A stretch of 64,000 nt of DNA from Rhodosorus marinus CCMP1338 (GCA_029953675.1 JAMWBK010000006.1:620001-684000); one strand, 5' to 3'. Shown: positions 1 to 64,000, counted from the stretch's first letter. The notes: generated from the letters alone by a model not told the origin. Translations and numbers: made by a program.

Positions 1-1223
1 CTCTTGAGATCAGCTGACCTCGTTGCTATCCGAGGAACTGTGCCTGACGAGTCACTAGATTCGCGCAAGATCTGTGACTTTTGAACGCCAGCACCTGATA
101 CTTGCGTATTCCTGGTTTCTATTCTATCGCCCTCAGCTTCTTCCCTCTGCGATGCGCTTGGAGGAGGCTCCCTCTGATTACGTTCAGTTGATAACGGAGC
201 GGCGGATGACGCCATCTGAGACGCTTTGACGTACTTTTCATCAATTTCTTGTCGAAAATTTTCCGCAACTTGGGTGTCGGCAGCTCCATTATTCTGCGCT
301 TGTCTCTCTTTTGTGACCACGGGTCTTCCAAGGAGGTATTGGGTCTCCAGCTCTGGATACTCAGACTCTGCTTCAGCAAGAGATGGTTTAGCACGAAGAA
401 GAAGCAAAGGCAAACCCTCAAGTTGTTGTGGGGCATAGTTCATACCTAAATCTTCGACCGCAATTGGTTCACCATTAGCTTTAATTAAGTCACCATTCTG
501 CTCAGAACCTGATGAAGACATGGCTACAAGTTCGAGCACAGCTCTGTTGCCGTCAAAGGATGGATTCTGCTCGGCTGACCGAAAGGGCTCATCTATCTTG
601 CCCGTTCCGATTCCCATTGTTCGATGGTAGCGTTCTGTCCAGTAGTTGTCTAATTTACCCCGAAACCGGTTCTCCAAAGCCTGAAGGGGTGCAAGCATAG
701 TCGCCACCCCCCTCACAAGCTTTGTCAAACCGAGGCCCTCTAGAACCTCGCGTAACTCCGGATCCTGTTCAATGGGAGTAGGAGATTCCATTTCCACAAG
801 TACGTCACTGCCCCAAACCCACAAGCTTTCGATCATCAGTTGGAGATCATTGTCGGAGCCCGAAATTCGAATGCAGAACCAGAACTTCTTCGGTATGACA
901 ATCTTCCCTGCGAGGGTCTCGAAGCTGTAGCCCAACGTGTCGGGGTCCATTGTGTTTTTACACTCCTCCGAAAGCTTTGCCCACATTGTGTATTGTCCAT
1001 CGAACAAAAGCATTCTACCCTCCTCCGGAACAACTGTAAGGACCTGGCAGTGGAGCACACGCCCAGGTCCATATTTGACTTCCAACCTGAACTCCTCTGG
1101 AGTTAACCTTGTCGCATCGGACCGAGTCGCAACCTCCACAAGTAAACTCTTGATCCATGGCCGCCTAAGTAGCGAAGGATCACGAAATTGCTTTCCAGGC
1201 ATGGTACCACCCCCTCCAACCAT
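1..1223 (-). CDS. TPP1/Est3-like OB-fold protein (putative shelterin/telomerase-recruitment factor); 3' end runs off the window
   Basis: Manual translation gives 407 codons with no stop, from ATG 1223 to the window edge: MVGGGGTMPGKQFRDPSLLRRPWIKSLL...CQVLTVVPEEGRMLLFDGQYTMWAKLSEEC...SFETLAGKIVIPKKF...LQLMIESLWVW...PIEQDPELREVL, then a Ser/Glu/Gln-rich low-complexity tail. Motif order matches the human TPP1 OB fold as remembered (LVLRPWIRELI / GQLLEVL / LLVSDGTHSVRCLVTREA / FRGTEGRLLLL / FYLQVDRFSLL / CNQDLDVQKKL). Confidence 0.75.
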   Translation of the reverse strand, partial: MVGGGGTMPGKQFRDPSLLRRPWIKSLLVEVATRSDATRLTPEEFRLEVKYGPGRVLHCQVLTVVPEEGRMLLFDGQYTMWAKLSEECKNTMDPDTLGYSFETLAGKIVIPKKFWFCIRISGSDNDLQLMIESLWVWGSDVLVEMESPTPIEQDPELREVLEGLGLTKLVRGVATMLAPLQALENRFRGKLDNYWTERYHRTMGIGTGKIDEPFRSAEQNPSFDGNRAVLELVAMSSSGSEQNGDLIKANGEPIAVEDLGMNYAPQQLEGLPLLLLRAKPSLAEAESEYPELETQYLLGRPVVTKERQAQNNGAADTQVAENFRQEIDEKYVKASQMASSAAPLSTERNQREPPPSASQREEAEGDRIETRNTQVSGAGVQKSQILRESSDSSGTVPRIATRSADLK

Positions 1224-1514
1224 GCTCCTTTTTCTATCGATTCCTATCGACGGAAAAAAAAAACCAAACCAAAGCTCCGGGCTCAATCCCTACGATCATC
1301 CACACACGAAGACGAAGCAAAGGTGCTAAACACCTTCAGCTGCGTCGCATCCGTCGAGACCAAACATCATCCTCCGATAACTTGCTTCCCATACAAAGTC
1401 TCAACGGCTCCTCGATTTTCCCACTCCTAAACCCTGGACAAGCACTAGCACCTCATGAAAGCTACATCACAACAAATTTTTCAAATATCGACTCGGTACG
1501 TCGTCGCTTTCAGT

Positions 1515-2870
1515 TCACAAGCACATTGATGTCGTTCCTCCCAAACCGTTCATGAAGGATTGAGACATTGCCTTCTCCTCTTCCAACTCCGAGAGGCGAA
1601 AGGTAGTTCCCGCTAAAACAACTTCCTTCCAAAACCATTTGCTTGAAGGAATTGAGTCATAGCAGTTCCTGTTCCACGCGAGGAAGTTCGTTCTCAACCA
1701 AACCGACGTCCTTTTTGGGGGCAAGAGGAGATGTACTGAGAAATCTATCCATCTCTCTTGCCTGAAATTCGAACCCATCAGCCTTTCCTTCCTTACGTTT
1801 TAGGAATCTCTTGTTCAAAGCTTGGCGCAAACTATCGCGTTGTGGCACATTGCGACTCTGTTCATACGAAACGAAAACGGTTTTTGGTACCTCCAGACAG
1901 TTCATGAAAACGAATGGATCTTTCCGCTTGACAAGCTGGATTCTCTCAGAAGAGACAACAAGATCTTCTCTTACTAAAAGATATCTTAATAGGCGGCAAG
2001 GCCAGTCTCTGCTATCCAGAGACATATCTTGATCCAGAATCGAACCCGCGAGCTTTAAGCTTTGTTGTTACGTTTGAGGGAGAGCTCCTTTGGAAACTCT
2101 ATTTCCGTTTGAAAAGGACGATTTCACTGAACACGTTCTGGGACGAGTTTTCCTCAAAGACTTCTGGTCTTTTCCTCCGCTTTTCATTTTTAGCTTCTGG
2201 TTTTTGGCTTCTAACAAGCGTTGGCCAAGAACGGGTTTGTTTTCAACGTGGAACTTCTGTGTGTAGAGAGAAGCCGTAGTTTGTTCTCAGAGTCCAAGAA
2301 GTCTCGTTTTTCGAGATTGTCTGTGTTTGCCGGGAATCGAACCCGCGAGCTTTTCTAACTGTTCGCGCGTTCAAGGAGCTCTCTTTCCGGCAACCTTTTT
2401 TTTCGCAATCAAAAGAGTTGGATCTCACTCAGAGGGTTTTGGGTACGATTTTGATTTTTTGCTTTGAAGTTGTGAACAAGGTGAGCACGGGGATCCAATT
2501 CACTTCTTAAAAGAGTTGTAATCTTTCCTCCGGTTTTTTTCTTTTGCGTTCTGGGTTGTAGTTTGACTTCGAAGATGCCTATTTTTGAAGGAGAGGGTTC
2601 TAGGTGAGCATCCCTGCAGCAGCTGTGTTTTTTGGGAGGTGGAGAAGCGGAAGTTGGTTCTCTGAAAAGAAGGAAAACAACAGAAAGTGTTTTACTGAAA
2701 TCCCTGCATTGCCCGGAATCGAACTGGAGGTTTTCCTTTCTTACGTTTGAGCAGCGCTTCTGGAAACTTGGGCGCGAAGGAGACGATCTCACTGAAGAAG
2801 TTCTTCACGAACTTTCTCAGTTGCGAAGAAGATGAACGGAAGGAATCGATTCATTTCTTGAAGGATTTCT
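1515..2870 (-). pseudogene. Frameshifted (or mis-assembled) gene built of four degenerate exon-intron repeat units; weak BACK-domain-like motifs
   Basis: Recurring peptides FFSEIVSF..KFPEALLK, LSEIQLF and VFSEIVLF..EFPKELSLK are followed by phase-1 GT..AG introns at 2704-2744, 2321-2359 and 2028-2071; a fourth related phase-1 intron (1757-1796) follows ...NKRFLK. Splicing the last two joins ORFs 1657..2025 and 1515..1778 in frame. Upstream units need 1-nt indels in homopolymer runs and contain in-frame TGA codons. Confidence 0.45.
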
Positions 2871-2990
2871 GGTCCTTAAGTCGGCGACATTTGTGCTTCT
2901 AGCTTGAACTTCTAAGAACCCCAGTTGGGGAAGGAGCGGGTTCTGAGGTCTATTTCTCTAAACAGCTAATTTTTTTTGTGAAGAGAAAAG

Positions 2991-5900
2991 ATGGGGGTTC
3001 CGAGGTTTTACAGGTGGATATCTGAGAGATATCCGTTGATACGGAGGGATGTTGGATTTGGTGAAGGGACACCTACAGTGGATAACTTATATTTGGACTT
3101 GAATGGCGTGATTCACACGGCATCGAGGGCCGATGAGGTGGACAAACCGGTGCTCTCTGAAGAGGACATTTTTCTCAACTCGTTCAAGAAGATAGACGAG
3201 CTCATAGAGATAATTCAACCTACTGAGCTGATCTACTTCGCTGTGGATGGAGTGGCGCCTCGAGCAAAGATGAACCAGCAGAGGTCGAGGAGGTTTCGTT
3301 CTGCGAAAGAGCGCGTAGAAGAAGCTCAGAAGTCAGCAGAGACAGAACTCATCCCTAGCGACAACTACTTCGATTCCAATTGTATTACTCCCGGTACAAA
3401 GTTTATGTTGAGGCTTACAGAAGCTCTAACCTTTTACGCTGAGAAGAAGCTCACGGAGGACGTGAGATGGGAAAACCTCCAGGTCATCGTGTCCGGACCG
3501 AACACACCTGGAGAGGGTGAACACAAGATCATGGAATACATAAGAGAGATGAAGGCTAAGGGAGAACTGGGAAGCAATAAGAGACATTGTTTGTACGGCC
3601 TTGACGCCGATTTGATCATGCTCGCACTGGTTACGCACGAACCGCACTTCATTCTGTTACGTGAAAAAGTAAATATGGGACCGGGCAGCTTTGGCAAGTC
3701 GATTATGCCAAAGCCGCCGAAGGCGACTCAGTCTGGAGCAGGATCGGCTTTGGATTACGAACTGCTTTCCATTGGAGTCTTGCGGGAGTGTCTTGATTCG
3801 GAATTTTCTGGTTTGAAGCTATCGTTTTATGACCTTGAGCGGATCGTTGACGATCTGGTCGTTTTGTTCTTCATCGTTGGCAACGATTTTATCCCACACC
3901 TGCCAGCATTGGACATTGGGGAGGGAGGGCTTGACATGATGCTACGAATGTACAAGCACCTCCTGCCGGGGCAAGGAGGATACATAAACGACAGCGGAAC
4001 AATTAACCTGAATCGCCTGGAGAGAGTGCTTCGAGAGCTTGCGAAGATCGAAGGGGACACGCTTGTAAGACGCAGGGAAATGGCAAAGCAGAAGGGTCGT
4101 GGCGCAAAGCGAATCACGATTGACGATTTGTGGACTGACGATATTCCTGAATTCAAGTCATCGAATCAGCGTCGGACTGCGCCAACTGCTGTAGACTCCA
4201 GACGGCAGGACTTGAAGAGAGTGGCAGATGCTGGCAACTCCGAAAATGAGGACTCCGACGCTTCTGACTTGCTTTCTGATGAAGCACTGATTGACCTCGT
4301 GAACATAGCAGCGCCCGAGAATCCGTTGGATGTCCATTTATCGCTGAGAAAAGCTTACTATGAGGCGAAGTGTGGATTTTCTCCGGACAACATGGAACTG
4401 TTATCCACGAGAGTTGAGGATTATGTTAAAGTTGTTCTATGGACTGTAAAGTACTACTACTGCGGGGTCGTTTCATGGAGATGGTTCTATCCCTATCATT
4501 TCTCGCCAATGCTGGTCGACATGATCAATCTCAGTCGGTACTCGGAGAAGGTGAGAAACTCAGGACCTCGGCGGCACAATGGGTATGTTGCTGCTGCCTT
4601 TGCTGTCTTCGCTGAACAGCTCTTCTTCTTTTTGTTGCGTAGATTACATTTGAACTTGGAGAGCCATTCTTACCCGCGCAACAGCTCATGGCAGTGCTTC
4701 CACCGTCTAGCTCCTGGGCCCTACCTCAGCCGTACAGGAAGCTTATGCTTTCTGAGGAGAGCCCCATAGCAGAGTACTACCCTGTGGATTTCAAGGTGGA
4801 TCTCAACCAAAAAAAGAACGCTTGGGAAGGAGTAGTTCTTCTGCCGTTTGTTGACGAGCGCGAACTGATTTCGGCTATGGATACTGTAAACCCTGAGGAG
4901 CTCTCCGAGGAGGTCAGTCCCCGAAAACGCTCTCTCGTATGGTTTACCTTCGAGACAATAGTTGAGCAAAGTTAGGATCAACATCTACTCTTGTATCGCA
5001 GGAACGTCGCCGAAACACGCCGGCGAAGTCCATTCTGTTGAAGAAAGCTACATCACCGAATAGACCTTCCGAGGACAGGAGGATGGTGAAGTCTCCAATA
5101 CCAAACGTCATGAAGGACTTTCCTGCTGCATCTGACCTCGAAGAGGTGGAACCTGACTTGAACGTTGAGCCTTTCCGTGGTACGTGTTCAAGCTACCAGG
5201 TGTTTCTTGAACACCACCAGTTGGCGACCAACTCTTTCCGGTATCGCTGAGACCTTCTGCACATGGATTCCTTTAGGCCGAAAGCCCGACGGCGTGCTAG
5301 AGCCTGTGAACGACAACGAAACGCTGGGAGGGTGGCCTACGTTGGCCTCCGTGCCATTTTATAGTGCTATCCGACCAATAATGGTCAACCTGTTTGGATA
5401 TCCGAGCAAATACGCCTCGTTTGTCGTCACACCGGGCAACAGGATTGACGAGGACCACGAGCCCACGCCTTTCTTACCATTTCAATCAGTCGATCACGCG
5501 GTATGAACGCTTGTATATCTCAATGGCTTTTTATTGGAACTCGCTGACGTATTCGAGTGTTTCTCTTGCTGGACAGATGAGTTTGGGTCTCAAGCCCGGG
5601 AATAAGGTTCTTGTTGACTACCCCTTCCAGGCTGAAGCCAGGGTTGAGGGTATCATGGACAGTACCACGGTTGTTAGATTCGGCGAGAATGGATCCTTAG
5701 TACGTGAGAGGGTAACCGGGGATCGCTTCCTGGACCTGAAGATGAAAATGATTGAGCGTCAAACGACGGAGAAGGCACTTCGAATGGTGGATAGCACGGT
5801 ATGTTCCTGGTCCCGACCTGGCAGATCCAATCCGAGCCTGTTTACTTGCCTTTCCAGCGTCCGCGCGAAACTGTACGGTTATCACCATGCTGTTGTTTTG

Positions 5901-8141
5901 CTCATCTTGCACTTCTCGTCCACCATGCCAGGTTCTCTGCGATGTCAGACTACCGAAGACCAAGAACCCGGTTACCGGGGACGTGCAAGAGTATAGGGCA
6001 GAAAGCAAGATAGTTGCTGGAGAGCTTCTCATTCCGTGGTACAAACGATCGTCAAAGAGGGAGGTTTCGCAAGACTACGTGCCTGGTCAGAAGGTCCTCT
6101 GTACAGAGAAACTGAATTTCCATGGACGCGTTGGTACAATCCAAAAACTCACAAACGTCGGCGAGGATGAGGGGGAACATGTCGCAGTGGTACTGTACCC
6201 ACGCAAGGCTTGGCACGTGTTATCTGCTTTGGCGAGCCGTTGCGCTGACCGCAACGTCTGTGATTATGAACAGGTTGATTTTCTGATCCCTGTCGCAGCG
6301 AGCACTGAGATTGAGTACTCACACAAAATATTTGAGGCTGACAAGAAAGCAACCTGGTTCTCTCCGGGGGATCTTGGATCATCGCTGAAGATTTTCCCTC
6401 CATTAGTGTCCCGGATCATGGGCAGCCTCCTCGTGTCAATAGCTGAGCCAAAAAAGAAGGTAATAGACGTCGGTCTCGGAGTGAAAAGCCCCAGAATTCG
6501 GTGCTACAAGCCTGGATACGCAAGAAGAGTGGCACCGAAAAGGATGTCCCAGGCTGTAACCGGAGTGATTTATGAGTACTCAGAAGAGGTATGTTGAGGC
6601 GCGGAGATCAGAACCCGCCCAGGAATGTTTCAGTCAAATAGGTTGGTAGTGCTTATACTGAAAAAACAACGTGTGTTGTGCTATTGGCTACTTGAAGACC
6701 AAAAAAATAATGCAGACGTACAAGAAGGAGTTCCCAGAGGTACTAAAGGTGCTTGAGGACTTTATGAAGAAGAACGATTCGCAAGACTCCAAGGACACTC
6801 CAGTCCTGGAACTGATTCCCCCAGGAGGAAATGAGAATGGAAAGGCTTCAGTAGACCTCGCGGTTGTGTCTAGACTTGTTAAGTGGTTGGACTCGCTTGG
6901 CTTGAAGCAGCAGCCACTTTTGCCAGTTGAGTCTCAAGCGGCTTCAAAGGCGACTATCGCGAAGATAGAGCAGTTCACGAAACGTATGCTCCGAAGACAG
7001 AAGGACTTGGTCACAACGATTCGCGAAGATGGCAGCGATTTCTATTTAGCAGCGGGAGCCAACGAAGCCGTTGTGGTGAAATTGAAGAACCTTGAGAACG
7101 GTAGACCATCGACTAGAGGGAAAGCTCCAACTTTCGTGTTGATGGGCGATCGTGTGGTGAACCGGTCCTCAGAAACGGCCGTGCCTTTCGGGGCGAGGGG
7201 AACAGTTGTTGGAATCTTCAACAATGCGAAGGACGCGTATGTGGAGGTCGTGTATGATGAACCCTTCGTTGGAGGAACGTCGCTGAATTCGAGGTGTACG
7301 GAGATGTGCGGCAAGCTGGAGAAACTTTCGAATCTGTTGGTTTTGACGCCAATGAAATGGAGCAAGCAGGACGATCTCAGCAAGGATGAGGACGTCAAAC
7401 CTGCTGAGCAGCTTCCAGCCAGAGGAGGTGATGCAGAGGAGTCTGGCTTTAGGCCGCTTCCTCCCAAGCCACTTCCTCCCAAGCCACTTCCTCCATCAGA
7501 GGAGAGCGCAGCAGAAATCCTTGCAGTGAGCAAGTCCAGAGCTGCAACACCGTCGAAGTCGAAAGCCCGAGCCATGGATAAGAAGGGAGGTACATCTCGA
7601 AGACCCATGGTAGAGCCGCGATCAGCAAACCCGAGCAACAGATCCGATACAGCGCTTGTCGAAGATTTCATCAAAAATGTCACCGTTGTTGATCAAATGA
7701 TCCTGGCCTACTCACCGCCGGCTTCTTCAGGTGATGAATCCGCACCGAACAGCACCAGAAAAGAACGCAGAGCAGCTCAGGCCAGACGCAACAAGAAGAA
7801 GGCGCCGTCCAGAGAAAATTCCGTCGATTTATCTTTGGACGTTTCTCGTAAGCAGAAGAACCGGACGAAAAGCAGCAAGAACGATAGTGATATCGTAGAC
7901 TTTTGGGAGGATCTCCAGAGCGGTCGGAAGAAACCGGGCGTCAAAGCCGGAGGTCTGTCATCATGCAATCTTTCTTTCCCCAGCTGTGTCTACTCTGAGA
8001 CAACTACTAACATAGCTGAACGACGCCATTTCTTTGCCCCCCTCTTCAGTGAGCGAATCATCATCAAAAGATGATTCTAAAAAAACAAGAAAGTCAAGAG
8101 ACCCGAAGAAGAAGCAGGAAAGTCCTGTTCAGGCGGGATGA
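2991..8141 (+). CDS. XRN1: 5'-3' exoribonuclease 1 (multi-exon)
   Basis: MGVPRFYRWISERYP start, DNLYLDLNG, DGVAPRAKMNQQRSRRF, FDSNCITPGT, PGEGEHKIM, YGLDADL, VGNDFIPH, WRWFYPYHFSP. Splicing the intron at about 4552-4642 gives FELGEPFLPAQQLMAVLPP. The C-terminal SH3-like module GDRVVNRSSETAVPFGARGTVVGI is typical of XRN1 rather than XRN2. Inferred last exon ends ...ESPVQAG* at 8141. Confidence 0.95.
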
Positions 8142-8756
8142 TTGATCGATAACCGTGAACAAGCCCTCCACAGCTCGTTCGTCTTGAAGTTGATGACAGT
8201 GGGGGCACCAGGTGGAGAAGGCGTTGACGTTGGCGCCTTTCCTAGCTGCGGTGCTGAGAAGAGGATGAAGCGATACTGAACCTACTCGGCAAATTGAGAA
8301 CTTCGCCTCTTTGCATGAACGACGTCGATTGTAAGACATAAGAGGAACTATCCTCACCTTCAAGCCACTGCTGCGTGCCAGCACGTTAAACTAAAACAGC
8401 ACAGCGGTGGAGGGAATGACTGGCCTTTCATGAGGGTCTACTACAAAGACTGTGCATGAGGGGTGGTCTCAACAATCCATGGTGTACGAAGGACAAGGAA
8501 TCTTGAGGCTGTCTGTGTCCCGTTCCGTTCCCTGTTTCCTCTCAAAAGTTCTCCTCAACGTGTTGCTAGCTGATCTCGTTGATCTCGTGCTCACCTGCGG
8601 TTGTTAACTCCACAAGCTTGAATCGGTAGACGCTTGGGAGCAGCTTCTGAAGGAACCTTGATCGTATGATAAGAACATCTTCATAATACGTACAACCTTC
8701 CCAGTTTCGCCGAACACTTCCAGGTCATCGTCTTTGAAGGTGGGAGAGGACATTTT
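8138..8756 (-). CDS. Small multi-exon hypothetical protein
   Basis: Exon candidates MSSPTFKDDDLEVFGETGK | VPSEAAPKRLPIQACGVNNR | ... | LGKAPTSTPSPPGAPTVINFKTNELWRACSRLSINHPA*, with GT/AG borders. Middle exons unresolved; no family recognised. Confidence 0.35.
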
Positions 8757-8925
8757 GCCCTTGGCCTTGCGGAGCCCTCTCCCTGGACTGTAAAAGAGGC
8801 TGCTTGACGGAACTTGAGGAAGTTTGGAAATAGATTTCGCATTATAATAAATCAAGGTTCTTCTCAAGACGGGATGAGAGTATGAAGCTGCTATACAAGA
8901 AAAGGTTGCGATGTCGTCCTTGGAC

Positions 8926-9660
8926 TTATTCAGATGAGCCAGCGTGCTCAGTTTCGTGGATTTTGGAGGCTTCTTCTTCTTCTGAAGAAGAAGACGAAGA
9001 ATTCAGTGAGCTGCTTGCGTCTGCTTCGGAACCCTGAAACGAAGTTCTCGAAGAGAACATGGAAGCCTATTGGGAAGGGAGTGACAATTTCAGAATTGGA
9101 TTAGGAAAGTTGCGGTTGGGGGGGGTTTCTTCTGTTCATTTGCATGGGAAGAGTTTGGTTACCGATTTCTTCGGATCATCTTGAGCGTCAAGTCTCGTGC
9201 TTCGATGGAGACTCGAGGATAGTCGCCTGCCTGATATAGACGAAGAGTTTCCCGGATTGACGTACCACGAGCTCTCGTTTGTGAAGGCGTGCAAGCTGTG
9301 GCTATGTTTGGATTGGGACGGATCCTTAGGTTCCCACCTCTCCGGCTTCTGCAAAGAACGTGGAAGATTACTCACGCGCCTCTGAAACGAACCATGCACG
9401 TCACCATCAGCGCGCCTCGAAAATTCCTGATACGTAGGCATATTGTAGAAGCTCCTCGATCGCTGTTCAGCTTCCACACTCAGACCAAGCTTCTCCTCAT
9501 CCGCCCCAGCGGAAAATATTCCCTTCTGCTCCTGCCTCAGCACCCCAATCGACTCTCGCTTCCCAGTCACCGGATTCGGACTTCCAGGCCGAACACCGAA
9601 GGAACCGCCACTTCCATTCTTCCAAGCAGGCCCACTAGTCATTGCTTCAAATTTTATCAC
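8926..9660 (-). CDS. Ser-rich, probably disordered hypothetical protein (2 exons)
   Basis: ORF 9136..9660 splices in phase 0 (KKS|gtaacc...caatag|ASMFSS) to a Ser/Glu-rich exon ending TAA at 8926. Confidence 0.55.
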
Positions 9661-11452
9661 TCGTACTTGGTACCAAACAAGTCATGAAAGCGAACAACGC
9701 CTGCACCTCCTAACCTCAACAACTCAAGTGCCCAACCACTTCTCTCAACATCTTCAAAACCCCGCCTAAATTCGCTTTCATGAAATAGAATATTTTGTTA
9801 TAAAGTTTTAGATTTAGACATATTCCGCATGATCAAGGATCTACCCGGGCATTGTTGGACTCGTTCAATCTCAGCGAACAGAGAGCTCCGCCAGAGTTTG
9901 GAAGAGTGCGACTTGTTGTCTCTGTCACTCGTTGGACAATGCGGTGATCAGCCCCCTCGTTGCGGAATTTGTTTTCTTCTGTTTAGTCTTGTGCTTGCAA
10001 AAACGGAGAAGAAACATCCGGTACAAATTCATCCAGCGGAACGGGGAGCTTAGCACACCACCCCGCCGACCCGGCAGTATTGAGCAGTTGGGTGAAAGGT
10101 CCTGGATGTCACCCGAGGCTGCAGGATGAGGCTGAGGGTCGCTAGCATTCTACTGCGCCTTAAAACGCGTCCCCATCGATGACGAGTGCGGGGAAATACT
10201 CGCGGTGCTCACGGAAAGTTTTCTGGTAACGCCCATAAGAAGCTCGGTCCTGCTTTTGCGTGAGGTAGGGACTGATAGCGGCAGCTTGTCGAAGCTTTAA
10301 TTGATTACTCGCTCGAGGGAGAGAGTGGATCTTAGCAGTGTTGATGGACACATCGTTGCAAGAATCTGTTGCAATTTCGGATAAGGGAGTCTCAGTACTC
10401 TGAGGATATGACTCTTCCAAGCTCTGGGAGTAGGCGCTGGCTCATCGGGTGATTCGGTCTTTTAGACAGCGTTGCTTCCTCGCTGGCTTCCTCGTGTTTT
10501 TCGAGGTGCCCCAAGCCGTCTTGATAGCCTCCTCCCGGAATTCTCTCCAACACTCTCGCGCTCTAACGCTGCTTTGTTGTTGCCAGCGCCCCATCAGCGT
10601 CTCCCTTCGCGCTCCCCATCGCACCACATGCCCTGGCTACACCACATGAGATTAGCGATGGTAACTTAGACATAAGTACTAAAAGTACTTAATTAAGGAC
10701 AAACTCTACGAACAAAAATCATTCAATAAAGCTATTCACCCGCTCGTTGCACACTCTACTTACCCCCTCAAAAAACATATATCTAATTTTTATTTAGAAA
10801 TATCAATTAACTAGCAATATCTAAGGGGTAATAATCTCTCCAAAACAATTTCTATTAAAAAACTACTTTTGGCTATTCCTCGTCCATGTTAAAGGGTACT
10901 TTTTCTTAATTTGGATTGATTTTCTCTTTTCTGTCCTGTTTCCGTTAGCGGGATTGCTCGTTTAGATACACAGCCGGAAATCTTTAACCGCTGTGTGTGT
11001 ACAACACATCCGTTTCTCCTGCTCAAAATGGGATAGTGCTCAAATTATTGAGTATTTTATGAAAATTGATATATGACTCTTATGACTCTTAAGCCAAATA
11101 TACTGATTGCGTTAGATACGGTTGATATTGCACGAGCTGCAAGCTAAGAAGCTGTTGGAATGTACTAACTGGGGTGGGGGCCGAATTTCGTGTATTTGTC
11201 ACTTTTCTTGGCTTGGTGGCATTGGTTGTGGTGGTGGGGAGGATAGGGGATATTGGTTTTAGTGTTCGAAGGCCAAGGCCTATATAAGTGTGTAGATTGC
11301 GGCTAGCAGTGGGTGAGGTTGGGGGTGGGGAGTTGCAGAGTTGAGTCGACTGAAAGATGCGTTGACCGGAGGTGAGCTGAAGGTAGAAAGCGAGGGAAGT
11401 CACCTGTTTTGTGTGAGGTTTTTTTGGTCTGTGTTTTGTTTTGTATGAAAAA

Positions 11453-12406
11453 ATGGCTGCTGAGGCGAAGAGCGATTGGACGGCTGCGGATATTCCGGAC
11501 ATGACGGGCAAAGTTGCTGTTGTGACTGGTTCGAATATCGGGCTCGGTCTTGAGATCATTAAGCGCCTGGCTGAGCACAACGCAACGACAATTATGGCGA
11601 TCCGAACGGTGTCGAAGGGAGATAAAGCCAGGGAGGACGTGCTGAAGGAGATTGGAGCAGATAAGAAAATTGAAATCATGCCCGTGGACGTGTCGTCGCT
11701 GGAGTCTGTAAAGAAGTTTGCCGATGAGTTCAATTCAAAGTACGATCGTCTGGACGTGCTTATGGAAAATGCTGGGATTATGGCCCTAGAAACGCGTAAG
11801 GAGAGCGTAGATGGATACGAGATGCAGCTCGCTACTAACCACTTAGGCCATTTCCGTTTGACCAACGAGCTTATGCCATTATTGAAAAAGACGAAGGGCA
11901 GCCGTGTTGTAGCGCAGAGCAGTTCCGCGAACTGGTACGGGAGTTTTGACTGGGACAATTTGAATGCGACGAAGAAGTACGATCCTTGGGTGCAGTACTG
12001 TATGACCAAGCTTTGTAACGTTTTCTTTGCGAAGGAGCTCAATGCACGTGTAAAAGCCGCTGGCTTGGAGCAGCCTACAGCCTATTCTGCTCATCCAGGT
12101 CTGGTTGTCGGCCAACTTCAGGAGCAGGGAAAGCAAGGCTTTTTTGAAAAACTTTTGTATATGTTTACAACCCCTATGGCCGGGACCTACGAGACTGGTG
12201 CGCGGCCTGCGCTGTTCGCCTGTACTTCCCCTGCAGCGACACCCGGTGCCTTTTTTGGGCCCACAGGTTGGGTGCCGATTGCGAGAGATCTGGGGGGGAA
12301 ATATCCGGGTGAGGTTGCTGCCAACCAGCTTTCACTTGACGCGGCGATGAGGAAGAAACTTTGGGAGGAATCGGAAAAGCTCACCAAGGCTGAGTTCAAG
12401 ATCTGA
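11453..12406 (+). CDS. Short-chain dehydrogenase/reductase (RDH12/WWOX-like classical SDR), intronless
   Basis: WTAADIPDMTGKVAVVTGSNIGLG (TGxxxGxG), RLDVLMENAGIM, MQLATNHLGHF, catalytic YCMTK (YxxxK), AHPG, RKKLWEESEKLT. Confidence 0.93.
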   Translation: MAAEAKSDWTAADIPDMTGKVAVVTGSNIGLGLEIIKRLAEHNATTIMAIRTVSKGDKAREDVLKEIGADKKIEIMPVDVSSLESVKKFADEFNSKYDRLDVLMENAGIMALETRKESVDGYEMQLATNHLGHFRLTNELMPLLKKTKGSRVVAQSSSANWYGSFDWDNLNATKKYDPWVQYCMTKLCNVFFAKELNARVKAAGLEQPTAYSAHPGLVVGQLQEQGKQGFFEKLLYMFTTPMAGTYETGARPALFACTSPAATPGAFFGPTGWVPIARDLGGKYPGEVAANQLSLDAAMRKKLWEESEKLTKAEFKI

Positions 12407-13283
12407 TTGCGCCATGGAGTGGCCGTCGCCTTAGTTATTTTAGACGCCGATTTCTTCGACGATCCCGTCGACTAATAGCCCGAACCTGCCATGAGCCTGA
12501 GCACAGAAACCTCAAAAGGTGCGGCTGAAAACTTCACGCCCCAACAGCCTTGTACCAAAACCAGTCGCAGTTGGGAAACTCCGGGCAAGCACGAATTGTC
12601 GATCAGAGACCAAATAAAAAGAAAAACGAAATCAAGATATACGCTTCTGCAAGCGCAGCTGATGGGAGTGCTGACCGTGTGTTTCACGACGAGCGAGGAC
12701 GTTGCAGTGAGATGTATACGTACGCGGTGGGGCGACAGTTGTTCGAGCGAGGACTTGCCGTTCCGGCTGAGGAATCCCCAACGGGGCACCGCCAAACACG
12801 AGCGTGTGCCGACGCTTTTCAAACCAAAAAAGTGCCTGTCTTGGGATACCCACCGTACTCCCTACTCCGCTCTCCTAGCCGCCTTGGTCTCCCTGCTGGT
12901 TTTCGCTAGGCTGGGTGAATCGAGTGCCCAGCTCTCGCTGGTTGACAGCCTAGCCGACTTACCCACAGGTAAATCTCACCTACTGCAACAAAAAATAGTT
13001 GCCACCGGGTGCAGGACCACCGACGTCACGGACTCGCACTGATCCACCTTCTACATTCATGCAAGCCCTACAGCCATCACCACTTGCAAAAACCTTGCAT
13101 CCATCGCACTCCAGAATCGACACCAGTTCCTAACGTCCTAAAAATATCAAAACGATACAAGTTTCCCTATTTCAACCAATATTCAATCTTGATACAGTAA
13201 ATAAGCCTACACATAACGATTAAAATAACTTAATATCGTAACCCGAAATCCTCAGCCTATTCGCTCAGCCGCCCGACCCTAAT

Positions 13284-13468
13284 CCAATGATCTTCCCGGA
13301 TTTTATAGCCAATGAAGTCTCCATATTTCTCGTACACCCAATAAATGAGTATTTTCCCGTCGATGCTCAGATAGTTTCGAAATATTCATATATAATTGGA
13401 CTAAATCAATGGTAACTATCCAATCACCGCATATTTTGTTATTGTCTCCAATTAAAACTTATGATTGG
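13284..13468. promoter_or_regulatory. Cluster of seven CCAAT/ATTGG boxes in an AT-rich intergenic spacer
   Basis: CCAAT at 13284, 13309, 13338, 13420 and 13448; ATTGG at 13395 and 13464. Lies upstream of the 13822 ORF. Function is inferred only. Confidence 0.4.
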
Positions 13469-13821
13469 TATCAGCCGTATTGAGAATATTATGAATATTT
13501 TGGATTTATTTATTGTGTAAGGGAGAACGGCCCGAAAAGGGATTTCTCCGGACGGAACTCGCTACTTTGGGATGGTCAATGGACGACTGCCACAGGAGCT
13601 GTTGAGTTGTAGTCAGAGGTTATATTAAGGAGGGGGGGTCGCTATTCTCGAGCGAGATCGAGGAGGACTGCGCAGTTTTGCTCGGGTATCAAAATGAAGA
13701 TGGTAAGGTGGCGAAATCCGCGAATTGAGGAAGGAGACTGGTGGGGGTGTTCTTGATGTGGGTGGGGTGGGCGGTTTAACTGCAGGTTTTGTTTTTTGAG
13801 GTTTGAGAACCGGCTGCCGGG

Positions 13822-14250
13822 ATGAAGGAGGAGGTGGTCAAGTCGATCGTGACGGATATCGTTGTGGATGAGAACGTGGAGGAGGAGCTCTTGGCCGATG
13901 CGGATGGATTTGAAGACAAGATGGGCGGGTTAAAGCTCTGCGAGAACTGCGGCAGGAACCTGTTGGTTGGCACCGGCATCAGTGTCCAAGGGGCGTACTG
14001 CAGTGATGACTGCTTCTGGAGCGCGCAGCTGGATACGACCGGGTCAAGGATGAAGAAAGAGAAGCGCAGGGCGAATCTCAGAGCTTTGAAGAGGCCAGAC
14101 AAGGGCAGGATCGTCCGGGCATCAACGAACGCGAAAGACGCCGAAAGGTCACCGAGCGTCAATGAGGGGAACAACGCTATGTATGTATACTGGCAGAAGA
14201 ACCTCTCGAGCTACGCCAGTAAACGGCTGAACTGTAACGCGCCCGTATGA
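13822..14250 (+). CDS. Small FCS/TRASH/FLZ-type zinc-finger protein
   Basis: Acidic N-terminus, then C-x2-C-x16-C-x3-C (LCENCGRNLLVGTGISVQGAYCSDDC), then a basic stretch (KKEKRR). Confidence 0.6.
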   Translation: MKEEVVKSIVTDIVVDENVEEELLADADGFEDKMGGLKLCENCGRNLLVGTGISVQGAYCSDDCFWSAQLDTTGSRMKKEKRRANLRALKRPDKGRIVRASTNAKDAERSPSVNEGNNAMYVYWQKNLSSYASKRLNCNAPV

Positions 14251-14811
14251 AGCGCATTTCAAATTCTAGACGATACCTGTGTCCATGGACTAGGGTTATA
14301 TCTCCCACAGACGGGAGAAGAGGATGTACATTTGGGTTTGGATTGACATAGGAAGCTTCATACGGAGAGCATGCCCCAAACCCTCCTCTTCTTAGGTAGC
14401 TCACTGTACAGGCTAGGTAGCTCGTATAACCTATTGAAAAATATATATAAATAAAGTGATTTCTATTCAAGCCTCGCGCTCTCGGCTCCATAATTCACAT
14501 GCGGCACTGAACTGAAAACCCAAGGCAAGTAGATAGCACTCAGACCAAGTCTGGCATTCCAATGACAATGGGATTGTTGTAGAGCAGCGGGACTAGTACT
14601 ACTGCGCCACCTACAACGTCGGCCCAGACCCGAGTTTGTGTGCTTGACATATATCTACCTCGATTGGCTTGCCTAGAAAGGAGGTATCCAGCGAAGTAAA
14701 GTAGAGAATCGGATTGGTAAAGGATGTGGGGGGGCCCATAACTCCGCTGAGTCTTACTTGATAGAGCGCTTTTGCGGACGCACACACACTAGGGATCGAT
14801 TGGTCAAGTCA

Positions 14812-16471
14812 ATGGCTAAGACCAAGATCAAAGTCGCGTTTGTACATCCTGACCTGGGACTTGGAGGAGCGGAGAGGCTGATTGTGGATTCCGCAGTTGG
14901 GTTAAAGGAGCTAGGCCATGAAGCGAGTATCTACACGGCTCATTATGATGAGAATAGAAGGTTTCCGGAGGTATCATCAATAAATGTCCATGTTGTTGGA
15001 GGATTCATACCGCGAACTCTAGCTGGTAAATTTAAGGTGAGGAACGCATCCGAGGGATCTCTTCCTCAGTCAACACCGAGCACAAAGCAATCATTGCTCA
15101 TCGAGGTTTGCTTCTTCCCGGTGATCCTCTTGAACACGTTGAAACAGGCGCTGTTGACCTCGATTCAGTGCATGTACATAGCAATCTACCTGTGTTTCTT
15201 GTGTCCTTACTCCTTCGATGTAGCCGTCTGCGATATTGTATCTCTACCGAACGTGATATTCTGGCTCTTCCGCAAGCCTGTTGTATTTTACTGCCATTTT
15301 CCTGACAAGCTTCTTGTGAGGACCCTCCAAGCCGACGCCCAGGGACATGGTAGAACGTCTCCGTCTCCAGTCCTTCAGTTGTACAGATTCGCAGTGGATT
15401 TTCTCGAAGAGTACTCAATGAGATTTGCAAGCGTATGTTTTCTTCGACGTCTTTGAAGATTTTGAACGAGGTGTGGACTCCTCATTCTAACCATCTGCTG
15501 CCATTGTCATCAGGTCATACTAGTGAACAGCAGCTTCACAGCGTCAATGTTTAAGGAAGCGTTCAAGTCGCTTCGGTCAGTGCCGATGGTGGTTCATCCG
15601 TCAGTTCAAATTGCGGAGGAGGACAGTGTCTATGCTGACGACTTGCAACCAGACGAGCTCATCGTATTGTCCCTGAACAGATACGAGAGGAAAAAGAGCG
15701 TTGAAATAGCTATCGAGGCTCTCGCAAAAGTGAAAGATTTGATTCCCAACACCACATTTGCGAATGTGAAACTCGTCATCGCCGGTGGATGGGACGCGCG
15801 TTTAGCAGAAAACAGAGAGTACGAACTTGAGCTTCAGGAAATGGCCAACAGATTGTACGGAAAAAGCACGAAAGCTCTGATTTTGATTTTGAGTACTGCG
15901 CTCTCTTGTTTATCCACACACTAAAAGTCTTGGGCTGTTCTGGTCTCCAGGTCTGTGCGGAGCAAAGTCATTTTCAAGAGGAACGTTTCCGATTCTGAAA
16001 GACGCGATTTGATGCGAAAGTGTACCTGTCTCTTATACACTCCTCCAGAGGAACATTTTGGAATCGTACCGCTTGAAGCCATGGCTGCGAGTCGCGCGGT
16101 TATTGCCTGTAGCTCTGGTGGTCCGCTTGAGACTATTGAAGAGGGTGTGAGTGGATTCCTCTGCGAAGCTTCGGGGGAGGTATGTCTTGAGCAACTTCAT
16201 TTCGACCGCAAGGTTCACACTAAAGCAGCGCGTATCGCTTGTGGTTCAGGCGTTTGCAAATCAGTTGAGAATTCTACTCTTGGACCAGCGTCGAGCCAGG
16301 CAGATGGGCGAAAACGGACTAAAACGCGTGGAGGCATTGTTCAGTAGAAAGGCTTTCTCCGAAAAGTTTGAAGCCGCGCTCATGAGAGCGCTTGCTATGA
16401 GTCATCGTGATTTCCGGGAGGCAGTCGCCAGCTCATCGCCAGGATCAGACAGCAAGCACAAGATCACATGA
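14812..16471 (+). CDS. ALG2: Alpha-1,3/1,6-mannosyltransferase (GT4), multi-exon
   Basis: [106 protein letters not shown]. Confidence 0.95.
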
Positions 16472-16509
16472 ACGGGAATGCGATTGTTTGTATGGACTAA
16501 GAGTCAATT

Positions 16510-18860
16510 TATGTTATCCGCAGCGAAACGCGTCGAGTTTGTGCTAGGCATCTGTTGAGGTCTCCCTGAAGATGAAGTTTGGAAGATGCGTTGTGAACAG
16601 GAAGTGCAGGCCGAATTGCTGTTGTGAACCAGCTCACGAACTCATGTAAGCAGCCGGGCGTGCTAAGAGACATTGAGATCTGACCTGCTAGCCACTTGAC
16701 AGTGAACCTTACCTCGCAACCGCTTCCCGTGGGAAGGAAGCAGAATCCGATTCCTCCGAATGAGCCTTGCTGACTGGATCCGAACCTTCAGATGTTCTCC
16801 AAGCGATGTAGCCGACAGGGAGGATAAGCGCAAGGAGGGCCCTTTTCGGCATACGCTCAAACGCCGTTCTGATCGCCAAGATCGTTTGATTTATGTGGCA
16901 ATTTTGGGGTTTTGGGGTAGCAAGTTCAGTATTCAGGCCCGCAAGTTGTTGACCAGAGCGCATAGGTGACAGGTGGTTGCCAGAAAGTATACCTTATACA
17001 ACGTGAGCCCACAGTAGTACAAGATATAACAATACCTCCAGCCAAAGCTGCGTTGACCGCATCTCCAGAAGCACTCAGTCGATCCAAAAGGCATTCAATT
17101 CCTTGATCTACGGGAACCAACATGATCAGAGAGCTCATCCGTTCAGACTCGTCGCGGGCGAAAGGAAAACAGGGCATCGCGAGGGTATTTCTTTCATACA
17201 TGCCCCTACAATAGCAGCAAAAGAGCCTGCAGAACGCGCCATCTATAGAATGACGTTGCAGACTATGCATCAGCGGCAAGCTCAACGCAAACGAGAGGCA
17301 CATGTCCTCCATATTCAGTGGTTAGATGCTTACTGACAGGCTGATGGTACGAGCGACCTGAAAACCAGCTCCTCTGGACTCAGCGGAGAAGAGGCCCCAA
17401 CTCAGACCCCCTAAAGGGAAAAGCACAAGCCTCAATCGTTAGCGAATGGAAGTAAATCGGAAGACTCGATGTTTTCCAGTCAACATGCGCTACGTACATA
17501 CGGAGCCACGAGTCACTCCGTCGGCCAGACGCGTTCCGCAGTCTGGGGTTCTTGTGGACATGCGCGCTGTTCTTCTCTTCAAAACCCAATTGTCTCTTTC
17601 ATAGGTCTGATCAGCCCGTGAATGGCTTACACGTCTTATCTCTCATCGAACGGACACAATGGGCATCCTCCTTGAAGACTCTCGCAAAACACAGAACTGA
17701 TCCTTCTCGTGTAGGTAGTAAACTGCTGCGCAAGAACCACCGATCACTTCCCAACACGTTTCTGACATACTCCATTGATCGGCGCGTTTGCCGTTTTCGG
17801 CCAGACCGTGGATGGGGCAGCCCCAATTGAGGAGAGCAGCACTAAGAGGACGGAGGATTCTGAAGGATACAGATAGGGCATCCTATCATTCCTACCAACT
17901 CTCCACTGTTGCAGTTTGTTTTTGCGGGAGTTATCTCCATGCGAAGATATTGCTACGGTGATACCCACTGACTGCGAGAGAATTTACCGAACATCTAGAT
18001 CCATATGTCGACACGTTGAACCCCATCGTGCGTCGTAGGTGGGAACAAGAATAGCATCTCTCTGGCTGAATTATATCGGCATCTTCAACTCCATAACTAT
18101 TGTAACGACCAAACACAGCCAGCTAGCTATATGCATCCAGTGCATGTATTAACCACGGGCACAGGACTTACTGATGGTGGGATTTGTGGAGAGTAAGGAT
18201 TGTTTTTGAACTCTTTAAACCTCCGTTGTGGGGAGCCAACATTGATACGTGAGTTTTGTGTAGGCCCTAGTTGGAGCAATCAACATGCGGAACGGTCCCG
18301 AGGATATAGTGAAGACTTTCTGCCATCGATCTCAGATTTTCTCTAAAGCTTCCACTCAACCTGCAAATAACATCATGAAAAACCCGTTCCCATCTTGATC
18401 TTAGACTCGCAATAGGTCAGGACGAAGAAACCAGGTCAGGTACCACCAAGCAAGAGTCGGGGCTGCAATGGCAACAAGTTTCTCTGTCGCTGCAGAAGCT
18501 GCCTACGAATAGTTTACGACCGCCTTTATTCCTTGGAAAGCAAAGGTGGTTGTAGCCCCTGTACAAATTAGAAACCCGCGCCAGGGCTTTACCAGCTTCC
18601 GAGTACGAGAACCTTGCGGGTTCGATCTTAGCCGATCTGATCTTCGCTTGGCGCATAGGTTGCGAAACCACAACCAAGGAGTGAGTTACTGTATTCAGTG
18701 TCAATTGCTTTTGTGGTTATTGAAACAAAGGGCTCGCCAAGATCGCAGGGTGAGACCGCCTGCAGACGGGTCCACGTGCATAATTCAGAACGCACCGAGC
18801 AACATACTTCAGTAGTTTTAAGCTTCTCCCTACACCACCTCCAAGCAATCATTCAAAAGT
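16510..18860 (-). CDS. Probable intron-rich hypothetical gene(s); structure unresolved
   Basis: Several short GT..AG-bounded frames read like protein when joined: ...AIDTEY|NRTRKVLVLGS|WGYNHLCFPRNKGG; RDAILVPTYDARWGSTC; AALLNWGCPIHGLAENGKRADQW|TVYYLHEKDQF; RALLALILPVGYIAW. I could not assemble a full frame. Confidence 0.3.
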
Positions 18861-21690
18861 GCACCACGGCATCCAGCCCACGAAAAACGTAATGGCGCTG
18901 TGGAACCTACTCATCATCATCCGCGGCGGTATAGGCCTTGAGAACCAGTGAATCCGTGCACTGAAGTTGCTCTTAAATTCACCCCACAGGTAGCTTGGAT
19001 GGCAGACCCGATTAAAATTCCATAAAAGACAACCCCTTGTCCATGCATGAAGTATTGTTCCCTTTCATCGCCTGACCCACACAAACGAATTTTTTGCCGT
19101 ATTTTCGACTATCAGTACCCCCAGCTCAGTATGACCGTCAATCTTTCACCCCAACACAGTAGCAAAAGTTTCATTGGACAATGCCTTCAAAAGCCAATAT
19201 TTATAGACTTTGATTGGTTGAACGCGACCGCAGTTTTTCCACAACCAAAAACGAAGAATATTCTCAGGAATTAAATCTTCCTTTTTGGTATGGTTTTGGA
19301 GGGGGGGGGGGGTTCCACCACCGCAGGACGGGTTGCACCACTCTGAGGCTTTCACTTGCAAGCGCTCAGAACAGACGATAAATAATTTCAATTCATATAT
19401 ATTCATGGAATGCCGTCCTACAGACAATTTAGAAGGTAATAGCGCCAAAAACATATGAAAAATAGAGCCCAAGAGGGCTTCTATTTGTTTTCTGTTCCGT
19501 ACTGAAATCCTCGAATTAGTCTTCTCATCCAAAACAAATAGACTAAACAATCAGGCCCATGACGAAAGTGGGCGGAACCCAGAGGCTTGGCTTGGAAAAC
19601 ATAGGTGAAAATGTGACCCCCCCCCCCTGCTTTTCCTTTTTACAATTTTCATGGCACAATATGCAAATAATATTTGGAAATACAATATATAATGATTGGA
19701 GACGTAATTTGGTTTGTAACCTCAAATGCAAGCTGGAAGGATGCTACGAATTCCTCTTTTTTTTGGGGGGGGGGGGTGGTTGTTGGGATTAGAAAGTTAG
19801 GTTTCAGTTTCTTGGGCTCGAATAGCAATTCGAGGCAGAGAAATTTATAGTTTGCGTTTGGTTTGCTCTGAAAGATGGTTGTACGTATAGCCAATGAAAT
19901 AGTGACAAATAGAAAAAAGGGGCTATTTCGGTTCTGCAGACACGAACCGGCGCTTCGAATTATGGACACCTCTCAAAATTACTTTTTTTTCCCGCTTGTT
20001 GTATATTTGTTTGAAGTTTATCAGAGGGGGGGTCGTATTGAAAGAAAGATGTTCCGTCCACGTGGAAAGCAATTGAAATATTTCAAAAGCATTGATATCT
20101 GGTTAACGGGTGATGATATATGGGGTCCCATCAAGACACCCTACCCTGTAGGGTGTCTTGTCCCTATGACAAGCAATACCTTTTGAAGAGACTTGTACGA
20201 AAGTCGTTGGTTAAAGAAAGTCCTCTTGCTGCGAAAATTTGACCAAACGCTGTCACATGGTTGTCCCTGTAGGCAGCCGAGGGGTGGGTTAAGAAACCTT
20301 TTGCCTTTTTTTAGAAAATGATAAGTATAGTTAATACATTTTTAGAGAGCACTGCTCTTAGTGACTCTTTGTCTTCAGCAATAAAAAGTAATCGAGTTTG
20401 CCTTCTCAAAATATTTCGAAAATCCTTCCTTTTTTCGACATTTTTTTCAACAAAAAGGACGGTCGGTCCTCCCCCGAAACCCCTCGTCCTCTCGGATTCC
20501 CCCTCCCTCCCCTTCCGTTCAAACAAGCCGAAAATACATGTCTACGTGGAAGCAACCAAGTAGCAAAAATTAGCTTAAGACGGAAAGTTACCATCTGCTT
20601 CCAGGTCCCTTACGATTCTTGTGAAGAAATGATTCTCGTAGATATTCAAAAACGCTCACTCTTTTGGTTAAGGACAACCCCTAGGAAACTTGATGGAGTT
20701 CATAGCGATTCACCATTTTTACGTTTGCCGTTTCTAAAATGGAAGGTAGTGCGTTCCAATAATACGGACCACGGCGGGACTCATACTTTTGCAACCATTT
20801 AGCCCTCTAGATACTTTTTAAAATGAAAGAAGTGGTACCACCCTCGTCTTTCAATTGTATTCAGTCCCCTGGAAACCCGAAAACTGCAAGGCACAAGTAA
20901 AAGGGAAGGAAAAACGTATCCATGTTTTCTAAAACTCCTGGGACGGTTTAGCGTCTAAACTTGCAGAAAGCGCTAGCCTTAGAAGGGGGGTAGATGAACT
21001 AAGCAACCAAAAACGCGTACGACGAAGTTTAATAGCAATACAACGGCCGGGGATGGATACTCAACCTTTCCCCTTATTATGTGAAAATAGTAAAAGATAT
21101 ATTGAAAAATAGTGACTTTGCGGTACCCCTCGTGTCAAGCAAGACAATACTCCCCCTCTTTAGGATTAGCTAGGAATGGGCTTTGTACGTCTTCCAAGGG
21201 GTGAACAATATTAACGTTCATATCGGGTGGGGTAGTAGTAGTCCGATCATTGCCCTAGATCTGTTGGCTGGGGCCCACCCGTACAAGCCTACCTGTTGTA
21301 CACTGTGCGATGTACTGATATTTACGATATATGCTGTAATTATTGGATTATTATTCGTCGGACAATCACAGTATACGAAAAAGGCTTTCTCCAGACCCCC
21401 TAAGATATGCATTCACCACCAGCGCGCAAATATTTCTAAAGCCCCTGGTGACGGGTAAAGATGAAGCAGAAAATTGGCATATTGAGCAAAAGAGTAGATG
21501 TGAGGGTGGGTATTTTGTTCTTGCTTTGTTTTTATTTCGCTTTGCAGTTTTGCTGTTATAATTTCGATGGAAAAGGGTGGGTTATTCTTAAGCGTATTTA
21601 GGTCTAGTCGAAATGTGTGAGGATGCGTGTGGTAACAGATATGTGCGAAACGACGTTTTATAAGAGCAGCAAACGGATGAACTGGAGTCA

Positions 21691-22485
21691 ATGATGCCGG
21701 GGCAGAGGGGCCAGAGGAGGCAAAGGAGTACGTGGAGAAGTGAGATGGCGAAGGACGTGAGACTTGGGGTACAAATGGACGTTGAGAAGAGCGACAATAT
21801 GTCGCAGATAACAGAATCTCAATCATCTGATGTGACTGGATATGGGAACTTTGCTAGTGGCGAGCACGTCACGATTTGGAACAAACAGGAGAAACGGAAG
21901 ATTGCTGGTAATGCAGCGCCTCTAGGGAAGAACCTCACAAAGTACTTGGGCAAGCATCCCGAATGTGAAGTTTACAACGGGCAGGATTCTAGGGAAGGGA
22001 TTAGGAACAAGAATAATCCGCATGGGAGGACTGAGGCATCTGGACTAGGTGTTCATGTTCCAATTTGGAATAGGGAAGAAAAGAGAAAAATTGCCGGTAA
22101 TGCTGCGCCCCTTGCAAAGAACCTCGTTATGTATTTAGCCAGACATCCGGACTGCGAAGTTTACGATGGTCAGGACAAAGAGGACGGAGGCAGAGGGTCG
22201 AATAGGAATCAAACGGTGCAGAAGCGATCCGTTCCAGTCCCCGTACCTGCCCAAGATCAGTGGATGCCAAACGACTATTTGGAGTTTGATCTTGATCAAG
22301 AGGAAATCGAGGAAATTGACGCAATATTTGGATTTGGAGATGCGAAAGAGGATGCGATGGATATGGAAATGGTGACGGTGGAGATGATCGACTTCGATTC
22401 TGGGATGGACTTTTCGCCAAGCTGTTTGCTTTCCTTTGGACCGGTTTCTCCTCCTCATTTCGACATGTCTGTACATGTCGAGTAA
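21691..22485 (+). CDS. Stand-alone protein with two BRK-like domains and an acidic tail
   Basis: Internal repeat [43 protein letters not shown] (21859-21987) and [43 protein letters not shown] (22048-22176). It resembles the BRK consensus (V.V.N...G..L.G..AP....L..WL..HP.Y.V). Confidence 0.75.
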
Positions 22486-23399
22486 TTTTTTTTTGTTTCT
22501 TAGGGGTATCATTATGTTTTCTACCTAGAGAGTTTTTCCGGGTGACTTTTTTTGGGAACTGCCGCTTTGTCGATTAGAAGCAATTGGTTTATTAATGGGG
22601 TTTCTAACTTACTGTTTGAGTGGGAGTTGATTAGTTTAGTGCCGAGCTGGTACCGTGTAATAAATAGTCAGCAAATGGTCTGCTGTTGTACCGCTAAGCG
22701 TTGGTTCCAAGCTGTTTCACAATGACACCCTGAACATTCAGCAAGGCATCTTCCGAGCAGCTCTCTGAACGCGGAGGATAATTGGAAGGGGAGGAAAGCT
22801 GACCTTGCGGGAGTCGCGCTTGACACCAAAGGGTCTCGCCACCAGTTCGCACTGCTGTCGACCATGGGGCTCTACCATGAGCACATGTACTGCAAAGGAA
22901 ACTTCGGCCACGAGCGATGCGATTACTAACTGATGTTCAAAAAATTGAACGAATCAAAGGATCTACAAGTCCAGGACCGCGATCGGGGCACACAAACCAT
23001 CTGCACTGAAGCAAGCAGCTTTTGGCTGATAACTGGATTCTCATTTTTGCATCCATAACACAGTGGTACCCAAACTTAAAAAATTAGTTGTTAAATATTA
23101 CATATTTCATGATTAACGTAAAACCCTGAATACAAAAGAATAATCACCTATTCACCGGTCGGAAACATTTGATTTTAGTTAGTTATTTCGTGTACTTTGA
23201 TAACTCGCTTGGACGGATTTTCATCACCCCCCGCAGTACGAAAGTCGATAAATTTGGAACGCTGACGAAAGGCCGGGTGTTTTCTTCAGTGTTTTGAGAA
23301 ACAGAAAATGTCACTAGTATAATTTTGTCTTTCATTTTACGATGGAGGCGTTCTATCCATTAATTGAGGCCCGAAATTTTTAAGGCCTAAAGGCCTGTC

Positions 23400-25820
23400 C
23401 TGAAAATTGTCATTCTTTCTTTCCGAATTCTGTTTTCATCAACGAATGGTCACACCTGGTCCATTCACTTACCTCTTTCTTTGGAAAAGGTGCGTTCCGG
23501 GACCGACGACTTTGGAGCGGATTATTCCAAACACTTGGAATATGGCACTGACTAGTTGTAAGTGCGCCAATCTGCCGGTCGATTGCGGCCGCATACAAGC
23601 CTGGAAGGCACACTGGGTGACTTCATCTGCTCCCAGTTGGTGAGCGATGGCTGGCGGAACGGACGCAGCGGATTGTGCGGACTGGCACGGGCCCGCTCTC
23701 CGGATGATCGACAAGGGATCTTGGAACACTTAGCCTGGGGGCGGTCTCCTGTGGGGCTGCCTGGGCGATCAGAAATAACAACGGTCGACCGAAAAAAGGA
23801 GTCCTTCAGATCAGCACACTGGAGCCTCCTCAATCGTATGCCTCAGGCCAAATGAAAAATTATCACCGCTAACTCTAGAGTATTGCGATCAACGCAAGGT
23901 TGAGTGACTCTTTCTTATCTCACCCCTTTATTCCCTCAAGCGTTGAGTGCTTTGGATTCCTTCATCAAGGAACTCCCTTTTAGTTGCGCAGTTGCATTCT
24001 TGAGACTCGCAACGGGCGTCCTCGATTTCTGTCAGAAACGTCCGGGACCCTACGGGATCGCATTGCAGCACAGTTCCTTGAAGCGCTCAGTGGACGTTCG
24101 GTATGATTTTTTCGCAGGTAAGTTGGGCTTTGAAGAGACCATCGTCGCCATCATCATCACTATGGAAGAATTCAGTCTTTCGACCTTCGATGCTGTTTCG
24201 AATCGCACAGAAAGGACTGCGGTGAAAACGCTTGGTCCGACGGCAGAGACTGGTTAAGTCGAAATGTTGCACGGAGAAAATGTAACCCACAGCAACTGTC
24301 CTTGAAACAAGACAGTCGCATATTTGTTTTCTGGGAAACAACCCCGGACAGGCGTCTCCAATAGCGAAAAGCTACATCTTTATAGTCACAAATTCACATG
24401 TTTGGAGGTTCCAGAAGGCCGTCCTCTTCAGAAATGGAACATGCCAGTCGCCTGTACCCCAGTTTCCCGACTGCCAGACCCGAACTACAAATTGCATCGA
24501 TGCTTCCCCTTCCATGTTCGATGTTTCGCAGGATGCTCGTGCTGGTCAGAGCGATCCTCTGAGGGAACTGACATAGGGCTCGATTTCGTTATGGAAGTTC
24601 TGGGGTATGATTTCATGTAGGAATTGGTCGCGGAGTCGGGGGCTGCTGTCACAATCTGAACTAATCACCAACCCCATATTGATCTCTGCGTCTAGGCTCC
24701 GTTGTTACGGCAACAGATGCGAAAGCTCTAGTGGATAATGAGGTCGACAACAGATGAGGTGGACATTTCAGCCAACAAAACCAAGACCCGAAACCCATAA
24801 ATCCAAGCTGGAACGGCACCACACCGCAACGGTCTGCCGTATGAATGACATAGGGGCCGGAGCCAGTCTGAATTGCCCACGCGATAGACTTTACAATCCG
24901 CCAAGTTCTTGTCTGGTCTTCTTTTCCCTAGTTGGCCGTGCTTTCGAGGGTGAGGCGTAGGATAAAACCCGACGAAAAGTCCCGAAGGAGACCTCAGCAC
25001 AGGTAGAAGCCAACTTCTAAAGCCTGCTCAACAAGTCACTAGCCTGAGACATCAACCGTAGCCTCCGACGTCCAACGAGTAAACTCCTCTTCTGCTCGGT
25101 CTCACTCTGCCTCACCTCTCATACCCGGCCGAGCTTTGCCAGGCGAGCTCGACCCCCATACCACAATCCGGCACTGCGATGCGTCCTCAGTTAGCGAACT
25201 GAGATTGGTGGGGATCTTGGATCTTCAGCAATAAGAAAAAAGAGCAAAGTAAAAGACAGCGTTCGACTTTTAGTTCGTGAATGGCCACCTTCCCAGGACT
25301 CCCGCCTAGTCACTTCTGCATGAAACATTCGAAAAGAGGCCGGGGGACGATCGACTCCAGAATGTCCCAAGATTTGGAGATTCCTACTAGTCGCTCACGA
25401 TGACGATGACTAAGACCGTTGTTTCAAGTGCATCGGTTCGCAGGCTAATCCGCATCAAGGTCCTACTTGAATCCATCCACCCCGTTTAGTGCAGGAACGA
25501 ACCTTCGTACGATTACTACCTGTACTACGTTTCCAATAAATAATGGATGATACGAGCCTGAAGACCGCTACGATGAAAGCGTGCGGGGCGGAACGTTGTT
25601 GTGTGCAGAGACTTAAGGTAGAGAGGTTCTGGAGATTCCTTGGGCCAGAGAGCAAGGTACAACCTGCTATCATCTAACTGAACTCCTTTTGAAGGCAATG
25701 GGAAATCGAATGAGACGTGGAGTTTTTCGATATTCTCACGGCGACACTCGAAACGGAGCAGAGTGATCAACAGTCCAGCTCAAACACACAAGTAGAGGAT
25801 ATAGGGACTGGGGATGATCA
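23400..25820 (+). mobile_element. Heavily decayed Ty3/gypsy (chromovirus-like) pol remnant
   Basis: Degenerate motifs in canonical gypsy order: RNase H-like YGIA..YDFFAGKL..ETIVAIIITMEEF (~24050-24180); integrase DIGLDFVMEV (~24570); GPY/F-like PGDD...ESIHPV (~25340-25490); chromodomain-like KVERF...FEGNGKSNETW (~25615-25725); purine-rich tract at ~25790-25815. Many stops and frameshifts. Confidence 0.55.
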
Positions 25821-26055
25821 TCAATGGGTCTGCCGATGGTTCATCAGCAAGCCGGGAAGGACTGTCCAGGCTAACGGGGCGAGCAGGTAGAATATCGAGG
25901 CGACTCGATCGGTTGCCGAGAGCAGCAGTTCTGGATCAAAGGACACAGCTCTGCCCAATGTTCATTGTGTGCACCATTGCCTGGGGTCTGTTGACATTCA
26001 GCAAGACTGCTCCCTTCAGGGATGGAGTCTCCCCAACAATCTAGTGCATCAGTAC

Positions 26056-27432
26056 GTCATAAGTAAGGTGGTAATGGGACCATAGGGCCAGCACTATGTA
26101 GGTTTCGATAGGGCACCCTCATAATGCAAAAAAAACTCGAGGGGTACCCTTCGATTCTGAACCATTTTCATAGGGCCATAGGGCTATTTTTAATGCTATT
26201 TCATTGCCCTATGAGGTAGATATATTCTTAATTCATGCCCTATTGTTGTGTTGTTTTTGTTTATAAAATAGTCTAATTTGAAGTACATTCGTGTTATGAA
26301 GAAAACTCATCCTCCTATCGGTATAATGAATCATTAAATTAAAATTCACAATACCCTACACACTCTATCAGACCTATCTGCTTCCGGAAGAGCTTGGAGG
26401 GAAAGTTTTGAGCTGAAATTCACGGAACACTCGCTTTTCCCCGGGCCCCTTAGGCTCTGAATAAACGGATGATGATGAACATTCGACTGCATACACGATT
26501 GCAACTTTTGAGGTAGAGTCAATGCGAGCCGGGCAAGCAACGGTTTCACCAGCTCGCAGAACGGGAACAGGAAAGGAAAACTTAGAAACAAATTCTGCAC
26601 CAGAAGATGTTGATGAGTTCGATACTTCAGCACATCTTGATCCTGATCTCGGACACGGTCTTAGAGGAGAAAGCCAAGCTAGGAGAAAGCGAAGAGATAC
26701 TTAGCACTCCTTCCGCATCCGCTTCTCAAAGTTTTGAACAGAGCCAAAGGAGGCAATATGGAGATCGGACAGGTCCTGAAATAATTCGAGGAATCAAGGA
26801 CTGCAGTAGAAAGTCAATATTCACTAAAAAAACCAAACTTCTAGTAGTACAACCTCATCTTTGTATACTCAGCATTGCTTCGGAAGCAGTTTAAAAAAGG
26901 TCTCAATGCGTGGAAGACGGGTGTGGTAAGCCACAAACCAAACATAATCACGCCAAGAAAAAGATGCCGCAGCCAGCTTCTCCGGGGAAGCTCTACAGGC
27001 ACAGTACATCTCAGCTCTCTAAACACGAAGAGCTCTTCGCTTGATCAAGGGGTGCATGAGAAAAGAATAGCTAACAAAACGTCAGATTCGAAACCGCAAA
27101 CGGATGTACTGCAACCACACCTCCGCCATAGCACCATCGTTCGACCATATTCAGTGTTCTTACTCCCTTAACCATCCAGCAGAAGCGATTTTACAAGCTC
27201 TCGCACCCTATCCCATCGATTTCACAACTTCTCATCTGCTCCTAGACTCCGCATCGAAGATCACCTTGGCATGGGCCATAGGGCTTGTTATACGGCATCA
27301 AAAGTTGAGCGGGCCGCTTGGAATCGACGATTTGACCAGCAGATAGGGCACATTTAGGGCAAAACCGTTGAAATTAGTATCGTAATATGCATAGGGCAGA
27401 TAGGGCCGGCCCTATTGCCACCTTATTATGAC
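26056..27432. mobile_element. Non-autonomous DNA-transposon-like element with imperfect terminal inverted repeats and subterminal ATAGGGC repeats
   Basis: Left end gtcataagtaaggtggtaatggg; reverse complement of the right end gtcataa-taaggtggcaataggg. About 11 (A/T)TAGGGC copies in both orientations cluster at 26080-26245 and 27275-27415. No intact transposase and no clear TSD. Confidence 0.6.
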
Positions 27433-28380
27433 ATAAATAATGCAACTCCACGGCTCGCTGTACTCGGTTGCAAGGCCGGGAGGCTACCATAAGCACCCCT
27501 CCAAACGGACGAAAATCAAGGCACGTAAAGAAACACTCATCATTCGCTCCCAGAAACCCTAGAAATCCGTATCAATCGATAAGGGAGATTTTGAGAACAA
27601 GTCAATCCAATGAACTAATATATAAATCAATACAATCTCCTGGGCCAAACCTCATGCCCGGAATATTGGCCGGCAAATCAGCCAGATGTTATCCAAGTGC
27701 AATTAACGTACATGTTTATATTGACTGAATAGTCAATCATGATATATCCATATCTCGGTGCCAAGATCACTTGTTCGCGATCCCGCGTTCTGAGGAGCTT
27801 GGGGGAGGCCTACCTTTAAATTTTCATCAGTTTTTCTACCTTCCTGCGGAGAAGGCAGAGTCAACAAGTCTCGCAGTTTTTAATCGGTACCCGTTTCTTT
27901 TAAGAAAAAACAATTGAACGGATCGGAAAGGGACAAATCGGGTAAAAAAACGACGAAAAGGCTTTGGTTTTTCTATTCGATCCAGAAATGCGAAACATCG
28001 GCCGGCAATACCTGGCCAGGGAACAAATAGGGTTTAGGGATGATTGGGTTGTGCCGGGTTTGGATAGGGGAAAAAAACGGTATTGAGTGAGGATTTTTGG
28101 TATGGAAATTTCATTATAGCAGAGAACGGTTTTGAAGGGGGGGTTATGGGGAGGATGACAGGGTGGGGAGTCGAGGGAGTGCTAGAAGAATTGCAGCCAA
28201 GTGGAACTTGTTTCTTTTTTTGGGGTATTTTTGTATTGGTTTTTTTGAGGGGGGACTGTGGTTGGAATGGTTGTAGGGAAACACTTTTTGAGAAGAGCGG
28301 AACTGGGGATCAAACTATATTTCGGTTAGGAGAGTGGTTCGCTCGGGGTTTTTGGTGGCGGCGGGTTTGTTTTGGGTGGG

Positions 28381-31300
28381 ATGGGATTTGTGGTTGGATT
28401 AGGGGACCGGACATATAGCGCCGTCAGGGGAAACGGGCAGCGGAGATGTGTAAAGCCGATATCGGTTTCCTGCCGCTTAAAGGTTCGTGATAACCCGATT
28501 GATTCCTTGGATTCTTTAGGTCCTGTTTTTTTCGCCTTGTTCTGGGTTTTTCCACGAAGTCGTGTTTGGGTTGGGTCTGATATGGCGTGTTGTTCCTATG
28601 TTGTCTTTGTTCTTGTCGTGAATACAGGATTCAACTGCCTGGGAGAGATTCTGTGAAAGCAACTCGGATAAGGAAACAGCATCAAGCGGATCGGGTGAAA
28701 GGAAGAACGGATCACCCAATTTTGAGCAAGAGGAGCCATCTCGTAGTTCCCCGCTCCCTGTGGTTTTGGCGGCAGTTGGACTGTCGTTGGCGATCACGTT
28801 CAACCCCCTGTCGGATCGGTCCGCTTTGGCAGGGGAAGTTGCCGCGCCCGTCCAGGTAGACCCGGCCGCTGCAGTCAGCCCAGCTGCCCCTGCCCCTGCA
28901 TCTGCATCTGAACCAGAACCTGCACCTTCACCTGCACCTGTAGAAGAACCACAGGGTTTCTTTACAAACGACATGGAGCTCGTTAAAGTAGTTAAGAAAG
29001 CCTTTGCAAGCAAGGAGCAGCAGCTCTTGCAGGCTGCAGGCATGACCGAAGATGGAACAGTTCTTATTGAGGTTTCTTCCTCGTTCAAGGACCTCTCTAT
29101 ACAAAGGCAGCAAGAAGTTACGGACAAGGCACTCAGCTTGGTGAGACCTCTTGGTTATACAGCTCTTCAAGTGATGGAAAGCGGAAGCGGCGAGACCCTG
29201 GCGATGACCGGGCTCAAGGTAAAGTTTGGAGAAGATGCTAGGATGTTATCAGTCGAGAACCAGAAGCTGCAGAACGCTTTAGCTAAGGAAAAGGCCTCTA
29301 CCAGCAGCCTCCAAGGCGACAAGGTTAAGATTCTTGAGGAGCTTGACCAGATGAATGCCGAGCTCGTGAGGAAATTGGCTAGCTACGAACGTCTACTCAA
29401 GGGTGAAGAGGCCGAGGTTGCGAGGCTTAAGGTGGAAGCCGAGGATCTCAATGAAGAGCTGAGTGATGCGGACAATCGAATGGCCCTGCAGGCAAAGGTT
29501 CAACAAGAGATGAAAGTCACTAATGAATATGAGACCGCGGTGATGATTATGAAGGGTCAAGTCCTAAAAGCATCGGAAGATCTCGCCCAGGCGAAGAACA
29601 ATCTAGCGAGGGTGCAAGCGGAAACTGTGGCCATGGACAAGAAAATTACCGAGGTTGAACAAACTGGAGAGAAACAGCTGGAGCAGGCAGGGGTCGAGGG
29701 GAAGCGCATCATAGAAGAACAAATAGAAGTTGCTAGAGCTGAATATGCCCCTCAACTTGCACAGCTTGCCAGCACTCGAGAAAAAGTACAATCCGGTATC
29801 AGCGGCCTTGAACAGGACACTGGGCCTCGCATAAAGGAATTCGAGGAACAGCTCAAACGAGAAAAACAAAAGATGATCGCCGAACAACAGAAGAGGGTCC
29901 AGGATGCGAAGATGGAGAAGGAAACCCGACTGGAAAATGAAAGGAAGGCCAAGGAGGCTGCCGAAAAGGCCGAGAGAGAGAGGCTAGAAGCAATTGAGAA
30001 GGAGAAGAGAGCGAAAGCGGAGGCCGCAGAAAGGGAGGAGAGAGAGAAACGAGAAGCCGCTGAGAGAGAAGAGAGAGAGAGACGAGAAGCCGCCGAGAGG
30101 GAAGCTAAGGCGAAACGAGAAGCCGCCGAGAGGGAAGCAAAGGCGAAACGAGAAGCCGCCGAGAGGGAAGCAAAGGCGAAACAAGAAGCCGCCGAGAGGG
30201 AAGCAAAGGCGAAACAAGAAGCCGCCGAGAGGGAAGCAAAGGCGAAACAAGAAGCCGCCGAGAAGGCTGAGAGAGAGCGACGCGAAGCTGCCGAAAGGGA
30301 GGCAAAGCAAAAGCAGGAGGCCGCTGAAAGGGAGGAGAGAGAGCGACGGGAAGCTGAAGAAAAGGAGGAAAGAGCTCGACAGGCTGAGCTGCGTGCAGCC
30401 GAGGAGGCAAAGGTGAAGGCTGAGAAAGAACGCCTTGCTCAAGAGGCAGCTGCTGAGAAACAGAGACAGGCTGAGCTGCGTGCTGCGGAAGAGGCGAAGA
30501 TGAGGGCCGAGAAGGAGCGCCTTGCTAAGGAAGCAGCTGCTGAAAAGCAGAGGCAAGCTGAGCTACGTGCTGCTGAAGAAGCAAAGATGAAGGCCGAAAA
30601 AGAACGGATCGCTCAAGAACAAGCCGCTGAGAAGCAGAAGCAAGCAGAACTGCGTGCTGCTGAACTTGAGAGGGCGCGAGTAGAGAAAGAACGAAGAGCT
30701 GAAGAGGCTGCTGCGGAAAAGGAGAGATTGAGAGTCGAAAGGGAGAAGAAGGCTCAGGAGGCCGCTGCCGAGAGGGAAAAATTGAGAGCAGAGAAGGAGC
30801 AGAAGGCTAAGGAGGAAGCGGCTCTGAGGGAGCAGCAGAGGCAAGAGCAACTGAAGATCGCTGAAGAGGAACGAAAAGCAAAGGAAGATGCTGCCCAGAA
30901 AGAGAAGGAAGCTCAGATACGCGCTGCTGAAGAAGCGAGGCAGGAGAAGGAGAGACAGGAGCAAGAGAAGGCCGCCGTGCAGGAAAAGATCAGAGCAGAA
31001 AGGGAGCAAAAAGCTAAGGAAGAGGCAGCTGAGAGGCAGCGGCAAGCTGAGCTGCGGGCCGCCGAACAAGAAAAGATCAGAGCAGAAAGGGAGCAAAAAG
31101 CTAAGGAAGAGGCTGCCGAGAAGCAGCGGCAAGCTGAGCTTCGGGCTGCCGAACAAGAGAAGATCAGAGCAGAAAAGGAGCGAAAAGCTAAGGAAGAGGC
31201 TGCCGAGAAGCAGCGGCAAGCTGAAGAACGGGCTGCCGAACAGCAGAAGATCAAGGAGGAAAGAGAAAGAGCTGCGCAGGAAGCAGCTGCCGAGCGGGAG

Positions 31301-31684
31301 AAGCAAGCTGAGCTGCGGGCAGCTGAAAAGGAACGAATTGCTCAAGAGCGCCAGGCCGAGAAGCAAAAGATGGAAGCGGAGAAGGCCGCTGAAAAAGAAA
31401 GGAAAGCACAGGCTGAGAAGGAACGCCTAGCGCAACAGCAAGCAGCGGACGAAACTGAGGAACAACCAGCTCCACCGGAAAGGTCTGGAGCTTGGAAACG
31501 AATGTTTGGCAAAAAGGCTGCTGGTGAGGTGGGAGCAAGAGACGATGCCGGTGCCGACCAAGAAGCGGAAGTGAAAACAAGGGGGAACAGGCGGCAGGCA
31601 GGACTCGACAGCGGGAGCCCAGCTTCAGCAGATGGTCCTTTAAGGTCACGGTTTCTCTCCCTTTCTTTCTTGCGCCGCTAGGTG
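28381..31684 (+). CDS. ~1,000-aa plastid-targeted coiled-coil / single-alpha-helix protein, probably thylakoid-directed
   Basis: Exon 1 MGFVVGLGDRTYSAVRGNGQRRCVKPISVSCRLK (transit-peptide-like) splices in phase 0 to DSTAWERF..., which is in frame with ORF 28760..31681. A hydrophobic segment plus AxA site (PVVLAAVGLSLAITFNPLSDRSALA-GE) precedes a coiled coil and about 500 aa of E/K/R/A/Q repeats. A probable short final intron starts at about 31644. Confidence 0.8.
30086..30250 (+). repeat. Five tandem 33-nt coding repeats (EAAEREAKAK[R/Q])
   Basis: Unit gaagccgccgagagggaagc(t/a)aaggcgaaac(g/a)a starts at 30086, 30119, 30152, 30185 and 30218. Three ~87-nt (29-aa) repeats also occur at about 30980-31240. 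Confidence 0.9.
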
Positions 31685-31798
31685 ATTCATACCTCGCTGC
31701 GCTTGGGAGAAGATACACCTCCATAGGGTTATAGCTGAAGGGAAGCGTACTCTATAGCTCGGATGGAACTTAAAATTGTTTTCTTGTTTATTATTACA

Positions 31799-33763
31799 CT
31801 AATAGACTTCACGCCACCCCTTCTTTTTCTTATCCGACGGGTCATCGAAGAAAGGGGAAGAGTCAATTTCGACGCCATCCTCCGTTTCCTCCCGTCCTCC
31901 GTTTTTCTCTCTTAGAGCATCCCATTGCCGACGATGTGCCCCTTTCTCGTATCCCTGCGGGTTTTCTCTCAGCCTTTGCTTCTTCCGCTTGTTGCTCAAA
32001 TTCCTGTTCCTACTGAACATACTCTCAAGCAGCCCCCGATTCGCTCCTTTAATTTCCTCGGCAAGAGCCCTTCCTTCCTGACCCACAAGATGCGTCGCGA
32101 GCCCATTCCTACCCGCCCGAGCTGTTCTTCCTATCCGATGCAGGTAGCTCACCACGTTGGTCCCAAAATTGTATTGCACCACATGTGTGATGTTCTTCCC
32201 CAGGTCAAGGCCCCTCGCGGCTACATCCGTGCTCACCAGGATCCTACCTTCTCCTTCTCTAAAACAGTCAATTTCCACCAACCTATCCTTCCAGGAAAGT
32301 GACTACCAGACCGCCGACCACAAAAAAACAATGGCAGAAAAGGGATGGTGAAGATGATCAGCAACCGATGGTCCATTTCAAAGCTTGCGCTCTACAATGC
32401 AATGCGAAAAGAATGGAGCCTATCACAAGAACACCCTTGCTCTCAGTGCGATAGCGACCTTGAAGGGTGCCTGTGTCCAAGTTAGGAGTCTCATTTGAGC
32501 ATAGCACAAAAAAGCCTACAGGAGAGGGGCCAACGGTTGTTATTGAAAGCCTCTTAGCTGTGGTCTTACCTTGTGAGTTATTCTAACATCGTTCTTAAAG
32601 GTTGGCTTCTTGTTGAGAAACCCGTAGACTGAAAGCGCCGTGTCCGCCGTGTTGCAGAACACCAGGACTTGTCCATCCGGGCCATGCCTTATTACCTCCG
32701 CAAGCTTCTCCATTGGGTCGTCATCCTTGACGTCAATCCAATGCTCTTCAAGAAGCGGGTTGATTTTGTGGATCAAATCAGTCCGGACATCTACGGCATC
32801 TGGATATCTCCGCCTTATCCATCTCGAGACACTCTTCACCTTGTCCCCAACCCATTCTGGAAACGTCGCTCCTAGAAATATAATCTGGGCTTGGCCGGGC
32901 TGTGGGTGGGAAGTTGTTGGGGATTTTGCTCCAGATCGTTTCATTTTCCTTTTGTATGAAACGGATAGAGGCCTGCGGAACTTGTACAGAATCTCCTCCA
33001 CGTCCCTGCGAAACGATCCTTCCAATAACATGTCGGCTTCGTCGATAATTAGCCAACGGATGTCGGCAAAGTCAGCGGCGTATGCTCGGTCCAGAAACGT
33101 TCTCGGAGTGCAACAGACAATCAGACTGCCCCGCGGAACACTAAACTTATCTCCTCCAAGGGTTGCAACCTCGGCGTCTGTTTCAAGCATTGATACCTGT
33201 CGGATAAGCTGCGCGGATAACTCTTGTGTAGGAACGAGTACAAGAGCTCTTGCTTCAACCTTGGATGCCAGAGCAAAAGGGTTTTCTCAGTTTTAAGAGT
33301 AAACTTCAGCTTCCTTGACGACTTTGGCGAGCGTACTAACCTCCGAAGCTGGATTATTCAGGAACTCCTGTATCACCGGGAGAGCATAGGCAAACGTTTT
33401 GCCGGACCCTGTCTCTGACGCGACAACCAAGTCCTCAGTTCCCTCCATGACTCGGGGTATCAGTTTTGCCTGCACATTCGTGGGTGAACTAATCCCACAC
33501 TTTTCGAGCCTGGCTATCAAGCCGCTTGATAGTCCAAGATCAGCGAAGTTCACGCCCTTGGCGAACATGGGAGATTGCTTGTCTGCATCCCCACCATCGC
33601 CAACGCTCTGCTTTTCAGCACTCCTCGACACTATGGAACACCTCCTTAACACTCTCGACCAGACCAAACGCTGCCGATGGCGTTGGCACGAACGCAGCAG
33701 AGCATCGGTTAAAAGCGACCCCCGCAATGAGACACTAGAGAACGCACACAGTCTAGTACACAT
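31799..33763 (-). CDS. DEAD-box RNA helicase, RH22-like, organellar (multi-exon)
   Basis: Q motif FADLGL..PTNVQ, ASETGSGKT, DEADMLL, IFLGATFP, VFCNT, STDVAARGLD, YLHRIGRTARAG. The N-terminal targeting-like extension and the spacing around GAT resemble plant RH22. Confidence 0.88.
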
Positions 33764-35170
33764 TGCTGGTTCATAGAAGTATTACGCCAAACAAAAAAGA
33801 AGAATTTGGAACTCGAAGAACCACCCTTCGCAGACAGCAACAGATGGATGCTTCCCATATCTCCTCCAGAAACTCAGAGAAACAATGTCATCAAGAAAAT
33901 CGCAACCGTCGTCCGTGCGAATGTGATTCAGGGTTTGTGAGCGTTTTGGGGGGACATCAAGACTTCGTTTATCGTGTCAAGGAACTCTCACAGCAGCGGC
34001 TTTGGCCACTTCGTTTCCGCTGTTTCCGCAGCAAAAATGGAATCTGCTCGAGTAGGAGAGGTTGGTCGGCACGTTTAGCGCCCTATTTTGGTTCTGGTCT
34101 ATAGGTATTTTGCTGGGGGCCCGGCGTGGGGGAGAGGTTTGCTGCGGAAGAAAACCACGGAACCCTTTGGAGATCAAGTATTATACTCACGGAGAAACCT
34201 TCTGACAATAGTGCAGAGATCTTGGACCACTCAACGGCGGCGGTGAACCTTCTCGTCGGGTGTACAGGGCGAACTGACCAAACTCAGTAGTACTATCGGA
34301 GCCAGTGTACTATTATGTACAAAAAGACACTGAGACAGACTGTCATCAAACTTGAGCACATCGCATTATTTAGACCTGTTTCGAATGGGTTTTCCAAAAC
34401 TAGATATCATGCTTTTATATTCTAAGCAATAGTATTCATAATAATGGAAAAAGTAAGTTTGTTTGACGAAATACGTATTATTTTAGGGTCTAAACAAGAA
34501 ATATGGTAATCTAATTATGACATATTTTGTCCAAGAAATAGCTACTTTTCGTTATTTTAGGGCGTATGCACCGCCACAGTCCCTTCCCTTCCTGCATGCA
34601 GCTCTCTCAATCTGTGCAAGCAGATATCAGCGAACTGGGCTCCTTCCTCTTAAACTCGCGATCAACGAGCTCAGGTTGAAGCACCGAGAGAGATCCCTCC
34701 CTATTCCCACCCACCCCTAGCTGGAACGGCAGCTTATCGTATTGGGATTCACCACCATTGTCGGTGCCTATTCCGCGCCGGACACAAGAAACTAGGAACG
34801 TAGAGAACTAGAAACCAGGAGTAGTGTGAAAACCCCTGCCTCACAAGACTACCTCTGCTCATCAGATGAGATATTAAGTTGTCTCAACGACTGCTGTGAT
34901 AGCTCCCTTTGTGTTGAAGAAGATTTGTAGCCCTGTTTTTTTTGCATCGCCGCATGCCGACAGTCTATATGAGTAAACTACAGGACGGGGAAAGAGGGGG
35001 TTGAGTGTGGCGGGGTTGGGTGAAGCGTTTAGAGAGTATAACTTAGTTTGAGAATTGTGGTCTTCGTTTATCTGGGTTTTCGTAGGGTTTTTGCTTAGTA
35101 TTCGCCGGTTTTTTCAGCGGGTGATTTGATTCGAGTGTAACTTGCGTTTGAGAATCTTTGCTGGGGACAA

Positions 35171-35963
35171 ATGGATCGGAGGAGTGTTGCTTTGCTTCTC
35201 CTTCTGGTGGTTGGAGTATGGAGTGAGTCTACTGAGGATAGTGTTGGTGTTCTTTTCTTTCAGCGTGACTTCCCGGAGAAGGTCGTTCAGGGCGACCTGG
35301 TGAACGTGACGTACACTCTTGTGAACGTCGGCAATGGGTAGGGCTTCGAAAATCTCGCGGTTTTATAGAGCTTAAGTTCGGTTACCGTGTATAGGTTCCC
35401 AACTAGTGGCAAATACTGAGCACATCAATCTTATCCTTTCCCATCTCTAGGCCTGTGTACACTCTATCGACTTCTGATTCCGCTCTTGTAAAGCACAGGG
35501 CCATTAAGCTCACTTCCGGTACACCCAAGAAAGAGAAATTTATTTTGGAAGCTGGGGAATCAACTAAATTCTCCATTGAAGCGAAGACGATTAAGGCCGG
35601 AGACTTTATGATATCTCCGGCGGAAGTTCAGTATGCTTCATCGCTCACGGAGGAAGCAGAGATCAGGGTATGCGAAGCTTCTCGCTACTGGGTCGGAGTT
35701 TGTACTAGATTGGTTTCCCTATCTACCCGGCACTGATTACTCACTAGTCTCTTTTTTTGCGCCTACAGAGGGGATTCTCTACACTGACGAATCTTCTCGA
35801 GATCGAGTCTCTTGAAGCGTACAAGAAGCGCACTGACTTGCACCTTGACGTGCTCGGCGTGTTTGCCTTGCTTGCGTCGCTTTTGACTATTGCACCGCTG
35901 GCCCTGTACTTCTCAACGTCTTCCAGTCTCAAAGGCACCAGCGTGGTCAAGAAGACACAGTAG
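35171..35963 (+). CDS. SSR2: Translocon-associated protein subunit beta (3 exons)
   Basis: Signal peptide MDRRSVALLLLLVVGVWS, GDLVNVTYTLVNVG, ISPAEVQY, AYKKRTDLHLD, and a C-terminal TM helix followed by a K-rich tail. Confidence 0.8.
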
Positions 35964-37450
35964 AACCAAAGGATCTGTATTCCGACATCGGACAAAGTTA
36001 TTCTAGGCTTGCGTTTTTTTGCTTAGGTTGAAATGCCATCGCTGCTCGGAGAAGAGTATATAAAGACTCTCTAAAAGCCAGATATAAAAAAGTTTTTGAA
36101 CCTTATTGACCCGCTGCACTCCTTGACGATCCGGCAGGACACCATGGCGAATGCTATACACTCAACTCTTGCCCTGATCAAACTGAGAAAGCGATGTAAG
36201 ACCCTGCTCTTGGGAGAAGACTGCGAGTCGCTTTGAAGCATGGTACACAACAGCTAGCTATCTTCTTTGGGATCCAGAAAGGGCAAAGTGTTCAGATCTG
36301 GGTGACGAGAAGCACATAACTGTATGAGTCCGATAGTTCATCCACTTCAAAAGCGACACCAGCAAAACTTGCAGCTCATACAGAGAGTATCTCTACAATC
36401 AACATCGAGTAGAACAATCAATATAAATATCTTTTTCAACATATTTTGACAATAATTGATTGATATTGACTAAATAATATTCTCTTGGGTTGAAAATGAG
36501 ATTTCTTTAATTGCTATATACCCGCCCCAAACAAACCCTCCCCTATAAGCATTTTATCAAATTGTAGTACTCTTTTTATTTCCAAAACATAAGATGCGGT
36601 GTTGTACGTGAGATATCGCTCCCCCCTTCTCAACAACCGATCAATCACAGTCGCGCGTTCACACAGTTTCTACCCCCCTTCCCTCCCAACCCTGCAGAAC
36701 GGAAGGGGAAGAAAATCGAACCCCTTCATTTCCTGTTCCAAAACCAACGTGGACTTAAAAAACAAAAATTTCCAAATGTCTTCCCAATAAAATTTGAATG
36801 TATAGGGGGTAGGGGTCTAACCGATCTGTCATCAGACTAATCAAGACTGACACCAAAAAAATAATAGCTAAAAAAAAGACTCTAATTGTTTTTTAAATAG
36901 TACTAGTCAATATCTATGATGAGAATGACTGACCGGCTAAATATTTTCTCTCATTGACGATTTGACCCCAGCTTTGTATTTTTATATTTTTTAGATTGGA
37001 ATAGAAAGTTCCATTGGAAAGGAAGCCAAAAAAGGCTCTCTGGTAAGAATTTCTGTCAATACTTTGGATGGAAGATTTTGACTTGCTTTTTTGCTTTCAG
37101 TTCTGGCTAACGCGTGGGGGGAATCACTGTTTTTGATATGTTTTTCAAAGCTTTTATTTGGTTTTCATTGTATTTTGCTGTGTTTTCACTGATTTGGATC
37201 TGTTTATGGTTTCGAGCGATGGTTTGTGAGACAAGGGCGGGCGGGAGAGGGGGGAAGGAGAAAAGTGAAGGCAGGAAAGATAGGTGCTTTGAGAGGAAAG
37301 AGTGAATTTATAGAGTGTAATAGAGTTCTGTAGGGCTACTGTATTTGGTCTGTTACAAGCTGTTTTTTTTGTGCTTGTTTGGATCCGTTTCTCGTCTGTG
37401 AGCGTGTGTGTTTTCGACCCGGGTCTGGATTTGTTGTTGATCAATCAAAG

Positions 37451-39635
37451 ATGGGAACCAAGGTGTCTGTGAAATGGGATAAGCAGATGTATAGGGATGT
37501 GGAGGTGGATATGAGTGCTCCGCTGGAGCTGTTTAAGACCCAACTGTGGACGCTTACAGTAAGCGCATCGGCATTGCGCAATCTCTTTTTTATTTGGCGG
37601 TTGATTGGTCTTCGCTGATCCTGGAGCTCGATTTTTGTTGTGTGTATCGTCGTCTATTGCGAATAGGGAGTGTCACCGGATCGGCAAACGCTAATGATCA
37701 AGGGCAAGAAGCTCAGAGATGACACCGGATGGGGTTCTGTTACTTTAAAACCCAACACTATGGTTCTGATGATGGGCACAACTGGAGAGGTATAATTTGC
37801 GATGAAACTTGGCTTCTGCAATTGCCGAAGGGTTACTGATGGCTTCAAACCTTTTCATTTGACCACAGCTAATTTCCGAGCCAGCAGATAAAATCGTGTT
37901 TGCTGAGGATTTGGATCAAGATGATCCGGATGCGCTAAATCAGCTCGTAGTGAAACGAGGACTGCAAAACTTTGGAAACCTGTGCTATGTCAATTCCACT
38001 GTACAGGTAAACTGCGCCCTCAAAGGCAACTTCACGAGAAGCTATCGCTGCGTGAGAAGGAAGTTTTTATCCCAACCTTGCTTTGATCGTCTAGTGCTTG
38101 AACCAAATCGACGAACTGCAACCGGTATTGGACGGGCTCAAGAGCAGCAGCTCGGAGAATAGTCAGCCTGTCCAACTGGCGAAGGCTCTCAGCTCCCTGC
38201 TTACGTCCCTCGATCCGAGTATTCCGGCCCCGGCGTCGGGGAAGCCCCTAGCACTGTTTAATGTGTTAAAGACTATCAATCCTGTGGTAAGAAAATCACA
38301 ATGGCGCTAGGTTGATATGGCGAGGTGATGAATGTAGTGCTTAGATGTTCTTCCACTTTGCTGTTTGATACCCGCCAGTTTGCGGAGCAGAACCAGATGG
38401 GGATGAACAAGCAACAGGACGCAGAGGAATGCTGGTCTTTAATTCTCAGCCAGTTGGCGAATGCTTTGCAGAACAGAGGAGAGGAAGAAAATCCAGTTGA
38501 TCAAATGTTCGGTATATCCATGAGAGAGACGTCAACAAACCAAGAATCAACTGATGAGGTATGAGTCCCTGCAGTGATCGCGAATAAGAGGGTACTCGGC
38601 AGTGATTGGCGGCCAACACATATTCTGAAAGGATTCTGTCGTTGTAGGTCATCACCGTAACAACGAAACATAGATTACTCCGGTGCCATATCGGAAACAA
38701 GACGTCGCATCTCTTTGAGGGGCTCAAGGAATCGTTAGAGGAAGATATTGAGAGAAATTCTGAGGTATGTGCCCGGATGAGCACTATAGTAGGATCGTCT
38801 GTGCTGATGTGAAAGCCCTTGTGGTCTGCTTACTGTTTCCTACTAGGTATTAGGTCGCGATGCCACTTTCAAGCAGACCAGCAAGATCGAGAAGCTCCCG
38901 GGCTATCTGGCAGTCCAGATGGTCCGGTTCAGATGGAAAGCAGCTGAGAGCGTCAAGGCTAAGATCTTGAGGAGCATATCATTTCCATTCACGTTGGACG
39001 TACTTGACTTGTGTACGGAAGACTTGCAGGTAGGAACAATGGGTTAGGAGAGTCGCCGCTAAAGCAGCAAGCGAAAGTGAGACGTTCATCTCAAACCGAG
39101 TGGTTGTCGTTTTCTAGGCAAAGCTGAAAGTGAGACGCAACGAAGAAATAAAAAAGCACGACGAGGCTGTAGCGCAGGCGCAGTCGCAGTCGCAGGTGGA
39201 TGCAGTTGAAGCGGAAACCCCGGAGCCGAAGAAGCCGAAGGACGCAGATGAGACCATGGACGAAGCTTCCTCGGCTGCGGCAGGCGCTTCTGCCAACAAC
39301 GGTGAAGCAACCGCCGAAAAGCGAGTGAAGATCATAACATCAGAAACAGGTGTTTACGAGCTTGTCGGTGTTCTCACCCACCAAGGCCGAATTGCTGAGT
39401 CTGGGCACTACGTTAGTTGGTGCAAGGACAAAGACGGATCCTGGTGGCAGTTTGATGATGAGAAGGTATCGCCTTTTACATCTCCTTTCGCTCGCATGAT
39501 CCCTCACTGTAGGGCTTTTTTGTTCTGATGCAGGTTTACCAGAGAACCGAGGAGGACATTCGCAAACTCACTGGTGGTGGTGATTGGCACATGGCCTACA
39601 TGCTCTTGTACAAAGCACGAAACAGCTATGACTGA
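37451..39635 (+). CDS. UBP6: Proteasome-associated ubiquitin hydrolase (UBL + USP), multi-exon
   Basis: KVSVKWDKQMY, LFKTQLWTLT|GVSPDRQTLMIKGKKL, Cys box GLQNFGNLCYVNSTVQ, QQDAEECW, His box YELVGVLTHQGRIAESGHYVSW, GGGDWHMAYMLLYK. Confidence 0.95.
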
Positions 39636-39968
39636 TTTGTTCAAACCTCAGATTCATCGGAGAGTGTTGTCACACGACGCGGATTGCGGTGGAATGAGCG
39701 TTCTTCGCCTGGAGCACCGTCCTTTGAGACACTCCTAGGAGGTCCCAACAAGGCCACTCCTTGATTAACGGGGACTCTTAACTTTTTGTATCAACATACT
39801 GTAGATGGTGGGGCGCGCTTTTTCAAGCCTAGTTGGTCGAGCCTGTAAGATTTGCCCTGTTATAAAACAAACAATTATTTACAATTATTAAGTATCCAGC
39901 AGCTTGGACACGAACCTAAGGCCTACTGGCTTCAATTTGTTCAGTTAGTTTGGCCTCGAGTCACAATC

Positions 39969-42900
39969 TCATGGTCCCTTTCCGGATAATCCAGAGAGGG
40001 CGAGTGTGGTTAGCTTCGCGTGAGACCGTACTGCCTGTACATGTATAGGCCATCTTGGTTGCCAGGCATCCAATGGCCAACAAGGAGGCGTTCCTACCGC
40101 ACAAAGATCGTAAAGATTCTTGGCCAGATACATCGTCACAGCTCGAGCATCAGCACCGTCAACTTCTGGTCGTTTGTCTAGGTCCGCAACTCCAAAGTGA
40201 CTGTAGAGACGAACTCGAAGCACTCCAGACCGTGAGTCCGTATCAGCAAGCGTTCTTGGCGAGCGCAGAATGTAGGCGGCGGCCTCCGAGCCCCCGCAAC
40301 CGCTTTCAGGTATGGCTACAAGCAGGTCTCTTTGGCGAGTGGCGGATTGAGAGGTCTCCTCACTTGGCAGCGGAAGTATACGGAAATACTGGTCCTCGTC
40401 CAACTCAAGTAGGGAAACAGAACGAAAGACTTGCACAAAGTCCTGCTGGAACTTGTCCGGATGAAATCCAAGTACCGGTCTGTTCTCTTTCCCAGAGTTC
40501 CCAAAACCCTCAGTTTCGTTCATCTGCTTCACCTCTGGAGGAAACCGCCGACACAAAAGAGTTTCGGATTCCTCGGTTGTGGTTTCCAAGACCTTCCTTA
40601 TAACGAAGTCCCAGTCCTCGCATTCACTTGCGTGCAAACGTCCAAGTTTCGATATAACTACACCCAGGGCGCGCACGTAAGGCAGGTGCCAGCGTTGTCC
40701 CCTACCCAGCATCAAGCTGAAATATACCCTTCTAATTTGACGCCCAGTATCCGCCGCACAAGAAAGCGACGCTACGTCAAGAAATTCTCCTCTACAATCT
40801 GTCCAAGCGTAGGAGTATCTTTGAGTTTCTGGACAGTACTTGTAGCACAGGTGCAACAGCATGTCGCCAGGGTTGCTTTCTGTTCCTTCACTTTGCTTCC
40901 CCACCCCAGTAAGGGTCATAGCCGGTTCGTAAAGGGATGAAACTATAGAAGCCTCTTGCACGGCGGTGGAAGCCAGGGATGCGAGGTTTGCCGGAGGAGA
41001 CCACTCTTCCACAGCTGAATTACTAGCACTGTTATGCTTTGCTGTTGGCAAGTTGCCAGCAAGGCTCATACCTGCGTATTCTGGCGTCACAGGCGACCAG
41101 AATTCAATCTGCTCATAGCCCATGCTCTTGCTTGTATGATGTCTTGTCCCATCGTCCTTTGCCGATACTGTCTTCGATCGAAGCATGTTGTACACAGAAA
41201 ATGCATAGCTTTTGATCAACTGGGCCCGAACAGGCCATCGGTTTGTGTCCATGACACCTTCGGAAGGCGGCCGAAGCAGCTCTTGAGGCAGTATCTTCAA
41301 CTGGAACCGTCGAACACCACCTATCAACGAAGGTATCAACTCCCCGTCAGCATCGACAGCGGGAGACAGTAGCGAAGCCAGTGAGCGGATGAGAGCTCCA
41401 AGCCTCTTGTCATCACGAAATCTCACAGGAGGAATCACGTAAACTACAAAGTTCTCCTCGACTTTTCGATCTCGTTGAGCAGTCATCTTAGCTGCACAAG
41501 ATGAGACTTCCATTCTGTACGCGTCAATAATTTTAGCGTATGCGCCCATGTCCGCAGTCCCTAATTCCTCAGCTTGCATGCCTAAACAGTCAACGTAGAG
41601 GAAACCACTGCCTGCAAGGACCTGGTGCTTGCCAAGAGAGCATTCCTGATACGATGTCTTGAGATCGCGAAAAAATCTCTCCGACTCCTTGTCCAAATAG
41701 GAAGGCGCGATGACACCGAAGACTACATACTTCTCGTCACTGAAAGGCTCAAGGCAGGCCTTCTCCCAAAACGGTATAATACAGTTGCTCGTTTCGATCA
41801 AGTCTCCGCGAAAGCCAGTGCAAACTTGTGGCGGGTCCAGAACTGTTACCGAAAATGGTTTGCTGTCGATGCCCACAGGCCCTTGTATCTCAATCCTCTT
41901 CGACTTAGAGCTACCCAAGTTCCGGCACGAATACATGTCCTGAAAGATCTTGTTAATCTTCGCCAGCGTTCTTCTCACAACCCCAAGCGGCAGGCTCAAT
42001 GAATCCTTCTCAGCCGGCGACGACACGAGCTCATCTTCCACCACATTACGTCCTACCACTTGCATATCGACTAAGCGGAGGATATCAGTGAGTTCAGTGT
42101 TTGACGGCATGGACAAACTGCTTGGTGACTGGGAGAATTCTATGCAGTCTTCAGCAGGCTCAGAGACAAGCCCAGGAACGTTCTGAAGTACCACTGACAA
42201 GCTCGCACAATCAACGGGCACAGAGCGACTGAGCGATTTTTCCTGGCCAGTCTTCGTCTCGTTGGGAACAAAGGTTACACCCCTAGGTTTTTCAGCTTCA
42301 GATTTGACAGGGACAGAAGCCTTGTCCTCCGCATCCAGCATGCTTTTAACTCCGTTTTCCGCGCTCGGGGCATCCATGTCCGTCCTCATCTCCCCAAAGT
42401 TTTCGAAATTCTTCCTCGGAAAATACACGTTTGACAACGGACGCATACCACCTGCAACACCACTTCTCGACACCTCACTTCGCAGGCGGAGAGGAGCACT
42501 TCCGACTTCCTGAACAGTAGCATGACTTTCTTGCTTATTCTCGACATATTCGTCATTCTTAGCCATGTGAATACCATAGACTCCGAAAGCTTCGTCAACA
42601 AACGCATTGAGTCCTTTAGCGTTTAGGAACGCGTCCTTGGAAATGGGAATCGATTCGCCGTCTCGCTTCTGGTCCAAAACTTTCGCTTCCGATCCCGAGG
42701 GATCATCTCTTGGTCGCTTCCGCGAGTTTGCATCGTTGGTTTGGTCGACTGCAGAACCTTCTCCTTCCACGTTCTCTCCTGTACTCTCTGCAGACTGCTC
42801 CACGCCCCCTTCATGTTCAACGAGAATTGATTTCGTCGGAAAAGGGATCATTGACCCATCTTGGAGTTCCACATACACAGCTTTCCTCAAGACATCATCG

Positions 42901-43715
42901 ACATCTGTTTCGTCGACATCGTCACCAGCGGCAAAATCCATAACGGAACCGATCAGCCCCGCCTCATGCCATCTTCTAACCACACTATCCGCGAGACTCT
43001 GGCCTATACCCTCCGAAGAACACAACGTTCCTCTCACTCCGCTTGGTGACATTGAAACCGGCGAACCGTCGAGTTGCTCAACATCCTGCACACGCAGGGA
43101 GGAAAAAAGGCTCCTTTCCACTGAAACCTTCGCACCCACGGCATTTGCACTCCCCGTACTCAGAAACGTATCCACGTAGAGCAGAAAGGAGTCACTACCG
43201 TCATTAGTTGACAATACCAGCGACCTTTCGAGGCGCAAACAACCATGCCGCAGCAAAGCTCTCTCAAGCATGAACTTCACAGCTCTGCACAGCGACTTTC
43301 CAATACGATTTCGACCGTCCTTGGCGGGAACCTTTTCGGGAGCAGAGGACGACCAGAAACCAGTTTCTATTCTCGTTAATACACCCTTTACAATCGCATC
43401 AAGACCAGCTATGTCCACGGTCTCCGATGATATGCCGAAAACACACAGTTCACCGCCATCACCATTACCTCGCGTCTCCCATGACGCTATGAGCTTATGC
43501 TCATCAACAAGCATTGCAGCAGCCGCCCCAAGAATGGCCCCATGAGTGACCAAGTTATCTATATACTTTATCCTATCAGCAAGTGGAGAGCTCTCTCGAC
43601 TTCTGAGAGGGTCCCTCCCCACAGGCAAATTGTAAACAGCATACTGAACAGAGTCAAACCCTCGTATTAGGAACGTATTGCTGATCAGGTCATTATAAGA
43701 ATGATCCGTGTTCAT
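39969..43715 (-). CDS. MED13: Mediator subunit 13 (intronless, ~1,248 aa)
   Basis: IIPFWEKACLEPF, FFRDLKTSYQECSLGKH, LYEPAMTL, LHLCYKY...YAWTDCRGEFLD, VISKLGRL...ECEDW and a terminal WPIHV, in MED13 motif order. Confidence 0.85.
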   Translation of the reverse strand: MNTDHSYNDLISNTFLIRGFDSVQYAVYNLPVGRDPLRSRESSPLADRIKYIDNLVTHGAILGAAAAMLVDEHKLIASWETRGNGDGGELCVFGISSETVDIAGLDAIVKGVLTRIETGFWSSSAPEKVPAKDGRNRIGKSLCRAVKFMLERALLRHGCLRLERSLVLSTNDGSDSFLLYVDTFLSTGSANAVGAKVSVERSLFSSLRVQDVEQLDGSPVSMSPSGVRGTLCSSEGIGQSLADSVVRRWHEAGLIGSVMDFAAGDDVDETDVDDVLRKAVYVELQDGSMIPFPTKSILVEHEGGVEQSAESTGENVEGEGSAVDQTNDANSRKRPRDDPSGSEAKVLDQKRDGESIPISKDAFLNAKGLNAFVDEAFGVYGIHMAKNDEYVENKQESHATVQEVGSAPLRLRSEVSRSGVAGGMRPLSNVYFPRKNFENFGEMRTDMDAPSAENGVKSMLDAEDKASVPVKSEAEKPRGVTFVPNETKTGQEKSLSRSVPVDCASLSVVLQNVPGLVSEPAEDCIEFSQSPSSLSMPSNTELTDILRLVDMQVVGRNVVEDELVSSPAEKDSLSLPLGVVRRTLAKINKIFQDMYSCRNLGSSKSKRIEIQGPVGIDSKPFSVTVLDPPQVCTGFRGDLIETSNCIIPFWEKACLEPFSDEKYVVFGVIAPSYLDKESERFFRDLKTSYQECSLGKHQVLAGSGFLYVDCLGMQAEELGTADMGAYAKIIDAYRMEVSSCAAKMTAQRDRKVEENFVVYVIPPVRFRDDKRLGALIRSLASLLSPAVDADGELIPSLIGGVRRFQLKILPQELLRPPSEGVMDTNRWPVRAQLIKSYAFSVYNMLRSKTVSAKDDGTRHHTSKSMGYEQIEFWSPVTPEYAGMSLAGNLPTAKHNSASNSAVEEWSPPANLASLASTAVQEASIVSSLYEPAMTLTGVGKQSEGTESNPGDMLLHLCYKYCPETQRYSYAWTDCRGEFLDVASLSCAADTGRQIRRVYFSLMLGRGQRWHLPYVRALGVVISKLGRLHASECEDWDFVIRKVLETTTEESETLLCRRFPPEVKQMNETEGFGNSGKENRPVLGFHPDKFQQDFVQVFRSVSLLELDEDQYFRILPLPSEETSQSATRQRDLLVAIPESGCGGSEAAAYILRSPRTLADTDSRSGVLRVRLYSHFGVADLDKRPEVDGADARAVTMYLAKNLYDLCAVGTPPCWPLDAWQPRWPIHVQAVRSHAKLTTLALSGLSGKGP

Positions 43716-44621
43716 CACGGCCTCTTCACTTCCGCATCATGCAGGGCTTGAAAGAAATTTTTAGAGGCTCTGAAACCCGAAAACCCCAACTCCAAAGACC
43801 GAAACGGACAGCAGCCCCACGCCTTTCAGCGCCAACCCCCCACCCCCACCCGCCAATAATAAAAAACACCCACACCAAATCACCCGCAACTGGTCATTTA
43901 GCTTTTGGATAAGATCCTTCCAGAGCCAACTATCATTCCATACCTTCTCTCTCCTAAATTTGCTTCCTCTTTCCCCTTCAAGCTTCTCCTCCGGATCCCT
44001 ATCCTCTCCTTACTCCTCCCCCCCAAAACGAAGAATCCGCCAAGTCATTTTCTCTTTTTCTATTGACCCACAAACAAAAGCCACTCTTTTCGAGCAGAAA
44101 AATAGGAACACTCACTAATCCGCTGAAAAACATCATGTTTTTAATATATAGAGTATCATGGACCATAATAGGCCTCAATCCATTGTCCTTACAAAGATTA
44201 CTAAAATTCATCGAATCTTTGCGACCACTTTTTCTTCTTCAATCGCAGCGAAAGGATGGATCCTTGACAACTCATTTTTAAGATCACTAGTTGGTTTAAT
44301 TAAGATATTTCGTCGTAAACTATTCATAAAAAAGAATATTTTGGTTCATCTAGAAGAATTTTGAAGATTTAGAGGTATTTTTGGGGATGCTGAAATCGGG
44401 ATCTATGTTTCTGGTTGGGCTTGGGGAGTGGGACTGCTGGCGGTAGAGGTAGAAGAGGATGGATCTACGAGGGTTTTGATCAGAGACACGATCACGATTC
44501 ACGATCGAGAATAAGTACACTTCGAGCGCATTCCTTATCCTGAGAAGAAGCTCCGGTGTTTGCTTCTCTTGCGGCTGTCTGCGAGTGAGTGCGTCTTTGT
44601 GGGACCCTGGTGGCTGATCCG

Positions 44622-45852
44622 ATGATCGCTTTCGTGGGGTCAGTGGGATCGTGGAATGACAGGGTTGTTTCCTATCGGAACGGCGTAAACAGACTTTCAT
44701 CTGCTGGAAGAATCCAATATCAACGCAAGCCAAGTCGTGATCGAGTAAGATGCTGCGTCGAGGGCAACGCGGAGAAACGGGGTGTTTCGCACACGACTGC
44801 TCAGGCCCTCGATCACGCAACCAATCTGTTCCCTCTGTGGGTTTTCTCATCAGCAATGATAGGAATTGCAGCTCCGCAAACGATTCTTTGGTTTCAAGGA
44901 GGCTGGGTGTTCTGGACACTGTCCCTGATAATGCTGGGAATGGGTTTGACCCTCCCCATAGATGAGTTTGTCGTGGCGCTGAAGACCCCTCAGAACGTTA
45001 TCATTGGAGCAGCAGCTCAGTTCGCAATCATGCCGTTACTCGGACTCACGATTGCGAACGGACTTCAGTTGCCCACACCGTATTTGTTGGGGCTCGTGTT
45101 GGTCTCGACCTGTCCTGGAGGAACTGCGTCCAACCTTGTATGCCTACTGTGCGGAGCGAATGTTTCCCTCTCCGTGCTGATGACCACAGCGACGACGCTG
45201 CTTTCAGTGTTCATGACTCCATTCTTGCTGAAGGTTCTCGTCGGGCAGGTGGTCCCTATAAACGCAGCTGCTCTGATGCTAAGTACTTCTCAGATCGTGT
45301 TGCTACCGCTCGCAGTAGGAATCTTCATGCAGAGGTCCGCACATTTTCCTCTATAACAGCCCATGTTAGTTCGCCCAATCCGCTTGCTAACCCTCACTCG
45401 TCTTGCACAGGTTTGTCCCCAAGCTCGTCAAGGCGATCGAGGTCTTTCTTCCTTTCTCTTCAGTTCTGGGAGTATCGGCAATTTGCTCAAGCATTGTTGC
45501 CATGAATCGGGACATGCTTTTGAAATCTGGTCCAAAGCTTCTCTTGGCAGTACTTCTTCTGCATTTCTTCGGCTTTCTACTGGGCTACCTGTTCGGGCGA
45601 ACCATTGGGTTTAGCGAGAAGGACTCGCGCACAGTTTCCATTGAAGTTGGAATGCAGAATTCTGGTTTAGGTGCTGTACTTGCTCAGCTGCACTTTGCCA
45701 ATCCACTGACATCTGTTCCTTCAGCAATTTCCGCAACTACGCATTCCATACTGGGGAGTACGCTTTCGGCCTTCTGGCGCCTTACGGATCGGAGAAAACA
45801 GAGACTAGCAGAGGAGCGTGAGAATCGAAGTGGGGTCCCCACTAGTGCCTAG
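44622..45852 (+). CDS. Plastid sodium/bile-acid (BASS-family) symporter, 2 exons
   Basis: Transit-like MIAFVGSVG, TNLFPLWV, IMLGMGLTL, AQFAIMPLLG, TCPGGTASN, TVSIEVGMQNSGLG, VPSAISATTHSILGS. Intron at about 45342-45409. Confidence 0.92.
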
Positions 45853-45989
45853 TCGTCAATAGAGGGTTTGAACAACTCCTCTAACAACTTACTGCAAGTT
45901 CATTCTCGATCATGCGGCGTACGAGATTCTATTGGCCATGAGGCCATCTCGCAAGGATCTCCAATAACACTTGGTTTTCTAGCCATTGG

Positions 45990-46670
45990 CTATTATATAG
46001 CTGATGACGCCTCGCCCCGGAGCTTGACCGGAAGGAGAGACCATGCCAAAGGCCTACCGAAAACTGACTGCTTCAGCATGTTATTGAGAATAGTAACGAC
46101 AAAATTTTCCATTAACGCCTTAACGAATTTCACTGCCTCTGTAGAGTGCTTGAGATTGTCCGGACGAATCAAGTGGTCTTAGTTAGACCCAATAGGATCC
46201 ATGCTGCAAAGAGCTTGTGCTGGCTTCAACCTTTGCAAACAAGAAGGACGACTTGATCATCCTCACGTCACGTGAACTTTATCCGCTCGAAATCTGCAAC
46301 GTAAAAACTTCTACGAAAATTCCTAGATCAGCAACAGGCGGAGAATGAACGCCATGTCTCCCTAGTACAGCAGGGGAGCCGTATCTATTCCGAATTGATA
46401 AGTCCAATCGTCCAGCGGCTAAAGCGCAAGCCGAGGGTCTGCAGCTCTGAGAAGAAGTCATCGCGAACAATGGCAAACGAGCACTGATGCCGTTCGAGGC
46501 CAGCAGCATCTCTAGAGGCATAAGCACGGGAGTGGATCCATTCCTTTTTCAGCTAGTGCTGAGATATCTGAGCCCTTGAAAGGAGAACATTCGATAGCGA
46601 GGGGTTGAAAACACTGCCGACTTCGGCGGCTATCCAGGCTTGTGGAAGACAAAGCATTGGTTAGGCTTGG
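45990..46670 (-). CDS. Possible multi-exon hypothetical protein
   Basis: AG-bounded frames LKKEWIHSRAYASRDAAGLERHQCSFAIVRDDFFSELQTLGLRFSRW and HLIRPDNLKHSTEAVKFVKALMENFVVTILNNML...*; joins not resolved. Confidence 0.3.
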
Positions 46671-46781
46671 GATCTTGGCCGCTCGGTCTGCATAAGGAGC
46701 AATAGTTTATAGCGTGAAACTGGGAGAGTGCAAGTGTGACCAGAGATGGACGTCTTATGAGCTTTGGCATCCAGTCTATCC

Positions 46782-48089
46782 ATGGAAAGCTCAGCTTCTA
46801 GCAGTGCTGGCAATCATTCTGTGCCAACTGAATCTGATGATACGAATGATCCCGAAGAGGGGACTGAGGAGCTGGAGACGGAAGATGCGCGAAACAAGAA
46901 ACGAGCAGGAACAAGGAAAAGGAAGAGGGAGGCTACGTTCGACCCACCGCCATTCGCTTGGCTTTCCTCTGCTGCATCGAAAAGACGTCGAGATGTGAAC
47001 TATAGGAGGTACGTTAGGCTAGCGGCTGTGCTTGGTGAAAGAGTTGCCGAGCATGACTGGGCTATGGTTGCCCCCATTGCAAGTGTCCTGGCTAGAAAGT
47101 ATCATTCGCGGACTTCTCTGACGAATCGGAGTTACCCTCGTGAAATCACGTGGGCCATTGTAGATACGCTGCGAGTTCTGAGGACGAAGAAGGAGCCTGA
47201 ACTGAACGTAGACAATTCTATAGAAGCAATATTGAGAGCGGCTGTGGAAGCACCGGATTCGTATGCCGTTTCCGGAGCCTCCATTACCCACAGAACAGCC
47301 GCTGGGATTGAGCTGTTGTTTCATCAGGTTCGACAAGGAGAGAAAGCCGTCGCGCTGAAGGAAGCGTCTGCACGGAGTATTCTCAGTCCTTTTCGTGACT
47401 CTGCTGTTTATCACTGGGCTGTTGGCTCTCTGGCTCTATACATTGCACAGGCTGATGAAGTGCAACCTCAAGACGGTCAATGGGCAGATGAAACTACTCA
47501 GATTGCATTTGACGAGCTGCAAAGGGCTCTCGAAATGGAACCTTCAGTCTTTGCGTACGCGAAGAAGCTCATCAGTGCCGAGCATCTTGTTGGTAACCAC
47601 GAGAGAGCACTTGAAGTGCTCGAAAAATTCTGCGAAGACAACCCAGACGATATATTAGCACTTGAAGAACTTCTTCAGACCAAGCCTTCTCTAACGACGG
47701 CGAACCAGCTGCTCAATTTGAGCCCATTGTCGGCAAGAGCCCTTAGCATTGTGGAAGCTGAAGGACAAGTCAAGAATCGTGCCGATGCCTACGCCTCTAG
47801 AATCGAGCACGGTGATAGGTCCGGATGGAATTCGCTTGGCAACCTCCTTTCCCTGTATCCAGAGCAAGTCCCCGAACAACTCTGGAAGCGCTCCCCAAGA
47901 AGGAACTGGTGGCCAACAGCTTACTTCTCGTCGAAAGCAGCCAAACTGGACGTGGAGGCAGATCTGAACATGGCCCAGTCGAAGGCATCGATTGCGAAGC
48001 GATTTTCTCAAGTTTCTAAAAACGCGTCGATGAGGAACTACTACAAGAAGGTCGAAGAGCTGTTGGACGTATGGACAAACAACTCCTAA
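46782..48089 (+). CDS. RNA polymerase I core factor subunit, TAF1A/Rrn11-like (TPR-like helical)
   Basis: Basic NLS-like stretch, LGERVAEHDWAMVA (cf. ...HDW..A), TPR-like AFDELQRALEMEP, and C-terminal WKRSPRRNWWPTAYFS (cf. the remembered human TAF1A WNSRKNWWPGFHFS). Confidence 0.6.
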   Translation: MESSASSSAGNHSVPTESDDTNDPEEGTEELETEDARNKKRAGTRKRKREATFDPPPFAWLSSAASKRRRDVNYRRYVRLAAVLGERVAEHDWAMVAPIASVLARKYHSRTSLTNRSYPREITWAIVDTLRVLRTKKEPELNVDNSIEAILRAAVEAPDSYAVSGASITHRTAAGIELLFHQVRQGEKAVALKEASARSILSPFRDSAVYHWAVGSLALYIAQADEVQPQDGQWADETTQIAFDELQRALEMEPSVFAYAKKLISAEHLVGNHERALEVLEKFCEDNPDDILALEELLQTKPSLTTANQLLNLSPLSARALSIVEAEGQVKNRADAYASRIEHGDRSGWNSLGNLLSLYPEQVPEQLWKRSPRRNWWPTAYFSSKAAKLDVEADLNMAQSKASIAKRFSQVSKNASMRNYYKKVEELLDVWTNNS

Positions 48090-49308
48090 TGTATCGATAA
48101 AACTCCCAAATTCAGAAGCAGAACTCCCCAGCAAGGCTTCTAGTGAACAGAATTTCCAGACAGAATATAAACCAAGGCTGACGATGAACCCAGCACAAAT
48201 TGGAATCTAAGCCCAGCTGCTATATTGGGGTGAATAGCAGGTTATCCATCCGGCCACTGCTGCGATGGAATCCACGCCGGCTCGGGTCGTAAGAGCCAAG
48301 CCCACTGATGGACGGTGGAGTAACCCTCGAGAGACGGAGTACGACTGTGGTACGATGGCATGAGCATGAGTGATTGCGGCCGCAGACTTGATCTAAGGGA
48401 TCAGTGCGGCTGGCGAACTAAGCTCTAGAAGCGCTAACAAGCATGTAAAGAACGCACACCGGATGAAACAACGCAGTATCGCTACCGGGCTTTACAAGAG
48501 ATTTATAACGACAATTCCAATGGTTAAGAGGTTTACCATAATCAGCTCCTCTAGCGCGGACGTATTTTCAACACGGTACGAGAAGATTTGTTGCTTCAGG
48601 CGCTCCGTATCTTGCTCTCTATGATGCGAGCCCTTCCATCTGCTCGAATAGCCAAAACAACTCAATGCAATACCCTACATCAGGGACAGGGAGGAGCAAC
48701 TACCGCGGAGCAACTACCGCGCGAAGGAAAAGTACCAAGAAAGGCAGCTCCGCCCACGACTACTAAACAGAACCTAAAGCCCAAAACACCCAATTGATTC
48801 GGATATTTTCTGTACGAAGCACAAAACTGAGAAGCAAAAAGGCCTCAGCAGGTTGGAGCAGACAAGTCATTCCACGAATTCCAAGACCAGAATCCACTTT
48901 TACAAATCCCTCTGATGAAAACCGATTTCAAATTGTCTAAATGGATCTCACGGCGATGTCCGTCGATGTTCACGCTCATGACGACTTCGCGGACTTTGCG
49001 CGTACCTTGATGCAGAGCAGAATAATTCTCTGCCGATTGCAAGAAAAGAGTTGAAGCCGCTCACCTGATTACAAAGACAAGACTTTTCAAAGTGGGTGTA
49101 GGGACAACCGCGCCAATGCCAAGCAGGGTCCCACGGCGGTGTCATCAATGTTCACGGCCATGACGAAGACCCGATTTCGTACAGTGGCGGACGGGACAAA
49201 AAGGTAAGAACTTTAACTTCTGCTGAGTGGTGTACTAGATAGGGAGCTCTTTGTTAATAAGATACTGGATGATGATGAGCAGTAGAGAGAACTGCTGAAA
49301 AGAAAGTT

Positions 49309-52300
49309 ATGGGTTTGTACAGCGATTATCGTGTGTTGGGACTTGTTTGCGATGGTCCTGCACAGGGTAGTTGTGGTTCGGTTGTGAACTCTCTGGGGAG
49401 TAAGTGGTTTGTGACCTGTCCTGTAGATAAAGGACGATCCGTACATCTGTATGACGCGTCTACGTTACGCTTGAAGGGTTCTGCCAAGGTATGTAGCGGG
49501 AGTGAGTTCATCGCTGCATTAGCTGCAGCGGGTGAGGTCACGTTCGCGGCGGTGGGTCGGGACATTGTCGTGTTGAAGAGGATGAAGCGAGTGGCAACTT
49601 GGAGTGCGCATGAGGATGCTATCACTTCGTTGTTGGTTTTTGGAAACTATTTATTGTCTGTGTCTGCGAATGAAAATCGGGTAATTGCGTGGAACAGAGA
49701 AGATGGAAAAATTGCATCGGACTTCTATGTGAATCCGGGCTTTCATATTACGACAATTACACATCCTCCAACGTAAGGACCATTCCAAACAAAAGCTCGC
49801 AATTGCTAGAGGAAGTTGAGACGGAATGGACCCGTTGTTATTATCGCTACCATCCTGTTTCTGCCATGCGTATCAACAGATACCTCAATAAGGTGCTACT
49901 CGGAGGACAGGATGGAAGCTTGCAGCTATGGAATGTTCGAACGACGAAGCTTATCCACAAGTTTCGAGGCTTTGGATCCGCGATCACCAATCTCGAGCCC
50001 AGTTCAGTCGTGGACGTTGTTGCTGTTGGTCACGCAGACGGAAACACAGTTCTTCACAATTTTCGGTTTGATGAGAGCGTGTTATCTTTCAAACACAGCG
50101 AAGAATCTTCTGGTAAGAATAAGAACCGTTGTCAAGCTCGTCGTGCTCTTCCCTATGCCGTCATGCTTTCCGTGCGTCTCTCGCTGTATTCAAGAGGCAA
50201 GATCCAGCTCAGCGTTGAAAAGATTCCATTGCCTGAATCACAGCAGAATTTAGTGCATTATGCTAGCAGTTCGAGCTATATGTTTCTATCTTGAATTCTC
50301 TAAGACCCTTTTGTTCCTGGTTGCAAAAATGGAATTCGGTCTGCGTGACTCGTGAGACTGAATACCCTCATTGTTTTTACTGTTACTTTTGGTTCCTTTG
50401 TCAGTTACTAGCCTCTGTTTTAGAAGCGATGGGGATGAGAGCCTGGTCATTTCACACGCTAATGGCGATCTCGCGGTGTGGGACCTGAACGAGCGGCGAC
50501 TTCGCATGATATCTCACGAAGTTCATAAAGGAGGAGTGGCTACGTCGAGCTTTACCTCGGGGGAGCCTGTTCTCATTACGACTGGACTGACGGACAACTG
50601 TCTCAAGGTTCACATTTTCGATCAACCAGACGGATCTCCGCGTGTTCTGCGCTTCAGATCCGGGCACGTGGGCCCCCCGGTGAGGGTTAGGTTCTGCGGT
50701 GGAGATGGAAGGCAGTTGATCTCGGCTGGTTTGGACCGTGAACTTCGAGTGATTTCCACCATTCGCGATGCTCAGAATAGGGTCATTTCTCAGAAAGCCC
50801 TCAGGAAGCGAAAACGGCGTTCCGAAGCGAAGATACGCTCGGAGCTCGTAGTCGATGACCAGTTCGCGGGCCTCCCACCGGTTGTGGATATCGCGGTCGG
50901 CTCTGCCAGGCGTGAAGATGAGGATTTCGCGAACATTGTGACAGCTCATGAAGGGATTAAGGGAGCATTCACATGGCGCATGGAGTCCGGCGCACTAGCC
51001 TCCCATGTACTGAGAACTGAGGACGACGAGACCCCGAATGCTAACGGAATTTCTATGAAAGTAACTTCAACCTCTGTACAAATCTCCCCAGCGGGCCACA
51101 TCGCCTTCGTTGGATGTTCGGATGGATCCCTCAGCTCTTACAACCTTCAAAGCGGCCGACTCGTCGCTAGATCTCCCGAGAAGCACAAAGCGCGCATCAC
51201 GGCAATAGCAATTGATTCGATTGGAGAGACTCTCGTAAGCGGATCTGATGATCAATCGCTCAAGTTTTGGGACGCTCACACTATGCAGGCTAGTGGGGAG
51301 CCTATCACACTCAAGAGTGGTATCGAGTTGATCTCATGGAGTGTCGATTCAGACCTTATTGCGGCTGGCTGCGACGACCTTTCGGTAAAACAGACGCCTC
51401 TCCCAGATCTGATTGTGAAGATTGCTTCTCATCATAGTGACGTTCTTTCTCTCCATTTAGATTCGGATCTATGATGCTGAGACGCGCAAGCTAGCGCGAC
51501 GCTTGAAAGGACATACAGCGAGAATAACGGATCTGTGCTTTGCTCCTAGCGGAAGGTGGATTCTATCCTCCTCCATGGACGCATCGCTTCGAACGTGGGA
51601 TCTGCTTGCGGGCGTAGAGGTTGATAAGCTGGATTGCGAGTCACCGCCAACTTCCATCGCTCTATCACCGGAAGGTAGCTTTGTCGCAGTCGTTTTCGCT
51701 GGGGAAGTCGGCATAACCTTGCTCGTGAACAAGGCGCACTTCGGAGCAGCATCGATGTCGTTAGGGAAGGATGACGAGCAAGGCCAGACAGGAGGGCAGC
51801 TCAATGAGCTCGATGTATCCATAGCTGATGATTTGGTAACGCTGTCCAGCGTGCCAGTGTCCCAGTGGATAGTTCTGTCAAACCTTGAACTGCTTCGGGA
51901 GCGGAACAAGCCGAAGGTCCCGGTGAAGAAATCAGAGTCCGCTCCTTTCTTCTTACCAACGACGAAGGGGCTGAATCCTTCTTTCGACGTGAAGTCACAG
52001 CCACGAGGTACTATGCTTCGCACTCGAGCTCTGGCGTAGTCTTTGTCAATATTTGACTTGAAATTTTCCTCTGCGCCCTGCCTCCTCTAATGTCATTGCC
52101 AGAAATTGTTGAGCAGAAAAGTGACCGTGCGTTTGGGTCACTTATGGAGCTGAGCGAATTTGGAAGGCTTTGTGTTGATGGCAAGTACGCGACAGCGTTG
52201 GAGTTAGCCAAAAAACTTGGGCCTTCTGGAATTGACCTGCAGCTTCGTTCAATTGAGGACACGGACAGCCAGCTGTCTGTACTGAAGTATTTCGTTTACG

Positions 52301-52598
52301 CGCTGTCATTACAGAAGGATTTTGATCTTATCGAAGCACACATGGGTAGGTAGATCCCGGCAATCCTTCCGCCCGCAGCAGCACAGCTCGTCAGTGATTC
52401 TAATCGACCACAAATTTTGTGTGGCGGTCGCTTGAAGACCTATTTCTTAGGATCCATGGTGGCCAACTCGCGGAGGAAAGACAGTGCGCAATGCAATTGC
52501 GGGAGTTGAAAGCTGTTCATGAGGACGCTTGGAAGGATCTCAGGGACTCGTTTTCCATGGTCCTCACTCTAACTGCCCATTTCTCTGGTCAGCAGTAG
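49309..52598 (+). CDS. UTP21: U3 snoRNP WD40 protein (multi-exon)
   Basis: N-terminal LYSDYRVLGLV, YLNKVLLGGQDGSLQLWNVRT, RVLRFRSGHVGPP, FANIVTAHEG, SYNLQSG, GHTARITDLCF, KSESAPFFLPT, KKLGPSGIDLQLRS, QKDFDLIEAHM. Confidence 0.93.
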
Positions 52599-52814
52599 TC
52601 ATTGGGATGCTGTTGTTTCCAGAGGTTTTTGTTGATTAACTGTTCCCTTTTCGCATAGTAAAGAACGCAACTTTTTAAACTACTTCAGTGGAACCGCCAG
52701 CTTTAGCATTGAATGGTCCCCATCCTCAGCGTCCGTTTCGCCACTTGAACGAGAGCACGCATGCAGATGAGCAATGCGATTTTCAGACTTTGCTGCCAAT
52801 AATTCTTTATTTAT

Positions 52815-53946
52815 CTATGCGGCAGAAATAGTAATGTTTGTGCCCTTGCTCAGGAACTCAGAATACTCCTGGAACGGACTGCGAGTGAACACGGTCTCTC
52901 TCCAGAGCTCTGGTGTAAGGAAGCTATATGTTTTGGAGATAGCATCAAAGGTGGCCTTGGCGAAGTTTCCAAGGGTTCGCGTATGTCCAGTTGAGGCCGT
53001 GAACACGTCTTCATAGCCGGCCATGGTTAGCAGTTTCTTCGGTACTCGTGCAGCAACAATTCCAGTTCCTCGGGGTGCAGGCACAAGCCTAAATCGAACT
53101 GATCCGCACTTGCCAGTAACCTAAAGGTTGGAATGCACGCGGTGTATTAGAAACATACCAGGCCAGAACAAACGAACGTACACTCTTCGCACAACTTATG
53201 CCCCTGAGTAATCGTACCTTGCACGGAACTGTGTGCGGTTGACCGATCTTGTTTCCCCAGTATCCTCTTCGAACCGGAACAATGGCAAGCTTAGCGGCGA
53301 CGATTGCTCCACGAATAGCAGTTGCGACTTCCTTCGCGGTCTTCACACCAAGTCCAACGTGACCATTTGAGTCCCCAACAATAACGAAGGCCTTGAATCG
53401 AGTCCTCTGTCCTGCACGAGTCTGCTTCTGCACAGGCATGATCTTCAATACTTCATCCTTCAGCTTATCTTCTCCGAGGAAATGATCGATAATCTGGTAC
53501 TCCTTGACCGGGATCGAGAACAGGAAAACGTGCTCCAATCGCTGGATCTTCTTGTCCTTCACCAATCTTCCCAATTTCGTCATCGGAACCCATTCCTTCC
53601 TCTCATCTCCTCCACGTCGGGAACCTCTACCCCGTCGTCCACCACGTCCCCCCCTCGGACCACCCGGAAAACCGCCTCCGCGTCCACCGCGGGCACCTTA
53701 GCATTCCACAAAACCAGGAACAAAACAAGAACAAAAAAGTCCAGAACGAGCGCTTGATCAGCCTCAATAAATCTCAAGAAAAAGTCAAAAGAAACCCCGC
53801 ACACCCTCTTTCTCGCGACGAAAGACTAACAAAAAAAAAACAACTAAAAAAACCCACCCACAGGCCTCCTCAAAACAAAACAACGATAAAAACAGCTCCT
53901 CCCCCACTATTCACTTACCGTCCTTAGCTCCAGCAGCAGACTGCAT
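52815..53946 (-). CDS. RPS2: 40S ribosomal protein uS5/S2 (3 exons)
   Basis: Exon 1 MQSAAGAKD(G)|gtaagt joins an RGG-rich region, then [82 protein letters not shown]. Confidence 0.97.
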
Positions 53947-54604
53947 GACTCCTTTCTCACTCAGCTACCCCTCCCTTCTCTCTCCCCCTCTCTCCCTCTC
54001 CCCCCTTTCTACCTATCTATCCCTTTACCCTTCTACCATCCCGCGACCCTTTCTTCTTCCCCACCCCCTAAACAACCCTTCCCATCAATGCCATCAAAAA
54101 AAAATTCCGACGTTCAATGCCCAACTTCATCCGTCCCCTCCTTCGCCGCGTCACCGCCGAAAGAAACCAAAAAAGCTCCAAACCCAAAGCGCAATCCAAA
54201 TATCAATCTACTCTTGTTATATTGACTGATACTATTCTACCCACGTTTTGCATAAGGCGAAGAATACAATGGGTTGCATCATGGCAAATTTTGTTGGGTT
54301 TCAAATTTAGTAACTTTTTAGAAGGAATAATGATGAGTAGGACCTTATCCGTACCCCTCTGCTGTTTCATAGACCTTTTTTCCGGTTGGTTTGACCTACA
54401 GCTGTCCACATTCTATGCCTGAATTTTCTGGAAGGGGTAGGATAGAATGTTGATTATTTCCTTTTTTTGCTTATTGGTGTTAGGGGAGGGCGTAAGGTCA
54501 AGAAGTTCAGTCAGAGAGATTAAAGTTTGAAAATTAATGAGAGCATGGTTCGCTGGAGACGACTTTCCAGGGGGTAGAGAATTTCACTGTTTCTATTGTT
54601 TTTT

Positions 54605-55300
54605 GGGGTAGGAAAATGTGAGGGGGTTTGATTTTGAGTGAGAGGCGGAAATGAGGGATTTCTGCACCGCCGGCGCACTGCTGGATAATATTTTGAATAA
54701 ATGAATATTTTCAATGCGTGAAGTTTTCTTCTGGGAAACTTGTAGGAGGATTCCGAAATGGTTGAACTGCCGGTGAAGGTTTGGGACCGATTGTGGGACA
54801 CCGCGGGACAAAAACAAAGCCTCTCGATAATAGCCATTGTTGTTGAGCCGATCCCGCCCGCGATTGTTGCACGGAGAAACAGCGCTAGGATCTGGCCTAG
54901 TATAAGAATATGATTGGGTCAGTGATCTGAAGTATGGTCGTGGACGATGCAGTCTGTGCGTAGCGCCATGGAAAACATTCTCCTGGTCGCAGGTTACTTG
55001 CTTTTGTTCAGGGCTCCTTTCTATGGTTAGTGTTTGGTGAATGGTTTCTAATTATTTTTGCTGCTGTCTGGGTAGATTTATACCACTAATGTCCTCTTCC
55101 AGACGTGTTCGTTGCCCCTGCATGACTTGCGAGTGTCACCAGTTGGAAACCTATCAACTAGCCAAGCTCCTGCCTGCTTGAAAATTTGTTCGTCATGGCA
55201 ACGTCCAGGGCCTCAACCGCCTTATCTCCACCCTGGACATTTCCGGAAAGTTTCACGGCGAAGAACAACTTTGCCTCCCCACCGAGAAACCCTTATCACG
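54605..55300 (+). pseudogene. Possible decayed Rab-like small GTPase relic
   Basis: GVGKC (54605) and MVELPVKVWDRLWDTAGQ (54758-54811) are in the same frame but separated by stops. Weaker downstream fragments are WTMQSVRSAMENILLVAG and ESFTAKN. No intact ORF. Confidence 0.3.
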
Positions 55301-56348
55301 CTGATCTGATGGCTCGCTATGGTCGAGCGTGAGCGAAAAACCACGGCGAACCTGACGGAACTTTTTCCTTTCCTTTGATCCAATAGCTTGGTCACTTGAT
55401 CTACTCCGTACATCATGCTATCTTGGCATTCGTCGGACGAGCAAATTGCTGTTCGCGCTAGGTCAATCCCTGTACCCGTTCGTCAGCAGAAAACGAACCT
55501 CAAGGGTTGCAGAGGCACAAAGTCCTATACCGAAGGGAGTATCATCTCGAGCCTATTGTAAGGACTCATTCAGGTCTTTATCGAGATCTCTTCATCCGCA
55601 GAACTTCACATATTCCAAGCGCTCCACCAGTTCTGCGTCGACGCTGCTGGCCTTCTTAGAGGTATGGCGGGTTCAACCTCCGCTAGATATAGTAGAGGAT
55701 GCGCGGCGGCAACAGCTGTGGAATGATGCCTAGAGGGGAATAGGGCCGACTCAGGCGGTGAGAAATCTCATCGTGGTACGGTGAGCAGTTCGGTGCCATA
55801 AAAGAGTGAGGTCTACTGCCTCAAGTCGTCAAACCGAAATATAATGTCAATGCGGAGGGTTTTAGAGAATGGAGTTAGCGGACCCAGGTCGAGGTGAAGA
55901 TAGCATGTAGTCTGGAGTGGAATCTACGAATTAAATCACCCAAGGATGCATCGTAGAACGCCCTGAAGAAGTACTTATAGGACATCCAGTACTAGTCGCC
56001 TGACAAAAGACTGTAAGGAGGTCGGGTCAAGCAAGAAGGAACCCACCGCGAAATACAATAGAACTGTGAGCAAAGTACCCGAAGGCGCCTAAAATGTACA
56101 TGGGGACATAGGACTGTATGTCTGGGTTGACCGTGACAGCAGGATAGGAGTAGATTAACGCAAACGGGTAGCTCTACCAGCATATGAGATCCATTTGTTA
56201 AAAGAGACAACGTTGTGTTACCCTTGCATGTGATAGTGTGGTCATTAGTGCTGGGACCGCGCTTGGACATGCAGTGGACATGCACGGACCTGCGAGACTG
56301 CCCAACGAGCTCAATTGAGCTCGGCCTCTGGTTCACTCGTAGAAAGTT

Positions 56349-57483
56349 TTAGTTAGGTCTCAACATGACCAGAGCGGTCTCCTTGAAGACGGTAATGCAC
56401 TAAAAGGAACCGTAGGACTGTTTCGAACTTCTTGTTTATTATCAGCTTCAACCGCCGCTAAGTACTCTTCTAGATTACGAAACGTCCGGTGCAGGTTCAC
56501 ATGGTATGCTTGTTGTATTTCTCCCATATAGATCCCGAGGTCAACATTTTCAAGAATCTTCAACAACGTATGGAGAAGAGTCGAACCCCAGAATCGAATC
56601 GTGCCTCCTTTACGATCAAGTGTGGTTCCCAATCTTTGCTTGTTTAATCCTTAATTACCGCTCATCACCTTTTCCTCGAGAATACGCTCTTGCGGTTGAT
56701 GCCCAACAACTGTTTCAAACAGGTACGAAAACATGGCAAACGACGCACAACCCCTGATCGCAGCTTGTGGACCCTGCGGCGCAGAGAAGAGGGCTCCAGA
56801 TCCGCATGCTCCGATAACACTGTTGTATTTGTCGCTCTTCTCACGAGCCACCTAACAAGAGCAAGCATGAAAATCAATAAACAGCACTAGACAATGCCTT
56901 TTACCGGTATAGAATCTTCATGCAGTCGAACTCACCCGTGCGAGAGTCTGTAGCCCACTATACGCGGCACCAAGACTTCCCCATGTGCCTCCGTTTTGCT
57001 TTGCATTAGCCCATGCTGCCTGCAATGTTCTCTCAGACCATGCCCCAGAGACGAAACCGAAGATACCACCAATCACAGCGCCATTGAGGAAGCTAGTGGC
57101 GGTAATAATAGCCACTGTGATCACTTTCTCATACATCGTCCTGTTTCAGATAACAGAAATAACAACACAGAAACACCCCCAAAAAGTCATTGTGAGAAGC
57201 AGGCAAGAGGATGCGTAGCGAAAACCCATGGTCTCGGGCTTTGCTCGACGTTCCGGGGGAGGGGGGTGGGTCGGCGCGAGCCTGGCCACGACACTCACCA
57301 CTGCCGCTCCTCCTGCAGAGTACCCGGAGCCACATCCTTTGACCCCGCGATCGCAATCCTCGGTTCCCAAAACATAAACCCAGCCATCTGCTGCGGACAG
57401 CACCTCACCCTTCTCCGACGACCATTCCCAGATCCAACCGATCTCCCCATCCCGCCACCACTTGTCCCTCCGATCTGAAGCAT
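56349..57483 (-). CDS. Tim17/Tim22/Tim23 (PRAT)-family membrane protein with N- and C-terminal extensions, multi-exon
   Basis: FLNGAVIGGIFGFVSG..AKQNGGTWGSLGAAYSGLQTLAR | REKSDKYNSVIGACGSGALFSAPQGPQAAIRGCASFAMFSYL. Exon 1 MLQIGG...EERQ(W) splices to TMYEKV. The 3' end is uncertain. Confidence 0.8.
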
Positions 57484-58129
57484 CTTCGATCCGAAAGCAA
57501 AACACACCAAACAAAAACAAATAGCAAGCTTGTCTATCAACCCCAAGAAATCAACCACTCATTAACAAAATGACCCGCAGCCTCTCACTCCTCCTCCCAC
57601 CAACAAATGCCCTCCCCCAGGCTAAACAATGCAAAACAGTCAAAAACCCAAACAAACATACACACACACCTTCCCTATCAAATTCTCCAGCCAGGCACGC
57701 CGTTGTCCCAATTCTATCAAAAGAAAAACGCCTTTTCGTCAAAAATTCCGCCACCATCAACAAGGGATTGGCTTCCGCTAAGCACTCTTCATTTCGCAGA
57801 TTGGTAAAATATGAATACCACTCTTAGTTATCATATCAATATTCAGTCCATTTTAATATTTTGACTGACTAATATAGGTGTGACCAGTGTTTTATAAAGT
57901 TTTCAATCTATAACATTGACTGAATATATGTGACGATTAAACGGATGCACGCGGTGGGGGTGGATGGATGGAGCCGGCTGGGGTTGTGTGGGTTTATCCT
58001 GTGGGATGTTTAAAGCGTGGAGGAGCTCTCCTGAGGGAGAAGCTTTTTCGGATTTCGATCTATTTTGCGCGTGGCCGTTGGTTCAGTGTTCTGGCGATTT
58101 TCCGATACTGTGCGGGAACGAGAGTTGAC

Positions 58130-59470
58130 TATCATACCCGGAGACTGGCGAATCCATTAGGTCGCACCACCGCCAGAGAAGCTGACGGAATCACCCTTGC
58201 GGGACGGGAAGGACTATGTGGAGGACTGAGACACCACCAAGACATCACCGGACTCGAGGCTAAATTGGTCGAGCAGCAGATTCGACTGCCCTGCCGATGG
58301 GGAGGGCTTGGATTTGCTCTGCGCACGCGGATTCAACCGGTAGGTTTTCACGCTGGGTGGAAGCAGAGTATTCAGGAGAATACCACGCAGTCATGTTACA
58401 TTAGGCGCCTCCTTTCGGACTGCATCTCGATTATGGGCGGAGGTAGGCGGGCGGAGATCCATATGCAGTGGACCGCGGACGATCTGCCAGTCTAACTCGT
58501 GGCGGCAAGCCGTGCAATACAGAGGAGGCTATCACCCACGGCGAGTGAACGGATCAAGAGGCTCGCGGAATGGCAGCCGTTAGCAGACTCTGCAAGAGGG
58601 AATGAGACGGATCCAGAGAGTTCTCGAAGCCAGACGGTCCCATTCAAAAAACGCACTCTAGAGAGTGCTACCGTCACGCATTCGAGTTACTCACGGATGA
58701 TCCAACAGTGGAGGAGGTCGACAGGGGCAACAATACGGTCAGCGGGAGGGACGTGTTGTGGTGTATGGCTGCGAGACTGCCCTAACGTGCGTCCGAGGAA
58801 GTTAAGCAAGGACGAGATGATTTGGAGTATGAGGTGTTGTTTGGACTGCCCCTTCCAGGCCCAGCACGATCGTACAGTTGTACTATGTGTGACCAGCCAC
58901 ATGACGTACGCAGTATTCAGCGACTACAGCACTGTCGCACATCGTCAGGTGTGCGCACCAACCGCCACGAAGAACTGAAAACGGAGTTGAGCGGGTAATG
59001 CATTTATGGAATTGCACGGATATACAGGTGGAACCGCAAGGGTTGTTCAGAAATTCTGGGCTTCGCCCTGACATTGTCGGGAGACATCCTACCCCCGGAC
59101 ACGTGTACGTATTGGACTTGATGGTAACCTCTCCTCTCCAACGACATCACCTGAGATACAGCGACTGGAAGAGTGGGTATTATGCCGCGGAAAAATCGGA
59201 GCGGCATAAAGTAGCGCGTTATTCGGAAAGCATATCGGATGATGGGCGAGAGTTGATCTTGCTTCCGTTTGTGGTGGATACGTTTGGAAGACTAGGACAG
59301 GCAGGGCTGGAGTTTCTTCGACAAGCGACCGCTCATCTACATGATCGACGAGCAATACCTTTCCTCGGTAAGAGGGCAATTGAATCGAATTCTGTGGCAG
59401 CAAAATGCACAGTTAGAACAGCATGCGATAGAGAAAGATCGCGGGGATCGCACGATATTTCCCCTCACTA
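58130..59470 (+). mobile_element. 5'-truncated, frameshifted non-LTR retrotransposon with restriction-like endonuclease (CRE-like)
   Basis: RT-thumb-like QIRLPCRWGGLG; WLRDCP..KLSKDEMIWSMRCCL; Zn finger CTMC..H...HC...RTNRHEEL (~58870-58990); nuclease RPDI...VLDLMVTSP...AEKSERHKVARY...LLPFVVDTFGRLGQAGLEFL. No RT core present. Confidence 0.8.
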
Positions 59471-60419
59471 GAGTTTAGATGAGACCCCTGGACAGGGGGT
59501 CTGGGTAGGTTAGAGCGTACACTGAACGTTCGTGGTGCGCTACGGAAGGTAGATGCCGAATAAAGGCTACGGGTTTTGGGTGTTTTGTCTGCCGGTGCTC
59601 GGTCGTGGTTGGAATGGCGCGGATTCCTCGCAAGGGCGTGATTTCTGAAAATTCTTTGTAAAGGGGGTCTAGATACATATGCGCGCCATCTGATCGTCTT
59701 CTCGTAGAAGATCTATCGAAGGCCGACAACATCACGAGAGGGCGTACCACCTCCCGCAACAGGAAGTCGCTTTTTCTTGCTGCAGACTACGCCGATCATC
59801 CATCGGGAACAATCTAGCTGCGATGAATTCCGCGTATCCCTCAGAGTAGAACCGGCCGACCACCAAACCCGACCGCCAAGTCCAGAACAAACACCCACAC
59901 TCGCCGAAGCCGAAACCATACCCAAAAGCTGGCTCAATGGCAACTTAGAGTAGGCCAGAATGCATTTGAACAATCGCTAGCATCTCCAGCCCGGCCTCAC
60001 GGACTGGACTACGACTTATCAATCTGGTAGTGCTCGGATCTTCTCTGGATAAGCCCCTCCTTCCCAATTCGAGCCCGCTCGATACTCACATGAGGTCGAT
60101 CTAGCTAGGGTCCTCACAAACCGTCAGATAAATCTTTTCGCGGATCGATTGTTGAATAAATATAGAAAATTATAAGGTATCTCGTTAAAATGCTTCAAAA
60201 AAACTTGTCCGATTGCTGCTCCGATAAAACGTCGGTTACTCAATCAACGTTTGGTTAATAATCAATCATCTCCCGTCCACGTGTTAAATCATGATTATTT
60301 CTCGACACTGACAGGCTGTCTTGGATTCTGGCTCTGTGATTACGTCCCTGCAGGGATGCATTGCTGATTAGCACATTCCTAAACAGCCTGCAGACATATT
60401 TTGAACTAGCGCAACTACC

Positions 60420-60950
60420 CCAAGACGACGATGAATATAATATTATCCTGGCCGAGGGTTATCTCACCGGAGACGCATAATATGGGTGGTCGTTGATACA
60501 CGACAAGCAAAAACCCACCAAGTACAACGGATTTGAGACAACCTTGAAGGCTCAATTTTACCCGGCCGACGCGAAAATCCGAGCTAAGCAACAGCTCTCG
60601 AGAGTGGTCCAACGGACGTCGGTCGCGGCGTACTCGGCATATTTCAACCTGTGCCTCATCCAAGTCGGAACGATCTCCGATTCGCAGAAGTTTGACCGTT
60701 TTGTCGAGGGATTGAAGACTGACATCAAAAGGTATACGTATATACACGATGTCCAAACATTTGGGGAAGCAACAATTGATGCGCTGCCGCCGTACCGGCC
60801 GTATTGATTTTCTGCTAGGGGCTCAGCCGCCATAACCCGGTGTACTACAACCGCCAACGGGGAGTCTCGAAAAGGTCCTCGGATCAATGCTTACTACTGC
60901 CAAGCGGAAGATCCGCACCGAGAAATCGCTAAGAGCCGTTTAGTGTTGAG
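60420..60950 (+). mobile_element. Ty3/gypsy gag fragment
   Basis: FETTLKAQFYPADAKIRAKQQLSRVVQRTSVAAYSAYF...KFDRFVEGLKTDIKRY...QTFGEA (Retrotrans_gag pattern), followed by a degenerate knuckle YYCQAEDPH. Confidence 0.75.
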
Positions 60951-61484
60951 TTACGTTATCGATCCTCAAACGTCAAGCAAATTTTTGATTTCCACTCTGA
61001 ACTCTGAGGTCTCAAGAATATCAATTGATAATTATACTTGGGCAAAATCCATTTTTCTGCCTCTCGCAATCAGTGTGGAGAGCAAAGGTCCAAGGCTTTC
61101 CAACTGGAGTTCCTCGCTCAGGGCTAATACTTCTACAGTCCCTCTCTTCCCTGTCTACCCCCCGCACCTACTAGTACACCATGCTCAGGCTTAGTTCATA
61201 TATACTTCCCCCATCTCATGCGTCCGACCATGAATTAGGGCGTGACAGCTTGTCAATATATAAAATTATCACAATTCAATATTCTACGCACAAGATTCCA
61301 AACAGGCACGTGTCCAGAAGAAGAAGAAGATTGAGATCCAATCAAAATATACGTCGTTGATTGGGGAACATCGGACGTTAAACTATCGTCATCGGACCGG
61401 TTTCAGATGGGCTTTTATATATCTAATTCATGTCCGATACACTTACATTGGACGCTAGCAAGAAGATAAAAACGCCTAATTATT

Positions 61485-61524
61485 ACACAATTCCGGTCCA
61501 ATGTTTATTGGACCGGAATTGTGT
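61485..61524. repeat. Perfect 18-bp inverted repeat with a 4-nt loop
   Basis: acacaattccggtccaat-gttt-attggaccggaattgtgt, set among repeated CGGAC/GTCCG motifs across 61220-61570. Confidence 0.9.
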
Positions 61525-61702
61525 TCAGATATCGGACGGGATCAGATTTTATTTTTTTTATGAGGCGGACGTAAAAAAACCCTAATTTAGCAAATTCATT
61601 CAGTTTAGCACTAGGCCCGACTTAACCTTAAGGATTCACAGAGTATCAATTTGGCTTGGATCGAATGGGCGCATCCGATGAGAATGATTGCAAGTGTGAA
61701 AG

Positions 61703-63560
61703 ATGAGTTTGGAGAGTATGTTTCACGGGACTGGCTATGTTACATCAACTAGTTTTTACAAGGCATTTGGGAATCGGCACCGCCTCGTAGACCCCGCTAG
61801 AGGTGGAGCTCGGCATCGATACGCAGGGCGACGTTCGCGATGCAGGACGACAATGATTCAGGGCCTCGGAGATCCGGTTGGTCAGACCTGGCTGACCCTC
61901 GCTGTAATGTTCTCTGCTTCTACTGCCGGAATCGTAGGAGAAAAGACGAAAATAGGGGCCCATGTTTCCGCACCCCTCATAACTATGCTAATAGCGATCA
62001 TAGCTAGCGAAGCTGGCGTTATTCCGTCAACTTCTGCTGTGTACGATGTCACGAACAGATACATTGTTCCGCTCGCGATACCAATGCTCCTTTATGAAGC
62101 GGATATTCGAAAAATTCTGAAAACAACAAAGTCGATGCTGATCGCCTTTGCTTGTGGGTTCATCGCAACCGTAATGGGCACGTTGGCAGCGTGGGCAGTG
62201 AGTCAAGATCCAAAGCGAAGCTTTATATGTTTAGAAGACTAAACACAAGTGCAGCTGAACGTAACAAGCCTACGGAAATCCCTCATAGATCGTTCCGCTG
62301 AATTTTGGAGCTGAAGACTGGAAGATTGCCGCCGGTTTGTGCGCGAGACATATTGGAGGTGCTCTCAACCTCGTTGCGGTCTCAGAGGTCACAAGGGTCG
62401 ATCCATCGATACTTACTGCAGGTATGGCGAAAGCCTGAACCCGTGAGCGAAACCAAGACTAAAGGATCTTTCACTTGTCTTGGTTCACGGACAGTTATTG
62501 CAGCGGACAATATAATCGTGTTCTTCTATTTTTTGTGGCTATTCGTTGCCAGTCGAGCTCTCAACAGAGTAGTTCCAGCCGGGAATACTGCGAATGTTTC
62601 TGGTACGCTATTCTGTAATTGCCCTTCCGGCCTCTGCTACGGTACTCCTCTAACTTGTTCCGGTTTCTTCCTGGCTCCCGTTCCGTGCAATCTGAACAAG
62701 GCGATGAAAAGGAAAGCAATACTGAAGACTTTGCAAAGGCTGTAACGATGAGCGCTGTGATTTGTATACTCGCGAAAGTGATCGCAGCGAATATACCGTT
62801 TCCTGCCGGAATCATTTCCACCAGTTCCTTCCTGATAGTGTGTCTCGTGACGGCAGCTCCGCAAGTGTTCCGTCCACTTGTAAAGCCAGGCTCAATCGTC
62901 GGGGTTTTTCTGCTACAGGTACATGCTTCCCGGATGCTCAATCAGCAAAATAACCATGTTGTGGTCGACTCTGATCCATGCGAGCTGTTGGCATTGTGAA
63001 TTGTTGCCTGACCTCCCAAGGCCTCGCCTAGGGACGCCGACAAGGTTGTTTGAACTGACCTTCCCGGACCCTGTCTGATAGAATCAGCTTGCTCCTTTCT
63101 ACTGCTTTATGTTTCCGGTTTGTCCAGGTGTTCTTTGCTGCGAATGGAGCAACAGGGTCGATAGGCATGGTATTTCGGTCTGCACCGCAGTTGATGGTGT
63201 GGAGCGCAGTCCAGTTATTTTTCCACTTTCTCGTCCTTGTTGGACTCGGACGTTTGGGAAAGGTAGATCGGGCCATGCTCTATTTAGCATCAAACGCGAA
63301 CGTTGGAGGTCCCACGACTGCAGCTGCCATGGCATCCGCGATGTCATGGAGAGATCTTGTTGTACCCGCCATTCTCGTGGTAAGATCGGTATTTTGAGTC
63401 TCAGTGTTGGGTGCGAGGCGAGCACTAATCTGAGTGCTCCGGCCGCGATGTCCAATTGCAGGGTATTCTTGGGTATGCAACTGCGACTATTTTCTCACTA
63501 GGGCTGGGAGCTGTACTCCTTCGAATAAGCGCGACTTCAGGATTCCTAGTCCCAAGGTGA
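61703..63560 (+). CDS. DUF819-family multi-pass membrane protein, probably plastid-targeted, multi-exon
   Basis: IGAHVSAPLITML, VYDVTNRYIVPLAIPMLLYEADIRKI, AFACGFIATVMGTLAAW, IAADNIIVFFYFLWLF, LYLASNANVGGPTTAAAMASAMSWRDLVVPAIL, GILGYATAT. Confidence 0.88.
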
Positions 63561-63921
63561 GCAGCTTGCGGAGAGAAATATAGAACACATTGTGAAAGGC
63601 CCAAACCATCAGCGGAGTCTGCATAGATCCGTGTTTCCGAAGCCGACTACGTTACGGTGTCAAAGCGAGGTCGCGGCACAACACCGTTGCCCAAACCCCG
63701 GGTCTTCTTGTACAAGTGGTTTTAGTTCTTGACTATGTGCACGTTTCTCTGTTCTCCCTTGATCAACAATGGACGAAAGATCTCTTTGCACCAAGCGCTT
63801 TCCAAAGTTCAATCCGCAGCCAGAATATTTCACCCCCGAACACCAAGGGGCTATATTACAACGACTGGTTTGCGTTTCCTTTGCAAACAGTCTTGGGCAA
63901 CACAAACGAACAGCTGGGTAT

Positions 63922-64000
63922 CTAGAATTGGTACCATTTCTTCTTTTGCATTTTCTCTTTCAACTTGGTTGCACTATTGCTGAACTGTGCAGAACTCTCC
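63922..64000 (-). CDS. 3' end of a tomosyn/STXBP5-like R-SNARE protein (gene lies outside the window)
   Basis: Frame reads ESSAQFSNSATKLKEKMQKKKWYQF*, matching the remembered tomosyn C-terminus (SAESFSKHAHEIMLKYKDKKWYQF). Only 25 codons are visible. Confidence 0.6.
   Translation of the reverse strand, partial: ESSAQFSNSATKLKEKMQKKKWYQF

Follow-up and report, generated by a model that had tools for sequence, protein, structure and literature searches.

In animals and fission yeast, TPP1 joins the single-strand telomere binder POT1 to telomerase. The TPP1/ACD family to which it gives its name also takes in Tpz1 of fission yeast and, at a greater distance, Est3 of budding yeast and TEBP-beta/p50 of ciliates. 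TPP1 and its S. pombe orthologue Tpz1, which has an N-terminal OB fold followed by a long partner-binding C-terminal region, bridge POT1 to telomerase through the TEL patch of the OB fold; in human TPP1 the residues of this patch that bind TERT are E168, E169, E171, R180, L183, L212, and E215. Est3 is itself a subunit of telomerase, and TEBP-beta partners TEBP-alpha on the 3' overhang. On structural grounds, the ciliate proteins TEBP-beta, p50 (Tetrahymena), and Tpt1 fall into this group of OB proteins of telomere ends, and they pair with a POT1-like subunit. To our knowledge, the members of the fold family characterized so far (TPP1, Tpz1, Est3, TEBP-beta, p50) all work at telomeres or with telomerase. 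In reviews of plant telomeres it is the TRB proteins or POT1a that are named in the recruiting role. No TPP1-like protein is known to us from plants or algae, and our literature search gave no publication that connects red algae with TPP1.

The locus described here lies at the left edge of a 64,000-nucleotide stretch of DNA, referred to as the window, which corresponds to positions 620,001-684,000 of JAMWBK010000006.1 (GCA_029953675.1). It comes from Rhodosorus marinus (Stylonematophyceae), whose 31-Mb nuclear assembly comprises several telomere-to-telomere contigs and has 8,392 gene models predicted by BRAKER with RNA-seq training (PMC10250338), so that the host, which the initial annotation had guessed from the sequence to be a red alga, is indeed one. 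We conclude, with a probability of roughly 0.7 for the statement as a whole, that the locus holds a real R. marinus gene in whose product the N-terminal ~130 residues form a divergent homologue of the TPP1/ACD OB domain, and that this product is most likely a telomere-end adaptor.

A minus-strand gene at the window edge

Translation of window positions 1-1223 on the minus strand gives 407 stop-free codons (3..1223) from an ATG at 1223, opening with MVGGGGTMPGKQFRDPSLLRRPWIKSLL, as the initial annotation had described. The closest upstream in-frame stop lies 23 codons before this ATG, with no other ATG in the gap. Because the frame runs off the window, and so has no stop inside it, it is missing from the ORF lists, again as had been supposed. 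The description of the frame as a hidden ORF is apt in that the frame is real and cut by the window edge, but GenBank already carries it as a gene model without domains: the called gene in GCA_029953675.1 begins exactly at ATG 1223 on the minus strand and has a product of 827 aa, for which a gene look-up gave no Pfam family on record. This length fits a single exon, and the gene is described as single-exon. Counting the 289 further codons read past the window edge, in L005, 696 codons of the frame are free of stops, and it enters an acidic TEQTER-type repeat there; the long S/E/Q-rich tail proposed to follow the N-terminal domain is present, with residues 216-407 rich in S, E, Q, and T and leading on into these repeats. 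A Pfam search revealed no other domain in the 696 residues visible in the genome or in the C-terminal part provided by the transcript of a relative (see below). The gene is laid out in the window as follows.

1..1223, minus strand: 5' part (407 codons) of the 827-aa gene, from translation and the annotated gene start, continuing ~1.26 kb past the left edge
1224..1577, minus strand: probable 5' UTR of at least 354 nt, from a poly-A contig (L001) collinear with the window from 1577 to 1 and the in-frame stop 23 codons upstream of the ATG
3..578, minus strand: start of the long S/E/Q/T-rich tail, probably disordered (residues 216-407), from translation, with no Pfam domain and a Ka/Ks of 0.45-0.47

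The nearest relative of the encoded protein in a collection of 5.8 billion proteins, P0001, is 86% identical and is encoded on a 2,886-nt JGI contig (L001) that has a 3' poly-A run and, at 86% nucleotide identity, aligns collinearly with the window from 1577 to 1 without gaps the size of an intron. On account of the poly-A run and this collinearity, L001 looks like an mRNA of a related Rhodosorus strain or species, and we infer from the poly-A tail and the type of contig that the sample was a culture transcriptome. The possibility raised at the outset that no transcript covers the frame has thus not been borne out, since a collinear poly-A transcript exists in a relative. L001 supplies both the 5' UTR and the complete C-terminus. 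The frameshift seen in it comes down to one 1-nt gap at CDS position 801; as the homologous frame is conserved downstream, this is most likely an assembly error, and a truncated protein in the relative was set aside.

Comparison of the window gene with L001 by the Nei-Gojobori method gives a Ka/Ks of 0.29 overall, which divides into 0.13 for residues 8-145, 0.33 for residues 146-215, and 0.45-0.47 for the tail. With the lowest ratio of the three regions, the N-terminal domain is under strong purifying selection and is the constrained, functional core. Given the annotated gene at the same ATG, the collinear poly-A contig of the relative, and the Ka/Ks values, this is not a chance frame but the 5' portion of a genuine R. 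marinus nuclear gene. The neighboring gene is XRN1, divergently transcribed from 2991, and the window also carries an intact short-chain dehydrogenase gene. Boxes resembling those of a tRNA upstream of the gene were rejected, as neither ARAGORN nor Rfam finds a tRNA there.

The family to which the protein belongs is tiny and fast-evolving. When 1.84 billion representative proteins were searched exhaustively with phmmer, only two relatives came back, P0001 (86% identity) and P0002, neither of them recognizably from plants. P0002, a protein of 245 aa, lies on a 7.1-kb contig from the assembly of SRA run SRR22824290 and is 35% identical to the window protein over residues 8-140 of the latter (E = 1.8e-17). 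A profile search of the 5.8-billion-protein collection gave just P0002 again, two scans of metagenomes, run with different conserved blocks, added no member, and no Pfam domain is precomputed for P0001 or P0002 in the protein collection. Across the three members the identical core comprises P-W-I, H-C-Q-V, D-G, A-K-L-x-x-E-C, D-P-x-x-L-G-Y-x-F-E-T-L-x-G-K-x-x-I-P, and V-W-G. The suggestion that the frame could seed a search for the plant counterpart of TPP1 is weakened by these results: its value as a seed is limited because the family is small and evolves fast and because the one exhaustive single-sequence search gave two relatives with no plant protein recognizable among them.

Relationship of the N-terminal domain to TPP1

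Taken alone, the window protein carries no signal of its relationship to TPP1. It has no Pfam match even at E <= 10, its PDB matches are chance ones, to a T4 capsid protein (E ~1.5), and a BLASTP comparison with the human TPP1 OB domain gives E = 52. It is P0002 that provides the link. Searched by itself against the PDB with phmmer, P0002 matches the human TPP1 OB domain at E = 3.2e-05 (26.9 bits, bias 0.0); its best seven matches are all TPP1, and the next one has E > 1. Pairwise BLASTP of P0002 with the same human domain gives E = 6e-09 and 24% identity over 106 aa. PF10341, "Shelterin complex subunit TPP1/ACD," is the only plausible Pfam family for P0001 and P0002; P0002 matches it at E = 7.6e-05 (23.0 bits, HMM positions 2-105 of 158) and the P0001 domain weakly (E = 0.29, 11.4 bits), the curated gathering cut-off of 26.5 bits being reached by none of the three family members. 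Comparison with this Pfam family, one of the checks proposed for the frame, favors TPP1 through P0002 but not through the window protein, and always below the cut-off.

When the N-terminal domains of the three members were combined into a profile and searched with hmmsearch against 177,635 distinct PDB sequences, seven TPP1/ACD OB chains came out on top (7tre_C at E = 0.01, 2i46_A at E = 0.013), over 107 collinear positions starting at RPWI. Alignment of the red-algal profile by hhalign with a template of seven mammalian TPP1 OB domains, the human sequence of which was checked against 2i46_A, gave a score of 30.9 (P = 2.6e-4) over 112 columns, spanning positions 18-134 of the query and 2-118 of the template; owing to the shallowness of both profiles, the hhalign probability is just 43%. 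For comparison, the same procedure gives only 24.4 (P = 0.0032) for TPP1 and Est3, whose relationship is accepted. Although the assignment is transitive through P0002, because the window sequence alone has no signal, the chain from the window protein to P0002 (E = 1.8e-17) and from P0002 to TPP1 (~1e-5 by two methods) is sound, and the family profile independently points to TPP1 and nothing else. The TPP1-like OB relationship put forward in the initial annotation is in this way supported by P0002, the family profile, and hhalign, and the comparisons argue strongly that the family is truly homologous to TPP1, which we hold to be very probable.

The conserved elements of the N-terminal domain and of the region that follows it are these.

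789..1178, minus strand: TPP1-like N-terminal domain, predicted OB fold (residues 16-145) and most constrained part of the gene (hmmsearch; hhalign query 18-134; Ka/Ks 0.13)
1152..1163, minus strand: RPWI motif at the start of the domain (residues 21-24), aligned to TPP1 RPWI; P22, W23, and I24 are invariant in all three members
960..1010, minus strand: LLFDGQYTMWAKLSEEC block (residues 72-88), opposite TPP1 LLVSDGTHSVRCLVTREA (DG turn, beta3, and start of the following helix)
891..947, minus strand: DPDTLGYSFETLAGKIVIP (residues 93-111), nearly invariant in the family, opposite the TPP1 loop and strand with the TEL-patch residues E168, E169, E171, R180, and L183
810..845, minus strand: LQLMIESLWVWG (residues 127-138), predicted last strand, aligned by hhalign to TPP1 FYLQVDRFSLL; VWG is invariant in the family, and AlphaFold2 predicts a strand at 126-137
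579..767, minus strand: closing helix QDPELREVLEG (residues 153-163) and conserved helical segment (residues 164-215), a candidate partner-binding region, with low-confidence AlphaFold2 helices at 155-163 and 167-203 and a Ka/Ks of 0.33

All of the motifs quoted in the initial annotation are found, and in the order given there: RPWI at residues 21-24, QVLTV at 60-64, LLFDGQY at 72-78, MDPDT at 92-96, LAGKIV at 104-109, LQLMI at 127-131, and QDPEL at 153-157. Residues R21-P22-W23-I24 fall opposite R96-P97-W98-I99 of TPP1, L72-L-F-D75-G76-Q-Y78 opposite L-L-V-S-D148-G149-T-H151 (the last position being H in both relatives), A82-K-L-S-E-E-C88 opposite C-L-V-T-R-E-A, G106-K107-I-V-I110 opposite G179-R180-L-L-L183, and L127-Q-L-M-I opposite F-Y-L-Q-V; in the greedy hhalign alignment only, I-E-Q-D-P-E-L-R is in addition placed opposite C-N-Q-D-P/L-D-V-Q. 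The acidic loop MDPDT had been proposed to sit where TPP1 has DWEEKE, and the alignments do place D93-P-D95 opposite D166-W-E168, within the longer pairing of D93-P-D95-T-L-G-Y99-S-F101 with D166-W-E168-E-K-E-F172-G-F174. Of the six blocks held to be collinear with TPP1, five are likewise placed as proposed, whereas QVLTV falls opposite the loop between beta1 and beta2 of TPP1, and it is EEFRLEV that pairs with the first TPP1 strand in the program alignments. The motifs in agreement with TPP1 are PWI, DG-x-H/Y, S/T-x-E-C/A, and G-K/R, and the signature motifs of TPP1 (R/Q-P-W-I where the domain begins, the DG-x-H turn from beta2 to beta3, and G-R/K at the beginning of beta4) are all present and invariant or nearly so in the family. 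Only the LLFDGQYTMWAKLSEEC block also aligns to Est3 (IRDSSHQILVEFSQEC).

Structure prediction adds a low-confidence picture of the same domain. TPP1 sequences were deliberately left out of the AlphaFold2 alignment because their inclusion would make the result circular, and both models obtained are of low confidence (pLDDT of 41.9 from the single sequence and 34.8 from the three-sequence alignment). Their order of elements, a helix, strands at 56-65, 70-74, and 79-83, a helix at 86-91, strands at 114-119 and 126-137, and a helix at 155-163, is beta-beta-beta-alpha-beta-beta-alpha and compatible with an OB fold, in which a barrel of five strands is accompanied by an N-terminal helix, a helix separating beta3 from beta4, and a closing helix. 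From residue 70 on, the predicted elements coincide with those of TPP1 at the aligned positions, taking the TPP1 boundaries to be where we assume them to lie. A Foldseek search of these low-confidence models against the PDB gave nothing significant (best E of 0.085, TM ~0.17, TPP1 chains at ranks 8-13). Given its alignment to TPP1, the N-terminal domain would be expected to adopt an OB fold. Beyond this domain, the greedy hhalign alignment runs on collinearly into QDPDVQKKL and GLSLSQLL of TPP1, and residues 164-215 are conserved and predicted to be helical in the low-confidence AlphaFold2 models. The similarity of residues 146-215 alone to the POT1-binding region of TPP1 is not significant (hhalign, P = 0.12), and neither the POT1-binding nor the TIN2-binding motif of TPP1 is detectable in the protein.

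Proposed role and competing readings

Since the characterized members of the fold act at chromosome ends and the architecture is that of TPP1 and Tpz1, a telomere-end adaptor is the best-supported reading of the gene, and we regard this function, taken by itself, as somewhat better than an even bet. Recruitment of telomerase by the red-algal protein is suggested by the homology, and binding to telomerase or POT1 and localization to telomeres would be expected on the same grounds. In such a mechanism, TERT would be contacted through its N-terminal domain by the part of the OB surface that surrounds the conserved DPxxLGYxFETLxGK loop and strand, so that telomerase would be recruited or stimulated, the helices that follow the OB domain may bind a POT1-type single-strand telomere-binding protein, and the disordered tail, which is acidic and finally basic, could serve other contacts or nuclear targeting. 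The TEL patch is preserved in part. Relative to the human residues listed above, D95 (E in P0002) opposite E168, K107 opposite R180, I110 opposite L183, and, by hhalign, D140 opposite E215 keep the character of the human residue, whereas E169 and E171 are not conserved, the residues facing them being T96 and G98. In the alignment, the block that varies least within the family sits exactly on the TEL-patch loop and strand.

A protein of TPP1 descent might also have been repurposed away from telomeres, as some other adaptor with a different partner for its OB domain and an acidic repeat tail conferring a new role. The small number and fast evolution of its relatives (two in 1.84e9 representatives) would suit such a history, as would the incomplete TEL patch, a TEQTER-repeat tail with no counterpart in TPP1, and a post-OB region that is not detectably like the POT1-binding domain of TPP1. 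However, the position of the most conserved block, exactly opposite the TEL-patch loop and strand, and the strong constraint on the OB domain (Ka/Ks of 0.13) argue against a change of function, as does the fact that the characterized members of the fold, so far as we are aware, all act at telomeres or telomerase. We therefore consider repurposing unlikely.

It is much less likely still that the resemblance to TPP1 arose by chance, in a beta-rich fold peculiar to this lineage and of no relation to TPP1. The silence of the window sequence when searched alone, Pfam scores that all lie below the cut-off, an hhalign probability of 43%, and the low pLDDT of the AlphaFold2 models (41.9 and 34.8) would speak for such a chance resemblance. 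Against this, the Pfam HMM (7.6e-05), phmmer against the PDB (3.2e-05), and the family profile against the PDB (0.01) converge on TPP1 only, and on the same ~105 collinear residues, with an HMMER compositional bias of 0.0. The hhalign score of 30.9 is moreover ~7 SD above that of column-shuffled query profiles (12.6 +/- 2.6 for 300 shuffles, with a maximum of 21.8, so that none of the 300 reaches it), and reversing the profile lowers the score to 9.3. That the domain is an OB fold from some other family, such as RPA, CST (Stn1/Ten1), or RMI1, is scarcely credible: OB folds are hard to distinguish by sequence and one PDB match is labeled "CST complex subunit STN1" (8soj_B), but this chain is a fusion matched at residues 282-386, its TPP1 OB segment, the human TPP1 OB domain itself matches its residues 283-436 at E = 2.3e-100, and RPA, Stn1, Ten1, RMI, and SSB are absent at E <= 10 from both PDB searches (family profile and P0002) and from Pfam, so that the top matches, which the initial annotation had allowed might be to another OB family or another fold, are to TPP1/ACD only.

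The gene is a new, divergent member of the TPP1/ACD family and apparently the first in Archaeplastida. That the protein is the first TPP1 orthologue to be recognized in Archaeplastida, with its invariant DPxxLGYxFETLxGK surface forming a red-algal TEL patch that would contact TERT, is in our judgment about as likely as not. If the relationship is credible, the TPP1 family would have arisen before Archaeplastida diverged from the other eukaryotes, and the red-algal family would supply a profile to start from and conserved surface residues with which the recruitment of telomerase in algae can be tested.

Comparison with known telomere proteins

Among the relatives of TPP1, the ciliate proteins TEBP-beta, p50, and Tpt1 give no sequence match at E <= 10 in the PDB searches with either the family profile or P0002. 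S. cerevisiae Est3 (2M9V, 9SWN) resembles the red-algal protein in having QPWIK near its N-terminus and in the block D-x-x-H-x-[IM]-x-x-x-[FL]-S-x-E-C. It differs in being a single-domain telomerase subunit of 181 aa, compared with 827 aa for the R. marinus product, and hhalign of the red-algal profile with Est3, whose sequence was checked against 9swn_C, gives a score of 21.7 (P = 0.011) that lies within the range of the shuffled profiles (maximum of 23.9), with only the DG-H...S-EC block aligned. The length of the product and this score both speak against an identification as Est3.

The architecture is instead like that of TPP1 or Tpz1, with an N-terminal OB domain, a short conserved helical region, and a long disordered tail, and is not of the single-domain Est3 type. 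Tpz1 shares with the R. marinus protein the order of an N-terminal OB domain and a long C-terminal region, a likeness drawn from what is generally known of Tpz1, of which no OB chain is found among the PDB matches of the family profile or of P0002.

With mammalian TPP1 (2I46, 7TRE; PF10341) the comparison extends to the sequence. The identity is ~18-24%, E169 and E171 of TPP1 are not kept, a predicted strand of ~15 residues (VLHCQVLTVV) stands in the red-algal protein where TPP1 has a disordered loop, and the red-algal tail consists of acidic TEQTER repeats that have no equivalent in TPP1. The two proteins nevertheless have in common an N-terminal domain that is collinear over ~110 residues, including the RPWI start, the LL-x-DG-x-H/Y turn, the S/T-x-E-C/A motif, the G-K/R-hydrophobic strand, and the closing QDP helix, as well as a layout in which the OB domain comes first and a long low-complexity tail follows. 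The red-algal gene belongs with a known family and is not a new kind of system.

Gene models of the TPP1-like gene and its relatives

A word-indexed protein search with window positions 1-1223 did not return the gene's own annotated 827-aa product among its matches, and yet the gene is recorded in the same assembly. Because that search missed an annotated product, the absence of a self-match there is no evidence that a gene is unannotated. The tail of the protein contains a long array of imperfect TEQTER, TGQTER and AERTEQ hexapeptide-like acidic repeats, encoded beyond the window's left edge (line 1 below), and a comparable, shorter acidic array is present in the protein encoded by L001, a poly-A transcript contig apparently from a related Rhodosorus strain or species. 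In L001 the frame is broken by a 1-nt gap at about position 1173, equivalent to nucleotide 801 of the window gene's coding sequence, and the gene caller therefore gave two proteins, of 358 and 391 aa. Since conservation with R. marinus persists in the frame 3' of the gap, the gap is probably an assembly error.

The open reading frame of the distant relative P0002, on contig L003, ends soon after the TPP1-like domain, and is followed in a different frame by an S/T/A-rich ORF. The latter may be the tail of the same gene, split off by an intron or a frameshift, and for this reason the C-terminal ∼90 residues of P0002 may represent intron read-through.

Coding features outside the window
L005 19641-20507 (JAMWBK010000006.1, about 619,136-620,000): TEQTER-type repeat array
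L003 124-897: P0002 ORF, 245 aa
L003 1121-1948: S/T/A-rich ORF, 275 aa

Neighboring genes

The six neighboring genes listed below have ordinary eukaryotic housekeeping functions, and none of them is telomere-related. The window also contains an ORF of 973 aa that lacks any Pfam domain. It lies where strand composition is the most extreme in the window (30-32 kb; GC skew 0.25, AT skew 0.47) and probably represents coding sequence that is repetitive and of low complexity.

Other genes and ORFs in the window
2991-8141, plus: XRN1, 1,451 aa, spliced
21691-22485, plus: BRK-domain protein
28760-31681, plus: 973-aa ORF
39969-43718, minus: Mediator Med13
44589-45356, plus: SBF-family transporter
46764-48089, plus: TAF1A-like TPR protein
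50371-51474, plus: Utp21/WDR36

T-arm/B-box-like repeats

A 20-nt sequence occurs in two exact copies, 297 nt apart, in the DNA that separates the TPP1-like gene from XRN1. A weaker copy is also present.

Copies of the repeat in the window
1766-1785: weaker copy of AAAGCTCGCGGGTTCGATTC
2037-2056, minus: AAAGCTCGCGGGTTCGATTC, exact copy 1
2334-2353, minus: AAAGCTCGCGGGTTCGATTC, exact copy 2

Neither ARAGORN nor Rfam identified a tRNA at these copies. The repeat is similar to the T-arm of a tRNA or to a Pol III B-box (GGTTCGAnTCC), with two such matches observed against 0.06 expected by chance, and the copies could be tRNA-derived relics, a SINE, the halves of a permuted tRNA gene or TFIIIC sites.
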